NCBI GenBank assembly: GCA_965197645.1
Contig: OZ240219.1
Span: 2,016,001-2,080,000, forward strand
DNA from: Dehalococcoidia bacterium
Lineage (GTDB): Bacteria; Chloroflexota; Dehalococcoidia; Plut-88900
Length of the DNA: 64,000 nucleotides
Reading direction: 5' to 3'
Part shown: positions 1 to 64,000 of the stretch, one piece after another
Numbering within the stretch: the first letter of the stretch is position 1
Layout of the letters: the number at the start of each line of letters is the position of its first letter
Made by a program: the position numbers and the translations under genes
Notes under the pieces: generated by a model
What the model saw: only the letters and a program-made list of their open reading frames with translations
Told to the model about the DNA's origin: nothing
Databases searched by the model: none

Positions 1-1
1 A

Positions 2-3000
2 GAGCATCCTCTCGTCCGCGGTGCAGATGGCCCCGTCGGCGTCGCAGTCCGTGGTTGCCGGGAGTTCGATGGTCACGTCGGCGGCCGAGTCGGGCGTCAC
101 GGTGATGGTCCACCCGATGTTGCTTCCCTGGGTCAGTCGCTTGGCTTTGTTCACCGTGCCACCCGTGACGCTGAATGCGTGGTCTCGCAGCGTCACGTAG
201 CTGATGCCGAACCCCTCGCTGAAGCGCAGCTCGAAGGTGAAGGCGGTCTGGCCGTCGTGGATGTTTGGTACGTTGCTGAAGCTGGCGGTAAGCGGCGTGG
301 GCTTCGCCGTCACCGCCTTCGTCGCCGCGCTGGTCAGAGATTCTGCATTGCCAGCGTCGTCGGTGAAAGTCACCCGCACCCTGATGGTCTGCCACTGCTC
401 GCTGGAGGTGAGGGTGTAGGTGGAACCGGTGGCCCCGCCGACGTCCGAGCCTCCGGCAATCCACTGGTAGCCGTAGGAAACGTCGTCCAGGCCGTCCTGG
501 TCGGCGATGCCCGACGTTGAGGTGGTGAGGGTCTCGCCCACCTGCAGCGTGCCACCGATGGCCGGGGCGCCCGTGGCCGGGCTATTGCCTTCCGGCACCG
601 CTTCCACCTGGTCCGTCGCCGCGCTGGTCAGGGATTCCCTGTTACCGGAATCGTCGGTGAAAGTCACCTGAACCTGGATGGGTTGCCCCTGCTCGCTGGA
701 CGTGAGCTCGTAACTGGAGCCGGTGGCCCCGTCGATGTCCGACCCGTCGGCGACCCACTGGTAGCCGTAGGAAACGTTCGACAGCCCGTCCTGGTCTGCG
801 ATGCCCGACGTTGACGCCGTCAGGGTCTGTCCCACCTGCGGCATTCCGGTGATGGTGGGAGTTCCCGTGGCATCACGGTTGGGTGCCGCCGCCACCTCTT
901 CGGTCGCATCGCTGCCCAGCGATTCGATGTTGTTCCGGTCGTCGGCGAATCTCACCCTTACCGTTACGGTCTTTCCCTGCTCGCTGGCGGTGAGGGTGTA
1001 GGTGGAGCGGTTGGCCCCGATTATGGTCAGGCCCCCGGCCCTCCACTGGTAGAAGAAGGTGGCGTTGGTTATCCCGTCGAGGTCGGAGATGTTCGAGGTG
1101 TCCGCCGTTAGCGTCTGGCCCACGCGGGCCGTACCGTCGATGGTGGGCTTGCCAGTGGCTTGACGGTTGGGCGCCGCAATCACCGCGCCCGTCGCATCGC
1201 TGGTCAGGGACTCCTGGTTGTCAGCATCGTCGGTGAATGTCACCCGTACCTTGATGGTCTTGCCAACATCATCATCCGTCACCGTGTAGGCCGAGTCCGT
1301 TGCATCCTCTATCTCCGTGTCGGATACCCCGTCGTTCCGGACCCACTGGTAGCTGTAGGAAACATCGTCCAGCCCGTCCTCGTCGGTGATGCCGTTGGTG
1401 AGGGCCGTCAGCGTCTCTCCCACCTGGGCCGTCCCGCCGATGGTGGGCTGGCCCGTGGCCGGGGTGTTCTCGGCTGGCTCAGTCACTCTGACGGCGACCT
1501 CTTTCCCCTCCGGTAAGTTTAGTCCCGGGTCGTTCCACTGGAACTGGATGATGGAGATAGAGTCCCCCTCCAGGGTCGATGCGTCGGTAGAGGCGAATTC
1601 GTCCGTCCCAACCACCAGGACAAAGTCGGCAGTCAGTTTTGGCATCACCGAGAGAATCAGCTTGCCGTTCAGAACCCCCAGGGCCCTGACGGTGTAGCTG
1701 GCGTCGTCCGACGTGATGGTGTCGGGCGAGAGAGCACCCAAAGTGTTGGTTTCCGGCGAAGACAGGAATGTCGTATAGCCGGCAAAATTCTCTCCGATCT
1801 CCACCGTCAAGGTCGCCGCCCATATCGGTTCTTCCTGTGGTATTCCAGAGGCTTCGGCCGAGGTGGGAACGCCAAACACCCAAGGTCGGGCCTGTTTGAT
1901 GGATAGGACGTCGTCGCTGGTGATCTTGAACTCGATCTCCATTGCGAAGGGTTCGTCGGGTCCGGGGTTGTACAGACCCTCGAAATGGTCATGGATATCT
2001 TGGAGATGCCGGCGCAACTGGCCAATTTGAGCATCGCTCATGAGGAGTTGTCCTTTTGGCGCCTGGTTGGAGGTCACCAGGGTGGTGTATGAACCGGACA
2101 GGTCCAGCAGGATCTCCTCGGGCACCGAGTGTGCGTCGGGATTGGTGACCAGGTCCTCGCCGAGTTGCGTGTTGACGTAGTAGCTCCCCTTTGTTCCGTA
2201 GATAGGGTCGAAGCTGACGGCCACGCCGTTGGCCAGCTCGTCCGAGTAGTTGGGATGGACCAGCACCCCCATCGCCGTCGCCAGGTGGTCGATGCGGTGG
2301 AACTCGCGTTCAGTGAAGGCCCGGAAGTTCCACAGGCTGGCCCACACCCCTTTGATGGACTTGTCGATGCCGTCCTCGTCCGTCTCCTCGGGGTCCTGGG
2401 TCTTGGAGTCGTACAGCCCAGCGCCGCTGAAGCCCGGCAGGTCTTCGTTGTTTGTGCTGGACCGGTAGCGCAGGGATTGCCCTTCGGGGTAGCTGGCGTG
2501 CATCTCCTCCAGTGCGTCGATGATCCAGTCGGGCGTCTCCCCATTCTTGATCTTCTTGCGCAGTTTCTTGAGTTCTTTCTCCTGGATGTCATAGCCCGAC
2601 TGGAAGTCCGGGTCTTCCAGCATCTCCTCTACCTCGTCATAGAACCCGTTGTGCTTCATGAACCCGTCGTAGAAGTAGAAGGGCACCGCAAACCCGTCGG
2701 GGACGGTTCCGTCGGGAAAACCCAGGGTCCGCAGCACGGCCACGTTGGCCGCCTTGACGCCGAACGCATTCCAGTCGTCGAAGCCGATGTCGTCCAGGTC
2801 GGTGATCTGGGTGACCGTGAGGTCCCGTTCCGGCGTCTGGGTTCCGTGAGGGCGCGAAGCGGCGAAATAGGCCTCGACTTCGGCGGGAGTGGCGGCGCGG
2901 ATGGAATAGCCGTCCGCCGTGACGCTGTAGTGGACGTATCTGCCGATGAGATCATCGATGTCGCCGTCGTCTAGGGCGTCGCGAATGAAGGCGTTGGGGA

Positions 3001-6000
3001 CACCGTCCTGGACGGCCCGCAGGTTGACGTGGGAGAGCGGTGTCTGGGGTACGGTGGTGATGAGACCAGCGACCCGGGCAAGCTCGTTGGGGATAGTCTC
3101 GTAGATCACCACGTCGCGCGGGTCGGGGCGTTCCTCCAGCGACATGAGCCTGAGGAAACCGTACCCTTCCCCAAGGTTGAGGGGGAGGAATGGAACATCT
3201 GGCAGGATGTCCTCTCTCAACACCACATTGATCCGGGAATCGTCGTAGAGGGCCCGTTCTTTGTGATAGAGCGGCAGGGCTCTCCTCGGCATCGGGTAGT
3301 AGGCAAGGTTGTCATCAAGCAGCGGCATGCTGGCAGCAAGCGCCTCATACGAACGGGCCACATCGCCGAAGGGGTATTCATCCATGGGCTGGAACTGGTA
3401 GCGGTAGACGCCAAGGGAACCATCGGGAGCAATCACATTGGGGTGGTATATGATCTCGCCGCCCATGTACCCCTGTCCCCAGAGGGGGTCCTCCCAGAGA
3501 CCGATTGCATCCCCGAAATCGGGATGTATTCGGTGGGTCTCGGTGTTTATGAAATAGATGCCCATGTTGTCGGCAGACGAGCCGATAATGTAGAACTTGA
3601 CAAACTCCAGGTCCTGGAGATGGCGGTGATAGGGAACGTCTCTGCCCTTGTAGGAAAGCGCCTCAAATGCCTCACGGTCTGGAATGGCCACCGCGCCATC
3701 TCGAAAAGGGACCGCCCTAGCGGGGTTCAGCGGGTTCATCCCCACCGGGTCCCCCAATTCGGTGATGTCGTCGATGCAGTCGTTGTCGATGTCGCCAGGG
3801 TCGGCGATGAGGAACTTTTCAACCCGGTAATGCTCCTTGGGGAGCGGGTACAGCTGCTCGGTCAACGTTGTTGTGCCGTCTTCGCCCAGGGTCACCGAGA
3901 CCGAGAACTCTCGTTCGGAGTCCAGGTCGGGCCGCACGTAGAGCACGAAGTACTCCTCGGTGGTGGACTCGATGATAGCGGGAACGGCTTGTACCTCTAC
4001 CGCCGTTGCCGCCGGGGCCTGATCGCCGACAGTACACGCCACGACTGATACCTTGACCGTCCTCTGACTGGTAAGCGCCTCCAGGCTGCCTCCATCGTCA
4101 TAGAACGACACCCGCACGCTAATGGTCTTGCCAAGGTCAGCCATAGCCAGGGTGTAAGTCGAAGCCGTCGCCCCTTCGATGTCGGAAAAACTGCTCTCGT
4201 GGTGGCTGCGGACCCACTGGAAACTGAACGCGTCATCGTCGAGCCCGTCGGGGTCGTCGATCCCGGACACGACCGCCGTCAGCGATTCGCCGACTTCGAC
4301 GGTGCCGCTGATGACGGGCGCTCCTGTCGCGGCACGGTTGGCGCTCACCCTGAGAATCCTGTCGACACCGGGTTTGTTGGAGGTGGCGATGTACAGAGCC
4401 CCGTCGGGGCCGAGAACCGGGGTCCGCAGCCGGCCCTGGCTGCCGTCGAGCTCCGGAACGACGATCTGACTTACGAAATCGCCCTGTTCGGTGAACTCGA
4501 AGACCCGGAGCGACTTCGTCTTGAGGGTGGCCACCGCGAGTCGCCCTTCCCACTCCCCCCATTGGAGGCCGTCCAGGAAGACGGCCCCGCTGGTTGCCAG
4601 AGTGGGGAATCCCGAGGACCATCTGGCCTGGCGGGCAGATGGGAACTTCGCCAGGTCGGTCATGGGGACGCCGGCCTCGTCGGAATAGTCGTAGAAGGCC
4701 AATGTGCCGTCGTCCGGGATCGGGTCCCAGCCGTAGTTGCCCCCCGGCGCCAGCAGATTGATCTCGTCGTCGTGTTTCGGGCCGTGCTCCACCAGCCACA
4801 TCTGGTCCGTGCCCGGGCGCAGCGCCAGGCCCTGGGGGTTGCGGAATCCGTAGGAGTACACCGGCGAGGAGGCGCCGAACGGATTGCCCGGCGCCCCGGC
4901 GCCCGTCCGCGGGTCGACGCGCAGGACCTTGCCGCCCAGGGACGTCAGGTCCTGCGCGCCCGTTACCACCCGCCCGTCGCCGGTCACGATCCAGAGATAT
5001 CCCTCCGGGCCGAACACCAGCCGGCCTCCCGAGTGCCAAGGGCCCGGACCGATCGGTATGCCCTCCACCAGGGGATCGACGACGCGTGTGGCTTCGTCGT
5101 AGTTCGCGTCGATCGTCCAGGCGATCACCTGCATCTCGCGTCCGGTGTGTCCCTGGAGCGTGTAGAACCGCCGGTTGGTCGTAAAGTCCGGGTCCACGGC
5201 CAGCGCCTGCAGACCGGCGAACCCGTCGACGAGCAGGTCTCCGAGGTCCGCGTCGACCTGCTTGACGGTGCCGTCGGTCAGCCTCGCGTTCAGCACGCCG
5301 GCGCGCTGGGTGAACAACATCGTCCCGTCTGGGGTGAAATCGATGCCCCAGGGGTGGGACAGGCCCCTAACGATTACCGTCACCGTCAGTTCCGGACCCG
5401 GTTCGCGGGCGCCCACGACGGCGGTCGAAACAGCCTGAGCGGACTTGCCGGGGCCGTGCCCGTCGGTGTACGACGCCTCGGCCCTGAGCAGCATCTCTTC
5501 GTCTTCTTCGGTTGGAACGTAGCTGTCTCCTTCGCCGTAGGCCTCGACGCCGGTCCAGGTGGTTCCGTCAGGAGACCTGGCCCAGCTCCACGAAACCGCC
5601 CCGAGGGACGCCGCGGGACCCGAGCCGCCGCCTTCGAGGCCGTCGGGATCGGTCAGCGTGGCGCTGACCACCGTCCCGACCCTGGGTCTCGCCGGAAAGA
5701 GCGAAACGGTTCCGGGCCGGTCCTCCGCCTTGAACGCCTCGACCGCCGCTGTGGCCTCGCTGGTCAGCGTTTCATAGTTGCCGCGGTCGTCGACGAACGC
5801 CACCCGCACCTTGACCCGCTTGCCCAGATCCTCGGCGACGAGCGTGTAGGTGGGCGAGCCGCTCCCGATGTTCGTCTCGGTCGCGCCGTCGATCCGCAAC
5901 CACTGGTACGAGTAGGTCGCGCCTGTCAGCCCGTCGTCGTCCGACACGTCGGAGACCGCCGCGGCGAGCGGCCGCCCCACCCGCGCCGTGCCCGTGACCG

Positions 6001-9000
6001 TCGCCTCGCCGGCGGCCGGGTTGTTGATGAAGGAGCCGCGCACCTCGATCTTGTAGGAAAACGCGTCGGAGGCCCATCCCTGGTCGGCGGCCTGAGAAGA
6101 ATATGTCACGCTTCCGTCCGCGATGGACCACCCCTCCGCGGCTCCTGTGTCTTCGGAGCCGCTCGCCGTTCCACTGACGGCGATGGCGCCGGAACCCGTG
6201 GCGCGGATCCTTTCGACTACCACGAAATAGGTCGTCTCTTTCTCGAGAACCGGGCAGGTCGTCCCCGAGGCTGGAGCGGCAAAGGTGTTCACGCTCCGCT
6301 CCGACAGGCTCGCCGGGGCGATCAGCGTGCAGAGAGCGTCGCCCGGGACGCCGCCGTCGTCCGCGTTGAGCGTCACCTCGAGGTCGGACGGCGCGGACGA
6401 CGTGTCCGAAACTTCGCCGAACCCGATCCCGACGGACGCCAGCGCGTAGCCGGCTCTGCTGGTCCCGGTGGTGAACGCCTGGGCCCTCTTCGCGCCGGCC
6501 GAGCCCAGGTCGTGGCCGGCGCCGCCGGACTGCCCCGTGTTGCCGACCAGCACGGCCGCGGTCTCCGCGTCTTCGACGGAGGGCCGAACGACTCCGCTGA
6601 CGCCATGATAGGTGTAGATCATGTTGTCGTCGGCGTCGACAACGTAGAAGGTCTCCCCGTTCGACCAGATGCCGTAGGCGTGGTCGTTGTCCTCGTGGAG
6701 CGTAAAGTCGAAACCGGCTTCGGTTCCGTCGGACAGTTTCACGCTCGGCACCGAGGCGTCGTTCGAGGCGAACCTGACGCCCCACATCGTCCGCCCGTCG
6801 GTGAAGAGGCCCCTCAGCTGGCCTCTGCCGGGGATCGTCAGCTTCCGGGAGGTGTCCGGCCTCCCGTATTCGTCCTCCGGCGTCTCCGGGTCGTCGAACA
6901 GACGGAAGGCGTGCGCGTGCGACGTGGTGTTTGTGATCCACATGTGACGGCCGTCCGTCGCCATGCCGCGCACGATGAACACTCCCCCGGCGACGTTCAA
7001 ACCCCCGTAGACAAAGTCCCGATCTTCCGCCCGCGTGAAACTCGTCAGATCGTAGCCGAAGACATCTCGGCTGGCGCCGTCAAGGGACTCTTCGGCGACG
7101 TACAGGCGGGGGCCGTGACCGGTGACGTAATGGTCTTCCTGGCCGAGGCTCGGAACGTCCCAGCCGGGGTCCCGGGTCCCGTACTCGTTGACCGCGGTGG
7201 CGGGGTTGTCCCACAGCTTGTAGGCAAAGACCTTCCGGGCGCTGCTGTCGCCGACCCACAGCGTTTCGCCGTCGGACCAGATGCTCTTCGGGTCCGCGTT
7301 CTCCGGATGCAACGCAAAGGGTCCATCCTGGATCCATTCCCTCTGAACTAATGGTCTGCCGATCCACATAAGCATGGCGCTGCCGCGGCCGGCGCGGATG
7401 CCCGACGCTGAACCCCCGGAAGGCAACAGAAAAGCAGCGGAGTCGATCTCCACCGTGACGGGATGAGACCCGTGCGCACCAACCTCGATAACGTCCGAAT
7501 ATGAACCGCCAGCGGCGATGGTGACTGTCTTGGTGGACAGATCTCCGTTACGGGCCGACAGTTCGATCTGAAGATCGAACGGCGTCGCGCCTTCGGCCAA
7601 TCGGACCATGACCGTGTCGTCTCCCCGACGCTCCAGCTCCGCGGTGAACTTGAAAGGCGAGCCCGGATTGTCGCCCGCGTCAAGAGCCGTCAGCCCCGAC
7701 AGACCTTCGAAGACGCCGACAGGCAGGTCCTTGAGCTCGTTTCCCGAAAGGTCCAGCTCAGTAAGACTCCCGAGGTCGGCGAACACGTCCTCCGGCAGGC
7801 TCTTCAGGTCGTTCCCCGCGAGGGAGAGACTCTGCAGGTCGCCGAGACCGCCGAAGACCCCTTCCGACAGTTCGGGGATCTCGTTGATCGACAGGTCCAG
7901 GCCGCGCAACTCAAGATTGCGGTCGAACACCCCGTCAGGCAGTTCGTCAATGAAGTTGCCCGACAGATAGAGCTCCTCCACCGCCCGGAGGTCTTGGAAG
8001 AGTCCGTCCGGGACCGTCCCGAGGAAGTTTCTGTTCAGGTCCAGGGCGCGCAGCGCGTTCAGGTCCCGGAAATCACCGGCCTGCAGGGCCGACAGTCCTC
8101 TCCCCTGAAGGTACAGCCCGGGCGTGACGTCGGGGCCGAAGTGCTGGGAGCCGGTCCAAGTCCTGAGCCTCGTCTCGGACACCTCCGAGCAGTCGCCGAC
8201 GCCGGTCATCCCGGCGACGATGGCCGCCATCACCGAAGGCGTCCGGTCGCAGATGCCGGGGGCGCCGACCCGACCCGTCGGCTCGCTGGTAAGCGACTCT
8301 TGGTTGCCGGCGCCGTCGGTGAAGGACACCCTGACCTTGACGGTCCTGTCCCGGTCACCGGAGACGATGGTGTAGGTCGAATCGGTAGCGCCCGCGATGT
8401 CAGTGTCGGCGTTCCCGTCGTTCGAAATCCATTGATATTCGAAGCTGGCGGCGTCCAGCCCGTCCGCGTCGACGATGGAGCGGGTGCCCGCCGCCAGCGT
8501 CTCGTCCACTCGGACCGCGCCGGTTATCGTCGGCGCTCCCGTCGCAGGATTGTTCCAGTCGTATGCGTAGAGCTTAGCGTCGTCGCGGGACGCGACCCAC
8601 ATCGTGGACCCGGCCGACCAGATGTCCTCGTAAGATTCATCGTCGGCGTCCAACGCGAAGTCCTTGCTGCCGTCCCAGCTCCGGTCCGACATCCGGTAGG
8701 CGTACAGCTTGGCGTCCCGCCAGTCCGAAACCCACATCGTGGATCCGTTCGACCAGACGCCCATAGGAGAGTCGTGGCCGGGGGCCAGCGTGATGTCCTT
8801 CTCGAAGTCCCAGGCCCTGGTCGACAGGTCGTAGGCGAACACCGTGTCGTTGCCGGTGTCCGCCACCCACATGGTGATCCCGTCCGACCAGATGCCCTCG
8901 GGAAATTTGTTGCCGGCTGCAGAAAGCGTGTTGAAGTCCTTGCCCGAGTCCCGGCTCCGGTCGGACATCCGGTAGGCGTACAGCTTGGCGTCGGTGAAGT

Positions 9001-9322
9001 CCGACGCCCACATGGTTGTCCCGTCCGACCAGATGCCCACCGGAGAGCCGTTGGCGGCGTCCAGAGTGAAATCCTTGCCCGAATCCCGGCTCCGGTCCGA
9101 CATACGGTAGGCGTACAGCTTGTGATCCTCGAAGTCCGCGACCCACATGGTGGTCCCGTCCGACCAGATGCCGGTCGGATAGCCGTTGGCGGCGCCCAGA
9201 GTGAAATCGCTGCCGGAGTCCCGGCTCTGGGCCTGGACCTCAGGAGTGAGAAGCAGGGCGCCGAAGACCGCGAGTGCGATGAGCAGCAGCGGGAGCGGCG
9301 CCAGACGCCGGAATGAGATCAT
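2..9322 (-). CDS. Giant secreted multidomain protein, >=3107 aa, 3'-partial: beta-propeller repeats, LRR, PQQ-type aldose sugar dehydrogenase (GSDH) domain, water-dikinase-like module, 7 Ig-like repeats
   Basis: Manual translation from ATG at 9322 (MISFRRLAPLPLLLIALAVFGALLLTPEVQAQ, signal peptide). The frame at 9322 equals the frame at the window edge (...ICTADERML), and no in-frame ORF appears in the track, consistent with no stop inside the window. Motifs: GIWSDGTTMWV repeats (~8560-9230 and ~6610-7320); LRR LxxLxLxxNxLxxLPxGVF (~7670-8120); GSDH motifs HSGGRLVFGPEGYLW, YGFRNPQGL, EHGPKHDDEINL, GGNYGW (~4350-5390); LSHVNLRA and RSSTNNEDLPGFSGAGLYDS...KQARP (~1880-4000). Confidence 0.9.
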   Translation of the reverse strand, partial: MISFRRLAPLPLLLIALAVFGALLLTPEVQAQSRDSGSDFTLGAANGYPTGIWSDGTTMWVADFEDHKLYAYRMSDRSRDSGKDFTLDAANGSPVGIWSDGTTMWASDFTDAKLYAYRMSDRSRDSGKDFNTLSAAGNKFPEGIWSDGITMWVADTGNDTVFAYDLSTRAWDFEKDITLAPGHDSPMGVWSNGSTMWVSDWRDAKLYAYRMSDRSWDGSKDFALDADDESYEDIWSAGSTMWVASRDDAKLYAYDWNNPATGAPTITGAVRVDETLAAGTRSIVDADGLDAASFEYQWISNDGNADTDIAGATDSTYTIVSGDRDRTVKVRVSFTDGAGNQESLTSEPTGRVGAPGICDRTPSVMAAIVAGMTGVGDCSEVSETRLRTWTGSQHFGPDVTPGLYLQGRGLSALQAGDFRDLNALRALDLNRNFLGTVPDGLFQDLRAVEELYLSGNFIDELPDGVFDRNLELRGLDLSINEIPELSEGVFGGLGDLQSLSLAGNDLKSLPEDVFADLGSLTELDLSGNELKDLPVGVFEGLSGLTALDAGDNPGSPFKFTAELERRGDDTVMVRLAEGATPFDLQIELSARNGDLSTKTVTIAAGGSYSDVIEVGAHGSHPVTVEIDSAAFLLPSGGSASGIRAGRGSAMLMWIGRPLVQREWIQDGPFALHPENADPKSIWSDGETLWVGDSSARKVFAYKLWDNPATAVNEYGTRDPGWDVPSLGQEDHYVTGHGPRLYVAEESLDGASRDVFGYDLTSFTRAEDRDFVYGGLNVAGGVFIVRGMATDGRHMWITNTTSHAHAFRLFDDPETPEDEYGRPDTSRKLTIPGRGQLRGLFTDGRTMWGVRFASNDASVPSVKLSDGTEAGFDFTLHEDNDHAYGIWSNGETFYVVDADDNMIYTYHGVSGVVRPSVEDAETAAVLVGNTGQSGGAGHDLGSAGAKRAQAFTTGTSRAGYALASVGIGFGEVSDTSSAPSDLEVTLNADDGGVPGDALCTLIAPASLSERSVNTFAAPASGTTCPVLEKETTYFVVVERIRATGSGAIAVSGTASGSEDTGAAEGWSIADGSVTYSSQAADQGWASDAFSYKIEVRGSFINNPAAGEATVTGTARVGRPLAAAVSDVSDDDGLTGATYSYQWLRIDGATETNIGSGSPTYTLVAEDLGKRVKVRVAFVDDRGNYETLTSEATAAVEAFKAEDRPGTVSLFPARPRVGTVVSATLTDPDGLEGGGSGPAASLGAVSWSWARSPDGTTWTGVEAYGEGDSYVPTEEDEEMLLRAEASYTDGHGPGKSAQAVSTAVVGAREPGPELTVTVIVRGLSHPWGIDFTPDGTMLFTQRAGVLNARLTDGTVKQVDADLGDLLVDGFAGLQALAVDPDFTTNRRFYTLQGHTGREMQVIAWTIDANYDEATRVVDPLVEGIPIGPGPWHSGGRLVFGPEGYLWIVTGDGRVVTGAQDLTSLGGKVLRVDPRTGAGAPGNPFGASSPVYSYGFRNPQGLALRPGTDQMWLVEHGPKHDDEINLLAPGGNYGWDPIPDDGTLAFYDYSDEAGVPMTDLAKFPSARQARWSSGFPTLATSGAVFLDGLQWGEWEGRLAVATLKTKSLRVFEFTEQGDFVSQIVVPELDGSQGRLRTPVLGPDGALYIATSNKPGVDRILRVSANRAATGAPVISGTVEVGESLTAVVSGIDDPDGLDDDAFSFQWVRSHHESSFSDIEGATASTYTLAMADLGKTISVRVSFYDDGGSLEALTSQRTVKVSVVACTVGDQAPAATAVEVQAVPAIIESTTEEYFVLYVRPDLDSEREFSVSVTLGEDGTTTLTEQLYPLPKEHYRVEKFLIADPGDIDNDCIDDITELGDPVGMNPLNPARAVPFRDGAVAIPDREAFEALSYKGRDVPYHRHLQDLEFVKFYIIGSSADNMGIYFINTETHRIHPDFGDAIGLWEDPLWGQGYMGGEIIYHPNVIAPDGSLGVYRYQFQPMDEYPFGDVARSYEALAASMPLLDDNLAYYPMPRRALPLYHKERALYDDSRINVVLREDILPDVPFLPLNLGEGYGFLRLMSLEERPDPRDVVIYETIPNELARVAGLITTVPQTPLSHVNLRAVQDGVPNAFIRDALDDGDIDDLIGRYVHYSVTADGYSIRAATPAEVEAYFAASRPHGTQTPERDLTVTQITDLDDIGFDDWNAFGVKAANVAVLRTLGFPDGTVPDGFAVPFYFYDGFMKHNGFYDEVEEMLEDPDFQSGYDIQEKELKKLRKKIKNGETPDWIIDALEEMHASYPEGQSLRYRSSTNNEDLPGFSGAGLYDSKTQDPEETDEDGIDKSIKGVWASLWNFRAFTEREFHRIDHLATAMGVLVHPNYSDELANGVAVSFDPIYGTKGSYYVNTQLGEDLVTNPDAHSVPEEILLDLSGSYTTLVTSNQAPKGQLLMSDAQIGQLRRHLQDIHDHFEGLYNPGPDEPFAMEIEFKITSDDVLSIKQARPWVFGVPTSAEASGIPQEEPIWAATLTVEIGENFAGYTTFLSSPETNTLGALSPDTITSDDASYTVRALGVLNGKLILSVMPKLTADFVLVVGTDEFASTDASTLEGDSISIIQFQWNDPGLNLPEGKEVAVRVTEPAENTPATGQPTIGGTAQVGETLTALTNGITDEDGLDDVSYSYQWVRNDGVSDTEIEDATDSAYTVTDDDVGKTIKVRVTFTDDADNQESLTSDATGAVIAAPNRQATGKPTIDGTARVGQTLTADTSNISDLDGITNATFFYQWRAGGLTIIGANRSTYTLTASEQGKTVTVRVRFADDRNNIESLGSDATEEVAAAPNRDATGTPTITGMPQVGQTLTASTSGIADQDGLSNVSYGYQWVADGSDIDGATGSSYELTSSEQGQPIQVQVTFTDDSGNRESLTSAATDQVEAVPEGNSPATGAPAIGGTLQVGETLTTSTSGIADQDGLDDVSYGYQWIAGGSDVGGATGSTYTLTSSEQWQTIRVRVTFTDDAGNAESLTSAATKAVTAKPTPLTASFSNVPNIHDGQTAFTFELRFSEGFGISYVTLRDHAFSVTGGTVNKAKRLTQGSNIGWTITVTPDSAADVTIELPATTDCDADGAICTADERML

Positions 9323-9596
9323 GACTCACCCCCTGCTAGCCAAGTGAAAGAAGCCGGGAGGGTGAACCTCTGTGCTAGCCCATCGTTGGCGGAAGTCCCC
9401 GGCGCGACCGGTGCAGCGACGGCTCGTGCCGTCCGCCGTCTCAGGTGCATGAACCGATCTGTAGAGCGTCATGTCAATGCTTCCTCTGAACGAGCGGGAT
9501 GAGCGGAGCCTACGGCCCCCCATGCTGTCCCCACGTAGAGTGGCAGCCTGTGATTCCGCCCATCCTGTGAGCCTTCTGGCACGTTTACCCATGAAA

Positions 9597-9641
9597 ACCC
9601 TAGTGCCTCTTCAAGGCTTTGGTAAGTGTCTAATCACACTC
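9597..9641 (-). promoter_or_regulatory. Shared sigma70-type promoter copy 1 (-35 TTACCA / 17 bp / -10 TAGGGT) with overlapping GTG-N8-CAC palindrome
   Basis: -10 at 9597-9602, -35 at 9620-9625, palindrome AAGTGTCTAATCACACTC at 9624-9641. Homologous copies at 15412 and 21541. Confidence 0.65.
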
Positions 9642-9789
9642 TCGGGACGGCAAAAGTGTTAGCTCTGAGAGAGAGAGTGTTTCTGCGACTTTTTCACTCT
9701 TGCCGGCATAAACGAAAGTCAGGCACACGCTACCGGAACGTATCCGGACCGGGAGAGGCCGCTGCTCTCTCCCCCGGCCACCCGCATAC

Positions 9790-9932
9790 GAGCGTGTCTC
9801 AAAAGTACGGATGTCTTGGTCCCAACCGCCCGCCCTCGGAAGGTTTTGTAGCTGGGGGAACATCCCCCAGGCCCCCTGCCAGAGGGAAGGTTCCCTCTGG
9901 ACTCTCTCAAAGCAGGGTTCTGAGACAGGCTC
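9790..9932. mobile_element. 143-bp MITE copy 1
   Basis: Imperfect 15-bp terminal inverted repeats GAGCGTGTCTCAAAA / TTCTGAGACAGGCTC, flanked by a 4-bp direct repeat ATAC. Near-identical copies at 15667 and 51971. Confidence 0.9.
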
Positions 9933-9982
9933 ATACGCGGGCTTTTCTGTTGCCAGAAAGATCTTGCGACTGACTTCCCTCT

Positions 9983-19464: not shown

Positions 19465-21432
19465 TCATAGCCCGCCCATTACCACCGCTGACGTTCCCTC
19501 ACTGGTCAGCGACTCCGCGTAGCCCGCGTCGTCGGTGAAGGTGACCCGCACCTTGATGACCTTGCCGTTTTCAGATGCCTGGACCGTGTAGATGGAGTTC
19601 GTCGCGTCGTTGATCTCGGTGTCGTCGGCCAGCCACTGGTAGCTGTACGTCACGTTAGTCAGCCCGTCGGCGTCAGAGATTCCGGACGTGCCTGCCGTCA
19701 GGGTCTGGCCCACCTGCGCAGTGCCGCTAATGTTGGGAGCGCCGGTTGCCGGAGTGTTGGCATGCGACGCAGACGAGAGGGTGAGGCTATCGCCAAGGCC
19801 GGTCTGGATGCCCTGGTATGAACCCCCCAGGAAGGCGGAGGCAACCACGGAGACCGTCACGCCGTCGTCATCGCTTATCGGGGAGGTGATGACACCGCTC
19901 GCCTGATCGCCGCCGTTTACGGAGACGATCAGGTTGGAAGAAAGCGCCCCGGCCTTGAAGTTCAGGGTGACCGACATGTTGAAGGGCGCTCCCTCGGCGA
20001 CCTTGACCACCACGCCGTTGTCGCCCCGCTGCTCCAGCTCTGCGGTGAACGTGAAGGGGGACCCCGGGTTGTTCGCCAGGTAGAGGATTTCCAGGTTTCC
20101 AAGGTCCTGAAAAATCCCATCGGGCAACGCGCTCAATTTGTTGTTGGTGAATATCAACCTGTCGAGGTTGGTGAGGCCGTCGAACAGGTCCTCGGGCAAT
20201 GCAGTAATCGGGTTGGTGGAGAGCACTATGTTTTCCAGGCTGTCGAGGCCATCGAAGATGTCTTCGTCCAGCTCACTTAGCTGGTTGTTGTGCAGACGCA
20301 GGTCCGTTAAGCTGCTCAGTCCGTCGAATACCTCCTTGTGCAGCTCCCTTATCTGGTTAGTTCCCCCCAAGGCCAGGATCTGCAGGCTGGTCAGTCCGTC
20401 GAATACGTCCTCGGGCAGTGCCGTCAGGTCGAGGAACAGGTACAGCCGTTGCAGATTGCCGAGTCCCTCGAATACGTCCTCGGGCACCGACCTGATATAG
20501 GAGGAGCCGGTCGGTTGAAGCCACGTCATGGAGCTGAGTCCAGCAAAATCCCCGGACTTGATGGACGTGGCGCTTGTGAAGCTGACGACCAACTTGGTTA
20601 TGCCGGCCAGGTGTGAGTCGGTGACATTGGCGCAGTCGCTGACGTCGGACAGCTTGGCGAGAATGGCGTCCCGCACTTCCTGGGTCCGGCCGCAGATGCC
20701 CAGAGGAGCGGCCAGGGTGAGTTCAAGATCGTCGGCCTCCTCCCACGTGAGGCCAAAGTAGCTTGAATAGTCGGTGGCGCCGAAGTCGGAGGACTCCACG
20801 CTCACTGTTACCTGCACGTCGGCGGTCTGTACCAGGCTCTGGTCGCTGGGCGAGACGCTGACTGACTCGCTCTTGAGGCTGCCTCCCTCAACTGTGACCG
20901 TCGTCGAGGACAGTGTGCCGCCTTCGGCGGACAGCGTGATTTCCATGTCGAAGGGCGCGCCCTCGGCGACCTTGACCACCACCGAGTTCGAGCCCTCCTG
21001 CTCCAGCGTCATCGTGAGGCTGAAGGGAGACCCCGTATTGAAGTTCAGCCACAGGGTGTCTAGGCTTTCGAGGCCCTCGAAGATGCCGTCCGGTAGGTCG
21101 CTCAGGTCGTTGGTGTCGAGGTAGAGCTGCTCCAGGCCGCTCAGCCCCTGGAAGTCTCCGGCCTTGAGCGCAGAGATGCTCTTGTTGGAAAGGGTCAGGT
21201 CGCCCGTTATGCCCGCCAGGTGTGAGTCGGTGACATTGGCGCAGTCGCTGACGTCGGACAGCTTGGCGAGAATGGCGTCCCGCACTTCCTGGGTGCGGTT
21301 GCAGATGCCGGAAGACTGGGCGAGGACCGTACTGCTCGGCGGGACGGCCATTGAGACGGCAACGACGGCCGCCACCAGCAGGGCCATTGCCGCCACGGTC
21401 TTGATTCGCAGTTTGGGTCTTCGAAACCTCAT
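19465..21432 (-). CDS. Secreted LRR + Ig-like repeat protein ending in -MGGL
   Basis: Signal peptide, two GICxRTQEVRDAIL-capped LRR modules, one TGAPxISGTAQVG repeat. Confidence 0.9.
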   Translation of the reverse strand: MRFRRPKLRIKTVAAMALLVAAVVAVSMAVPPSSTVLAQSSGICNRTQEVRDAILAKLSDVSDCANVTDSHLAGITGDLTLSNKSISALKAGDFQGLSGLEQLYLDTNDLSDLPDGIFEGLESLDTLWLNFNTGSPFSLTMTLEQEGSNSVVVKVAEGAPFDMEITLSAEGGTLSSTTVTVEGGSLKSESVSVSPSDQSLVQTADVQVTVSVESSDFGATDYSSYFGLTWEEADDLELTLAAPLGICGRTQEVRDAILAKLSDVSDCANVTDSHLAGITKLVVSFTSATSIKSGDFAGLSSMTWLQPTGSSYIRSVPEDVFEGLGNLQRLYLFLDLTALPEDVFDGLTSLQILALGGTNQIRELHKEVFDGLSSLTDLRLHNNQLSELDEDIFDGLDSLENIVLSTNPITALPEDLFDGLTNLDRLIFTNNKLSALPDGIFQDLGNLEILYLANNPGSPFTFTAELEQRGDNGVVVKVAEGAPFNMSVTLNFKAGALSSNLIVSVNGGDQASGVITSPISDDDGVTVSVVASAFLGGSYQGIQTGLGDSLTLSSASHANTPATGAPNISGTAQVGQTLTAGTSGISDADGLTNVTYSYQWLADDTEINDATNSIYTVQASENGKVIKVRVTFTDDAGYAESLTSEGTSAVVMGGL

Positions 21433-21540
21433 AGCTCCCCTCCTAGGTCAGGGACAGGTCCTGCGGCACAACTACCCTTACTTTGAGTGGGGTGCCAGCC
21501 TTAAGCTCCGCCTGTCAGCTGATCGGTATTGCCCATGAAA

Positions 21541-21585
21541 ACACTAGAGACCCTGCATCGATTTGGTAAGTGCATAATCACACTT
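21541..21585 (-). promoter_or_regulatory. Shared promoter copy 3 (-35 TTACCA / 17 bp / -10 TAGTGT) with AAGTG-N8-CACTT palindrome
   Basis: -10 at 21541-21546, -35 at 21564-21569, palindrome at 21568-21585. Confidence 0.65.
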
Positions 21586-21980
21586 CTTGCTGAGGTAATT
21601 TGGACGGCACTTTGTTTGTTCTGAGGGAGAGTGTTTCTACAACTTTTTGCTCTTGATGGCATAGACGAAAGTGGCTTAGATTTAGTAGTCATAACCACAC
21701 CGCCGTCACACTCAATGTTCGCACGCGCATACCGGAGAAGAGATGTCTCAGGCACATTGCCGAAGCCGGGCCTTCAGTCTTGCGAAGCTGGCGTACCGGC
21801 CTGCGGGTTGGCTGGAGGGCTACGCCGTGTATGCGCCGCTATTCCAGGTGCAAAGGCCGCGGGTAGGCCAGCGCGAGGTTGTTGCGACAGGCCCGCCGGC
21901 GGACAGTTCTCATCTATTGGGGCTCCGGCGTCGCCTCACACCAGGGGTAGGTTGGGTGTTGGAGTAGGGGCCTGTACTTT

Positions 21981-23198
21981 ATGAAGGCATCGTTCGGCGC
22001 AATACAGACGCGGCTCCTCCAGATGCTCTGGCTCGACCCGGACGAGGCATCGTACGCCGCCAACATTACGGTGTGGTTACGCTGGCTCTTCTGGGTCGGC
22101 GCCGTGATCGAGCTCGCCTATCGACCGGCGTTCACGCATGCCAAGTACATTCCGTTCATGCTCATGCACGTGCCGCTGGTCGCACTCAACGGCTACGTGC
22201 ACTACCGTCTGCTCTCCCGGCGCAGGGTGACGTGGCGTCACCTGCTACTCCTCAGCGCCATGGACATAGCCCTGATCACGGCCAGCGTCGTCGTCGACGG
22301 GGGTTTCGACAACTTCCTGTACATTCCCTACTATCCCGCCCTCGCCGCTTTCGCCGCCGTCTTCACCTCCGCTCTGCTGAATCTCGCCTGGACCACGGTC
22401 ACCGCCTCCATATATGTCGGCGTGAGCCTGACCGTCGGCTCGGGCGTGGCCTTCGATGGGACCAACGAGAAGATGCTGTTCTCCAGGGTGCTCGCGATGT
22501 TCGGGGTGGTCATGGTTGTCAACTTCATCACCCGGTTTCAACGGCGCAGGGCCATAGCGGCGATGGAAAGGGAAGGGGAGCTGCAACGGGAACGGATCGA
22601 GCTCTCCCAGGCCATTCACGATACGGCCGCCCAGACCGCCTTCATGATCGGCCTGGGGATAGACGCGGCCAAACGGGTTGCCGGAGACTCGAACGAGGAG
22701 CTCACCGCCAGGCTCGATGCGACATCACGGCTTTCCAAGACCGCCGTGTGGCAGCTGAGACACCCGATAGACATGGGCCGCATATTCGAGGGCAGTGAGT
22801 TGGGCTGGACCCTGGACTCGCACGTTGCGACGTTCAGGTCCATCACGTCGGTGTCGGCGGAGCTGACCCAGAACGGGGTGGAGCCGCCACTTTCAGTAGA
22901 GGTCAGGAGTCTCCTGTTCTCCATTGCCCACAACGCCCTCGCCAACGCCTTACGCCATGCCGGGGCGAGCCGGGTGCTGGTCGGTCTCGACTTCGGACGG
23001 GACGAGCTCAGGCTGTCGGTGTCGGACGACGGGGTGGGACTTCCCGACGACTACGAGGAGCGGGGCCACGGCTTCGCAAACATGCGGGCGTACGCAGGGC
23101 GTCTGGGCGGACGCCTCATCGTCGAGCCCAGGGGAGCGGCAGGGGGCGCCAGCGTGACCTGCGTGATGCCGTTGGTTCGCGGCGGAAAGGAGGGATAG
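21981..23198 (+). CDS. Membrane sensor histidine kinase (HisKA_3/NarX-type)
   Basis: About 6 TM helices, H-box ELSQAIHDTAAQ, N-box ALANALRHA, G-boxes DDGVG and GHGFANM. Confidence 0.9.
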   Translation: MKASFGAIQTRLLQMLWLDPDEASYAANITVWLRWLFWVGAVIELAYRPAFTHAKYIPFMLMHVPLVALNGYVHYRLLSRRRVTWRHLLLLSAMDIALITASVVVDGGFDNFLYIPYYPALAAFAAVFTSALLNLAWTTVTASIYVGVSLTVGSGVAFDGTNEKMLFSRVLAMFGVVMVVNFITRFQRRRAIAAMEREGELQRERIELSQAIHDTAAQTAFMIGLGIDAAKRVAGDSNEELTARLDATSRLSKTAVWQLRHPIDMGRIFEGSELGWTLDSHVATFRSITSVSAELTQNGVEPPLSVEVRSLLFSIAHNALANALRHAGASRVLVGLDFGRDELRLSVSDDGVGLPDDYEERGHGFANMRAYAGRLGGRLIVEPRGAAGGASVTCVMPLVRGGKEG

Positions 23199-23199
23199 A

Positions 23200-23853
23200 T
23201 TGTCAGCGGAGTCTCGTCGCATAAGGGTGCTGCTCGCCGACGACCATGCGGTCACGCGGGAAGGGCTTCAGTCGATTCTGGAGCGGTCTGAGGAGTTCGA
23301 GGTGGTGGGCCAGGCCAGGGACGGAGTGGAGGCGGTGAAGGCGGCCTCCGAGTTGTCGCCCGACCTGATCGTCATGGATGTCATGATGCCCAGGAAGGAC
23401 GGGGTGGAAGCGTGCCGGGAGATCATGGAGTCTCTGCCGGACACACGGGTGCTCATGCTGACCGCCTCCACGGAGGCGAACGCCGTGATAGAGGCGGTGG
23501 CCGCCGGTGCGGCCGGCTATCTTCAGAAGGTGGCCGGGATGGACCAGGTCCTGGGCATGATGAGGAGCGCGGCTGCGGGCGAGGGGCGGCTGCCGACCGA
23601 GGTGGTGAGGCGCGTGTTCCACAGGATGCGGAGCGAGGCGAAGTCGAAGCAGCAGATCGACCTGACCCAGAGGGAGAAGGAGATACTTGTGTCATTCTGC
23701 CGGGGCATGTCCTACGTTGCGATTGCCAATGCACGAGAAGTCAAGGTGGTCACCGTCCGAAACGCCATCTACACCATTCAGGTGAAGCTGGGCCTCGACT
23801 CGAAGCAGGAGGTCGTGGTGTGGGCCGCGCAGAACGGGCTCCTGGATGATTGA
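23200..23853 (+). CDS. NarL/LuxR-family response regulator
   Basis: Receiver motifs LLADDH and VMDVMMP; C-terminal HTH beginning LTQREKEIL. Adjacent to the kinase. Confidence 0.92.
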   Translation: MSAESRRIRVLLADDHAVTREGLQSILERSEEFEVVGQARDGVEAVKAASELSPDLIVMDVMMPRKDGVEACREIMESLPDTRVLMLTASTEANAVIEAVAAGAAGYLQKVAGMDQVLGMMRSAAAGEGRLPTEVVRRVFHRMRSEAKSKQQIDLTQREKEILVSFCRGMSYVAIANAREVKVVTVRNAIYTIQVKLGLDSKQEVVVWAAQNGLLDD

Positions 23854-23908
23854 CGGCATGGGTTGGGCGTAAGGTCATTCGACCCAACCCCTGTAAAAGG
23901 ATTATTCA

Positions 23909-25009
23909 ATGAATCACTTCGTTTTGGATGCCAATACCGTGATTGCAGAACAGTACGGAGCTAGTGCTCACATAAGCGCTCTACTGTCTGCCTCAAGTGC
24001 CGTTGGGTTCCAAGTCCACCTCCTCAAGGTCGCCCTGGAGGAAATTGCCGCGAAATACGAAAGGGAACTGTCGAAGAATACGAAAGAAGCAGGCCGAAGT
24101 CTATCGAGACTGTCCTCGTTATTGGGTCGGTCTATAGAATCCCCCGTGGAGGGGTTCGATTCCAAGGAAGAAACAAAAGCATTTCGAGAGAGGTTGCTGA
24201 GCCATCTAGGTAAGACGGAGTCGGGTATCATCGATTATCCTGACACGCTCCACGAAACATTGGTCAAACGAGCGACATCAAGAAAACGGCCGTTTGACGA
24301 CAATGGATCTGGGTATCGCGCCGCGCTCATTTGGGAATCAGTTCTTGATTTAGCCAAACAAGTAGAGGGTCCAATTGTCCTGGTTACCAAAGACAAGGAT
24401 TTTCGGGAAGGGTCAAGTAACCTTCATGGTGATCTCATCAAGGATCTGGAAAGACTCGGGTTGCCTGAAGACAAGGTTATATTGGCTACGGACCTGGCGG
24501 GACTAGTTGACCAACACGTACGTCCTAATCTGGGAATGCTGCCTTGGGACGACCCACTCCAATTCTTGGCTCAACGTGGGGTCGACTTGGAGGAGTCCAT
24601 AGCACTGATTCTATTGGACGCTTGTTCAGGCAAAGAATGGGAGCCACCGGAGTTGGGAATTCCGTGGGAGTATGAATCCCCCACGTTGGACATGATAGCT
24701 GATGTATCCGGCTTGACCGTGTTGGACATTCGACAGTTGAATTCAAGTCAGGTACTGGTCAAGGTCGAGGCCAACGTCATCGCGGAATTTGGGGTGCTTG
24801 TTTACAAGCCTGATTGGTACACTTCGGAGGACAGCAGGCTTACCGTAGTTGAGTTTGATTGGAATGACCATTATGTTTGGGCAGAGATTCGCTTGCCACT
24901 ACACTGCAATCTCGACTTGGTCATTGACGCCTCGAACCCAGAACAACAAGAAGTTCGGAATGTGTCTGTCGAATTTCAACCTACAGAATTTCCACCTATA
25001 GATTGGTAA
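23909..25009 (+). CDS. PIN-like domain protein (DUF4935-like)
   Basis: FVLDAN, RKRPF...GYRAALIWES, LVTKDKDF. Visibly more AT-rich than its neighbours. Confidence 0.7.
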   Translation: MNHFVLDANTVIAEQYGASAHISALLSASSAVGFQVHLLKVALEEIAAKYERELSKNTKEAGRSLSRLSSLLGRSIESPVEGFDSKEETKAFRERLLSHLGKTESGIIDYPDTLHETLVKRATSRKRPFDDNGSGYRAALIWESVLDLAKQVEGPIVLVTKDKDFREGSSNLHGDLIKDLERLGLPEDKVILATDLAGLVDQHVRPNLGMLPWDDPLQFLAQRGVDLEESIALILLDACSGKEWEPPELGIPWEYESPTLDMIADVSGLTVLDIRQLNSSQVLVKVEANVIAEFGVLVYKPDWYTSEDSRLTVVEFDWNDHYVWAEIRLPLHCNLDLVIDASNPEQQEVRNVSVEFQPTEFPPIDW

Positions 25010-25164
25010 GCGCATCCTGCAACTTACGGCGTAAACTGAGGTGGACCCACCCACGAGGATTCGAAGCGATCATCGGGGAGGATGTGGCATGCCTATTCAC
25101 TACCCGACTGCTTCCAATTCGACCGCCCAAGTGTACCGAAGTTGTCCGTTGCTATTGTGTAGCA

Positions 25165-25365
25165 CCCGTGAGCAGCGGAGAACAGCACACTTGCGCACTG
25201 TGGGAGGACGGCTCTGCGGTGTGCTGGGGCAATGATGAACTCGGGCAATCATCGCCGCCGGATGGAGAAACGTTCACCGCCATCAGCAGTGGTCATGGTC
25301 ACACCAGTCACACCTGCGGCATTACTCACGAAGGCGCAATCCTGTGCTGGGGTTGGGGACACTAA
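25165..25365 (+). pseudogene. Orphan fragment of an RCC1-like repeat protein (2 repeats)
   Basis: VSSGEQHTCALWEDGSAVCWGNDELGQSSPP..FTAISSG..HTCG..LCWG matches the repeats of 31245-34790. No credible start or signal peptide. Confidence 0.65.
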
Positions 25366-26808
25366 TGAATGATTGTTGAGGGGTCTCGCATCCGGGTTGA
25401 GGAACCTATGTTATCGTCCCGCAGTCCAGAAGTGGTGACCCAACCACACTGCTCGCCAACGGGCAATGGAACTCCAAGGAAGTGGGGAACCAGGCGATGA
25501 TCCTACTCATGAGAGACCCCGCCGCGAGTGAGACCATTGACCGGCGCCTAGGGTATGCCGAATCCTCATCGGTAGGCGAGTTCGACGACCTCGAGCGCTC
25601 TGTCCATTGACATGGTGTGTCGGCGGTCGAAGGATAGGATGCCCGGGCCTACATCGGCGAGCAGTTTCTGGGACTGAGGGAAATTACTTGTAGAACACTT
25701 CCACTGAGACGAAGTGCATGGTGAACTCGAGCCGCCTAAGAGCAGCGCGGGAAGCATAGAGACCCGGGCGCCTGAGGCTGGCACCCAAAACCTTACTGTA
25801 GACAGAACTTTTGATTCGGTGGCGCCACTGCGAGCATTCCGGCATCGTTCTAGTCTCACGGACCAGATCCTAACGCGGAGGTTTATCTTGTGCCAATCTG
25901 AGCGGTTGAGAGGCACCGTTTCAGAAAACCTGGGAATTGGAGGAGGCAAGATGTACTGTAATGCGAATGGTGACTCTTGGGAGACAAACGACACGCAACA
26001 GGTAGTGTTTGTGGATAGCCAATTTGGATATGATCGCGCAGGTAAAGCAGTTCGATCGCTACTCCCACGCAAAGACAGAGACTAACCGGGAAGACGGGCT
26101 CGACCCTAACACAATGTGTCCATGCTAATGGAGGTCGAGAGACCGAGGTAGTCGCTACAAAGGAGTTTCAGCCCTGTTTTAGCACGCAGCGAGAACGGCC
26201 ACCATACCCCGAATCAATGGTTAACTCAGCGGCTCTCCGGTAGCAATCAGTGAGGTCAACGGCAGCCGCTGCTGATGGACCCCGACTTCGCACTGCCGTA
26301 AGAGGTTAGACCGCAGCCGTACCTTGTCAATCTACCCAGTCCGCGTCGTTCCAACCGGCGGAAACCGACAGCCGTTTGGACATCGGGCTGCAAGAAGCTC
26401 GGGACTCGCATTCTTGGTATGCTGACTGGTGGCGCGAGAGCTGGAACGGACCGTAAGACCACTGGCCCATGGTTGAGTGCCTCTCGGATGGGGGCAACAT
26501 CGATTGGTTCAAGCAGCTTGGTCCCGTGTGGTGACAGCGGGTGGCGAACGGGACCGTCGTGGACTGCATTGAGACGACAGCGGCGGCTAGGGCCAAGCAG
26601 CGAGGCACCTCTGCCGCGCTCTTCAACATCGTCCCCATGTACAGCCAATGAATCGGGTGGCATCCGGGGTTCAAGACATTAAGAAGCACCAGCTAAGCGG
26701 TTGCTTGTATGCACCCCATCATCTCGCCTCCCTTGACCTTCATCGGCCACGACGAGCCGCGGGGGATTGGCTCTGCCGGTAGTATAATCCGGGGAGAGCA
26801 ATAGCCAG

Positions 26809-27474
26809 ATGTGTGGTAGATACAGTCTCATAGCCGACCCGAGTGACCTGGCCCACCGGTTCGAGTTCGACGACAGCGACTTCAGCTACGATCCCGCCTA
26901 CAACGTCGCACCCACCGAGTCGGTGCTTACCGTGAGGAATGTCGAAGGCCGGGAGGCGACCTTCATGCGCTGGGGGTTGATACCCTTCTGGGCCAAGGAC
27001 CCAAAGATCGGGGCCAGAATGATCAACGCGCGGGCGGAGACGGTTGCCGAGAAACCCGCCTTCCGCAATGCATTGAAAAGACGGCGGTGCCTGGTTCTAG
27101 CAGATGGCTATTACGAATGGCAAAAGACACCGGCGGGCAGGAGGCCCTATCGCATAATCATGAAGTCGGGACAGCCCTTCGCCTTTGCGGGGCTCTGGGA
27201 ATCGTGGAATGACCCCCAGGGTAAGATAGTACCCTCTTGCACCGTTATCACCACCGGAGTCAATGCCTTCCTTTCCCCCATCCACAATAGGATGCCCGTC
27301 ATCCTGTCTCGGGATATAGAGGGAGTTTGGTTGGACCACCGCATAGAGGACGCCGCCGACCTCATGGGTGTCCTCTCTTTCTATACCAAGGAAGCCTTGG
27401 ACGTCTATGAGGTCTCGACGCTGGTGAACAATGCACGCAACGATTCTCCAGAAGTCATCGCTCGTGTGGACTGA
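26809..27474 (+). CDS. yedK: SOS response-associated peptidase (SRAP/HMCES family, abasic-site protection)
   Basis: N-terminal MCGRY, YNVAPT, RWGLIP, INARAET, GYYEW, IHNRMP. Confidence 0.95.
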   Translation: MCGRYSLIADPSDLAHRFEFDDSDFSYDPAYNVAPTESVLTVRNVEGREATFMRWGLIPFWAKDPKIGARMINARAETVAEKPAFRNALKRRRCLVLADGYYEWQKTPAGRRPYRIIMKSGQPFAFAGLWESWNDPQGKIVPSCTVITTGVNAFLSPIHNRMPVILSRDIEGVWLDHRIEDAADLMGVLSFYTKEALDVYEVSTLVNNARNDSPEVIARVD

Positions 27475-27695
27475 TGTGTCTGAGATCCACAGGCGAGACA
27501 GCATCACGATTTGTAGTCGTCAAGTAAGTGCCCCTCATACCTGCGTCTAAGCTTGAGGATCGCAGCATTCAAACCGACAGGATAGATGGTCAAAGGCGGC
27601 AACGAGTCGATGCTGCCAGAGAGCGCCAAGCTCGGTGACGGGACCGAGTAGTTTCGAAAGGCCCTCGCTGGCGGGTAGGGTTGAGAAACACCGTG

Positions 27696-29465
27696 ATGCT
27701 CAGGCTTCTTAGCGTAACCAACTTCGCCACCATAGATCAGCTCGAAATGGAGTTGGCGCCCGGCTTCAATGTGCTGACCGGGGAGACCGGGGCCGGCAAG
27801 TCCATCATCGTGGATGCGCTGAGCCTTCTCCTGGGGGGCCGCGCCGACGACGGCATGGTACGCTCCGGGGCACGCCAGTCCCGAGTAGAGGGCATCTTCC
27901 TGCTCGACAGCGATCTGGCCCATAGAATCAACGTTGCCTTTGATGAATACGAGATTGACGACGGCGAAGGAGAGTTGATTCTCACTCGCGAGGTCAACCT
28001 GGATGGACGAAATACGTGCCGTGTGAACGGACGAATCGTACCCCTCAAGATATTGAGCGCTCTGGCCGAAAACCTAGTGGACATCCACGGCCAAAATCAG
28101 CACCTGTCACTACTCCGTGTAGGTGAGCACCTGGACATACTGGACCGGTATGGCGGGCTGGGCCAGCTTCCGGCCCAGGTGTCGGAGCGGGTCCACCAAC
28201 TAACGGAGATGCGGAGGGAGCTGGGCCAGCTCCAGGCTGAAGAGCAGCAACTTGCCCAACGGATCGATTTTCTAAGGTATCAGGTGGAAGAGATCGGAGC
28301 TGCCAATGTTCGCCTGGCTGAAGACGAAGACCTGGCCCAGGAGCGAGACCGGATCGCCAACGCGGAACGAATCATCGCCCTGTCCGACCATGCCTATCGA
28401 GCGCTGTACGATAGCATCGACCGGCAAGAATCGGCAATCGACCTCATGGGACAGGTGGCCCATGACCTCGCCCAGCTAGAGCAATTGGACCCCTCAATGA
28501 GCCCGCACGGCGAGTCGGTAGACACCTTGACACATCAGCTAGACCAGCTAGCGCGTACGCTTCGGAGCTATCGTGACAGCATCGAATACAACCCGGCCCG
28601 TCTTCATGAGCTCGAGGAGCGATTGGACTTGATCACGGGCCTGAAGAGGAAGTACGGCGGCACCATCGAGGAGGTCCTAGGCTTCGCCGAGAGAGCCTCT
28701 GAAGACCTTGAGGGTCTATACCACAGCGAACGGCGAGCGGAGGAGTTGAAGCCCCGGGAGTTGGAGCTTCGAGGGGAGGTCGGAAGGCTGGCGGGACAAC
28801 TCTCCGACGCCCGGCGGCATGCAGCCAAGCGCCTGGCTACTGCCATCGAGGAGGAGATCGCCGGGCTGGCAGTGAATCATACGCAGGTACACGTGGATAT
28901 CCGCCAGTCAGCTTCGAAGGATGGTGTGCCTGTTGAGACTGGAGACTCCTGTTCTAACTGCACGCCTGCAGGCGGAGAAGGCGTCAGGCGCTTCGCTTTC
29001 AACGACACGGGTATAGACTCCGTCGAGTTCTTGATCTCACTGAACCTGGGCGAACCGCCACGGCCTCTGGCCAAGATCGCCTCCGGCGGGGAAGCAGCCA
29101 GACTGATGCTCGCCGTAAAGACCATCCTGTCCAGCGCCGACCGGATTCCGGTTCTGGTGTTCGACGAGATAGACGCGGGCATAGGGGGTCGAATGGGGAG
29201 TGTGCTGGGCCGGAAACTATGGGATCTGTCCGAGAGCCGTCAGGTGTTGTGCGTAACCCATCTCCCTCAGTTAGCGTGCTACGCCGACCGGCACGTCAGG
29301 GTTGCGAAGCATTCGGGCCATGACAGAACCGTGACCTCCGTGGAGATTTTGACCGAGGAGGCCAAGGTGACGGAGCTTGGCCAGATGCTCGGCTCCGACA
29401 GCGGTGTATCCCGCAGCAATGCCCAAGAGATGCTGGAGCAAGCGATGAGGTGGAAGGAGGGTTGA
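27696..29465 (+). CDS. recN: DNA repair protein RecN
   Basis: NFATID, LTGETGAGKSI, DIHGQNQH, ASGGE, FDEIDAGIGG, CVTHLPQ. Start placed at ATG 27696 (track gives 27681). Confidence 0.95.
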   Translation: MLRLLSVTNFATIDQLEMELAPGFNVLTGETGAGKSIIVDALSLLLGGRADDGMVRSGARQSRVEGIFLLDSDLAHRINVAFDEYEIDDGEGELILTREVNLDGRNTCRVNGRIVPLKILSALAENLVDIHGQNQHLSLLRVGEHLDILDRYGGLGQLPAQVSERVHQLTEMRRELGQLQAEEQQLAQRIDFLRYQVEEIGAANVRLAEDEDLAQERDRIANAERIIALSDHAYRALYDSIDRQESAIDLMGQVAHDLAQLEQLDPSMSPHGESVDTLTHQLDQLARTLRSYRDSIEYNPARLHELEERLDLITGLKRKYGGTIEEVLGFAERASEDLEGLYHSERRAEELKPRELELRGEVGRLAGQLSDARRHAAKRLATAIEEEIAGLAVNHTQVHVDIRQSASKDGVPVETGDSCSNCTPAGGEGVRRFAFNDTGIDSVEFLISLNLGEPPRPLAKIASGGEAARLMLAVKTILSSADRIPVLVFDEIDAGIGGRMGSVLGRKLWDLSESRQVLCVTHLPQLACYADRHVRVAKHSGHDRTVTSVEILTEEAKVTELGQMLGSDSGVSRSNAQEMLEQAMRWKEG

Positions 29466-29634
29466 TAACTCCTCCTCGTCCTGGAAACGTTCTCGTAACC
29501 GGGTCATGCCACATAGCTGCACAGCGGACTCGAACCGCAGGAGTTGTCCTTGCCCCAGGCTCCCTTTAACAGCTCCTCGTGTACAGCCCCGTTTCTTGAC
29601 CTCAGGACGGCCACCGGCAAGCCCTAGATTCTGT

Positions 29635-30312
29635 TTATCGCCACAGGTTGGGATCGGGTCGGTTCATCAGTCCGAAGCCCAGATATCCATACCAGATAAC
29701 CAACAGCACGTAGAAGCCCCGCGCCAGGGTGATAAAGGTGTCGCGTCCATCGTTGTAGAGTATAGCTATCATGAAAAAGACCATTACGGCCAGGCTGATA
29801 AGGGCGGCCAACAGGGAGATTATCCGGTTGAACTCGTCTCTTGTGGAGAGGCCCAACGCGAAGATGAAGCCGCCAAACCCAAGCGCAATCCCACCGGCGT
29901 CGACGAGAGCGGAGCCGGCATGGTAGATGGAAACCCTTTCCCTGATCTGATCACTGGTTTGGGCTTCGGCCAGGATGAAGTCGATGCCGCCGGATAGAAT
30001 CCAACTCAGTCCGACCAAGATGATGAAGAAGCCCATCTGAGCCAACGCCTTGCCGTTGCCCTGCAAGGTTACGTTCCGCATTAGCGCATAGAGGCCCGAG
30101 AGGATCACGGCCAGGCTAAGGATTATCGCGATGTTGGTTACATTGGTCAGCACGGCGTTGGCACCCTTGGCCGTTATGGAGCCAACGGCGTCTGACACGT
30201 CTACGCTGTCTATCAGTAGTCCACCCGGTTCTATGAGAAAGAAGACGACGGCGATTATCGGGCCGAATATGAGGGACAGACCCGCTAGCCGGTTCACTGA
30301 TATTGTGCCCAT
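29635..30312 (-). CDS. Multi-pass membrane protein of unknown function
   Basis: About 6 hydrophobic helices; AAAGGAGG RBS before ATG 30312. Confidence 0.75.
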   Translation of the reverse strand: MGTISVNRLAGLSLIFGPIIAVVFFLIEPGGLLIDSVDVSDAVGSITAKGANAVLTNVTNIAIILSLAVILSGLYALMRNVTLQGNGKALAQMGFFIILVGLSWILSGGIDFILAEAQTSDQIRERVSIYHAGSALVDAGGIALGFGGFIFALGLSTRDEFNRIISLLAALISLAVMVFFMIAILYNDGRDTFITLARGFYVLLVIWYGYLGFGLMNRPDPNLWR

Positions 30313-30413
30313 GTTTGAACCTCCTTTGTGTGATGTCATGAAAAGGACCCTTTGGTTTCAATCCCTCCTAGCATACGTCCTGACGCTAGAGGTGTGGCAT
30401 TGCATTAGGAGAG

Positions 30414-30452
30414 TGACCTGCCCCCGATAGTTTTGCCACCCGCTAGGTTAGT
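30414..30452. mobile_element. Isolated IS3-family (IS407-like) terminal inverted repeat relic
   Basis: TGACCTGCCCCCGATAGTTTTGCCACCCGCTAGGTTAGT resembles IS407-group ends as I recall them. No transposase or second end seen. Confidence 0.4.
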
Positions 30453-31244
30453 CTCGTGGGGGTCCGTGCCTACCAACGTGTCCATAACACATCCTGACGG
30501 TTTAAGAGTACACAGCCCAGGGAACATGGAACTTGGGGGGAGGTGCGAGATACCGTATTACCCCAGACAGAAGACTCCAGCCTAGAATAGTCCGCTTCTT
30601 TTCTGCCTTTCAACCGAGCCGGTCACTAGGAGAGGGTCGGAGCCGGTACGTACTGCATGGCCCAAGAGATACGACACTCGGACTGTAACTGAGAATGTAG
30701 ATGCTCTGAACTTCGAAATCCAATGTGGCATCCAACGATGGACGAAACTCTACGAAATAGCCCATTACAGAATTATAGATCGGGGTGCTGGGTGAGTTAC
30801 TCGTGCGATACAACTCCTCCACCAACTGAACTGGAAAGCCTGCGCCATGCTTGTGATGGCCGGAGGGCCTGTAACCGGATTGTTAACTAGTTCTCTGTCC
30901 CGGCACGATTCTGGAGGCGTCCTGAGAGATGGTGTTGCCGTTGACGGTGCATATCTCATGCGGTGGTATCCGCCATGTACCGTTGCCTACCGAGCACGAG
31001 ATCATCTTCGAGCTATCTGTGAACTCCTGGTGGGCGCTAACCTTCAGTGGGCGACGTGTAGGAGACCCGCCGACTCTGTAGTCCATTTCGAACCCGACCT
31101 CGGATTGGGCCGGGGAGGTGGAACCTCAGGGAGAACCTCAAAGGATTGTTCTAGATGATTGTGGGGGCGATTGGTATTGGTGGTGGCTTTCTGACGGATC
31201 TTGAGTCCCGGCACTTACCGGCAAATTGAATCATGCAACCGCAC

Positions 31245-34200
31245 TCAGCAGTAACCGGGGATATCAGCTTCCCAGATATCGCAGGCAGTTAGCCCAGTGT
31301 GGTTATTGGCGTGTGGGTCGGCACCCCGTTCCAGTAGCAACTCTATGAACTCAGGTCGATAGTTGGGCCCCAGATCGTAGGAGGCCGCCACATGCAGCGG
31401 GGTGTTCCCTCGATTGTTCGTCGCTTGGATGTTTGCGCCCTTGTCCAGCAGAAACTCAGCTATCCACGGCGGGTTGCCGTCCTTGGTTGATATGTGTAAT
31501 GGTGTAGAACCAGCTTGGGTGGTGGCTTCAATATCGGCCCCGTGACGCAGTAGTAGCTCCAACACTTCCACATCAACCCTTCGATGTATCGCCATGTGCA
31601 ACGTAGTGTACCCATAGGAATTCTTGATACTTATGTCCGCGCCATAGTCCAGCAGCAACTCAAGCACTGCGGGGTCCTCGTTCCAATAAGCGGCCTTGTG
31701 CAATGGAGTATCGCCTCTATCGCCCAGCGCGTGTACATCTGCCCCTCGCTCAAGTAGTAGCTTGACCACCGATACCATGTTGGAACCGGCCGCAGCGTGC
31801 AATGGCGTGTCGCCGTCCCGGGCTTTGGCATTGATATCCGCGCCGAGATCCAGCAGCAACTCCACGATCCTCGGATCATTACTACTGAATGCTGCGCGGA
31901 TCAGTGGTGTAGTGCCAAAGTCGTTCGCTGCGTGAATGTCTGCACCGCGTTGGACCAGCATTTCTATGGTGTCCAGCCCATGACGTTCCAGGGCCGTGTG
32001 CAAGACCGTGTACCCGTACTCGTCTCTAGCCAGAATGTCGGCACCGTAGTCGAGCAGCAGGAACATGATTGCAGGGTCGTCATGCCATCCAGCCCTTATC
32101 AATGACGTGCCGCCATGGTGTTCTCTGATCTCGATGTCGGCGCCATGCTCTAGGAGCAATTTTATGACCGCCGGCTCATTGTTGCCGTATAGCGCAGCCA
32201 TAAGAGGAGTCTCACCGTAAATGGTCCTGGCATTGACATCCGCCCCGTGTTCCAGCAGCAGCTCAAACAACGTTGGGTCGGTGCTTGATCTTGCCGCCGA
32301 GTGCAGAGGCGTAGACTTGTTCCTGTCCACGGACATGATATCGGCGCCCCTGTCCAGAAGCTGTTCAACCAAAGCCTCGGCGTCATGACCCGCTGCCCAA
32401 TGCAAGGGGGTTTCGCCGTCAATGGTCCTAACATTGATATCCGCCCCATGTTCCAGCAGCAGTGAAGCGACTGCGGAGTCGCTGTTTAATTCCAGCGCCC
32501 AGTGCAAAGGCATCTGTCCTTGAGACGCCTGTGCGTTTACATTTGCGCCCCGGTCCAGCAGCAGCTTGACTATGGACTTTACGTTGTATCCTGCGGCCCA
32601 ATGCAGTGGAGAGGCAGCGACATCGGTCCTGACATTGACTACAGCGCCCCGGTCCAAGAGTAACTGAACGACTCGGACAGCGTCATTACCGGCGGCCGCC
32701 CGGTGCAGTGGAGTAGCACCGGAATCGTCCCTGGCATTAGCGTCTGCTCCGTGTTCCAGCAGCAGCTCGATAACGCCTGTCCTCGTATTGCATTCTGCCG
32801 CCCAGTGCAGCAGGGTGCGGCCATTCTCGTCTGTGGCGGTGACTTCTGCACCTTCCTCCAGATCGGCGAAGAGTCTTTCTTCGTCAACCTCGCTCCACGA
32901 AGAAACGGAGGAAATTCCAGCCCAGGGTGCAGCGCCACTCTCCGTATCGCGATAGTATGATTCCTCGCAGCCATTCAGCTCATTACGGAGAGGCGGGTCC
33001 TCCGGTTTAGGATCGGAAACTCCGAAGAATGATCCGGGAGACCGTTGGCTCCAGCAAGACACCGAGCCGTCGGGTCTTAACCCGCATGCGTAAGAAGATC
33101 CCACCCCGACGGAGGCGAACTTCCCAGTCGGCGGCGTAGCGCCGCCTTGATATCTCTTGCCCCAGCAAGCTACCGAGCCGTCGGTCTTCACGCCACATCC
33201 GTGGTAAGTCTCGTTGCTGACAGAGACGAACTTTCCGGGCGGTAGATAGGCATCACGTTGAAAATCCTCTCCCCAGCAAGCTGCCGAGCCATCGGTCCTC
33301 ACCCCGCAGGTGGGGCCGTAGCCAGCGCTGACGGAGGCAAACTCTCCCGACGTCGGCGCGTCCTCTATTAGCCAGTACACACCCCAGCAGGCTACCGAGC
33401 CGTCGGTCCTCACACCACACGAGTTCCGATACCCGGCGCTGACGGAGGCGAACTCCCCCGGCGGCGGCGAAGCCTGCCCATCTTCGTTATAACCCCAACA
33501 TGCCAATGATCCATCGGTCTTCACTCCACAGGTGTGTTGCGGACCTGCGTCGATGAAGGCAAACTTCCCTGGTGGCGGATCGGATCGGCTATCCAGGCCC
33601 CAGCACTCTACTGAGCCGTCTGTCCTCAGCCCGCACGTATGGGATCCCCCCGCGCTGACGGAGGCGAACTTCCCCGAAGGAGGCGTGGACTGGCCATAGT
33701 CATTCTCACCCCAGCAGGCCACCGAGCGGTCGTTCTTCAATCCACATGAATGCCATGTTCCTGGGCTAACGGAAGCGAACTGGCCTGGCGGCGGCCTAGC
33801 AGGGTGCCAATAGGGACTGCCCCAGCACTCCACCGTACCGTCGGGCCTCACACCGCACGTGTGGGAATGCCCGGCACTAACGGAAATGAACTTCCCCGAC
33901 GGCGGCGTGGCCTGGCCTTCGTTGTCCTCTCCCCAGCAGGCAATCGAGCCGTCAATCTTCACCCAGCAAGCGTGAAGACGCCCGACGCTGACAGAGGTGT
34001 ATTTACCCAACTCTGGCGTGGTCAGCCCCACGGGGGTCCCGGTGGGTATCCCTCTCCAAGGCGGCATCCCGCCCCAGCAGACTGCTGAACCGTCGGTCCT
34101 CACTCCGCACGAGTGGATAGCCCCGGCGCTAACGGAAGCGAACTCTCCGGGCGGCGGCGTGGCCTGGCCATATTCGTCATAGCGCCAGCAGACCACTGAG

Positions 34201-34790
34201 CCGTTGGTCTTCACTCCGCATGAGTATCGATCCCCCGCGCTGACGGAGACGAACTCTCCCGACGGCGGAGGAGACTGGCCGTATTCGTCATACCCCCAGC
34301 AAGCCAGCGTGCCGTCAATTCTCACTCCGCAGGTGTGGCCTCCGCCAGCACTCACGGAGGCAAACTCTCCGGGCGGCGGCGTGGCTTGTCCCCATTCGTC
34401 GTCGCCCCAGCAGGCCGCCGTCCCGTCGTGCCTCACTCCGCACGTGTGACGTCTCCCGACACTGACCGAAGCAAACTCTCCCTGCGGCGGCGTGGCCTGA
34501 CCAAATTCGTCATTGCCCCAGCACACTATTGATCCGTCGGCGCTCACCCCGCAGGTGTGAGATTCTCCGGCGCTGACGGAAGCGAACTCAACCGACTTCG
34601 GCTCTGAAGCGAGGGTGGAAGGGAATGTTGAACCAGGGGGCAATGCGGGTTGGGCAGGTCCGTCAGGCAGGGTCGTGCCGGTACATGCTGCTAGGAACGC
34701 AGTGAGCAAGAGCACCAAGAGACCTATCTGCGCGGCCCGACGAATTCCTCTCCACGAACTGCGGGCTACAGTGACAAGTGGTTCATACAA
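31245..34790 (-). CDS. Lipoprotein with 14 RCC1-like repeats and ~15 ankyrin repeats, 1181 aa
   Basis: Lipobox FLAAC; FASVSAGxxHTCGVRxDGSxxCWG repeats; GxTPLHxAA..LLLxxGADxN repeats. Confidence 0.93.
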   Translation of the reverse strand: MYEPLVTVARSSWRGIRRAAQIGLLVLLLTAFLAACTGTTLPDGPAQPALPPGSTFPSTLASEPKSVEFASVSAGESHTCGVSADGSIVCWGNDEFGQATPPQGEFASVSVGRRHTCGVRHDGTAACWGDDEWGQATPPPGEFASVSAGGGHTCGVRIDGTLACWGYDEYGQSPPPSGEFVSVSAGDRYSCGVKTNGSVVCWRYDEYGQATPPPGEFASVSAGAIHSCGVRTDGSAVCWGGMPPWRGIPTGTPVGLTTPELGKYTSVSVGRLHACWVKIDGSIACWGEDNEGQATPPSGKFISVSAGHSHTCGVRPDGTVECWGSPYWHPARPPPGQFASVSPGTWHSCGLKNDRSVACWGENDYGQSTPPSGKFASVSAGGSHTCGLRTDGSVECWGLDSRSDPPPGKFAFIDAGPQHTCGVKTDGSLACWGYNEDGQASPPPGEFASVSAGYRNSCGVRTDGSVACWGVYWLIEDAPTSGEFASVSAGYGPTCGVRTDGSAACWGEDFQRDAYLPPGKFVSVSNETYHGCGVKTDGSVACWGKRYQGGATPPTGKFASVGVGSSYACGLRPDGSVSCWSQRSPGSFFGVSDPKPEDPPLRNELNGCEESYYRDTESGAAPWAGISSVSSWSEVDEERLFADLEEGAEVTATDENGRTLLHWAAECNTRTGVIELLLEHGADANARDDSGATPLHRAAAGNDAVRVVQLLLDRGAVVNVRTDVAASPLHWAAGYNVKSIVKLLLDRGANVNAQASQGQMPLHWALELNSDSAVASLLLEHGADINVRTIDGETPLHWAAGHDAEALVEQLLDRGADIMSVDRNKSTPLHSAARSSTDPTLFELLLEHGADVNARTIYGETPLMAALYGNNEPAVIKLLLEHGADIEIREHHGGTSLIRAGWHDDPAIMFLLLDYGADILARDEYGYTVLHTALERHGLDTIEMLVQRGADIHAANDFGTTPLIRAAFSSNDPRIVELLLDLGADINAKARDGDTPLHAAAGSNMVSVVKLLLERGADVHALGDRGDTPLHKAAYWNEDPAVLELLLDYGADISIKNSYGYTTLHMAIHRRVDVEVLELLLRHGADIEATTQAGSTPLHISTKDGNPPWIAEFLLDKGANIQATNNRGNTPLHVAASYDLGPNYRPEFIELLLERGADPHANNHTGLTACDIWEADIPGYC

Positions 34791-35221
34791 GAGCCCTACT
34801 CCGTCTTCGATAGACCCAAGGCTTCTTTAACTGAGTGTTCTTGTGAATGTGACCGTAGGGAGTCTTGATTTTGTGGGAGGGGTGGTGGGCGTTTCTCGTA
34901 CGATAGACCGAAACATCTTAGCATAGTGGCTAGAAAGCCGGTCGGCTTAGGGAGACCGAGTGGACGGTGCTGCAGCAAAGGCTCCGATAGTCTCTTGGCT
35001 CCCTCTTCGGTTCTCCGATAAGGGGCATGCCTGCGTACGCTCCAAGACTGGCATTGACCGCCCGCAGGGTCGGAAGCGCAAGAAACGCCGCATACTAAAG
35101 CATCTCTGCGAGACTTTAAGGAATTGCCCAGGCACACTATAAGGACGGAGAGCCGGATACCCTACCCTAGTCTGTTATCATCTCTAGTCTACGAGCGAGT
35201 AGAAAGGGCCTGTTTTCAGCC

Positions 35222-36454
35222 ATGCCGAACCTGGTCCGGCTCATATTGGTGGCTGGCCTGATGATCGGCGCCGCTGCCTGCGACGACGGAGCTCCGGAGG
35301 AGCCGAGGGGCTCCGGGCCCATGAAGATCGGGCTGATGCTGAACTACAGCGGCGCCCCTGAGACCGCAGCCGATAGGAAGCGCGCCTTCGATCTGGCGAT
35401 ACGGCACATCAACGAGGCCGGCGGCGTGCTTGGCATGCCCGTGGAAGGTGTGGAGGCCGACTCCACGCGAGACCCGCAGCTGGGGGTTGAGGCAGCGCGG
35501 CGCCTGGCGGAGGTGGAAGGCGTTCATGCTATCGTGGGCCCCACCGCCAGCGTCATAGCATTGCCCGTTGCAGAGATGGTGGCAGGGTCGGCCGGCGTGC
35601 CCACCATCAGCCCCTCGGCTACTTCCCCCCAACTGACCCTCGCGGCGGACGACGGCTACTTTTTCCGAACGGCCCTTTCCGACACCGCCCAGGGCCCGGT
35701 TCTCGCCGGCGTGACCAGCGAGCGAGGCTTCGACAACGTGGGCTTGGTCTACATCGATGATCCGTACGGTCAGGGGCTAGCTCGCAGCTTCGAGGAGTCG
35801 TGGGACGGACAGTTGCGCTCCGTCCCCGTCGACCGCCAACAGACGACCCACATTGCGGAGCTGCAGGAGAGTGCGAGCGCAGGCGCCCAGGCGTTGGTAG
35901 TGATTACCTTCGAGCAGCAGGCGCTGGCCATAGTCCGGGAGGCGCTGGAAGAGGGCATCTACACCCAGTTCGTCTTCGGCGATGCCGCCAAGAGGTTGAG
36001 CCTGGTCACAGAGATAGGCGGCGAGCGGCTTGGCGATATGTACGGTACCGCAGGGGCCCCCGCCCCGGACAATGACGCCACCGCCGCGTGGGAGACGGCC
36101 TTCAAAGACGCCTATGGCGGGCCGCCTCAGCTCACCTACGTCAAGGAGACCTACGACGCGACCGTTGCCTTAGCCCTGGCCGCCCAGGCGGCTGGAAGCC
36201 TTGACGGCGCAGCCATTCGGGACCATCTGCGGACCGTCTGCAGTCCGCCCGGGGAGATCGTCCTGGGGACTGCAGACGGAGTCGCCGAGGGCCTTCGCCT
36301 GCTAGCCGCGGGCCGCCAGATCGACTACGAGGGTGCAGCCAATTCCCTGGACTGGGACGAGAACGGGGATCTGCTGCAGGGCTACATCGGCATCTGGCGG
36401 TATACGCGAGACGAGCGGATCGAGGAGCTGGATACGATACTCTTCCAATACTGA
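35222..36454 (+). CDS. Orphan ABC substrate-binding lipoprotein (branched-chain amino acid/LivJ-like)
   Basis: Lipobox AAAC; AIRHINEAGGVLG, ISPSATSP, FFRTALSD, YDA. No permease genes nearby. Confidence 0.88.
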   Translation: MPNLVRLILVAGLMIGAAACDDGAPEEPRGSGPMKIGLMLNYSGAPETAADRKRAFDLAIRHINEAGGVLGMPVEGVEADSTRDPQLGVEAARRLAEVEGVHAIVGPTASVIALPVAEMVAGSAGVPTISPSATSPQLTLAADDGYFFRTALSDTAQGPVLAGVTSERGFDNVGLVYIDDPYGQGLARSFEESWDGQLRSVPVDRQQTTHIAELQESASAGAQALVVITFEQQALAIVREALEEGIYTQFVFGDAAKRLSLVTEIGGERLGDMYGTAGAPAPDNDATAAWETAFKDAYGGPPQLTYVKETYDATVALALAAQAAGSLDGAAIRDHLRTVCSPPGEIVLGTADGVAEGLRLLAAGRQIDYEGAANSLDWDENGDLLQGYIGIWRYTRDERIEELDTILFQY

Positions 36455-36621
36455 GGGCGCCCTGGACGAGCTCACTCTTCCGCCCAAGTTGAGGGATCAG
36501 AGAGATTATGCCTAGGCATGGGGAGCTAGGGGGGATGTGCGCCCGGATATGAAACCCCATCTATGGCGGACACAGCGGCCGAGGTGGTGTCCTCCCTTCT
36601 CAGCAGGATGAACGCCCTTGC

Positions 36622-37371
36622 GTGCTACACTGGCAGCTATGTTCCCGGCCACCTAACACAGGAGAACGCTTGGGACCCTTAACCGGGCAGACCAGCAAAT
36701 CAGGACCGAGCCGTTTCAGGTTCGCAGGCCTGGGACTCCTGTTCTCCATAGTCGTCGGCTTACTTTCAGCCTGCGATAACCCCCAATCTCCGCCTGCACC
36801 GATAGACATCACAGCGCCAGCGGTCACCGCCACATCTAGTCCTGAACCCACGCCAACAGCCACACCCAGTCCGACAGCGGAACCCACGGCTACGTTCATT
36901 CCCACTCCCGCCCCTGCGGACACACCTACGTCAACCCCGACGGTTACGCCCCTGGCTTTGTCAGCCAAGGAGATGTTGAAAGCGGCTAACGCTGCCGTCA
37001 AGGGCATCGACTCCGGACACTTCGAAGGCGAGTTCACATTGGAAGGAGAAATCGAAGAGACGAAGCAAGTCCTATCCATAAGTATATCCGGGGTCTTTCT
37101 TGCACCTGAAAGCGCGCACTGGTCGACGACCTACGACTTTGAGAGCCCGTTCATTGTTGACGTAGGTGGCGCCGAAGTGGATATCGCCAGTGAGAATTGA
37201 ACACAGGAATGGTTTACGGTGGGAGACTATGTCTATTGGTTGGACTCCTTAGGAGGGAACGAGCGGTACACAAGAGACAGCATCATGTTGTCCTTTGAAC
37301 CAATGGATCTCTTCGAGTTAGACCTCCTGGACGTCGACGGTGAAATCTCTGCATACGAGCAAGAGTATTGA
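36622..37371 (+). pseudogene. Lipoprotein with P/T-rich linker and LppX/LprAFG-like domain, interrupted by an in-frame TGA
   Basis: Lipobox LLSAC, PTPT linker. TGA at 37198-37200, then a protein-like in-frame continuation TQEWFTVGDYVYWLD...EQEY*. Family assignment is tentative. Confidence 0.55.
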
Positions 37372-37588
37372 CGCTGACGCCCTTAACGAGAGGCCCCGAT
37401 CGACGTATCCTACCGCGTAGCGGAATGCTCCAGTGACTACGATCAGGTCAGGATGTCACACCCTCCTGTGCCAGTCAACTAGGTACCCATCTCCAACTGG
37501 ATCGAATCACTGGGCCCATATTCGTAGTTAGTGGCTTGATATCGCACCTCCCCAAAAAGGCGCTGAGTCAGATCTTCTACCAAAACCG

Positions 37589-37664
37589 TTTGTGGTAAGA
37601 ATGGGGGGAACCAACGCTGTATTGTAGCCGGTTCACAGCTAAATCCGAATCCCACCTTTTCGCC
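37589..37664 (+). repeat. Degenerate att-like copy (tRNA-Ser 3' end plus upstream flank)
   Basis: 53/68 ungapped identity (hand alignment) to 51777-51844, including CGAATCCCACC. Confidence 0.7.
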
Positions 37665-38061
37665 TGCCTGGTTTCACCTCTGAGCAGGCCGCTTTCCGGG
37701 AATGTTCAGTCAGGATGCCGACCTTCTACCATTACCCGAGAGAGCACTGTGTCACCTGCTTACAACCAACCTAATGAAGTCGGCAGTGCAGCGCTGTGAT
37801 TCAGTACAGGTGCGGCCAAGCGCTATCAGAGAGTGGACAAAACGATATCTATTATCCGGAAGACGCGTATGGTGACTGCGAAAGGGTAGCGTCGATTGCG
37901 GGCGGCAGAGTTGATAAGAGACGTATATCTCGGCACTAGGTACGTGGATGGGAGAACCCCCGAAGCTATGGCGGGGATGGACACTGGCTGATCATGGCTA
38001 CACAACTCTCGGGGCTACCCCTGGGAAGAAATAGAGGAGAAGCGGTCTGGGTTCAGGGCAG

Positions 38062-38067
38062 TATAAT
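38062..38067 (+). promoter_or_regulatory. TATAAT -10 box 6 nt before ATG (possible leaderless transcript)
   Basis: GTATAATGGGCGGATG, with no SD sequence between the -10 box and the ATG. Confidence 0.45.
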
Positions 38068-38073
38068 GGGCGG

Positions 38074-41000
38074 ATGAAGAGCATGTTTCGGAGGGTCAGG
38101 TCCCATTTCGCCCTGCTTCTTGTCTTGGCGGTAGTTCTTGGTGGCTTGCTCTTCCTCTTCGAGCTTTTTGGCGGGCTCACCAGCGACGGCCCCAAGGACC
38201 TGCTAACGACCAACGACTCCGCCGACTCAACGGCGGAGATGCCAAGCGGTGCCCGCCTCATCGCATTGTTGACACCGGGTATGTTTGTCCTGCTGGGTAT
38301 CGGGGCGCTTGCGCTTCTTAGGCGGCGGCTGAAACACGGACACGGGCGTAGATGGGCTCCCGTCCTGCTGGGAGCGATGGCGGTGGGACTATTGGGGTCG
38401 GGTGTGTACCTGTCGGTTGGCACGGTACTGGGCGGAGTGGATGACGGTGGACATTCGGTCGCCACCGAGTATGTGACGCCCCTGGGACTGACGCTGCTAG
38501 CGGCGTTCATAGTGACCGTCGGTGTGGTGGCCGTTACGAAGCCCCGGCTCTTACCTATACCCCTGATTGCGTGGCTAGTTCCCGCACTGATATTCGGCAT
38601 GTTGGGCTCAAATGCCATAGCCGGGATGAATCTATTCAACCATCATTCGAAGGTGGAGACGACGCAAGGCTACGAGAATGCGGTAAACGTGTACTGGCAG
38701 GCTGGAGTAGGGCCCCCTGCAGAAGAAGGGCAGCCGGGTAACGTTAGTGATACGGGTTCACTAACGGGAGCGGAGTACCACGTCAACGCCTTGTTACACG
38801 GAACTCCCGAGGAAAGAGCCGAAGCCGTATCTGAACTAGTAAGGACGCCCGACCCGGCCGTAGTACCTCCTCTTGTCCAGGCACTGGGCGACAGTGACGA
38901 GGAAGTCACTACGGCAGCAAGAGAAGTCCTTCAGGAGGCATTGGAGAGCGACGATCCGGAAGTGAAACAAGCAGCAGAGTCGGCGCTGGTAGAGGCGTTA
39001 GGAGATGGGGACCTGATTGTGAGGGCCGCGGCAGAAAGGATCATGGAGGAGGGTGACAATTTCATCGCACTGTTGGAGAGTGGTGGGGCCCTGGTCTACT
39101 TGAGTGACCGGGTGTATTGGGCGCCGGGGACAACTACCGACACAGCATCGGAGCCGGCAACGATCGCCGTATTCGAAGTGACTGGAGCGAGTGCGACGGG
39201 CTACCTTCGTGTAGATGTCGGGGATGAATACACGGGACAGGGCTGGGTCAGACTCGATCCGGTGGAACTCTCGTATCCGGCCAGGACGCCGACACAACGG
39301 CTGGTTTACTCCAACGTAATCGAAGATGAGGCCTTGGAAATCCTTCCGCGGCAAGATGCAGCAACTGCGTTGCTGGCCTGGCCGGAAAGCTCGGCTGAGG
39401 AGACGCTAAAACAACGAATTACCATTTCAGCCCCCGAACAGGAACAAAAAGTGCCTGCAGGCTCAGTGCCGACTTCCATCGGTGCGGACTTCTTCGATGC
39501 CGACGGGCGCTATAGACCTTTCAGCGGCACATTCTCGACCGACCAGGAAGTCGAACAGTATGGGTGGACGTCCACCGTACACCGGTTCTCCGAAGATCAA
39601 CTGCGGGGTGCACAGACTTTTTCGGATTCCGCCGCCCTTGCGCTGCCGGAAATCGTAACCGAAAGGGTACGTCTGCTAGCCGAGGAAATCACCGGAGAGC
39701 ACGCTTCACCGTATGAGAAGGCCAGGGCCCTGGTCTGGTACCTGCGGGAGACATACGAATACGAGTTCGTGTCGGAGGATGATGAGGCCTTGCCGGAAAA
39801 CGGTGATGCAGTCGATCGGTTCCTCTTTGAGACCATGAAGGGCACGTGCGGCGATTTCAGCAGTGCGTTCGTGGTGCTTGCCAGGTCGGTGGGGATACCT
39901 GCGCGCGTGGTGTCGGGGTGGGTAATTGAGGAAAACGCAGAGCGGCAAACGGTCTACACGGACCAAGCGCATCAGTGGGCAGAAGTGGCATTCGAAGAGC
40001 TGGGTTGGCGGCGGTTCGAGCCGACACACATTAACGGCCCCCCTTTCCGCGCCCAGGTGACTGAGGTCTGGGAAGACGAGCTGCATCGTTTGGAAGAAAA
40101 GCTCTTCAGCAGACCTGACCCGGGCGAACGCATAGACGCTGTTGATGACCTGGTGGAATATTCGACAAAAGCGCCGTCTGAATTGAGGGATGTCAGTAGT
40201 CTATTGATCGGCGCATTGGGCGGTGACGAGGCGGTGGAGGTTCGGGCCAGGTCCGCCGAAGCCTTGGGAGACAAAGCTTATTGGAATGCACGACATGCCC
40301 TGATTACTGCTCTCTACGAGGATGGTGCGGAAGAGGTGAGGGCCGCCTCGGCAGAAGCTCTGGTAAAGCTACGTGGGGAGGATTCGGTGAGGGCGCTGAT
40401 CAGAGCGTTGCAAACGGACGAGTCCCCAAAGGTCAGAACCATCTCAATCGCCGGTCTGACGGAGCTGAAAGACCTGAGGGCGATCGGACCGATACTCGGG
40501 GCCCTTTCAGATCCAATCGAGGAGGTGCGGGAAGCGGCAAAGGCGGCATTGAAGGAGCTCGGGGCCACGGTAACCGAATTGGAGGGCGGTGGGCGGACGG
40601 CCCTAGTCGAAGGTCAAGCGATAGCGTTCAATCCAAGCACAACGACGGCGCAGGCGCAAGAACCGCCGCAGAAAGCGTTATTCGAGGTCACGGCCACAGG
40701 GGCAATCAGCTATCTAAGAACGGGAGTGGGAGACATCTACGAAGACGGGCGCTGGACGCAGACCGACCCGGTTGAGGCGTCCTTTGAAGCCAATGAGCTG
40801 CTGGTGGCAGTTGAGAGATTGGCGTCGGGCAGAACAGATCGGCGACCACCACCAAGCTCATCCCTTGCTCCCCATCTGGCTAGCGAGAGCACCTTAATCA
40901 CTGTAAGAATTTCGCCGTTGAATTCCGGCGAGGTCATCTCGGCCGGCGTGATTCCCGCCCCCGAGGGCATGCGTATTGTGTCTGAGCCGGGCGTGTACAT

Positions 41001-44000
41001 GCCGTACAGCAGTACGGTTCGCATTAATGACGTAGCAAGTGAAGTGCTGTGGACAGCCAGAACGGTGGAGTACGACGAAGATATCCTAACGGAGGCGCAG
41101 CCATACGATGACCCAGCGTACACGCAGCTGCCGGGGAGCTTGCCGGAACAGATCGGGGAGCTGGCGAGGCGGATTACCGAAGGCCATGCGGGGACTTACG
41201 CGCAGGCGGTGGCGATACAGGACTACTTGAGGCAGAGCTATTCATATGCCTTCGCGGCGCCGGGGGCTGCCGGCCCTCCGGCAAGTCAAGACCCTGTGGA
41301 CTGGTTCCTGTTCGACAGCCGACAAGGGACGTGTGGCCAGTTTAGCAGCGCGTTCGTCGTGCTGGCGAGGTCGGTAGGTATACCGGCGAGAGTTGTATCG
41401 GGCTGGACGATTGGCCGGACCGATGCCACGCAGACCGTCTATGCCCACCAGGCGCATCAGTGGGCGGAGGTGGCACTGGATGAGATCGGATGGGTGCCGT
41501 TGGAGCCTACGGCACAGGGAGCTCCATCTCGTACGCCGGACTTCGACTCCGGTGAAGCGGGAAGCGAGCTGAGCGATGAGAGTGACGGGTCCACGGATGC
41601 AGACGATACGACGACAATCCCACCGGAGGACTCCCAGGCGATCAGTGACAGAGTCGCTGAGAACCTGGATATCCTCGGTGAAGACAGTGGTACGGGACTG
41701 CATGATCTGAACCAACTCCTTGGGGACACGAGGCCGGGATATGGAGAGGCGGCCCGAGAGCTTCTGGAGCAGCAGGGGGCCTCTGTTACCGAGTTGGAGA
41801 ACGGGACCTCGCTGGTGGTATTCGAAGACCAGGGTTACTGGGTCCCCGGCACCACAACTTCGCAAGCTCCGGGACTGGCCCACAACCCGATCTTTCAGGT
41901 CCGCGGCGCGGCCCATACAGGCTACCTGCGGACCGCGGTGGGCGACCTCTACGAGAACGGCAAGTGGCGTCAGCTCCACCAGGCCGGATTCTGGGTCTTG
42001 CCAGGTCAGAACGTGCCGCATGCGGTACGGAAGGAGATGGCAAAAGAAAATGGCGCGTTCTCCGGCATTCCGCCTGACCGGCTTGCTGTCTCATTGTTGG
42101 CCGGCTTCCAGACGACACCCGTAGAAATACACACAGACGTGATCCGTATGAACCCCATCGGCGAGCAGCAGTACTTCCCCGATGGGACGTTACCGACTTC
42201 CCTGCACGTGCAAAGCATCGATACCTTGTCATGGTTTTGGGCCCACAACTTGACCCTCGGTTCTGCGGATCCGGTGTCGGGATACATTTGGACTTCGAAA
42301 GTCCCCTACTACTCAGAAACACAGCTAATTGCGGCAAGGGCCTCGTCAGACCCGACGTACACCCAGCTGCCTCTGAGCGTTCCGGACAGGGTCCGTCAAA
42401 AAGCGCTGGAAGTAACTCGAGGCTTCAACGGTCCCTATGGAAAGGCCAAGGCGCTGGAGCGATTTCTCAGCACAACTTACGCTTACGCGTTCGCAGATTC
42501 GCCCGGAGATGCGCCCCCCGCAGGCCGGGATCCCGTGGACTGGTTCCTGTTCGATCATCAGGAAGGGACGTGCGGAGTGTTTAGCAGCGCGTTCGTGGTG
42601 ATGGCGCGATCGATAGGCATTCCGGCCCGTGTGGTGTCAGGGTGGATGATATCCGATTATCCTGGCACGCAAACGGTGTTCACCGACCAGGCCCACCAGT
42701 GGGCGGAGATAGCGTTGGACGGAATTGGATGGCTAACCATCGAACCGACGGCGGCAGGAGGAGCGCCTAGCCGGGTAAGCCGTGCCGGTGGGGCTTCCAC
42801 AGGTTCTTCGAGCGTGCAGATAAAGCGCGGGACCGTAACAGAGATAGATCAATGGCCTACGGAGACGCGAAAGGGAATACCGTTCACCATAGGTGGTTCG
42901 GTGCTTACACTATCGGGCAATCCGGTGAATGGGATCGAGGTAGAGGTATTCGTCAACGAGGAGAAGGAAAATGGGGGGTGGAGGCTCGGCACGACTACGA
43001 CGGAAGCCGGCCGCTTTGAGATTGAGGTCACAGTGCCGACCAGCTTCGAGCCGGGAAGCTACCAGTTGATAGCCCACGCAATTGACAACGAAGCCTTTGA
43101 AGGTTCGTGGAGCGACCCGGAGGTAGGGGTCTACTCCGGGACCGAGTTGATATTCAGCGGCCCCACAGAGATTTCGGTGGACGTCAAGGGGATCTTCCAC
43201 GGGACGCTTACGGAGGAAACTGGCGGGTCCTTGGGAGGCCGCATGATTCAAGTGAGGGTTGAAGGTGAATCTCCATTCCAGGTGACCACCGACAACGGTG
43301 GAGAATTCGGCTTCACAAGGACATTCGAGCAGTCGGGAGAAAGAACAGTGGAAGTATCGTTCGATCAAGAAGGGTACTTCCTGAGCAACGAGGCACGGCT
43401 GGACATCAGGGTCACGATGCCAACGGTCTTGAGCATTGACGCAGTGGACCGGATACGGGTGGGGGAGGAGTACAAAATTCGGGGTAGATTGCGGGATGTG
43501 CGTGGCGAGGGACCATCTTCGAAGCAGATCAAAGTAACCCTACCGAGTGGGGAGGTGGTCTCGGCCGAAACCGACGTTTTAGGAGCCTTCACGGTGACAG
43601 GTATAGCGGACCAACCGGGAATGTATGGCCTGGAGGCTTCGTTCGGAGGCGACGGAGTCCTGGAGCCCAGCAAGACGGGATATACCCTTCTGATCATCAA
43701 TCCCGTCGTCCTGGAGCTGAGTGGATACGACAACGTCCGGATCGGTGAGGAATACGTGGTTAGAGGGACGCTGAAGGACAGTCGAGGTACACCACTGGCC
43801 CAGTCGGAGGTCCTCCTCACTATGCCGGAAGGGGTGACCTCGGTTCTGACGGATGAGCAGGGCGCGTTCGAAGTTTCGGATACGACAGACCAACCGGGCA
43901 GATATGATATCGAGGCGTCTTTTGCCGGAAACAATCTTCTGGAGCCGGGCAGCGCCGCGCATATCTTGAGCGTGGTCGAACCGGTCAACCTGGACCTATC

Positions 44001-45855
44001 GGGGGAACCGGTGGTGCGGGTTGGCGCTCCGTACCGGATGGAGGGAACGCTTTCCAGTGTCCGGGGTCAGGTGCTGGAGGGGCACACTCTGATCGTCAGT
44101 ACGGGTCCGGATGAGACGGTGGAAGTGGTCACCGGACCACTCGGATCATTTGCTTGGGAGACGACGTTCGAGGAGGAGACAGAAACGGCGTTCAAAGTCA
44201 GGTTTGCGGGCACGGACGAGTTGGAGCCAGCCCAGGCCGCGCTCTCGGTGAAGGTTGGAAGAGTACAGATCGTGGTGGAAGACCCGGAGCCCGTGGCCCG
44301 GGGCAGCACCCTGACCCTGAGGGGGGTTATGGAGCTGAGCGGTCAAACCGTTCCCGACGCCATCGTCTCGGTGAACGGGGAGCAGTCGGCGGCCACCAAT
44401 GCAGTAGGGGTGTTTGTGGTGCGGGTACCCGTGGATACCGATGCCGAGCTGGGCGAAATGGAGTTCACGGTGTTGGCGGTAGACCTGGAAGCGGAGACGA
44501 TGGTCTCGGTGCAGGTCATGTCGACGACTAGCTTCCTGGTTACACCGCAGGATGACGTGAAACCCGGTCGGCCCGTTCTCGTCGAAGCGAGGCTGCTGGA
44601 CGATTTCGGCATGGGCGTCCCGGGCGTCGCTGTCAAGTACGGCGAGACCGGTCGGTCGGTAACGGATGAATTCGGTGCAGCGTTACTGACGGTCGATGTA
44701 CCCGACGAGGACGACCTCTCTATCGTGCCCCTCAGGGTGAGCTATGAAGGAGATGAAGCCAATTTCCCGGTATCCTATCTGGCGACTCTGCAGATCCAAA
44801 AAGGCGGTTCGGGTTGGCTGATCTGGGCGCTCCTGCCAGTTCTGCTTATCCTCGGTCTTGGAGGCGGCTATCTGGGCGGTCGCAGGTTTGGGAGACGGAC
44901 CGTACTGGCATCCGTCAGGGCCTCAGCTCCCCCAACAACCATTTCAGCACCTCAGGCCCCAGTTGAGCAAGCGTTGGAAGAGGCATTTCTGGAGATGGGA
45001 TTTGTAGACCAGTCACCCGAGGCCCGAGATGCGTGGCAGGTGGGGGAGCGGGTGCAAATTCGGTGTGTGCTGAGCGACGGTGTGGGAAGGAGGATAGCGG
45101 AGGCTGAAATACGGGTGGAATGGGGAGATGGCGACTCGGTGGTGGAGCTGGTAACGGATCGAAAGGGTGAGTGCTCAGCGTCGTGGACGGGGAATGAACC
45201 GGGCCTGTACCAGGTGAAAGGGGAGTTCGCAGGCACGGGCCGATACTTGTCGGCTGAAGCATCGCTGAGTTTCGAGATCAGGCTGTTGATGCCGACGCGT
45301 CTTGAAGTCATTTTCGCCAAGCCAGCAGACGACCTGCCGCCGGTATGGGGCGTCGGCGAAGAAGTACGGGTCGCCTTTGCACTAACGGACGATGCGGGAC
45401 GTGGGCTGGAGGGACGCCCAATTCGGGTAGCAATTGGGGACGCGGGGGAAACGAGGGAGTTGACCTCCGGCAATGACGGTCGCTGCGAGTTGGTCATGAC
45501 CGGGGAGACACCGGGTGAGTACAGGGTGGAAGCGGAGTTCCAAGGGGACGAAGGACATCTGCCCTCAGACGCCCGAGACCGGTTCGAGGTTGTTGAGTTC
45601 AGGGACGATGTGGTGCGAAGGTACAATGCGTTCTTGGCAGGGGTTCGGGAGAAGGTATCCGGGATCTCCCCGAAAGCAACTCCTCGGGAGGTGGAGTCCA
45701 TAGTCGTCGCGCGTGGCCTACCGCTGGACCAGAGGGCATTGGAGGAGCTTATTGCCCGGTTCGAAGAGGCGGACTACAGCGAGCACGAGATAGCCAGGCA
45801 GCAGTTCGAGGCGGCATACCGGGCCTGGCGACGGCTGGAGAAGGAACAGGAATAG
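38074..45855 (+). CDS. Giant membrane protein: 5 N-terminal TMs, HEAT repeats, three transglutaminase-like domains, Ig-like stalk, TM, DUF4129-like tail; 2593 aa
   Basis: Three copies of GTCGxFSSAFVVxARSxGIPARVVSGW...QAHQWAEx..GW..EPT; HEAT motifs LxxALxDxxxEVRxxAAxAL; C-terminal TPRE..LIARFEEADYS. Confidence 0.92.
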   Translation: MKSMFRRVRSHFALLLVLAVVLGGLLFLFELFGGLTSDGPKDLLTTNDSADSTAEMPSGARLIALLTPGMFVLLGIGALALLRRRLKHGHGRRWAPVLLGAMAVGLLGSGVYLSVGTVLGGVDDGGHSVATEYVTPLGLTLLAAFIVTVGVVAVTKPRLLPIPLIAWLVPALIFGMLGSNAIAGMNLFNHHSKVETTQGYENAVNVYWQAGVGPPAEEGQPGNVSDTGSLTGAEYHVNALLHGTPEERAEAVSELVRTPDPAVVPPLVQALGDSDEEVTTAAREVLQEALESDDPEVKQAAESALVEALGDGDLIVRAAAERIMEEGDNFIALLESGGALVYLSDRVYWAPGTTTDTASEPATIAVFEVTGASATGYLRVDVGDEYTGQGWVRLDPVELSYPARTPTQRLVYSNVIEDEALEILPRQDAATALLAWPESSAEETLKQRITISAPEQEQKVPAGSVPTSIGADFFDADGRYRPFSGTFSTDQEVEQYGWTSTVHRFSEDQLRGAQTFSDSAALALPEIVTERVRLLAEEITGEHASPYEKARALVWYLRETYEYEFVSEDDEALPENGDAVDRFLFETMKGTCGDFSSAFVVLARSVGIPARVVSGWVIEENAERQTVYTDQAHQWAEVAFEELGWRRFEPTHINGPPFRAQVTEVWEDELHRLEEKLFSRPDPGERIDAVDDLVEYSTKAPSELRDVSSLLIGALGGDEAVEVRARSAEALGDKAYWNARHALITALYEDGAEEVRAASAEALVKLRGEDSVRALIRALQTDESPKVRTISIAGLTELKDLRAIGPILGALSDPIEEVREAAKAALKELGATVTELEGGGRTALVEGQAIAFNPSTTTAQAQEPPQKALFEVTATGAISYLRTGVGDIYEDGRWTQTDPVEASFEANELLVAVERLASGRTDRRPPPSSSLAPHLASESTLITVRISPLNSGEVISAGVIPAPEGMRIVSEPGVYMPYSSTVRINDVASEVLWTARTVEYDEDILTEAQPYDDPAYTQLPGSLPEQIGELARRITEGHAGTYAQAVAIQDYLRQSYSYAFAAPGAAGPPASQDPVDWFLFDSRQGTCGQFSSAFVVLARSVGIPARVVSGWTIGRTDATQTVYAHQAHQWAEVALDEIGWVPLEPTAQGAPSRTPDFDSGEAGSELSDESDGSTDADDTTTIPPEDSQAISDRVAENLDILGEDSGTGLHDLNQLLGDTRPGYGEAARELLEQQGASVTELENGTSLVVFEDQGYWVPGTTTSQAPGLAHNPIFQVRGAAHTGYLRTAVGDLYENGKWRQLHQAGFWVLPGQNVPHAVRKEMAKENGAFSGIPPDRLAVSLLAGFQTTPVEIHTDVIRMNPIGEQQYFPDGTLPTSLHVQSIDTLSWFWAHNLTLGSADPVSGYIWTSKVPYYSETQLIAARASSDPTYTQLPLSVPDRVRQKALEVTRGFNGPYGKAKALERFLSTTYAYAFADSPGDAPPAGRDPVDWFLFDHQEGTCGVFSSAFVVMARSIGIPARVVSGWMISDYPGTQTVFTDQAHQWAEIALDGIGWLTIEPTAAGGAPSRVSRAGGASTGSSSVQIKRGTVTEIDQWPTETRKGIPFTIGGSVLTLSGNPVNGIEVEVFVNEEKENGGWRLGTTTTEAGRFEIEVTVPTSFEPGSYQLIAHAIDNEAFEGSWSDPEVGVYSGTELIFSGPTEISVDVKGIFHGTLTEETGGSLGGRMIQVRVEGESPFQVTTDNGGEFGFTRTFEQSGERTVEVSFDQEGYFLSNEARLDIRVTMPTVLSIDAVDRIRVGEEYKIRGRLRDVRGEGPSSKQIKVTLPSGEVVSAETDVLGAFTVTGIADQPGMYGLEASFGGDGVLEPSKTGYTLLIINPVVLELSGYDNVRIGEEYVVRGTLKDSRGTPLAQSEVLLTMPEGVTSVLTDEQGAFEVSDTTDQPGRYDIEASFAGNNLLEPGSAAHILSVVEPVNLDLSGEPVVRVGAPYRMEGTLSSVRGQVLEGHTLIVSTGPDETVEVVTGPLGSFAWETTFEEETETAFKVRFAGTDELEPAQAALSVKVGRVQIVVEDPEPVARGSTLTLRGVMELSGQTVPDAIVSVNGEQSAATNAVGVFVVRVPVDTDAELGEMEFTVLAVDLEAETMVSVQVMSTTSFLVTPQDDVKPGRPVLVEARLLDDFGMGVPGVAVKYGETGRSVTDEFGAALLTVDVPDEDDLSIVPLRVSYEGDEANFPVSYLATLQIQKGGSGWLIWALLPVLLILGLGGGYLGGRRFGRRTVLASVRASAPPTTISAPQAPVEQALEEAFLEMGFVDQSPEARDAWQVGERVQIRCVLSDGVGRRIAEAEIRVEWGDGDSVVELVTDRKGECSASWTGNEPGLYQVKGEFAGTGRYLSAEASLSFEIRLLMPTRLEVIFAKPADDLPPVWGVGEEVRVAFALTDDAGRGLEGRPIRVAIGDAGETRELTSGNDGRCELVMTGETPGEYRVEAEFQGDEGHLPSDARDRFEVVEFRDDVVRRYNAFLAGVREKVSGISPKATPREVESIVVARGLPLDQRALEELIARFEEADYSEHEIARQQFEAAYRAWRRLEKEQE

Positions 45856-45861
45856 GCGGGG

Positions 45862-48003
45862 ATGAAGACAATTGAACGGTTGAGGGTCTCAGCGGCACAC
45901 ACGATCGCAATTGTCATTGCGGCGTGGGCGTTGTGGACGTTGCAACTGCTGGTACCGCCGGAAACGGAACTCCAATTCAGGACCCTTCTGGGACCTGTGC
46001 TGGCCGCGGCTCTGGTCTCTTTACTTGTAAGCCTCCTGCTCTGGACTCAGGGACGAGAAGGCTGGCGGCGAGTTCTAAAACTTCCGGACCAGTTCAACAC
46101 CAAGCTCTGCTTTGCTCTGTGGGTTCTTGTGCGTCTGCTGAGGGTCGGGGCCTGGTTGGCTATAGTACTGAGTGTAGGCCTGTCCTTTGCCAGTACACGG
46201 GCCGAACCGGGCACTTACTACTATCTGATAGGTGGATTGGCAGGAATACTTGCATTTGTGGCGCTGGTTCGGGTGTCGAGCATACGGTTCCCGGCCGCGA
46301 GTCTGATCTTTCCTGTGCCTTGGGTGCGCCTTGGAGCGTTCATCACGATATACCTCTTGTTGCATATCGACCGGTTGACCGAGCACGGTTTTCCCAATAG
46401 CCAGCTGATACTTGCTCTGTGGACTGCATTGTCGGCCAGCTACGCCGGCGACACCCTGGGAAAGACGGCGGCGATCGTGGGAGAGATGGAAGAGCCTAAA
46501 TGGTGGCTGCCACCACCAGCGTTGCTCCGAAGGGCTTCCGCCCTCTTGGTAGGGACGAGCGCGGGGCTGATTGTGTGGGGGGCTCTTAGCTCCCTCCCCA
46601 ACGTGAGTGCCCTATTGCTGAACGAATGGCCTCGACTTCTGATCGGATACGCTACTCAACCTTACTTCAGCCAGTTCTACGAGGCGAGGCACTTGAGCGC
46701 AGCATTCGTTGCCGGGCTGTACTTCGTGATCAAGTTGCCTCCAGGGGAGGCCGTAGCTGACAGAGTAGACTACAGGCCGCTGGCCAAAGCGGTTGGATAC
46801 AGTGTGGTTGGGGCGGCGGCCTGGCTGATAGGGGACGAGTTGGCTGACCTGGGGCACGGGTTTCCGTTAGCGGCAGCGGCGATTGCCTGCGGATTCTTCG
46901 CAGCAGGACTGTCTCACATGGCCCGATACCACATCTCCAGTTCCATATGGGTACTCAGTGCAACGGCTCGGCTCCTGTCGAAATCGGTCTACAGGACCGC
47001 CATGTTGGGAGTCTTCCTGGCCATGTACGGTCTTCTCGTCCGGCCCTTGGTATACGACGTGATGTGGTTTGCGCCGATCTATGAGTGGGTTGCGGTGGTG
47101 CTGTTCGCCGTGGTCGCGATAAACCGTATGAGAGGCCATACGAGGACCCAGGTGCTCCCGGAGGGAGGGCCACCGGCAGACTGGCCGCGCTGGTCCAGGC
47201 ATGTTCAAACTGTGGAGCAGCGGCCGGACACGCGCTTCGAAGGTCTGTTGGACCTTCAGAAACGTTACGTGGACACGGGAAGATGGGGTTATCTTTGGAG
47301 GTACATGCTGGGACTGCTCCTTCGAAACCGGGCGCCGCTGGACGCTATTCCAGGGGTCTTCGAGCCGATGAGGCGCGGTTTCGAGGACTCGCTCAAATGG
47401 GACCCCTTGCCTCGAAGAGGAGTGAGGGCCAAACGGCGGCGGGATTCGGCTCTCACCGAAACGATGAGTCGGATGGACGCTGCCCTTGCCAAGGGCCCCG
47501 AGCCTCTTCCGGAAATCAGTGAGGAGCGGGTGAGGTCGGTGGGACAATCCTTTGTGGAGGATGGGGCACGACCCGAGCTCTTGGCCGTCACAATGGCGTC
47601 AGCCTATTGGCAAAAAGGCGCGCCCCTGGACCTGGCGGTGAGTTTCTGGTTTCCCCTGCTCACAATGACCAAAGGAGTCAGACTGGGACTGTTCTCCCTG
47701 GTCAGGTCCGGCGAAAGATCTGGGCTTGAACAAAAGAAGCGGCGGCTGCGAGTATTGGATGCGGCGATCTCTCACTTGTTCAGGGGAGGAACGGCCAATG
47801 AGCTGCCCCTGGGGGTTTTAGCGGACCCCGCGCCCGTCTCCGACCGAGCCGGGGGCTATGTCACTTCGGATATTCCGGAAGGTCAGGCTATAGAGGTGCT
47901 TTCGGAGGATGGTGGGTGGTGGAGAGTGAGGACAGGCGATGACCAGAAGAGCTTTATGACTCCGGCGGACGCCGTGCGGCGGCGGATACTGCCGGGAGAC
48001 TGA
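45862..48003 (+). CDS. Polytopic membrane protein with a C-terminal SH3-like segment
   Basis: More than 10 hydrophobic helices; C-terminal IPEGQAIEVLSEDGGWWRVRTGD. Confidence 0.75.
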   Translation: MKTIERLRVSAAHTIAIVIAAWALWTLQLLVPPETELQFRTLLGPVLAAALVSLLVSLLLWTQGREGWRRVLKLPDQFNTKLCFALWVLVRLLRVGAWLAIVLSVGLSFASTRAEPGTYYYLIGGLAGILAFVALVRVSSIRFPAASLIFPVPWVRLGAFITIYLLLHIDRLTEHGFPNSQLILALWTALSASYAGDTLGKTAAIVGEMEEPKWWLPPPALLRRASALLVGTSAGLIVWGALSSLPNVSALLLNEWPRLLIGYATQPYFSQFYEARHLSAAFVAGLYFVIKLPPGEAVADRVDYRPLAKAVGYSVVGAAAWLIGDELADLGHGFPLAAAAIACGFFAAGLSHMARYHISSSIWVLSATARLLSKSVYRTAMLGVFLAMYGLLVRPLVYDVMWFAPIYEWVAVVLFAVVAINRMRGHTRTQVLPEGGPPADWPRWSRHVQTVEQRPDTRFEGLLDLQKRYVDTGRWGYLWRYMLGLLLRNRAPLDAIPGVFEPMRRGFEDSLKWDPLPRRGVRAKRRRDSALTETMSRMDAALAKGPEPLPEISEERVRSVGQSFVEDGARPELLAVTMASAYWQKGAPLDLAVSFWFPLLTMTKGVRLGLFSLVRSGERSGLEQKKRRLRVLDAAISHLFRGGTANELPLGVLADPAPVSDRAGGYVTSDIPEGQAIEVLSEDGGWWRVRTGDDQKSFMTPADAVRRRILPGD

Positions 48004-48018
48004 CGCCGGGGAGGCGGA

Positions 48019-49020
48019 ATGGACAAGAGCCAGAGTCAATTGGCGGTTGAACAGGCAGGACCTCTTTGTGAAAGTATCATAGACCGGGTCTCGGAAGTTT
48101 TCGTCGGGAGCCGCCTCGTGCTGCGGAAACTGCTGGCGGCGGCCCTGGCCAACGGCCACGTCCTGTTCGAGGACTACCCGGGGCTGGGGAAGACACTGCT
48201 GGCTAAAGTATTCACCAAGGCCATCGGAAGTGAGACGCAAAGGGTGCAATTCACACCGGACATGCTGCCCGCCGACATCCTGGGGGCGAAGGTATGGCGG
48301 CAGAACAGTGGCGTGTTTGAACTGATCAGAGGACCCGTATTCACCAACGTGCTGCTGGCCGATGAGATCAACCGCGCTCCCCCGAAGACCCAGGCTGCGT
48401 TGCTGGAGGCGATGGAAGAACGACAGGTCACCATCGATCGGGATACCCTGTCCCTGCAACCGCCCTTCCTGGTAATCGCCACCCAAAACCCCATAGAGCA
48501 GGAGGGAACTTATCCGTTGCCCGAGGCCCAACTGGACAGGTTCCTGTTCCGGCTCGGGACCGGATACCCGACGAACCAGGAGCAAGAGAGCAGGATTCTG
48601 CATCGGCGCATCCAGTGGCGGAAGGATGATCCGACCGAAGATCTGGACCCTGTGCTCGACGCCGAGAGTTTCGTCAGATTGCAGCGAATCGTCGAGACAA
48701 ACGTGTACATAGACCAGGTGATGATCGACTACATTACCCAAGTAGTGCGCCTGACGCGGGAGCATCCCCACGTAACCCTCGGAGTAAGTCCTCGGGGAAG
48801 CCTGGCGCTTCTGAAATTGTCGAGGAGCATGGCGCTTATCAACGGCCGTGACTTCGTGATCCCGGACGACGTGAAGGCGATAGCCGGGGATGCGCTCGGG
48901 CACCGGATCATCCTGAACATCGAGGCTACCCTGCAGGGAATGAGGCCGGAGTCGGTGGTCGAAGACGTGGTGGAACAGGTGCCGGTCCCGACCGAGCTGG
49001 GCCGTAGAGACGCCGGCTAA
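48019..49020 (+). CDS. moxR: MoxR-family AAA+ ATPase
   Basis: EDYPGLGKT, RVQFTPDMLPADI, LLADEINRAPPKTQAALLEAM, ATQNPIEQEGTYPLPEAQLDRF. Confidence 0.96.
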   Translation: MDKSQSQLAVEQAGPLCESIIDRVSEVFVGSRLVLRKLLAAALANGHVLFEDYPGLGKTLLAKVFTKAIGSETQRVQFTPDMLPADILGAKVWRQNSGVFELIRGPVFTNVLLADEINRAPPKTQAALLEAMEERQVTIDRDTLSLQPPFLVIATQNPIEQEGTYPLPEAQLDRFLFRLGTGYPTNQEQESRILHRRIQWRKDDPTEDLDPVLDAESFVRLQRIVETNVYIDQVMIDYITQVVRLTREHPHVTLGVSPRGSLALLKLSRSMALINGRDFVIPDDVKAIAGDALGHRIILNIEATLQGMRPESVVEDVVEQVPVPTELGRRDAG

Positions 49021-50354
49021 TGCTCTCCGCTCTTCCCGCCAACTGGTTGGCGCTGTCGTTCCTACTCCTGTCCATTGCCTTGGTATTCGGAAACCCGATT
49101 CTGCTGGCGGGTGCGGTATTCGGGTTGCTGTTTGTTCTGTTGGCGACACTGCTGACACCCCCGAGTGGCATTGAAGTGGAACGGGAGATGACACGAGTGG
49201 TGTGTTGGGCGGGGGACAAACTGGAAGTCAGGCGAAGGGTGAGGGTCAGGTCGGGGGTTGGGATGCTCTATGTGCACGATGAGCTTCCCGCGGAAATGGA
49301 GGTGGTGGAGGGGAACAATCTACGGGCAGTATGGAAGTGGCCCGGGGCCAAGAGTTTCGACCTTCCCTATGAGTTCTTGTGCCCCAAGAGAGGCCTCTAC
49401 ACCCTGGGGGAGACGGCATGGAACGCGGAGGGGCCCATAGGACTTCAGCGTCGAAACCAGGGGACGGCCGGTGAACCGCAGGAGTTCTCGGTGATGCCGC
49501 GATTTCAGGCGGTGCATCGCGTAAAGGAAATTCGTGCCAGGGCGCATACACGCTACTTCCGAACGGACGTGACTCCGCTGGGCCCGTCAACGACGGATTT
49601 CAAAGAGCTTCGACCATATTCTCCCGGAGACCCGATGAGCATCGTCAATTGGAAGGCAAGTGCACGAAACTCCTATGGCGCCAGCCCACTGCTGGTCAAC
49701 CAGTACGAGTCGGAGGGCAGGAAGGCGATCTGGATCTTCGTGGACGGGGCCGAGTACATGGATGTCGGGACGTCCCTGTCGTCGTTGGTAGACCATGCCG
49801 TAGAAGCTGCGGGCAGCATAGCACAATACTACCTGTCCCGGGGGTATACGCTAGGGGCATACATATACAACACCCCGAACGATGTCCTCACTCCGGACCT
49901 GGGCCAAAAACAGTTCAAGCGCCTGACCGATATGCTCACAACGCTCCAGCCAGGGCGAGCTACCCAGGACCTGCCGGAGGCGGTGGAGAGGTGTAAGAGC
50001 TTCCTTTACCGCCTTCAGCCCGAGGTGTATGCCATCACCCGGCTGGATGCACACTACCCGCGCAGCGGGGTTGGAGCCCCATCCATAGATAGCTTCATTG
50101 CCGGGATACAACGTCTGGTGGCGCTGAGATCCAGGTCCCGAAGCCTGAACCCCGTCAGGGTGGTCCACTTGGAGTCGGCGGGAGTCAGGCAGGGGGAAGC
50201 CGCCATGGCATCGCGAACGCAAGACCTGATCCGGTGGGAAGCCCGCACAATACTCAAGCCTATCCGGGACGTTGGGGCTTCGGTCGTGGCGTGGAACCCA
50301 ATGGAACAGGACTTCACCACTACGCTTATGAAACACATCTACTTCGGGACGTGA
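49020..50354 (+). CDS. DUF58 domain protein
   Basis: DFKELRPYSPGDPMSIVNWKASAR; translationally coupled to moxR. Confidence 0.9.
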   Translation: MLSALPANWLALSFLLLSIALVFGNPILLAGAVFGLLFVLLATLLTPPSGIEVEREMTRVVCWAGDKLEVRRRVRVRSGVGMLYVHDELPAEMEVVEGNNLRAVWKWPGAKSFDLPYEFLCPKRGLYTLGETAWNAEGPIGLQRRNQGTAGEPQEFSVMPRFQAVHRVKEIRARAHTRYFRTDVTPLGPSTTDFKELRPYSPGDPMSIVNWKASARNSYGASPLLVNQYESEGRKAIWIFVDGAEYMDVGTSLSSLVDHAVEAAGSIAQYYLSRGYTLGAYIYNTPNDVLTPDLGQKQFKRLTDMLTTLQPGRATQDLPEAVERCKSFLYRLQPEVYAITRLDAHYPRSGVGAPSIDSFIAGIQRLVALRSRSRSLNPVRVVHLESAGVRQGEAAMASRTQDLIRWEARTILKPIRDVGASVVAWNPMEQDFTTTLMKHIYFGT

Positions 50355-50358
50355 TCGG

Positions 50359-51057
50359 ATGGTGCAATTACGGGTTGTAGAGACGGGGCTTCTGGTCTAC
50401 CTGTTCGGGATGGCCGCATGGGTAATATGGCAGACCGGGGGCGCGGCGGTGGACATCGATAAGGGATGGGAGTGGATTTCGGATGTACAGGAATGGGAAG
50501 ACTGGGGATCAACGGTGTTCGCCCTGATCCTGGCCGCTATCGTTCTGGTGCCGATAGGGTTGTACTGGGGGCTCCAGGCTCGAGGTAAGCATCGGGTGTC
50601 GTTCTGGATGGTAAGCACGCTTGCTCTCGCGCCGCAAATGCCTGCTGCGCTCTCATTCAATCGAGTTGACTGGCTGTCCTTCTGGAAATACCCGATGTTC
50701 ACGACGACCATTCCCCAGTCAGTGGTGGCGTTGCTGTTGTTGGTGTCGCTGTTGATTCTCTTAGTATTGCACAGGGCTGGAGATCTGAGACGGCTGAGGG
50801 AAAAGCTGTCGGAGCTGGGATTGGAACGAAAAGAGCGTGGCCTCGTAGTGAGGAACGAGGCCCTGATACTGGGGGCAATTGCCGCAGCTAACCTGGGGAT
50901 AACGGGTGCTCTGTTGACGGCAGGGATGGCCTTGTCGGAGCTGGGAGGTCCCTTGGAACAGTCTCCGTGGCCGGTTGTCAGTATCGGGGCGGTGGCAATA
51001 CTGCTGCTTGCGGTAATCATGGCGCTATGGGTGAGACGGGCTGGCCCTTCCCACTAG
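50359..51057 (+). CDS. Membrane protein, last gene of the MoxR operon
   Basis: About 6 hydrophobic helices; starts 4 bp after the DUF58 stop. Confidence 0.75.
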   Translation: MVQLRVVETGLLVYLFGMAAWVIWQTGGAAVDIDKGWEWISDVQEWEDWGSTVFALILAAIVLVPIGLYWGLQARGKHRVSFWMVSTLALAPQMPAALSFNRVDWLSFWKYPMFTTTIPQSVVALLLLVSLLILLVLHRAGDLRRLREKLSELGLERKERGLVVRNEALILGAIAAANLGITGALLTAGMALSELGGPLEQSPWPVVSIGAVAILLLAVIMALWVRRAGPSH

Positions 51058-51776
51058 CCGGCAACGAAGGTGAGCGATGATTGGACTTAACATTTTCCGT
51101 GTTGGGGGAAGCTAGGCTAGGAGTCGATCGTGACAGCAGAAGTAAGGGAGCAAACGGCACAGATTAGAAACGTGAACGTACGTTGGGCGCATGTTGTTGT
51201 TGAAGGACATACCCTGGTGCAGGTTCAGCGCTTTGTTCAACTTCCGTGAGCTCGTCGAATACCGTGTCAGTCAGCACTAGAGTGCGCTCCTGACTCGACC
51301 CAGCCACCAGATGCCTCAGCTTGCAGATCTAGGCCGCGCCGGTCATCTTTGGTATCGGGGAGTCCAGGACGATTGTCACTTGGACATGAAACGCGTCGCT
51401 CGGACCTCACTGTCTACGTGCCTGTTGTGGAGTAACTCAAAGCCTTGCGCAATGAGCCGTTAGGCGTAGTCATCATTCGACTACGAGCCAAGCAGATATA
51501 TGGGGCTCTAATGCCTTGCAGCTAACTCACCCGAATCCTAATTTGGGCACCGGTACCTGACCTTAAATGGGCACGACATACTGAAAAGTTCGCACTTGGG
51601 TACAGGGTGGGATACCCAAGTGAGCTGGAACGTCCAAACGGAATCCTACCCATCTGTGTCCGTCAACCAGATGCGTCCAGTAAGCCGGGGCGAGTTACTC
51701 CAGTTACATTCTTGGGCGAAGGCCTGATGTCCTGCCTTGTCAGGTAACTGATTGGTACGTTTACTTTCGGCGTATT

Positions 51777-51854
51777 TTTGTGGTAAGCATTGTGGGAATG
51801 CATGCCAAATTGTAGCTGTTTCACACCTAAGTTCGAATCCCACCCTCTCCGCCA
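51777..51854 (+). other. tRNA-Ser 3'-end fragment (attR-like island boundary) with tandem TTGTGG(T/G)AA arm-like repeats
   Basis: GTTCGAATCCCACCCTCTCCGCCA at 51831-51854 gives a T-loop, acceptor 3' strand, G discriminator and CCA. The 5' half of the tRNA is absent. Confidence 0.8.
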
Positions 51855-51970
51855 TCAACCCTGCCAACTCTACCTTCTGTCGTTTCTTCCTGCTCTCATT
51901 TCATAGCTAATTCACACTCTTTGGTTCCTATTCGTCCCGTATACATCTCCTCTTATTCCGCCTCACATGT

Positions 51971-52113
51971 GAGCCTGTCTCAGAACCCTGCTTTGAGAGA
52001 GTCCAGAGGGAAACTTCCCTCTGGCAGGGGGCCTGGAGGATGTTCCCCCAGCTACAAAACCTTCCGAGGGCGGGTGGTTGGGACTAAGACGTACGTACTT
52101 TTGAGACAAGCTC
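51971..52113. mobile_element. 143-bp MITE copy 3 (inverted orientation)
   Basis: GAGCCTGTCTCAGAA...TTTTGAGACAAGCTC, 4-bp target duplication ATGT. Confidence 0.9.
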
Positions 52114-52500
52114 ATGTAGGAACGTTTCGTTACTGAGGAGAACTTGCGACGCTATCGGCGACGCGGGTCTAGGCCTCAAAGAAACCGGGGAGATAATCCG
52201 ACGGCGGAGGCTTGCATCTATATGCGGCTGGGCACTCATTTTTGAGTCCACAGAGACGTTCTCAGTTCAATCGTTAGGTAGTACGGGGACTAGGGCCCAA
52301 CCCCGGTATGTCCTTTCGGAGCCGAACTAGGAGTTTGTGGCCCGACGCACCACTGCCAGTTTCGCCCTATCTCGGATGTGCGGTTCCTACCAAGGCCACC
52401 GGCTTTCCCGTCCAGCGAAGTAGAAAAGAAGGCAGGATTTGTGCAAAACAGTACAATGGAAGACGAATAGCGCGCTAAGAGACGGTTCCCATGCGCGCAT

Positions 52501-54237
52501 ATGGGACAAGTTTTGGCTGCTGAAATCGTCAACGAGCACGTCCGCTACGAACCGGAAGAGAGCCCACCGCCGCTCATAGCTCTGGGAGCAGGCGCACAGG
52601 CGGCGTTGCTCATCGTGGCCCCGGTGGTACTAACCGTGGTCGTAGTGGTCCGCATAGCGGACGCACCCGAGAGCTACTTGGCGTGGGCCATATTCGCCGC
52701 GATGGTCGTCTGTGGCCTGACCACAGTGCTCCAGGCGGCGCGATGGGGTCGCTTCGGCTCTGGGCACGTGCTGATCATGGGCACGTCTGGGGCTTTCATC
52801 GCTGTTTGTGTGGCCGCCTTGGAGTTGGCCGGTCCAGCGACACTGGCCAGCCTTGTGGTCATTTCGTCTCTGTTCCAGTTCATGCTGGCGGCCAGACTAT
52901 CCCTGCTCCGACGCATCTTCACGCCGACTGTAACGGGAACCGTGATAATGCTCATTACCGCCACGGTAGCGCCGGTAGTCTACGATACGGTGGGCAACGT
53001 GCCGGAGGGTACAGACCCCATCGCGGTTCCATTGGTCGCCGTAATCACCCTGGCCGTCGTGGTGGCCATGGTGCTCCGTGCGCCTCCTTCGTTGCGACTG
53101 TGGTCTCCCATCGCCGGCATCGCCGCCGGGTGTGCCGTTGGAGCTCCCTTCGGCGTGTACGACGTCGCGGCTGTCACTGATGCAGCCTGGTTTGGCGTGC
53201 CGTTTCAAGATTGGCCCGGTCTTGACCTAACGCCCGGCACCGACTTCTGGGCGCTGCTGCCTGCCTTTGTAGTCGTTACGCTCGTGGGGGCCATCGAGAC
53301 CATCGGCGACGGTGTGGCCATCCAGCGCATCTCGCGTCGCCGCCCGCGCGCTACCGATTTCCGGGTTGTCCAGGGAGCCCTCAACGCAGACGGTATAGGC
53401 AATCTCCTCTCCGGCTTGGGTGCCACCCTGCCGAACACCACTTACTCCACCAGCATCTCCCTTGCCGAGGTCACCGGTATTGGCGCACGGCGAGTGGGCG
53501 TCATCATCTTTGCGCTGGCCTTCTTCCCCAAGTTCGCTGCACTACTCATCGCCATTCCCGCGCCGGTAGCTGCCGCCTACCTTCTCGTCCTAATTACGCT
53601 GCTGTTCGTGCAGGGTATGAAGATCGTCGTCCAAGATGGGGTTGACCACCGCAAGGCCGCAGTGACGGGGCTGTCCTTCTGGATCGGCGTGGGATTCCAG
53701 AACGGGTGGCTGTTTTCAGACCAACTGGGCGGATTCCTTGGTGTTCTGCTGGGCAACGGTATGACCTCCGGGGCGATCGTAGCCGTCATTATGATGGTGT
53801 TCTTAGAGCTGACCGGCCCCAGGCGTAAGCGGTTGCGCATCAACATGGATGAGGAAACGCTTACCAAACTCGGTGACTTTCTCAGGGGGTTTGCGAAAGA
53901 CGCCGGGTGGACCGACGCCTCAGTCGACCGGCTGGTGCTGGTGGGCGAAGAGACTCTGCACAGTATGACAGACGACGATGACGACCCAGAGCTGGCAAGT
54001 GGCCGACGTCTGGTGGTCACCGCCCGCTCCGTCGGTGGCAACGCCGAGTTGGAGTTTGTCTCCGCAACGGAAGAGGACAACCTGGAGGACAGACTCGCCT
54101 ACATGGGCGAGAACCCGGAGGTTCCCGACGACCGCGATATCTCGTTCCGGCTGCTGCGCCACCTCTCCTCGTCCGTCAAGCACCAAAAGTACCATGGCGT
54201 AGACATCGTTACGGTGAGCGTAGCCGGCCGGCCTTAG
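52501..54237 (+). CDS. NCS2 (xanthine/uracil) permease fused to a degenerate RsbW-like HATPase domain
   Basis: FTPTVTGTV, IETIGD, LNADGIGN..NTTYS, FFPKF. The C-terminal ~135 aa are soluble (LGDFLRGFA..RLVLVGEE..SFRLLRHLSSSV). Confidence 0.8.
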   Translation: MGQVLAAEIVNEHVRYEPEESPPPLIALGAGAQAALLIVAPVVLTVVVVVRIADAPESYLAWAIFAAMVVCGLTTVLQAARWGRFGSGHVLIMGTSGAFIAVCVAALELAGPATLASLVVISSLFQFMLAARLSLLRRIFTPTVTGTVIMLITATVAPVVYDTVGNVPEGTDPIAVPLVAVITLAVVVAMVLRAPPSLRLWSPIAGIAAGCAVGAPFGVYDVAAVTDAAWFGVPFQDWPGLDLTPGTDFWALLPAFVVVTLVGAIETIGDGVAIQRISRRRPRATDFRVVQGALNADGIGNLLSGLGATLPNTTYSTSISLAEVTGIGARRVGVIIFALAFFPKFAALLIAIPAPVAAAYLLVLITLLFVQGMKIVVQDGVDHRKAAVTGLSFWIGVGFQNGWLFSDQLGGFLGVLLGNGMTSGAIVAVIMMVFLELTGPRRKRLRINMDEETLTKLGDFLRGFAKDAGWTDASVDRLVLVGEETLHSMTDDDDDPELASGRRLVVTARSVGGNAELEFVSATEEDNLEDRLAYMGENPEVPDDRDISFRLLRHLSSSVKHQKYHGVDIVTVSVAGRP

Positions 54238-54606
54238 CCCCCGCTACCGTACTACGTCGTGTAGAACGCGTTGTAGCGCGTCAAGATGCGACGCGGTCTA
54301 GCGTGGGAAGGGGAGTACACCATGGACCGGCTTCCCGGCGTACGCTTCGTTCTTGGCGTCTGGCCAGGACCACCGCGAGCTTGAACCGCAGGCCTTCAAC
54401 ACCAATCGCTCCGAGGGTCTGAGCCGTTTCGATGAGTCGCTGGATGTCACGAAGCTACCGTGGAGGGTGAGGAAGTTGACTTTGATAGGCGATTTGGAAT
54501 GTCCGCGGAGCCGGCATCGTCATCACACCGGCACAACAGCTCCTTCCGATGACCTGGTTGGCCCCCATGGCCTCGTAGCGTGGGCCCCTTCGCCCGCTAG
54601 TCCAAA

Positions 54607-55353
54607 TCAACTCAAGTCCCTGAGAGGGGCCACGCTGAATATAACCGAGAAGGGCTTGCAGTAGATCACAACGCTCATCTGCGCGGTGACGTCCACTCCG
54701 TCGGGCACCTCGTAGTTCTGATTGCCGATGTTACCCTTCAGCCTTCCGAGGTCGTGGTAGCCGCCGTCCTTCACTTCGCTCCGAGTCGTCGGATCGTTGT
54801 GCGCCGATAGCAGAACGTGAAGCTGCGGCCCGTTGGTGACCTCGAAGTCCTCCAGCCGGATAACATGGGAGCCGTCCGGGCCACGATAGACTGCTGCCGT
54901 GCCGCTGCCCTTGTGGAAGCTGTCCTGGTCCCGGAAATTACCCTCCTTCAGCTTTATGGCCTCCCCGCTGCCTTCCTCCATCATCTCGGGCATGACCTCC
55001 GCTACCGGTTCGTTGTCCATCTTAGACATGGCAGCCATTGTCATCTCGATGTCCTCCCGCTCCATGTCGGCGGGCACGACTGCCGAGTATGCGAAGGGGA
55101 ACTCCTCTTCGACAGTCTTGCTGAGGAACAGTGGGGATCCAAGGTCCCAGGCTATGAATCCGGCCACGACCAGCAGTGGCGTGCCGACGATGATAAAGGG
55201 CCGCTTGTGCTTCCAGACCACCATATGCCACCGGCGCCGGCGGACGTAGAACCCTATCGCTGCGAGTACCGCCACGACACCAGCTAGGATCGGCCACCGG
55301 TACGGGTAGAGGTCGGCGGCGAGCCGTTCAAGATCCCCGAAGAACTCAGCCAT
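54607..55353 (-). CDS. Membrane-anchored DM13 domain protein
   Basis: HKGSG, LEDFEVTNGPQLHVLL, LGRLKGNIGNQNY, VVIYCKPFSVIF. Confidence 0.9.
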   Translation of the reverse strand: MAEFFGDLERLAADLYPYRWPILAGVVAVLAAIGFYVRRRRWHMVVWKHKRPFIIVGTPLLVVAGFIAWDLGSPLFLSKTVEEEFPFAYSAVVPADMEREDIEMTMAAMSKMDNEPVAEVMPEMMEEGSGEAIKLKEGNFRDQDSFHKGSGTAAVYRGPDGSHVIRLEDFEVTNGPQLHVLLSAHNDPTTRSEVKDGGYHDLGRLKGNIGNQNYEVPDGVDVTAQMSVVIYCKPFSVIFSVAPLRDLS

Positions 55354-55704
55354 ATTACGCTCCCTCAGCTTGATTGATGGGCTCGGAAACGATGCATCGC
55401 TAGTTTACCCTACAGCGAAGCCCATGTAATAGACCATACGCAGGGCTGGAGCTGGATTGGTGGGATGTGATCTCGTTCAGAAAGATGGGTGACACAGCAA
55501 GACGGACCTGATTACGGCCCCCCAAAGTGCGCCTACCACCCGGACTCTCCGACCAAACTCGAATCGGGCCTGTGGAGAAGAGTACGTTCGTAGTCAGCAA
55601 CGGGGAGACCAGCCGGTGGACGCCGACGCCGATACGACCATGGCCTCGTTAAACACCATGCCACCGGCAACCGGCTTCTGGAAAGACTCTGGCCGTTCGA
55701 ACGG

Positions 55705-56925
55705 TCAAGGTTGTGCGGACGGGGTTGGTTGATCCTCGGGTGGGGTTGGGGCGTACCCCACCATTTCCACGAAACCTCGGCCCGCTACAGGCGCTCCGTC
55801 CCTGGTTCCCACCGCCGAGACAGACCCCTCCCAGTAGACCACAGGGATAAAAGCGCTCAGGGCGAATTCCGCCTCCTCCATCGTGGGAGTCAGCGTCAGG
55901 TCCAGCTCCAGTGAGTCGACTCGCAGTTTCCAGCTCATGGGGTAGACCGCCCCTGTGACAGGGCTGGTCCAAGTTCCGGTGGAGTCCAGGGAGATGTCAT
56001 CGCCGGGCAGATGCAGCGGCACGGAGTCGGCCGGGACGTAGGTACCGTAGGCGGCGATGGGCTTGTGCCCGTCCTGTTCCCACACCATCGAGACCGTGAG
56101 GTCGGAGCCATCGTCCAAGTTGAGGCTTAACCAGTCCCAACCAATGTCGCTAATCGTGAATTCGCCCCACTGATGGTCCATCCAGGAAACTCCTGAGACA
56201 GAGTGGGAGACGCCGGAAACAGAGACGGTGCCGGAGGTCTCCAGCCGAGTACGGGAGTAGTAGAAGGTCTTACCTGCTATACCCAAGTCCACTAGCCCGG
56301 TGCCGTAGTGGAGCACGGCGGGTTTTAGCGAATCCGCTTCCAGCTCTACCGTGTAGTCCCCAGCCGCGAAGCTGAGATGGTACACCTCGCCGTTGCCACT
56401 CATCCGCCAGTCCTCCGTGGACAAATCGAACTCACCCGACGACTGCTCTGCCAGGGGAAATACAGCCTTCTCCTCGGTCAGGTGCAGCCCTTTGGCGTGA
56501 TCGGCCCAACTTAGCTGCGCCAATCGCGATGTCAAGTTGAAGGGCAGCAGGGATTGAAAAGTGACGAAGTGATAGCTGAACTCCTGATCGTTCTCCGTCG
56601 TCAGGTGGCCGTTGAAGTACCACCACTCCAGGTCGGACAGATGGGGCCCCTCGTCGTGGGGCAACCGGACCGTACCTTCCGGTGCAGCGGTCACGGTGGC
56701 CGGGAGGGCCGTGGCCGTGGGTACCGGATCTGGAGACGACTGAGGAGCGGGAGATGGCTCTGGAGATGGAGACTGGGCGGGAGTGGTGATCGGTGAAGCA
56801 GCTGCCTGAGGGGTTGATCTCGGAGCGTCATCGGCTGCGCCGGAACATGCCAACGCAACAATGATTGGCAACATCAGCCCGAAGCGAGGTGAAAGCATTC
56901 GTACCAGGTAGGATATAAGCATCAC
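55705..56925 (-). CDS. CrtC/AttH-like lipocalin-fold lipoprotein
   Basis: LACSG lipobox; LPHDEGPH..EWWYFNG, WMDHQWG, GWDW, YWEG, GFVEMVGY. Confidence 0.85.
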   Translation of the reverse strand: MMLISYLVRMLSPRFGLMLPIIVALACSGAADDAPRSTPQAAASPITTPAQSPSPEPSPAPQSSPDPVPTATALPATVTAAPEGTVRLPHDEGPHLSDLEWWYFNGHLTTENDQEFSYHFVTFQSLLPFNLTSRLAQLSWADHAKGLHLTEEKAVFPLAEQSSGEFDLSTEDWRMSGNGEVYHLSFAAGDYTVELEADSLKPAVLHYGTGLVDLGIAGKTFYYSRTRLETSGTVSVSGVSHSVSGVSWMDHQWGEFTISDIGWDWLSLNLDDGSDLTVSMVWEQDGHKPIAAYGTYVPADSVPLHLPGDDISLDSTGTWTSPVTGAVYPMSWKLRVDSLELDLTLTPTMEEAEFALSAFIPVVYWEGSVSAVGTRDGAPVAGRGFVEMVGYAPTPPEDQPTPSAQP

Positions 56926-57163
56926 CTATTCAAGGTGCTCCGAGTTCAAGCCCCTAACCTGGAACGTCTCATGCACGGACCGTCACTGCGGGGTGTCCGG
57001 TCGTGCCGCCGGCCGAAGGAGCGAACGACCCAAGGTCGAGAACAGCGAGAGGGGACCCTGTGCCTTCCCAGAGAATTCCGTCGGGTTCGGCAGGACCTTC
57101 TCGCCGGAGTCCGAGCTGATGGCGACGGAGCCAGGGAGTAGTTCGGCGCCCCTATCGGAATGG

Positions 57164-58558
57164 CTAGTCTTCGTCGTCCATCTCCGGCATCAACACGAAC
57201 TCGGGGTAAGACTCCATGCCCAACTCGCCGACATCCTGTCCCAGCCGTTCCACCTGTGGAGATACCCGCGCTCCCATGAGCCTGTTGAGCGCGTGCCACA
57301 GGACGAAGGACACCGAGAACACGAAGGCGCCTATTGCCAGTATGCCAATCAGTTGTAAGTGGAAGGTCGCGCCCCCGGCGATGCAGGCGGCTATGGTGCC
57401 CCATATGCCGGCGAACAGATGGGCCGGCACAGCGCCTACCACATCGTCCACTTTGACCTTCTCCATGAGCTTGATGCCGGCTACGCAAATGACGCCGCCT
57501 ACGGCCCCTATGATCACCGCCCAGTAGTGGTCAGTCATGGTGGGGGCTGCGGTGATGGAGACCAGACCGGCGATGGCGCCGTTTAGCCCGGCGTACAGGT
57601 CGATGCGTCCCAGCAGATGCCGGGAGGCGATGATGGCAGCCATCACTCCGGCCGCGGCGGCCAGGTTGGTATTGACCAGTACGATGCTCATGGCTATAGC
57701 GTCGAAGGCGCTGCCCAATGCTAGTTGAGAGCCGCCATTGAATCCAAACCATCCCAGCCAAAGGATGAACACGCCCAGGGTCACGACCAGGATGTTGGAT
57801 GGCGGCGTAGGACGAACCGAACCATCGCGCTTGAACTTGCCTAGCCTCGGCCCTACTACCAGAGCTCCGGCGAGTGCAGCCCAACCACCGGTGCTGTGTA
57901 CGATGGTCGACCCGGCGAAATCTACGAAACCCAGGTCATAGAGCCAGCCGGTTCCCCATGTCCAAGCCCCTACGATGGGGTAGATGATGGCGGTTAGTAG
58001 CAGGGTGAACAGGAAGAAGGGCCATATCTTTACCCTCTCCGCCAAAGTACCGGATACGATGGAAGCAGCAGTCGCAACGAACACCATCTGGAAGAACCAG
58101 TCCGACATGGTAGAGTAACCGGGCTCCAACACCTCCGCCAGCATACCTTCTGCCCCGTCGATCAACGCTACCTCCATCGCCGACGACGTATAGAGGCCCT
58201 TGAATGTACCGATAACGCCGGCGTAATCGCCGACATCCACGTACATCAGGTTGTAGCCAACGAAGTAGAAAGCCAACCCAGCGATAGAGTAGATGCCGAT
58301 GTTCTTCAAGCAGATCATAGCGGCGTTCTTCGTTCGGACGGAGCCCGACTCCAGCATGGTGAATCCCGCGCACATCCACATCACCAATACGCCCCATATC
58401 ATGAAGGCGAAGGTGTTGAAAATGAATGCGGTCTCGTCCCCTACCCCGGCGGCGTGAGCTATGCCGGGCTTCAAGAGAAAGAAGATGAGAAACAGGATGC
58501 CGGCTGCGGCCATTACGGCCGCGAGACGATGGTATGACAGAAATCGTATTAGCGTCAT
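57164..58558 (-). CDS. amtB: Ammonium transporter
   Basis: FFQMVF, SGTLAER, DFAGSTIVH, GWFGFNGGS, DDVVGAVPAH (twin His). Start moved to ATG 58558 after an AGGGGTG RBS. Confidence 0.95.
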   Translation of the reverse strand: MTLIRFLSYHRLAAVMAAAGILFLIFFLLKPGIAHAAGVGDETAFIFNTFAFMIWGVLVMWMCAGFTMLESGSVRTKNAAMICLKNIGIYSIAGLAFYFVGYNLMYVDVGDYAGVIGTFKGLYTSSAMEVALIDGAEGMLAEVLEPGYSTMSDWFFQMVFVATAASIVSGTLAERVKIWPFFLFTLLLTAIIYPIVGAWTWGTGWLYDLGFVDFAGSTIVHSTGGWAALAGALVVGPRLGKFKRDGSVRPTPPSNILVVTLGVFILWLGWFGFNGGSQLALGSAFDAIAMSIVLVNTNLAAAAGVMAAIIASRHLLGRIDLYAGLNGAIAGLVSITAAPTMTDHYWAVIIGAVGGVICVAGIKLMEKVKVDDVVGAVPAHLFAGIWGTIAACIAGGATFHLQLIGILAIGAFVFSVSFVLWHALNRLMGARVSPQVERLGQDVGELGMESYPEFVLMPEMDDED

Positions 58559-58687
58559 AAAATGTACACCCCTACGAGGTGGCGTTGCCTGACACCTCAA
58601 CACAATGCCGCCGATTCCATACTCCCGATGCCGTCGTGCCCTCCGCGGCCAACCCGAACGCATCGGCTGCCTATGTATTCAATCGCT

Positions 58688-58716
58688 AATTTAGTCACAA
58701 TCAGGCCTCTTGTCAA
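58688..58716 (-). promoter_or_regulatory. sigma70 promoter of amtB
   Basis: TTGACA (58711-58716), 17-bp spacer, TAAATT (58688-58693). Confidence 0.7.
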
Positions 58717-58840
58717 CGGGAATTGGTAGAGAAACCGGGTTAGTCCCGGGCGCCGATGTGTAGATGCACACCCCATAGTTCATCAACCTGCTGACGCTGA
58801 CTGTGCCGAACATCGCAGAGCACGTGGCTCCGTCATAAGC

Positions 58841-58876
58841 AGAGGGGGCGTCCCGATGCATCGGGACGCCCCCTCT
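58841..58876. terminator. 36-bp perfect palindrome, likely terminator after the ThDP enzyme gene
   Basis: AGAGGGGGCGTCCCGA-TGCA-TCGGGACGCCCCCTCT, 30 bp after the stop codon. U-tract is weak on the minus strand. Confidence 0.65.
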
Positions 58877-58906
58877 TTAACGGCTAGTCTATTTCGTAGG
58901 CTCGGC

Positions 58907-60556
58907 TTAGTGTTCGTAGGGCTGGAAGTTCTGGGTCGTCGAGGCCGCCCACCGGTCGGTGACCACGTTGACGATGGCCGGCTTGCCGGAGGCGTAAGCC
59001 CTCTCGAGAGCGGGCTTGATGTCCTCGGGCTTGTCCACGTACTCGCCGTGAGCCCCCAGGGACTCGCCTAGCTTGTCGTAACGCTGCTCGAAGCCCAGCT
59101 CCACTCCCGTCTTCAGGTCGTCCTCCGACCGCCCGGCAGCCCAGCCTCCGTTCTGATTGACCACGCAGACGACGGGTATGTTGTGGCGCACTGCCGTATC
59201 GATGTTGATGGCGTTGATCCCGAAGGAGCCGTCGCCGTGAATGACGAGGGTCTTCTTGTCCGGCTTGGCAGCGGCGGCCGCTATTCCGAAGGGAAGACCG
59301 ACACCCATGCAACCCGATGCGCCGGAGTTTAGCCTGTGGCCCGGCATGTAGGTGGGGAGACTCTGCCGGCCGAAGTTAAGGGTCTCGTGGCCGTCAACCA
59401 CCAGGACAGCGTCCCTGGGAAGGAAGTCTCGTATCTCCTTCATCATTCGCAACGCGTGCATAGGGCTCTGGTCGGAGTTGAGGAGAGGCTCGCTCCTCTC
59501 GGCGTTGGTCGCCTCTTTGGCGGCCAGCTTCTCTACCCACGGGGTACCGCTCTTGTTGGGGAAGTTCTGCTCCTTCGCCTCTTGCGTAAGCTGCTGGAGC
59601 ACCATCTTGGCGTCCCCGACGATACCGACGTCGGCCGCCCGGTTGTGTCCTATCTCCTCGCGATCGGTGTTGATCTGGATCGTCTTGAGGTCGGCGGCGA
59701 ACCTGGGCGCCTGCATGTACTGCCATATCCAGTTGATCCTGGTGCCGATGACCAGCGCAACGTCGGCCTCTCGGAAAGCCGTCGATCGGGCAGCCGGGAA
59801 CGACAGACCGTGGTCTTCGGGCACTACGCCCCTACCCTGGGGAGTCGTGTAGAAGGGTATGCCGGCGGCGTCGACAAACTCCTCCAGCTCCTTCCACGCC
59901 TTGGACCAGAACACTCCTGTCCCGGAGAGCACCAGGGGCCTCTCCGCCTTGGACAGCAGATCTATGGCCGCTTTTACGTCGTCGGGATTGCCCATTGGCC
60001 GGGACTCGGTCCTGGATTGCTCCGGATAGAAGATATCGCCCTCGTCTGCCAGCTCATGGAGGACGTCTCCAGGCAGGTCCAAATATACGGGGCCAGGCCT
60101 GTTGCCCCAGCACTTGCGGAAGGCGACGCTTACAAGTTCGGGAATTCTCCTTGCCTCGTTGACCTGGGCCGCCCACTTGGTGATGGGTCTCATCACGCTG
60201 ACCTGGTCTACTTCCTGGAAGTCCTCCCAGCCGGTTAGCCGAGAATTGCTGGACCCACCGATGGAGACCACGGGGCAGGCGTCGGTAAAGGCCGTCACTA
60301 TACCCGTTACCAGGTTTGTAGTGCCCGGTCCGGAACAGGCGGCGCACACGCCGGGTTCGCCGGTGACGCGGCTCCAGCCATGGGCCATCATCGCTGCGCC
60401 CTGCTCGTGCCGGGCGTCTATCAGTCGAATGGCTCCTTCCTTCTCGATTTCGTAGTAGAAGGAGTCCATTGGGCCCCCGGACAGGAAGAAAAGCGTGCTT
60501 ACTCCCTCGTGCTTCAGGGCCTTCGCTAAGATCCGATTGCCTGTGACTTCGGCCAT
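58907..60556 (-). CDS. ThDP-dependent enzyme, oxalyl-CoA decarboxylase / 2-hydroxyacyl-CoA lyase-like
   Basis: RHEQGAAMMA, SGPGTTN, FQEVDQ, RLNSGASGCMGVG, GDGSFG..NQN. Confidence 0.85.
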   Translation of the reverse strand: MAEVTGNRILAKALKHEGVSTLFFLSGGPMDSFYYEIEKEGAIRLIDARHEQGAAMMAHGWSRVTGEPGVCAACSGPGTTNLVTGIVTAFTDACPVVSIGGSSNSRLTGWEDFQEVDQVSVMRPITKWAAQVNEARRIPELVSVAFRKCWGNRPGPVYLDLPGDVLHELADEGDIFYPEQSRTESRPMGNPDDVKAAIDLLSKAERPLVLSGTGVFWSKAWKELEEFVDAAGIPFYTTPQGRGVVPEDHGLSFPAARSTAFREADVALVIGTRINWIWQYMQAPRFAADLKTIQINTDREEIGHNRAADVGIVGDAKMVLQQLTQEAKEQNFPNKSGTPWVEKLAAKEATNAERSEPLLNSDQSPMHALRMMKEIRDFLPRDAVLVVDGHETLNFGRQSLPTYMPGHRLNSGASGCMGVGLPFGIAAAAAKPDKKTLVIHGDGSFGINAINIDTAVRHNIPVVCVVNQNGGWAAGRSEDDLKTGVELGFEQRYDKLGESLGAHGEYVDKPEDIKPALERAYASGKPAIVNVVTDRWAASTTQNFQPYEH

Positions 60557-60721
60557 ACTATCCTCCCCTGTTATCTGGGTTTAAACGCTCGAAAACGTGT
60601 GCTGCGCCCGCGAAGGCAGAAATGTTCAGAATCAGTCGCCGGGAGCCTCTCCGCCACTCCCAGGATGGCACGTCATTATATGGGTTACCGCCGGACTTAG
60701 TCAACGCAGAAGCCGGGAGCT

Positions 60722-61384
60722 CTACAGCTCCATCTCTTTCAGCTCGGGGCTGGCCGTCAAGACGGCCTCGGTAGCGGCCTGTATCTCCTCGAAGGTGAAC
60801 CCCGGAGCGTACTCGGTCAGCTCCAGTCCCTGTGCCGTCAATCGAATCACGGCCATATCGGTCACGATGGTGTCGACACACCTCATGCCCGTCAGGGGCA
60901 GAGTGCACTCCTTCAGGATCTTGGGGTTGCCCTGCCTGTCGACGTGCTCCATGGCCGCGATGACGCGCTTGGCGCCCGTTGCTATGTCCATCGCCCCGCC
61001 TATCGCACCGATGACGCCGCCGGGCCGCATCCAGTTGGCCAGGTCGCCCTGTTCCGACACTTGCATTGCTCCGAGGACGGTAATGTCCACGTATCCGCCG
61101 CGCACCATGGCGAAAGCTTCAACAGAATCCATCAGGCTCATGCCCGGCAATGGCGTAATGAACTGGCCGCCGGCATTGACCAGTAGGATATCCTCCTCGC
61201 CCTCCGGAGCGAAGGAACCGTAACCCAGGGTGCCGTTCTCGGCGTGAAACAGCACTGTCCTGCCCTCGGGGATGTAGTTGGCTGCCAATGTGGGCAGACC
61301 TATGCCCAGGTTCACCACGTCCCCGTCCTGGAACTCCAGAGCCACCCGCAGGGCCAAGGTCTCTCTATCCAACCGTTCAGCCAT
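60722..61384 (-). CDS. Family I CoA-transferase subunit B
   Basis: VNLGIGLP, catalytic Glu in HAENG, GAMQVS..GDLANW, GGAMD. Start moved to ATG 61384. Confidence 0.92.
   Translation of the reverse strand: MAERLDRETLALRVALEFQDGDVVNLGIGLPTLAANYIPEGRTVLFHAENGTLGYGSFAPEGEEDILLVNAGGQFITPLPGMSLMDSVEAFAMVRGGYVDITVLGAMQVSEQGDLANWMRPGGVIGAIGGAMDIATGAKRVIAAMEHVDRQGNPKILKECTLPLTGMRCVDTIVTDMAVIRLTAQGLELTEYAPGFTFEEIQAATEAVLTASPELKEMEL

Positions 61385-64000: not shown

Follow-up and report, generated by a model that had tools for sequence, protein, structure and literature searches.

A conserved, putatively activator-dependent control region ahead of secreted-protein units, linked to a NarL/VraR-like kinase/regulator pair in a Dehalococcoidia bacterium

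Five transcription units in the genome of a Dehalococcoidia bacterium, probably a sponge symbiont, share one control region that is tied to a single two-component kinase/regulator pair, and the same layout is found in 8 genomes belonging to 5 families. Three of the five copies lie in the window (the whole stretch of 64,000 nucleotides analyzed). We propose, at a probability of roughly 60% given the sequence comparisons below, that each copy would act as an activator-dependent sigma-70-type promoter, that a NarL/VraR-like response regulator would be the activator, and that both descend from an inherited kinase-linked unit. The regulation is of an ordinary kind, in an interesting place.

Copies of the control region and the genes behind them

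The homologous blocks lie at window positions 9585-9719, 15400-15546, and 21529-21675 (copies 1, 2, and 3). A preliminary description of this DNA had reported three blocks of about 140 bp at these places, and both alignment and a search against the whole 3.2-Mb genome agree: copy 2 matches copy 3 at 81% (E 3e-34) and copy 1 at 77% (E 2e-23). The genome, a single contig that is 94% complete by marker genes, holds five copies and no others by nhmmer and regex scans. The fourth lies at contig positions 2015719-2015848, 152-281 bases to the left of the window, and the fifth at 1801334-1801445, outside it. The genome-wide motif scan that the preliminary description had suggested finds exactly these five, to which the 11-mer CACTTACCAAA is also confined. 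We take the minus strand as the functional one because all the downstream genes lie on it. The features are as follows, with starts predicted from their spacing to the -10 element.

9597..9625, minus: copy 1 predicted core promoter; -35 TTACCA at 9620-9625, 17-bp spacer, -10 TAGGGT at 9597-9602
G9590 (or A9592), minus: copy 1 predicted start
9626..9637, minus: copy 1 dyad GTG-N6-CAC, abutting the -35, centre about -41.5
9657..9719, minus: copy 1 upstream conserved block; GTCGCAGAAACAC..CTCTC..AGCTAACA, then CAAGAG..TTTATGCC
9326..9472, minus: copy 1 leader upstream reading frame, 48 codons; stop separated by 3 nt from the ATG of the giant ORF (9322)
2..9322, minus: copy 1 giant gene; at least 3107 aa with a signal peptide, continuing past the window edge; 45-aa repeats, LRR, GSDH, PPDK_N, Ig-like domains
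15412..15440, minus: copy 2 predicted core promoter; -35 TTACCA at 15435-15440, 17-bp spacer, -10 TACCGT at 15412-15417
G15405, minus: copy 2 predicted start
15441..15452, minus: copy 2 dyad GTG-N6-CAC
15484..15546, minus: copy 2 upstream conserved block
15131..15286, minus: copy 2 leader upstream reading frame, 51 codons; C9 tract at 15159-15167; stop separated from the main ATG (15115) by 15 nt, five codons in frame
9983..15115, minus: copy 2 gene; product of 1710 aa with a signal peptide, PPDK_N, and Ig-like repeats
21541..21569, minus: copy 3 predicted core promoter; -35 TTACCA at 21564-21569, 17-bp spacer, -10 TAGTGT at 21541-21546
G21534, minus: copy 3 predicted start
21570..21581, minus: copy 3 dyad GTG-N6-CAC
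21613..21675, minus: copy 3 upstream conserved block, between two predicted back-to-back promoters
15862..21432, minus: copy 3 unit, four genes
19465-21432, minus: LRR protein, 655 aa, in the copy 3 unit
18462-19403, minus: 313-aa protein, in the copy 3 unit
17077-18402, minus: LRR protein, 441 aa, in the copy 3 unit
15862-16938, minus: 358-aa protein with weak Cache-domain matches, in the copy 3 unit
21653..21682, plus: candidate kinase-operon promoter, divergent; -35 TTGATG at 21653-21658, 18-bp spacer, -10 TAGATT at 21677-21682; expected start about 21689
21981..23198, plus: sensor kinase; HisKA_3 and HATPase_c domains preceded by 5-6 membrane helices, predicted by eye
23200..23853, plus: response regulator; receiver domain and GerE/LuxR helix-turn-helix

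Homology exceeds 140 bp. It extends into a transcribed leader of 100-520 nt and takes in promoter, leader, and signal peptide together; at copies adjoining the kinase operon it also runs upstream as far as the operon's start. Among 401 sampled genomes of the class Dehalococcoidia, 8 genomes spread over 5 families hold 26 copies. Signal-peptide ORFs of 421-4706 aa follow 15 of the 18 copies first examined, and such ORFs follow 6 of the 8 further ones, in keeping with the earlier suggestion of a shared promoter-like region before secreted-protein units; a convincing downstream secreted ORF is missing at two copies in the first set and two in the second. The downstream domains are of adhesion type (LRR, cadherin, Ig-like, propeller), and the five units, with about 10,000 codons in all, take up roughly 1% of this genome. 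No intrinsic terminators were found at the unit borders on the minus strand.

Four RNA libraries from a single sponge study yield contigs that fall on these genes. One, at 14469-15282, bridges the start of the 1710-aa ORF and 167 nt of its leader and ends short of the predicted copy 2 start at 15405; being assembled contigs, these data cannot show starts or strand, such libraries can contain DNA, and neither depth per bin nor uncovered parts are usable as evidence.

Promoter core, dyad, and linked regulator

All 26 copies keep TTACCA and the 17-bp spacer, and 25 keep TAnnnT. Within the -10 element the A and the last T are invariant while the three middle bases vary, giving 9 different hexamers among the 26 copies. 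Conserved T-12, A-11, and T-7 around a variable middle form the known sigma-70 -10 pattern, and by this conservation the core is predicted to be a sigma-70-type promoter. The three window copies all carry TTACCA, the exact spacer, and TAnnGT, as first described, and the second upstream block described with them is real and conserved across copies. That block contains TTG-N6-CAC, similar to the dyad next to the promoter.

Abutting the -35 is the dyad GTG-N6-CAC, invariant in 26 of 26 copies and centred at about -41.5 relative to the predicted transcription start; its arms are only 3 bp long, and the right one is inseparable from the -35. The preliminary description had instead picked out a palindrome, AAGTG-N8-CACT(T/C), to be judged by whether it was better conserved than its flanks. 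It is present in the three window copies, but the GTG-N8-CAC core of AAGTG-N8-CACTT occurs in only 21 of the 26 and is broken in 5, and the left arm is conserved no better than the spacer. The 12 bases GCACTTACCAAA, together with a GTG six bases upstream, are conserved far above their flanks, and conservation there surpasses what a -35 needs. Against the E. coli TTGACA/TATAAT consensus the promoter matches at 7 of 12 positions, and a sigma-70 consensus scan of 9200-22100 returned no sites, missing the copies; both fit, and the weak match suggests, a weak promoter that depends on an activator.

The NarL-type kinase/regulator pair divergent from copy 3, already put forward as a candidate, gains strong support from linkage in all 8 genomes. 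An intact divergent pair stands beside 10 of the 26 copies, with at least one in each genome, and remnants of kinase or regulator stand beside 6 more, so that linkage is kept or remnant at 16; the other 10 copies have no kinase or regulator trace within the flank examined. Among the 401 genomes of the class, kinase sensor domains of at least 66% identity occur only in 7 of the 8 that hold the element, always beside a copy, and the next best matches reach at most 51%. The regulator is 79-94% identical wherever it is readable in full, a range that still holds in genome G009, where the neighboring kinase sensor is only 39% identical. Pfam confirms the domain make-up of a HisKA_3 kinase with a receiver-GerE regulator. 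The closest solved relatives of the regulator in the PDB are VraR (E 9e-36), DevR, and NarL, and no NCBIfam equivalog reaches its cut-off. The TTG and TAGATT of the candidate kinase-operon promoter are conserved among the copies adjoining that operon.

From these patterns we infer a mechanism in which each block would control a transcription unit encoding giant secreted proteins with adhesion-type domains. The TTACCA-17 bp-TAnnnT core would probably fire poorly alone, and an activator would bind the invariant GTG-N6-CACTTACCA, overlapping the -35. The likeliest activator is the regulator encoded at 23200-23853, presumably phosphorylated by the membrane-embedded kinase at 21981-23198. In an ancestral unit, back-to-back promoters may have separated the regulator and kinase from the leader and giant secreted gene; duplication of the unit and decay of the extra pairs would then have left five promoters under one intact pair.

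Some of this conservation may have a simpler source. The kinase is 96% identical between different families, which points to a recent transfer of the whole island. Part of the conservation between genomes would therefore reflect youth rather than selection, and the linkage of promoter to kinase pair could be hitch-hiking. An ordinary constitutive promoter with no dedicated regulator might then look conserved through duplicated gene heads and island transfer alone, as would suit the patchy distribution of the copies, their 72-89% DNA identity, and the joint homology of promoter, leader, and signal peptide. We consider this unlikely. The fixed positions persist at a divergence of 19-25% between paralogous copies within one genome and of about 33% between the most distant copies, and the spacers adjoining these positions are scrambled, with 11-13 bp indels; the promoter is weak by consensus, and the kinase/regulator linkage survives, intact or as remnants, at 16 copies.

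Alternatively, the invariant CACTTACCA might serve as a -35 recognized by an alternative sigma factor (ECF-like or other), instead of being an activator site laid over a housekeeping -35. Strict -35 elements are typical of alternative sigma factors; the nine invariant bases at -38 to -30 resemble them, and the element is limited to five promoters in the genome. The -10, however, is the housekeeping TAnnnT, whereas ECF -10 motifs are of the CGT or GTC type, the window ORFs scanned include no sigma factor gene, and the linked factor is a two-component pair, all of which makes this reading improbable.

Several smaller candidates were also dropped. A sigma-54 reading of GGCAC..GC fails on a GG that is not conserved and a spacing that is off by one, and the ATG four bases past the -10 is not a conserved protein start, as its frames stop after 10-88 codons in different places. 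Between the two paralogous kinase operons of the genome, shared sequence is limited to short co-linear words, for example ATGGCATAGAC (E 0.08), too weak to count as common sites. Separately, the distances from upstream block to dyad are 71, 59, 61, and 58 bp, with indels of 11-13 bp that lie near one helical turn; any helical phasing would involve few independent events.

A reading frame in the leader

In most of the long leaders an upstream reading frame, about 50 codons in length, is conserved. It is preceded by GGAGG and 7 nt and starts with ATG in 9, GTG in 4, TTG in 1, ATA in 4, and ATC in 1 of 19 copies; in 7-8 of the 19 it ends in an ATGA overlap with the start of the giant gene. A poly-C tract of 3-13 or more C encodes consecutive prolines, from 3 to 8 or more in number. 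The N-terminal half is the conserved part, codon 26 stays GCN while all four bases occur at its third position, and the synonymous share is 0.47 in frame vs 0.29 and 0.18 in the other frames, the copy pairs being non-independent. The databases also contain 36 homologues of the frame that share a consensus; these unnamed entries, already predicted by gene callers, make up a leader peptide family. The synonymous share, codon 26, and the homologues indicate constraint at the protein level.

The conservation runs more than 250 nt beyond the -10, and a few compensatory changes occur in some hairpins, so the conserved thing might mainly be RNA, either a structured leader or a small RNA, with the true promoter further upstream. 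We give this reading only a slim chance. Rfam has no match at gathering score anywhere in the window; folding energies are no better than those of shuffles in 10 of 11 leaders (z from +1.6 to -1.3, with -3.85 in the other); RNAalifold yields -7 kcal/mol and 1 compensatory pair; and two hand-named hairpins pair in 84% of cells vs 82.7% in shuffles, 15 of 500 of which score as high. A structured leader was dropped as the main reading on these results. The best conserved part of the leader behaves instead as coding sequence, and what precedes copies 1 and 2 is a dispersed repeat rather than a better promoter. One stretch of the leader may resemble the ops element, and processive antitermination by a NusG paralogue was considered for such very long genes; the genome has only one NusG-like gene, and the idea was dropped.

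The activator-dependent promoter and the leader frame might be joined in a mobile two-layer expression cassette for host-contact proteins, a tentative extension that we regard as possible but, taken whole, doubtful. In the first layer, the membrane-sensing kinase/regulator pair would gate the weak promoter. In the second, the polyproline codons of the leader peptide would double, as poly-C, as an anti-ribosome-binding site of the giant gene; in about 7 of 11 predicted local folds, poly-C is paired with the ribosome-binding site of the main gene. If ribosomes paused on the prolines, to a degree set by EF-P or proline supply, the start of the giant gene might open, and poly-C slippage might shift the end of the leader frame between an ATGA overlap and a stop short of the start, making the coupling phase-variable, on or off. 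The cassette of promoter, leader, and signal peptide would have been reused before a variety of adhesin bodies and moved among unrelated Dehalococcoidia with a common host.

Relation to known systems

VraSR, LiaRS, DesKR, and NarXL have the same make-up as the pair described here, with HisKA_3 and HATPase_c in the kinase and a receiver and GerE helix-turn-helix in the regulator. VraSR and LiaRS respond to cell-envelope stress, and such NarL/LuxR-family systems control neighboring genes and themselves. The likeness extends to a kinase with membrane helices and no large outside domain (by eye) and to adjacent targets. In contrast to those systems, the putative targets here are giant secreted repeat proteins rather than genes for envelope repair or respiration, and the promoter has been multiplied five-fold together with its leader.

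Class II sites of CRP/FNR promoters are centred at -41.5 and overlap the -35, and here too a dyad abuts a weak -35 with its centre, given the predicted start, at about that position. The preliminary description had assigned the region to CRP/FNR-family activation; its geometry near -42 stands for the N6 dyad, given that start, while the protein identity does not. HTH_Crp_2 (PF13545) has no match in the genome, whereas the same search succeeds in 14 of 14 control genomes, and the only cNMP-binding protein (PF00027) is fused to a TIR domain, as carried by Pycsar defense effectors, and has no DNA-binding domain. The palindrome TGTGA-N6-TCACA is also absent: 22 of 26 copies have the left half, TGTGA, but in place of TCACA the right half resembles ACTTA. 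Class II activation by a CRP/FNR-family protein at GTG-N8-CAC draws on the dyad position and on the 21 copies with that spacing, and it is very improbable in a genome with no such protein and a site whose N8 arm is broken in 5 copies and whose N6 arm never is. At most, the control region may resemble class II activation in its working, with arms of GTG and CAC spaced by N6, without being a member of the class.

Leader frames of a comparable kind are known from translational attenuation of the erm/cat type. In Salmonella, the mgtCBR and mgtA leaders are reported to have proline-codon frames and upstream frames that unmask a ribosome-binding site (PMC3641672, PMC5299641, PMC6460261, PMC8092293). 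The likeness lies in a short upstream frame with consecutive prolines, a long leader, and a large gene, in a frame that ends at or near the main start, and in poly-C complementary to the G-rich ribosome-binding site of the main gene. The phylum, peptide, and genes differ here, as do the length of about 50 codons, the conserved N-terminal half, and the partial occurrence of the ATGA overlap, and no terminator was found for the leaders described here.

Sponge symbionts are uncultured. Eukaryotic-like proteins have been catalogued in them, for example, as reported, in sponge Chloroflexi (PMC6306507), and LRR, cadherin, and Ig-like domains likewise occur in this bacterium. In the literature searched, at the level of titles and the first parts of abstracts of the top-ranked matches, the genes themselves are catalogued and nothing on the control of such surface proteins was found, whether a shared promoter, a kinase pair, or a leader frame; the motif strings matched only unrelated primers and the leader-peptide word had no matches. 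The control region gives concrete access to the question of how symbionts might switch on host-contact proteins, and whether these proteins are regulated becomes testable at the bench from sequence, without culture. It also marks a transferable island common to unrelated symbionts.

An element shared by secreted-protein genes

Searching this genome (G000, contig C1) with copy 2 as query (15400-15546) returned five strong matches, itself included (E-values 4e-72 to 2e-22), which bore out the preliminary description of three homologous blocks in the window and added two copies outside it. A profile search and regex scans found no sixth copy in the whole 3.21-Mb single contig, and in a whole-genome scan CACTTACCAAA was confined to the five copies. 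The neighbouring long genes all lie on the minus strand, and the blocks are therefore to be read in reverse complement.

Copies of the element in this genome and the genes behind them
9585-9719, copy 1, 77% identity to copy 2; behind it 2..9322, minus, at least 3107 aa, running off the window, signal peptide
15400-15546, copy 2; behind it 9983..15115, minus, 1710 aa, signal peptide
21529-21675, copy 3, 81% identity to copy 2; behind it 15862..21432, minus, a unit of four genes, two encoding LRR proteins
G000:C1:2015719-2015848, copy left of the window, 76% identity to copy 2; behind it a cadherin-domain protein of 2016 aa, then a second one of 953 aa
G000:C1:1801334-1801445, 1.80-Mb copy, 95% identity to copy 2 across 112 nt; behind it a signal-peptide protein, 1630 aa

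The copy 1 ORF contains 45-aa repeats and LRR, GSDH, PPDK_N and Ig-like domains. Other eukaryote-like giants in the window, a 1181-aa ankyrin and RCC1 protein (31245-34790) and a 2593-aa transglutaminase/HEAT/Ig protein (38074-45855), are without the element, and the gene set behind it is therefore a specific one, not one that takes in such proteins in general. On their upstream side, copies 1 and 2 adjoin a dispersed 160-nt repeat with two perfect hairpins (9787-9946 and 15664-15823; 93% identity between the sites), which is separate from the promoter and has 107 BLAST matches in this genome at 82-97% identity.

A BLAST search of 61 relatives showed three more genomes to carry copies, and extending it to 401 genomes of the class brought the total to 26 core copies in eight genomes of five families (five each in G000 and G009, four each in G002 and G037, three in G133, two each in G084 and G374, one in G331). 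A ninth genome, G349, has only the downstream leader module and no core copy. Signal-peptide ORFs of 421-4706 aa follow 15 of the first 18 copies, with a 164-aa ORF behind one and none behind two; of the other eight, read from 3-kb loci only, six have signal-peptide ORFs behind them. The element is 72-89% identical in DNA among families. Its patchy spread over five families, together with kinase identity of up to 96%, suggests transfer of an island between them.

Across the 26 copies, TTACCA and a spacer of exactly 17 bp are universal. The -10 hexamer reads TAnnnT in 25 and takes nine different forms; its A and last T are unchanged throughout while the middle three bases vary. The palindrome fared differently from what had first been proposed: the GTG-N8-CAC frame holds in 21/26 copies (T or G is altered in three G037 copies, one G084 copy and one G002 copy) and, its left arm being no better conserved than the spacer, does not stand. 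CACTTACCA is invariant, as is a GTG six bases upstream of CAC, so that a shifted GTG-N6-CAC dyad, present in 26/26, takes its place; it is centred at -41.5 if transcription starts, as predicted, 7 nt after the -10. Farther out, the upstream block GTTGCAGAAACAC..CTCTC..AGCTAACA is strongly kept across copies, as the preliminary description had it, at 71 (seven copies), 59 (seven), 61 (one) or 58 (three) from the dyad in the first 18. The promoter matches the E. coli consensus at 7/12 positions, and a consensus promoter scan of 9200-22100 returned zero sites; it appears to be weak, as activator-dependent promoters are. The reading as a weak promoter of sigma-70 type, flanked by conserved sites and shared by secreted-protein units, is largely correct.

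Two features were noted around this core. In three copies, a segment of the upstream block (GCAGAAACA..) is tandemly duplicated directly upstream of the full element (G000:C1:1801449-1801499 and, in locus coordinates, L031:15754-15804 and L056:1759-1849). Four nucleotides past the -10 there is an ATG in 14/26 copies and a CTG, GTG or TTG in six more (in the window, 9560-9592, 15375-15407 and 21500-21536, minus strand). In many long-leader copies this ATG opens a 10-codon frame (MGKCVRRITR-like) with TAA or TAG at a constant place, which could be a leaderless mini-frame or merely the start-site region.

A proline-rich reading frame in the leader

Homology extends 100-520 nt beyond the -10, into the leader between promoter and giant gene. 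The leader matched no known RNA family, its folding stability was not unusual and covariation gave no support for a structure; what is best conserved in it is a reading frame. In an alignment of 19 of the 23 leader-module matches (the partial L041, L052, L057 and L062 were omitted), GGAGG stands 7 nt ahead of a start-like codon (ATG in nine, GTG in four, ATA in four, TTG and ATC in one each), and the encoded peptide opens with MALDRPVHAPETADGT.AP.AVAAP. Of the single-base differences, 47% are synonymous when read in this frame vs 29% and 18% in the two alternative frames, counted over pairs that are not independent, and every one of the four third bases occurs at codon 26, a GCN codon. The frame ends at, or up to 17 nt upstream of, the main start in 14/19; a TGA overlapping the main ATG ends seven, or eight counting G349d. 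Three frames read on for 78-86 codons, G349d among them, one has no stop within the sequence retrieved, one terminates 11 nt short of an ATG inside a copy-specific insertion separating the frame from its giant gene, and for one the main start could not be placed. The frame is absent from the short leaders of copy 3 and of the copy left of the window.

A public protein collection holds 36 homologues of the leader peptide, unnamed and 38-84 aa long; 33 of them (omitting P0011, P0013 and P0033) give the consensus MALDRPVHAPETADGTTAPAVAAPLASGFAAYGGLAQMFTPPPP..DFWPRLAGGRS. The proline run is a poly-C tract of 3 to at least 13 C, and the ribosome-binding site and ATG of the main gene form the frame's last codons. 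Local folding pairs the C tract with this ribosome-binding site in about 7/11 copies, which suggests coupling or attenuation by the proline-rich frame, as reported for the Salmonella mgt leaders.

RNA libraries labelled sponge metagenome contain sequence of this stretch: 25-31% of sampled words were present in four libraries of one sponge study. Contigs over 5000-24000 fall on all genes, with strand and starts not readable and DNA possibly present. An 805-nt contig spanning 14469-15282 covers the start of the 1710-aa ORF and 167 nt of leader, and would fit a long 5' leader, no more. In the leader frame of copy 2, contigs depart from the window sequence by one or two bases in or beside the C9 tract (15159-15167; G9 on the plus strand) and also at or beside a GGGG run (15134-15137); these may be strain differences or tract slippage, which look the same in contigs.

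The divergent kinase operon and the candidate binder

An intact kinase/regulator pair (in the window, HisKA_3 sensor kinase 21981-23198 and NarL/VraR-like response regulator 23200-23853, both plus strand) lies divergently beside 10/26 copies (tblastn, query 21981-23853): window copy 3, two copies each in G133 and G009, and one each in G002, G037, G374, G331 and G084. Six more copies have kinase or regulator fragments beside them (the 1.80-Mb copy, G009c, G037a, G037c, G002a and G133 L052). All eight element-holding genomes have at least one intact neighbouring pair, and the earlier nomination of this pair gains support. Kinase residues 1-200 found relatives in 56/401 genomes; sensor matches of at least 66% identity are confined to seven of the element-holding genomes, each lying beside a copy, and the others reach at most 51%. 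One neighbouring kinase in G009 has a sensor only 39% identical beside a regulator 92% identical, and in G331 the values are 41% and 96%, the latter over residues 1-55 of the regulator, the only part of it in the locus; the promoter is tracked more closely by the regulator than by the sensor. The regulator's nearest relatives are VraR, DevR and NarL, no NCBIfam equivalog matched kinase or regulator at cut-off, and the kinase, read by eye, has five or six hydrophobic helices without a large outside domain. The neighbouring regulator is much more likely to bind the element than a CRP homologue. The CRP/FNR-family activation initially proposed was not borne out, and such a factor was rejected as binder, since HTH_Crp_2 has zero matches in this genome (14/14 control genomes were positive) and the sole cNMP-binding protein carries a TIR domain. 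That 302-aa protein (G000:C1:2003412-2004320; L037:3412-4320), 12 kb left of the window, combines cyclic-nucleotide-binding and CAP12/Pycsar-type TIR domains and is likely an anti-phage effector.

The element is an ordinary kind of regulation. Its interest lies in its targets, in having been multiplied along with leader and signal peptide, in its patchy five-family spread and in the unnamed leader peptide; titles and abstract openings of the top-ranked papers in literature searches contained no description of the element, its linkage to the pair or the leader peptide.

In the ten copies beside the kinase operon, conservation extends upstream as far as the operon. On the kinase strand CTCTTG contributes an invariant TTG, followed 17-18 bp on by TAGATT and, after about 60 nt, by GGAGAGGAG and an ATG.

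Candidate divergent promoter, proposed from conservation
21653-21682, plus, candidate kinase-operon promoter; ATG at 21743

The second upstream block, conserved as first described, would thus in part be the -35 region of this divergent promoter. It is also kept in copies without the kinase pair, and so would serve the giant gene's promoter too.

Several details of the operon vary. About 205 nt (21743-21980) separate its RBS and ATG (21743) from the kinase start (21981); G374, G009a and G331 are without this segment, and in them the same opening residues are joined straight to the kinase. The segment is common to six copies and measures 320-390 nt in three; in this genome it reads as a 74-codon frame with its stop 13 nt before the kinase ATG. 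The match of the kinase at the G002 copy (L026:15006-16219) is split in two, covering residues 1-315 and residues 330-405 separately and suggesting a small deletion or a frameshift. Upstream of two paralogous kinase/regulator operons (G000:C1:1985442-1986142 and 2956138-2956838), short words such as ATGGCATAGAC are co-linear with the copy 3 intergenic region, which hints at a family-wide promoter layout.
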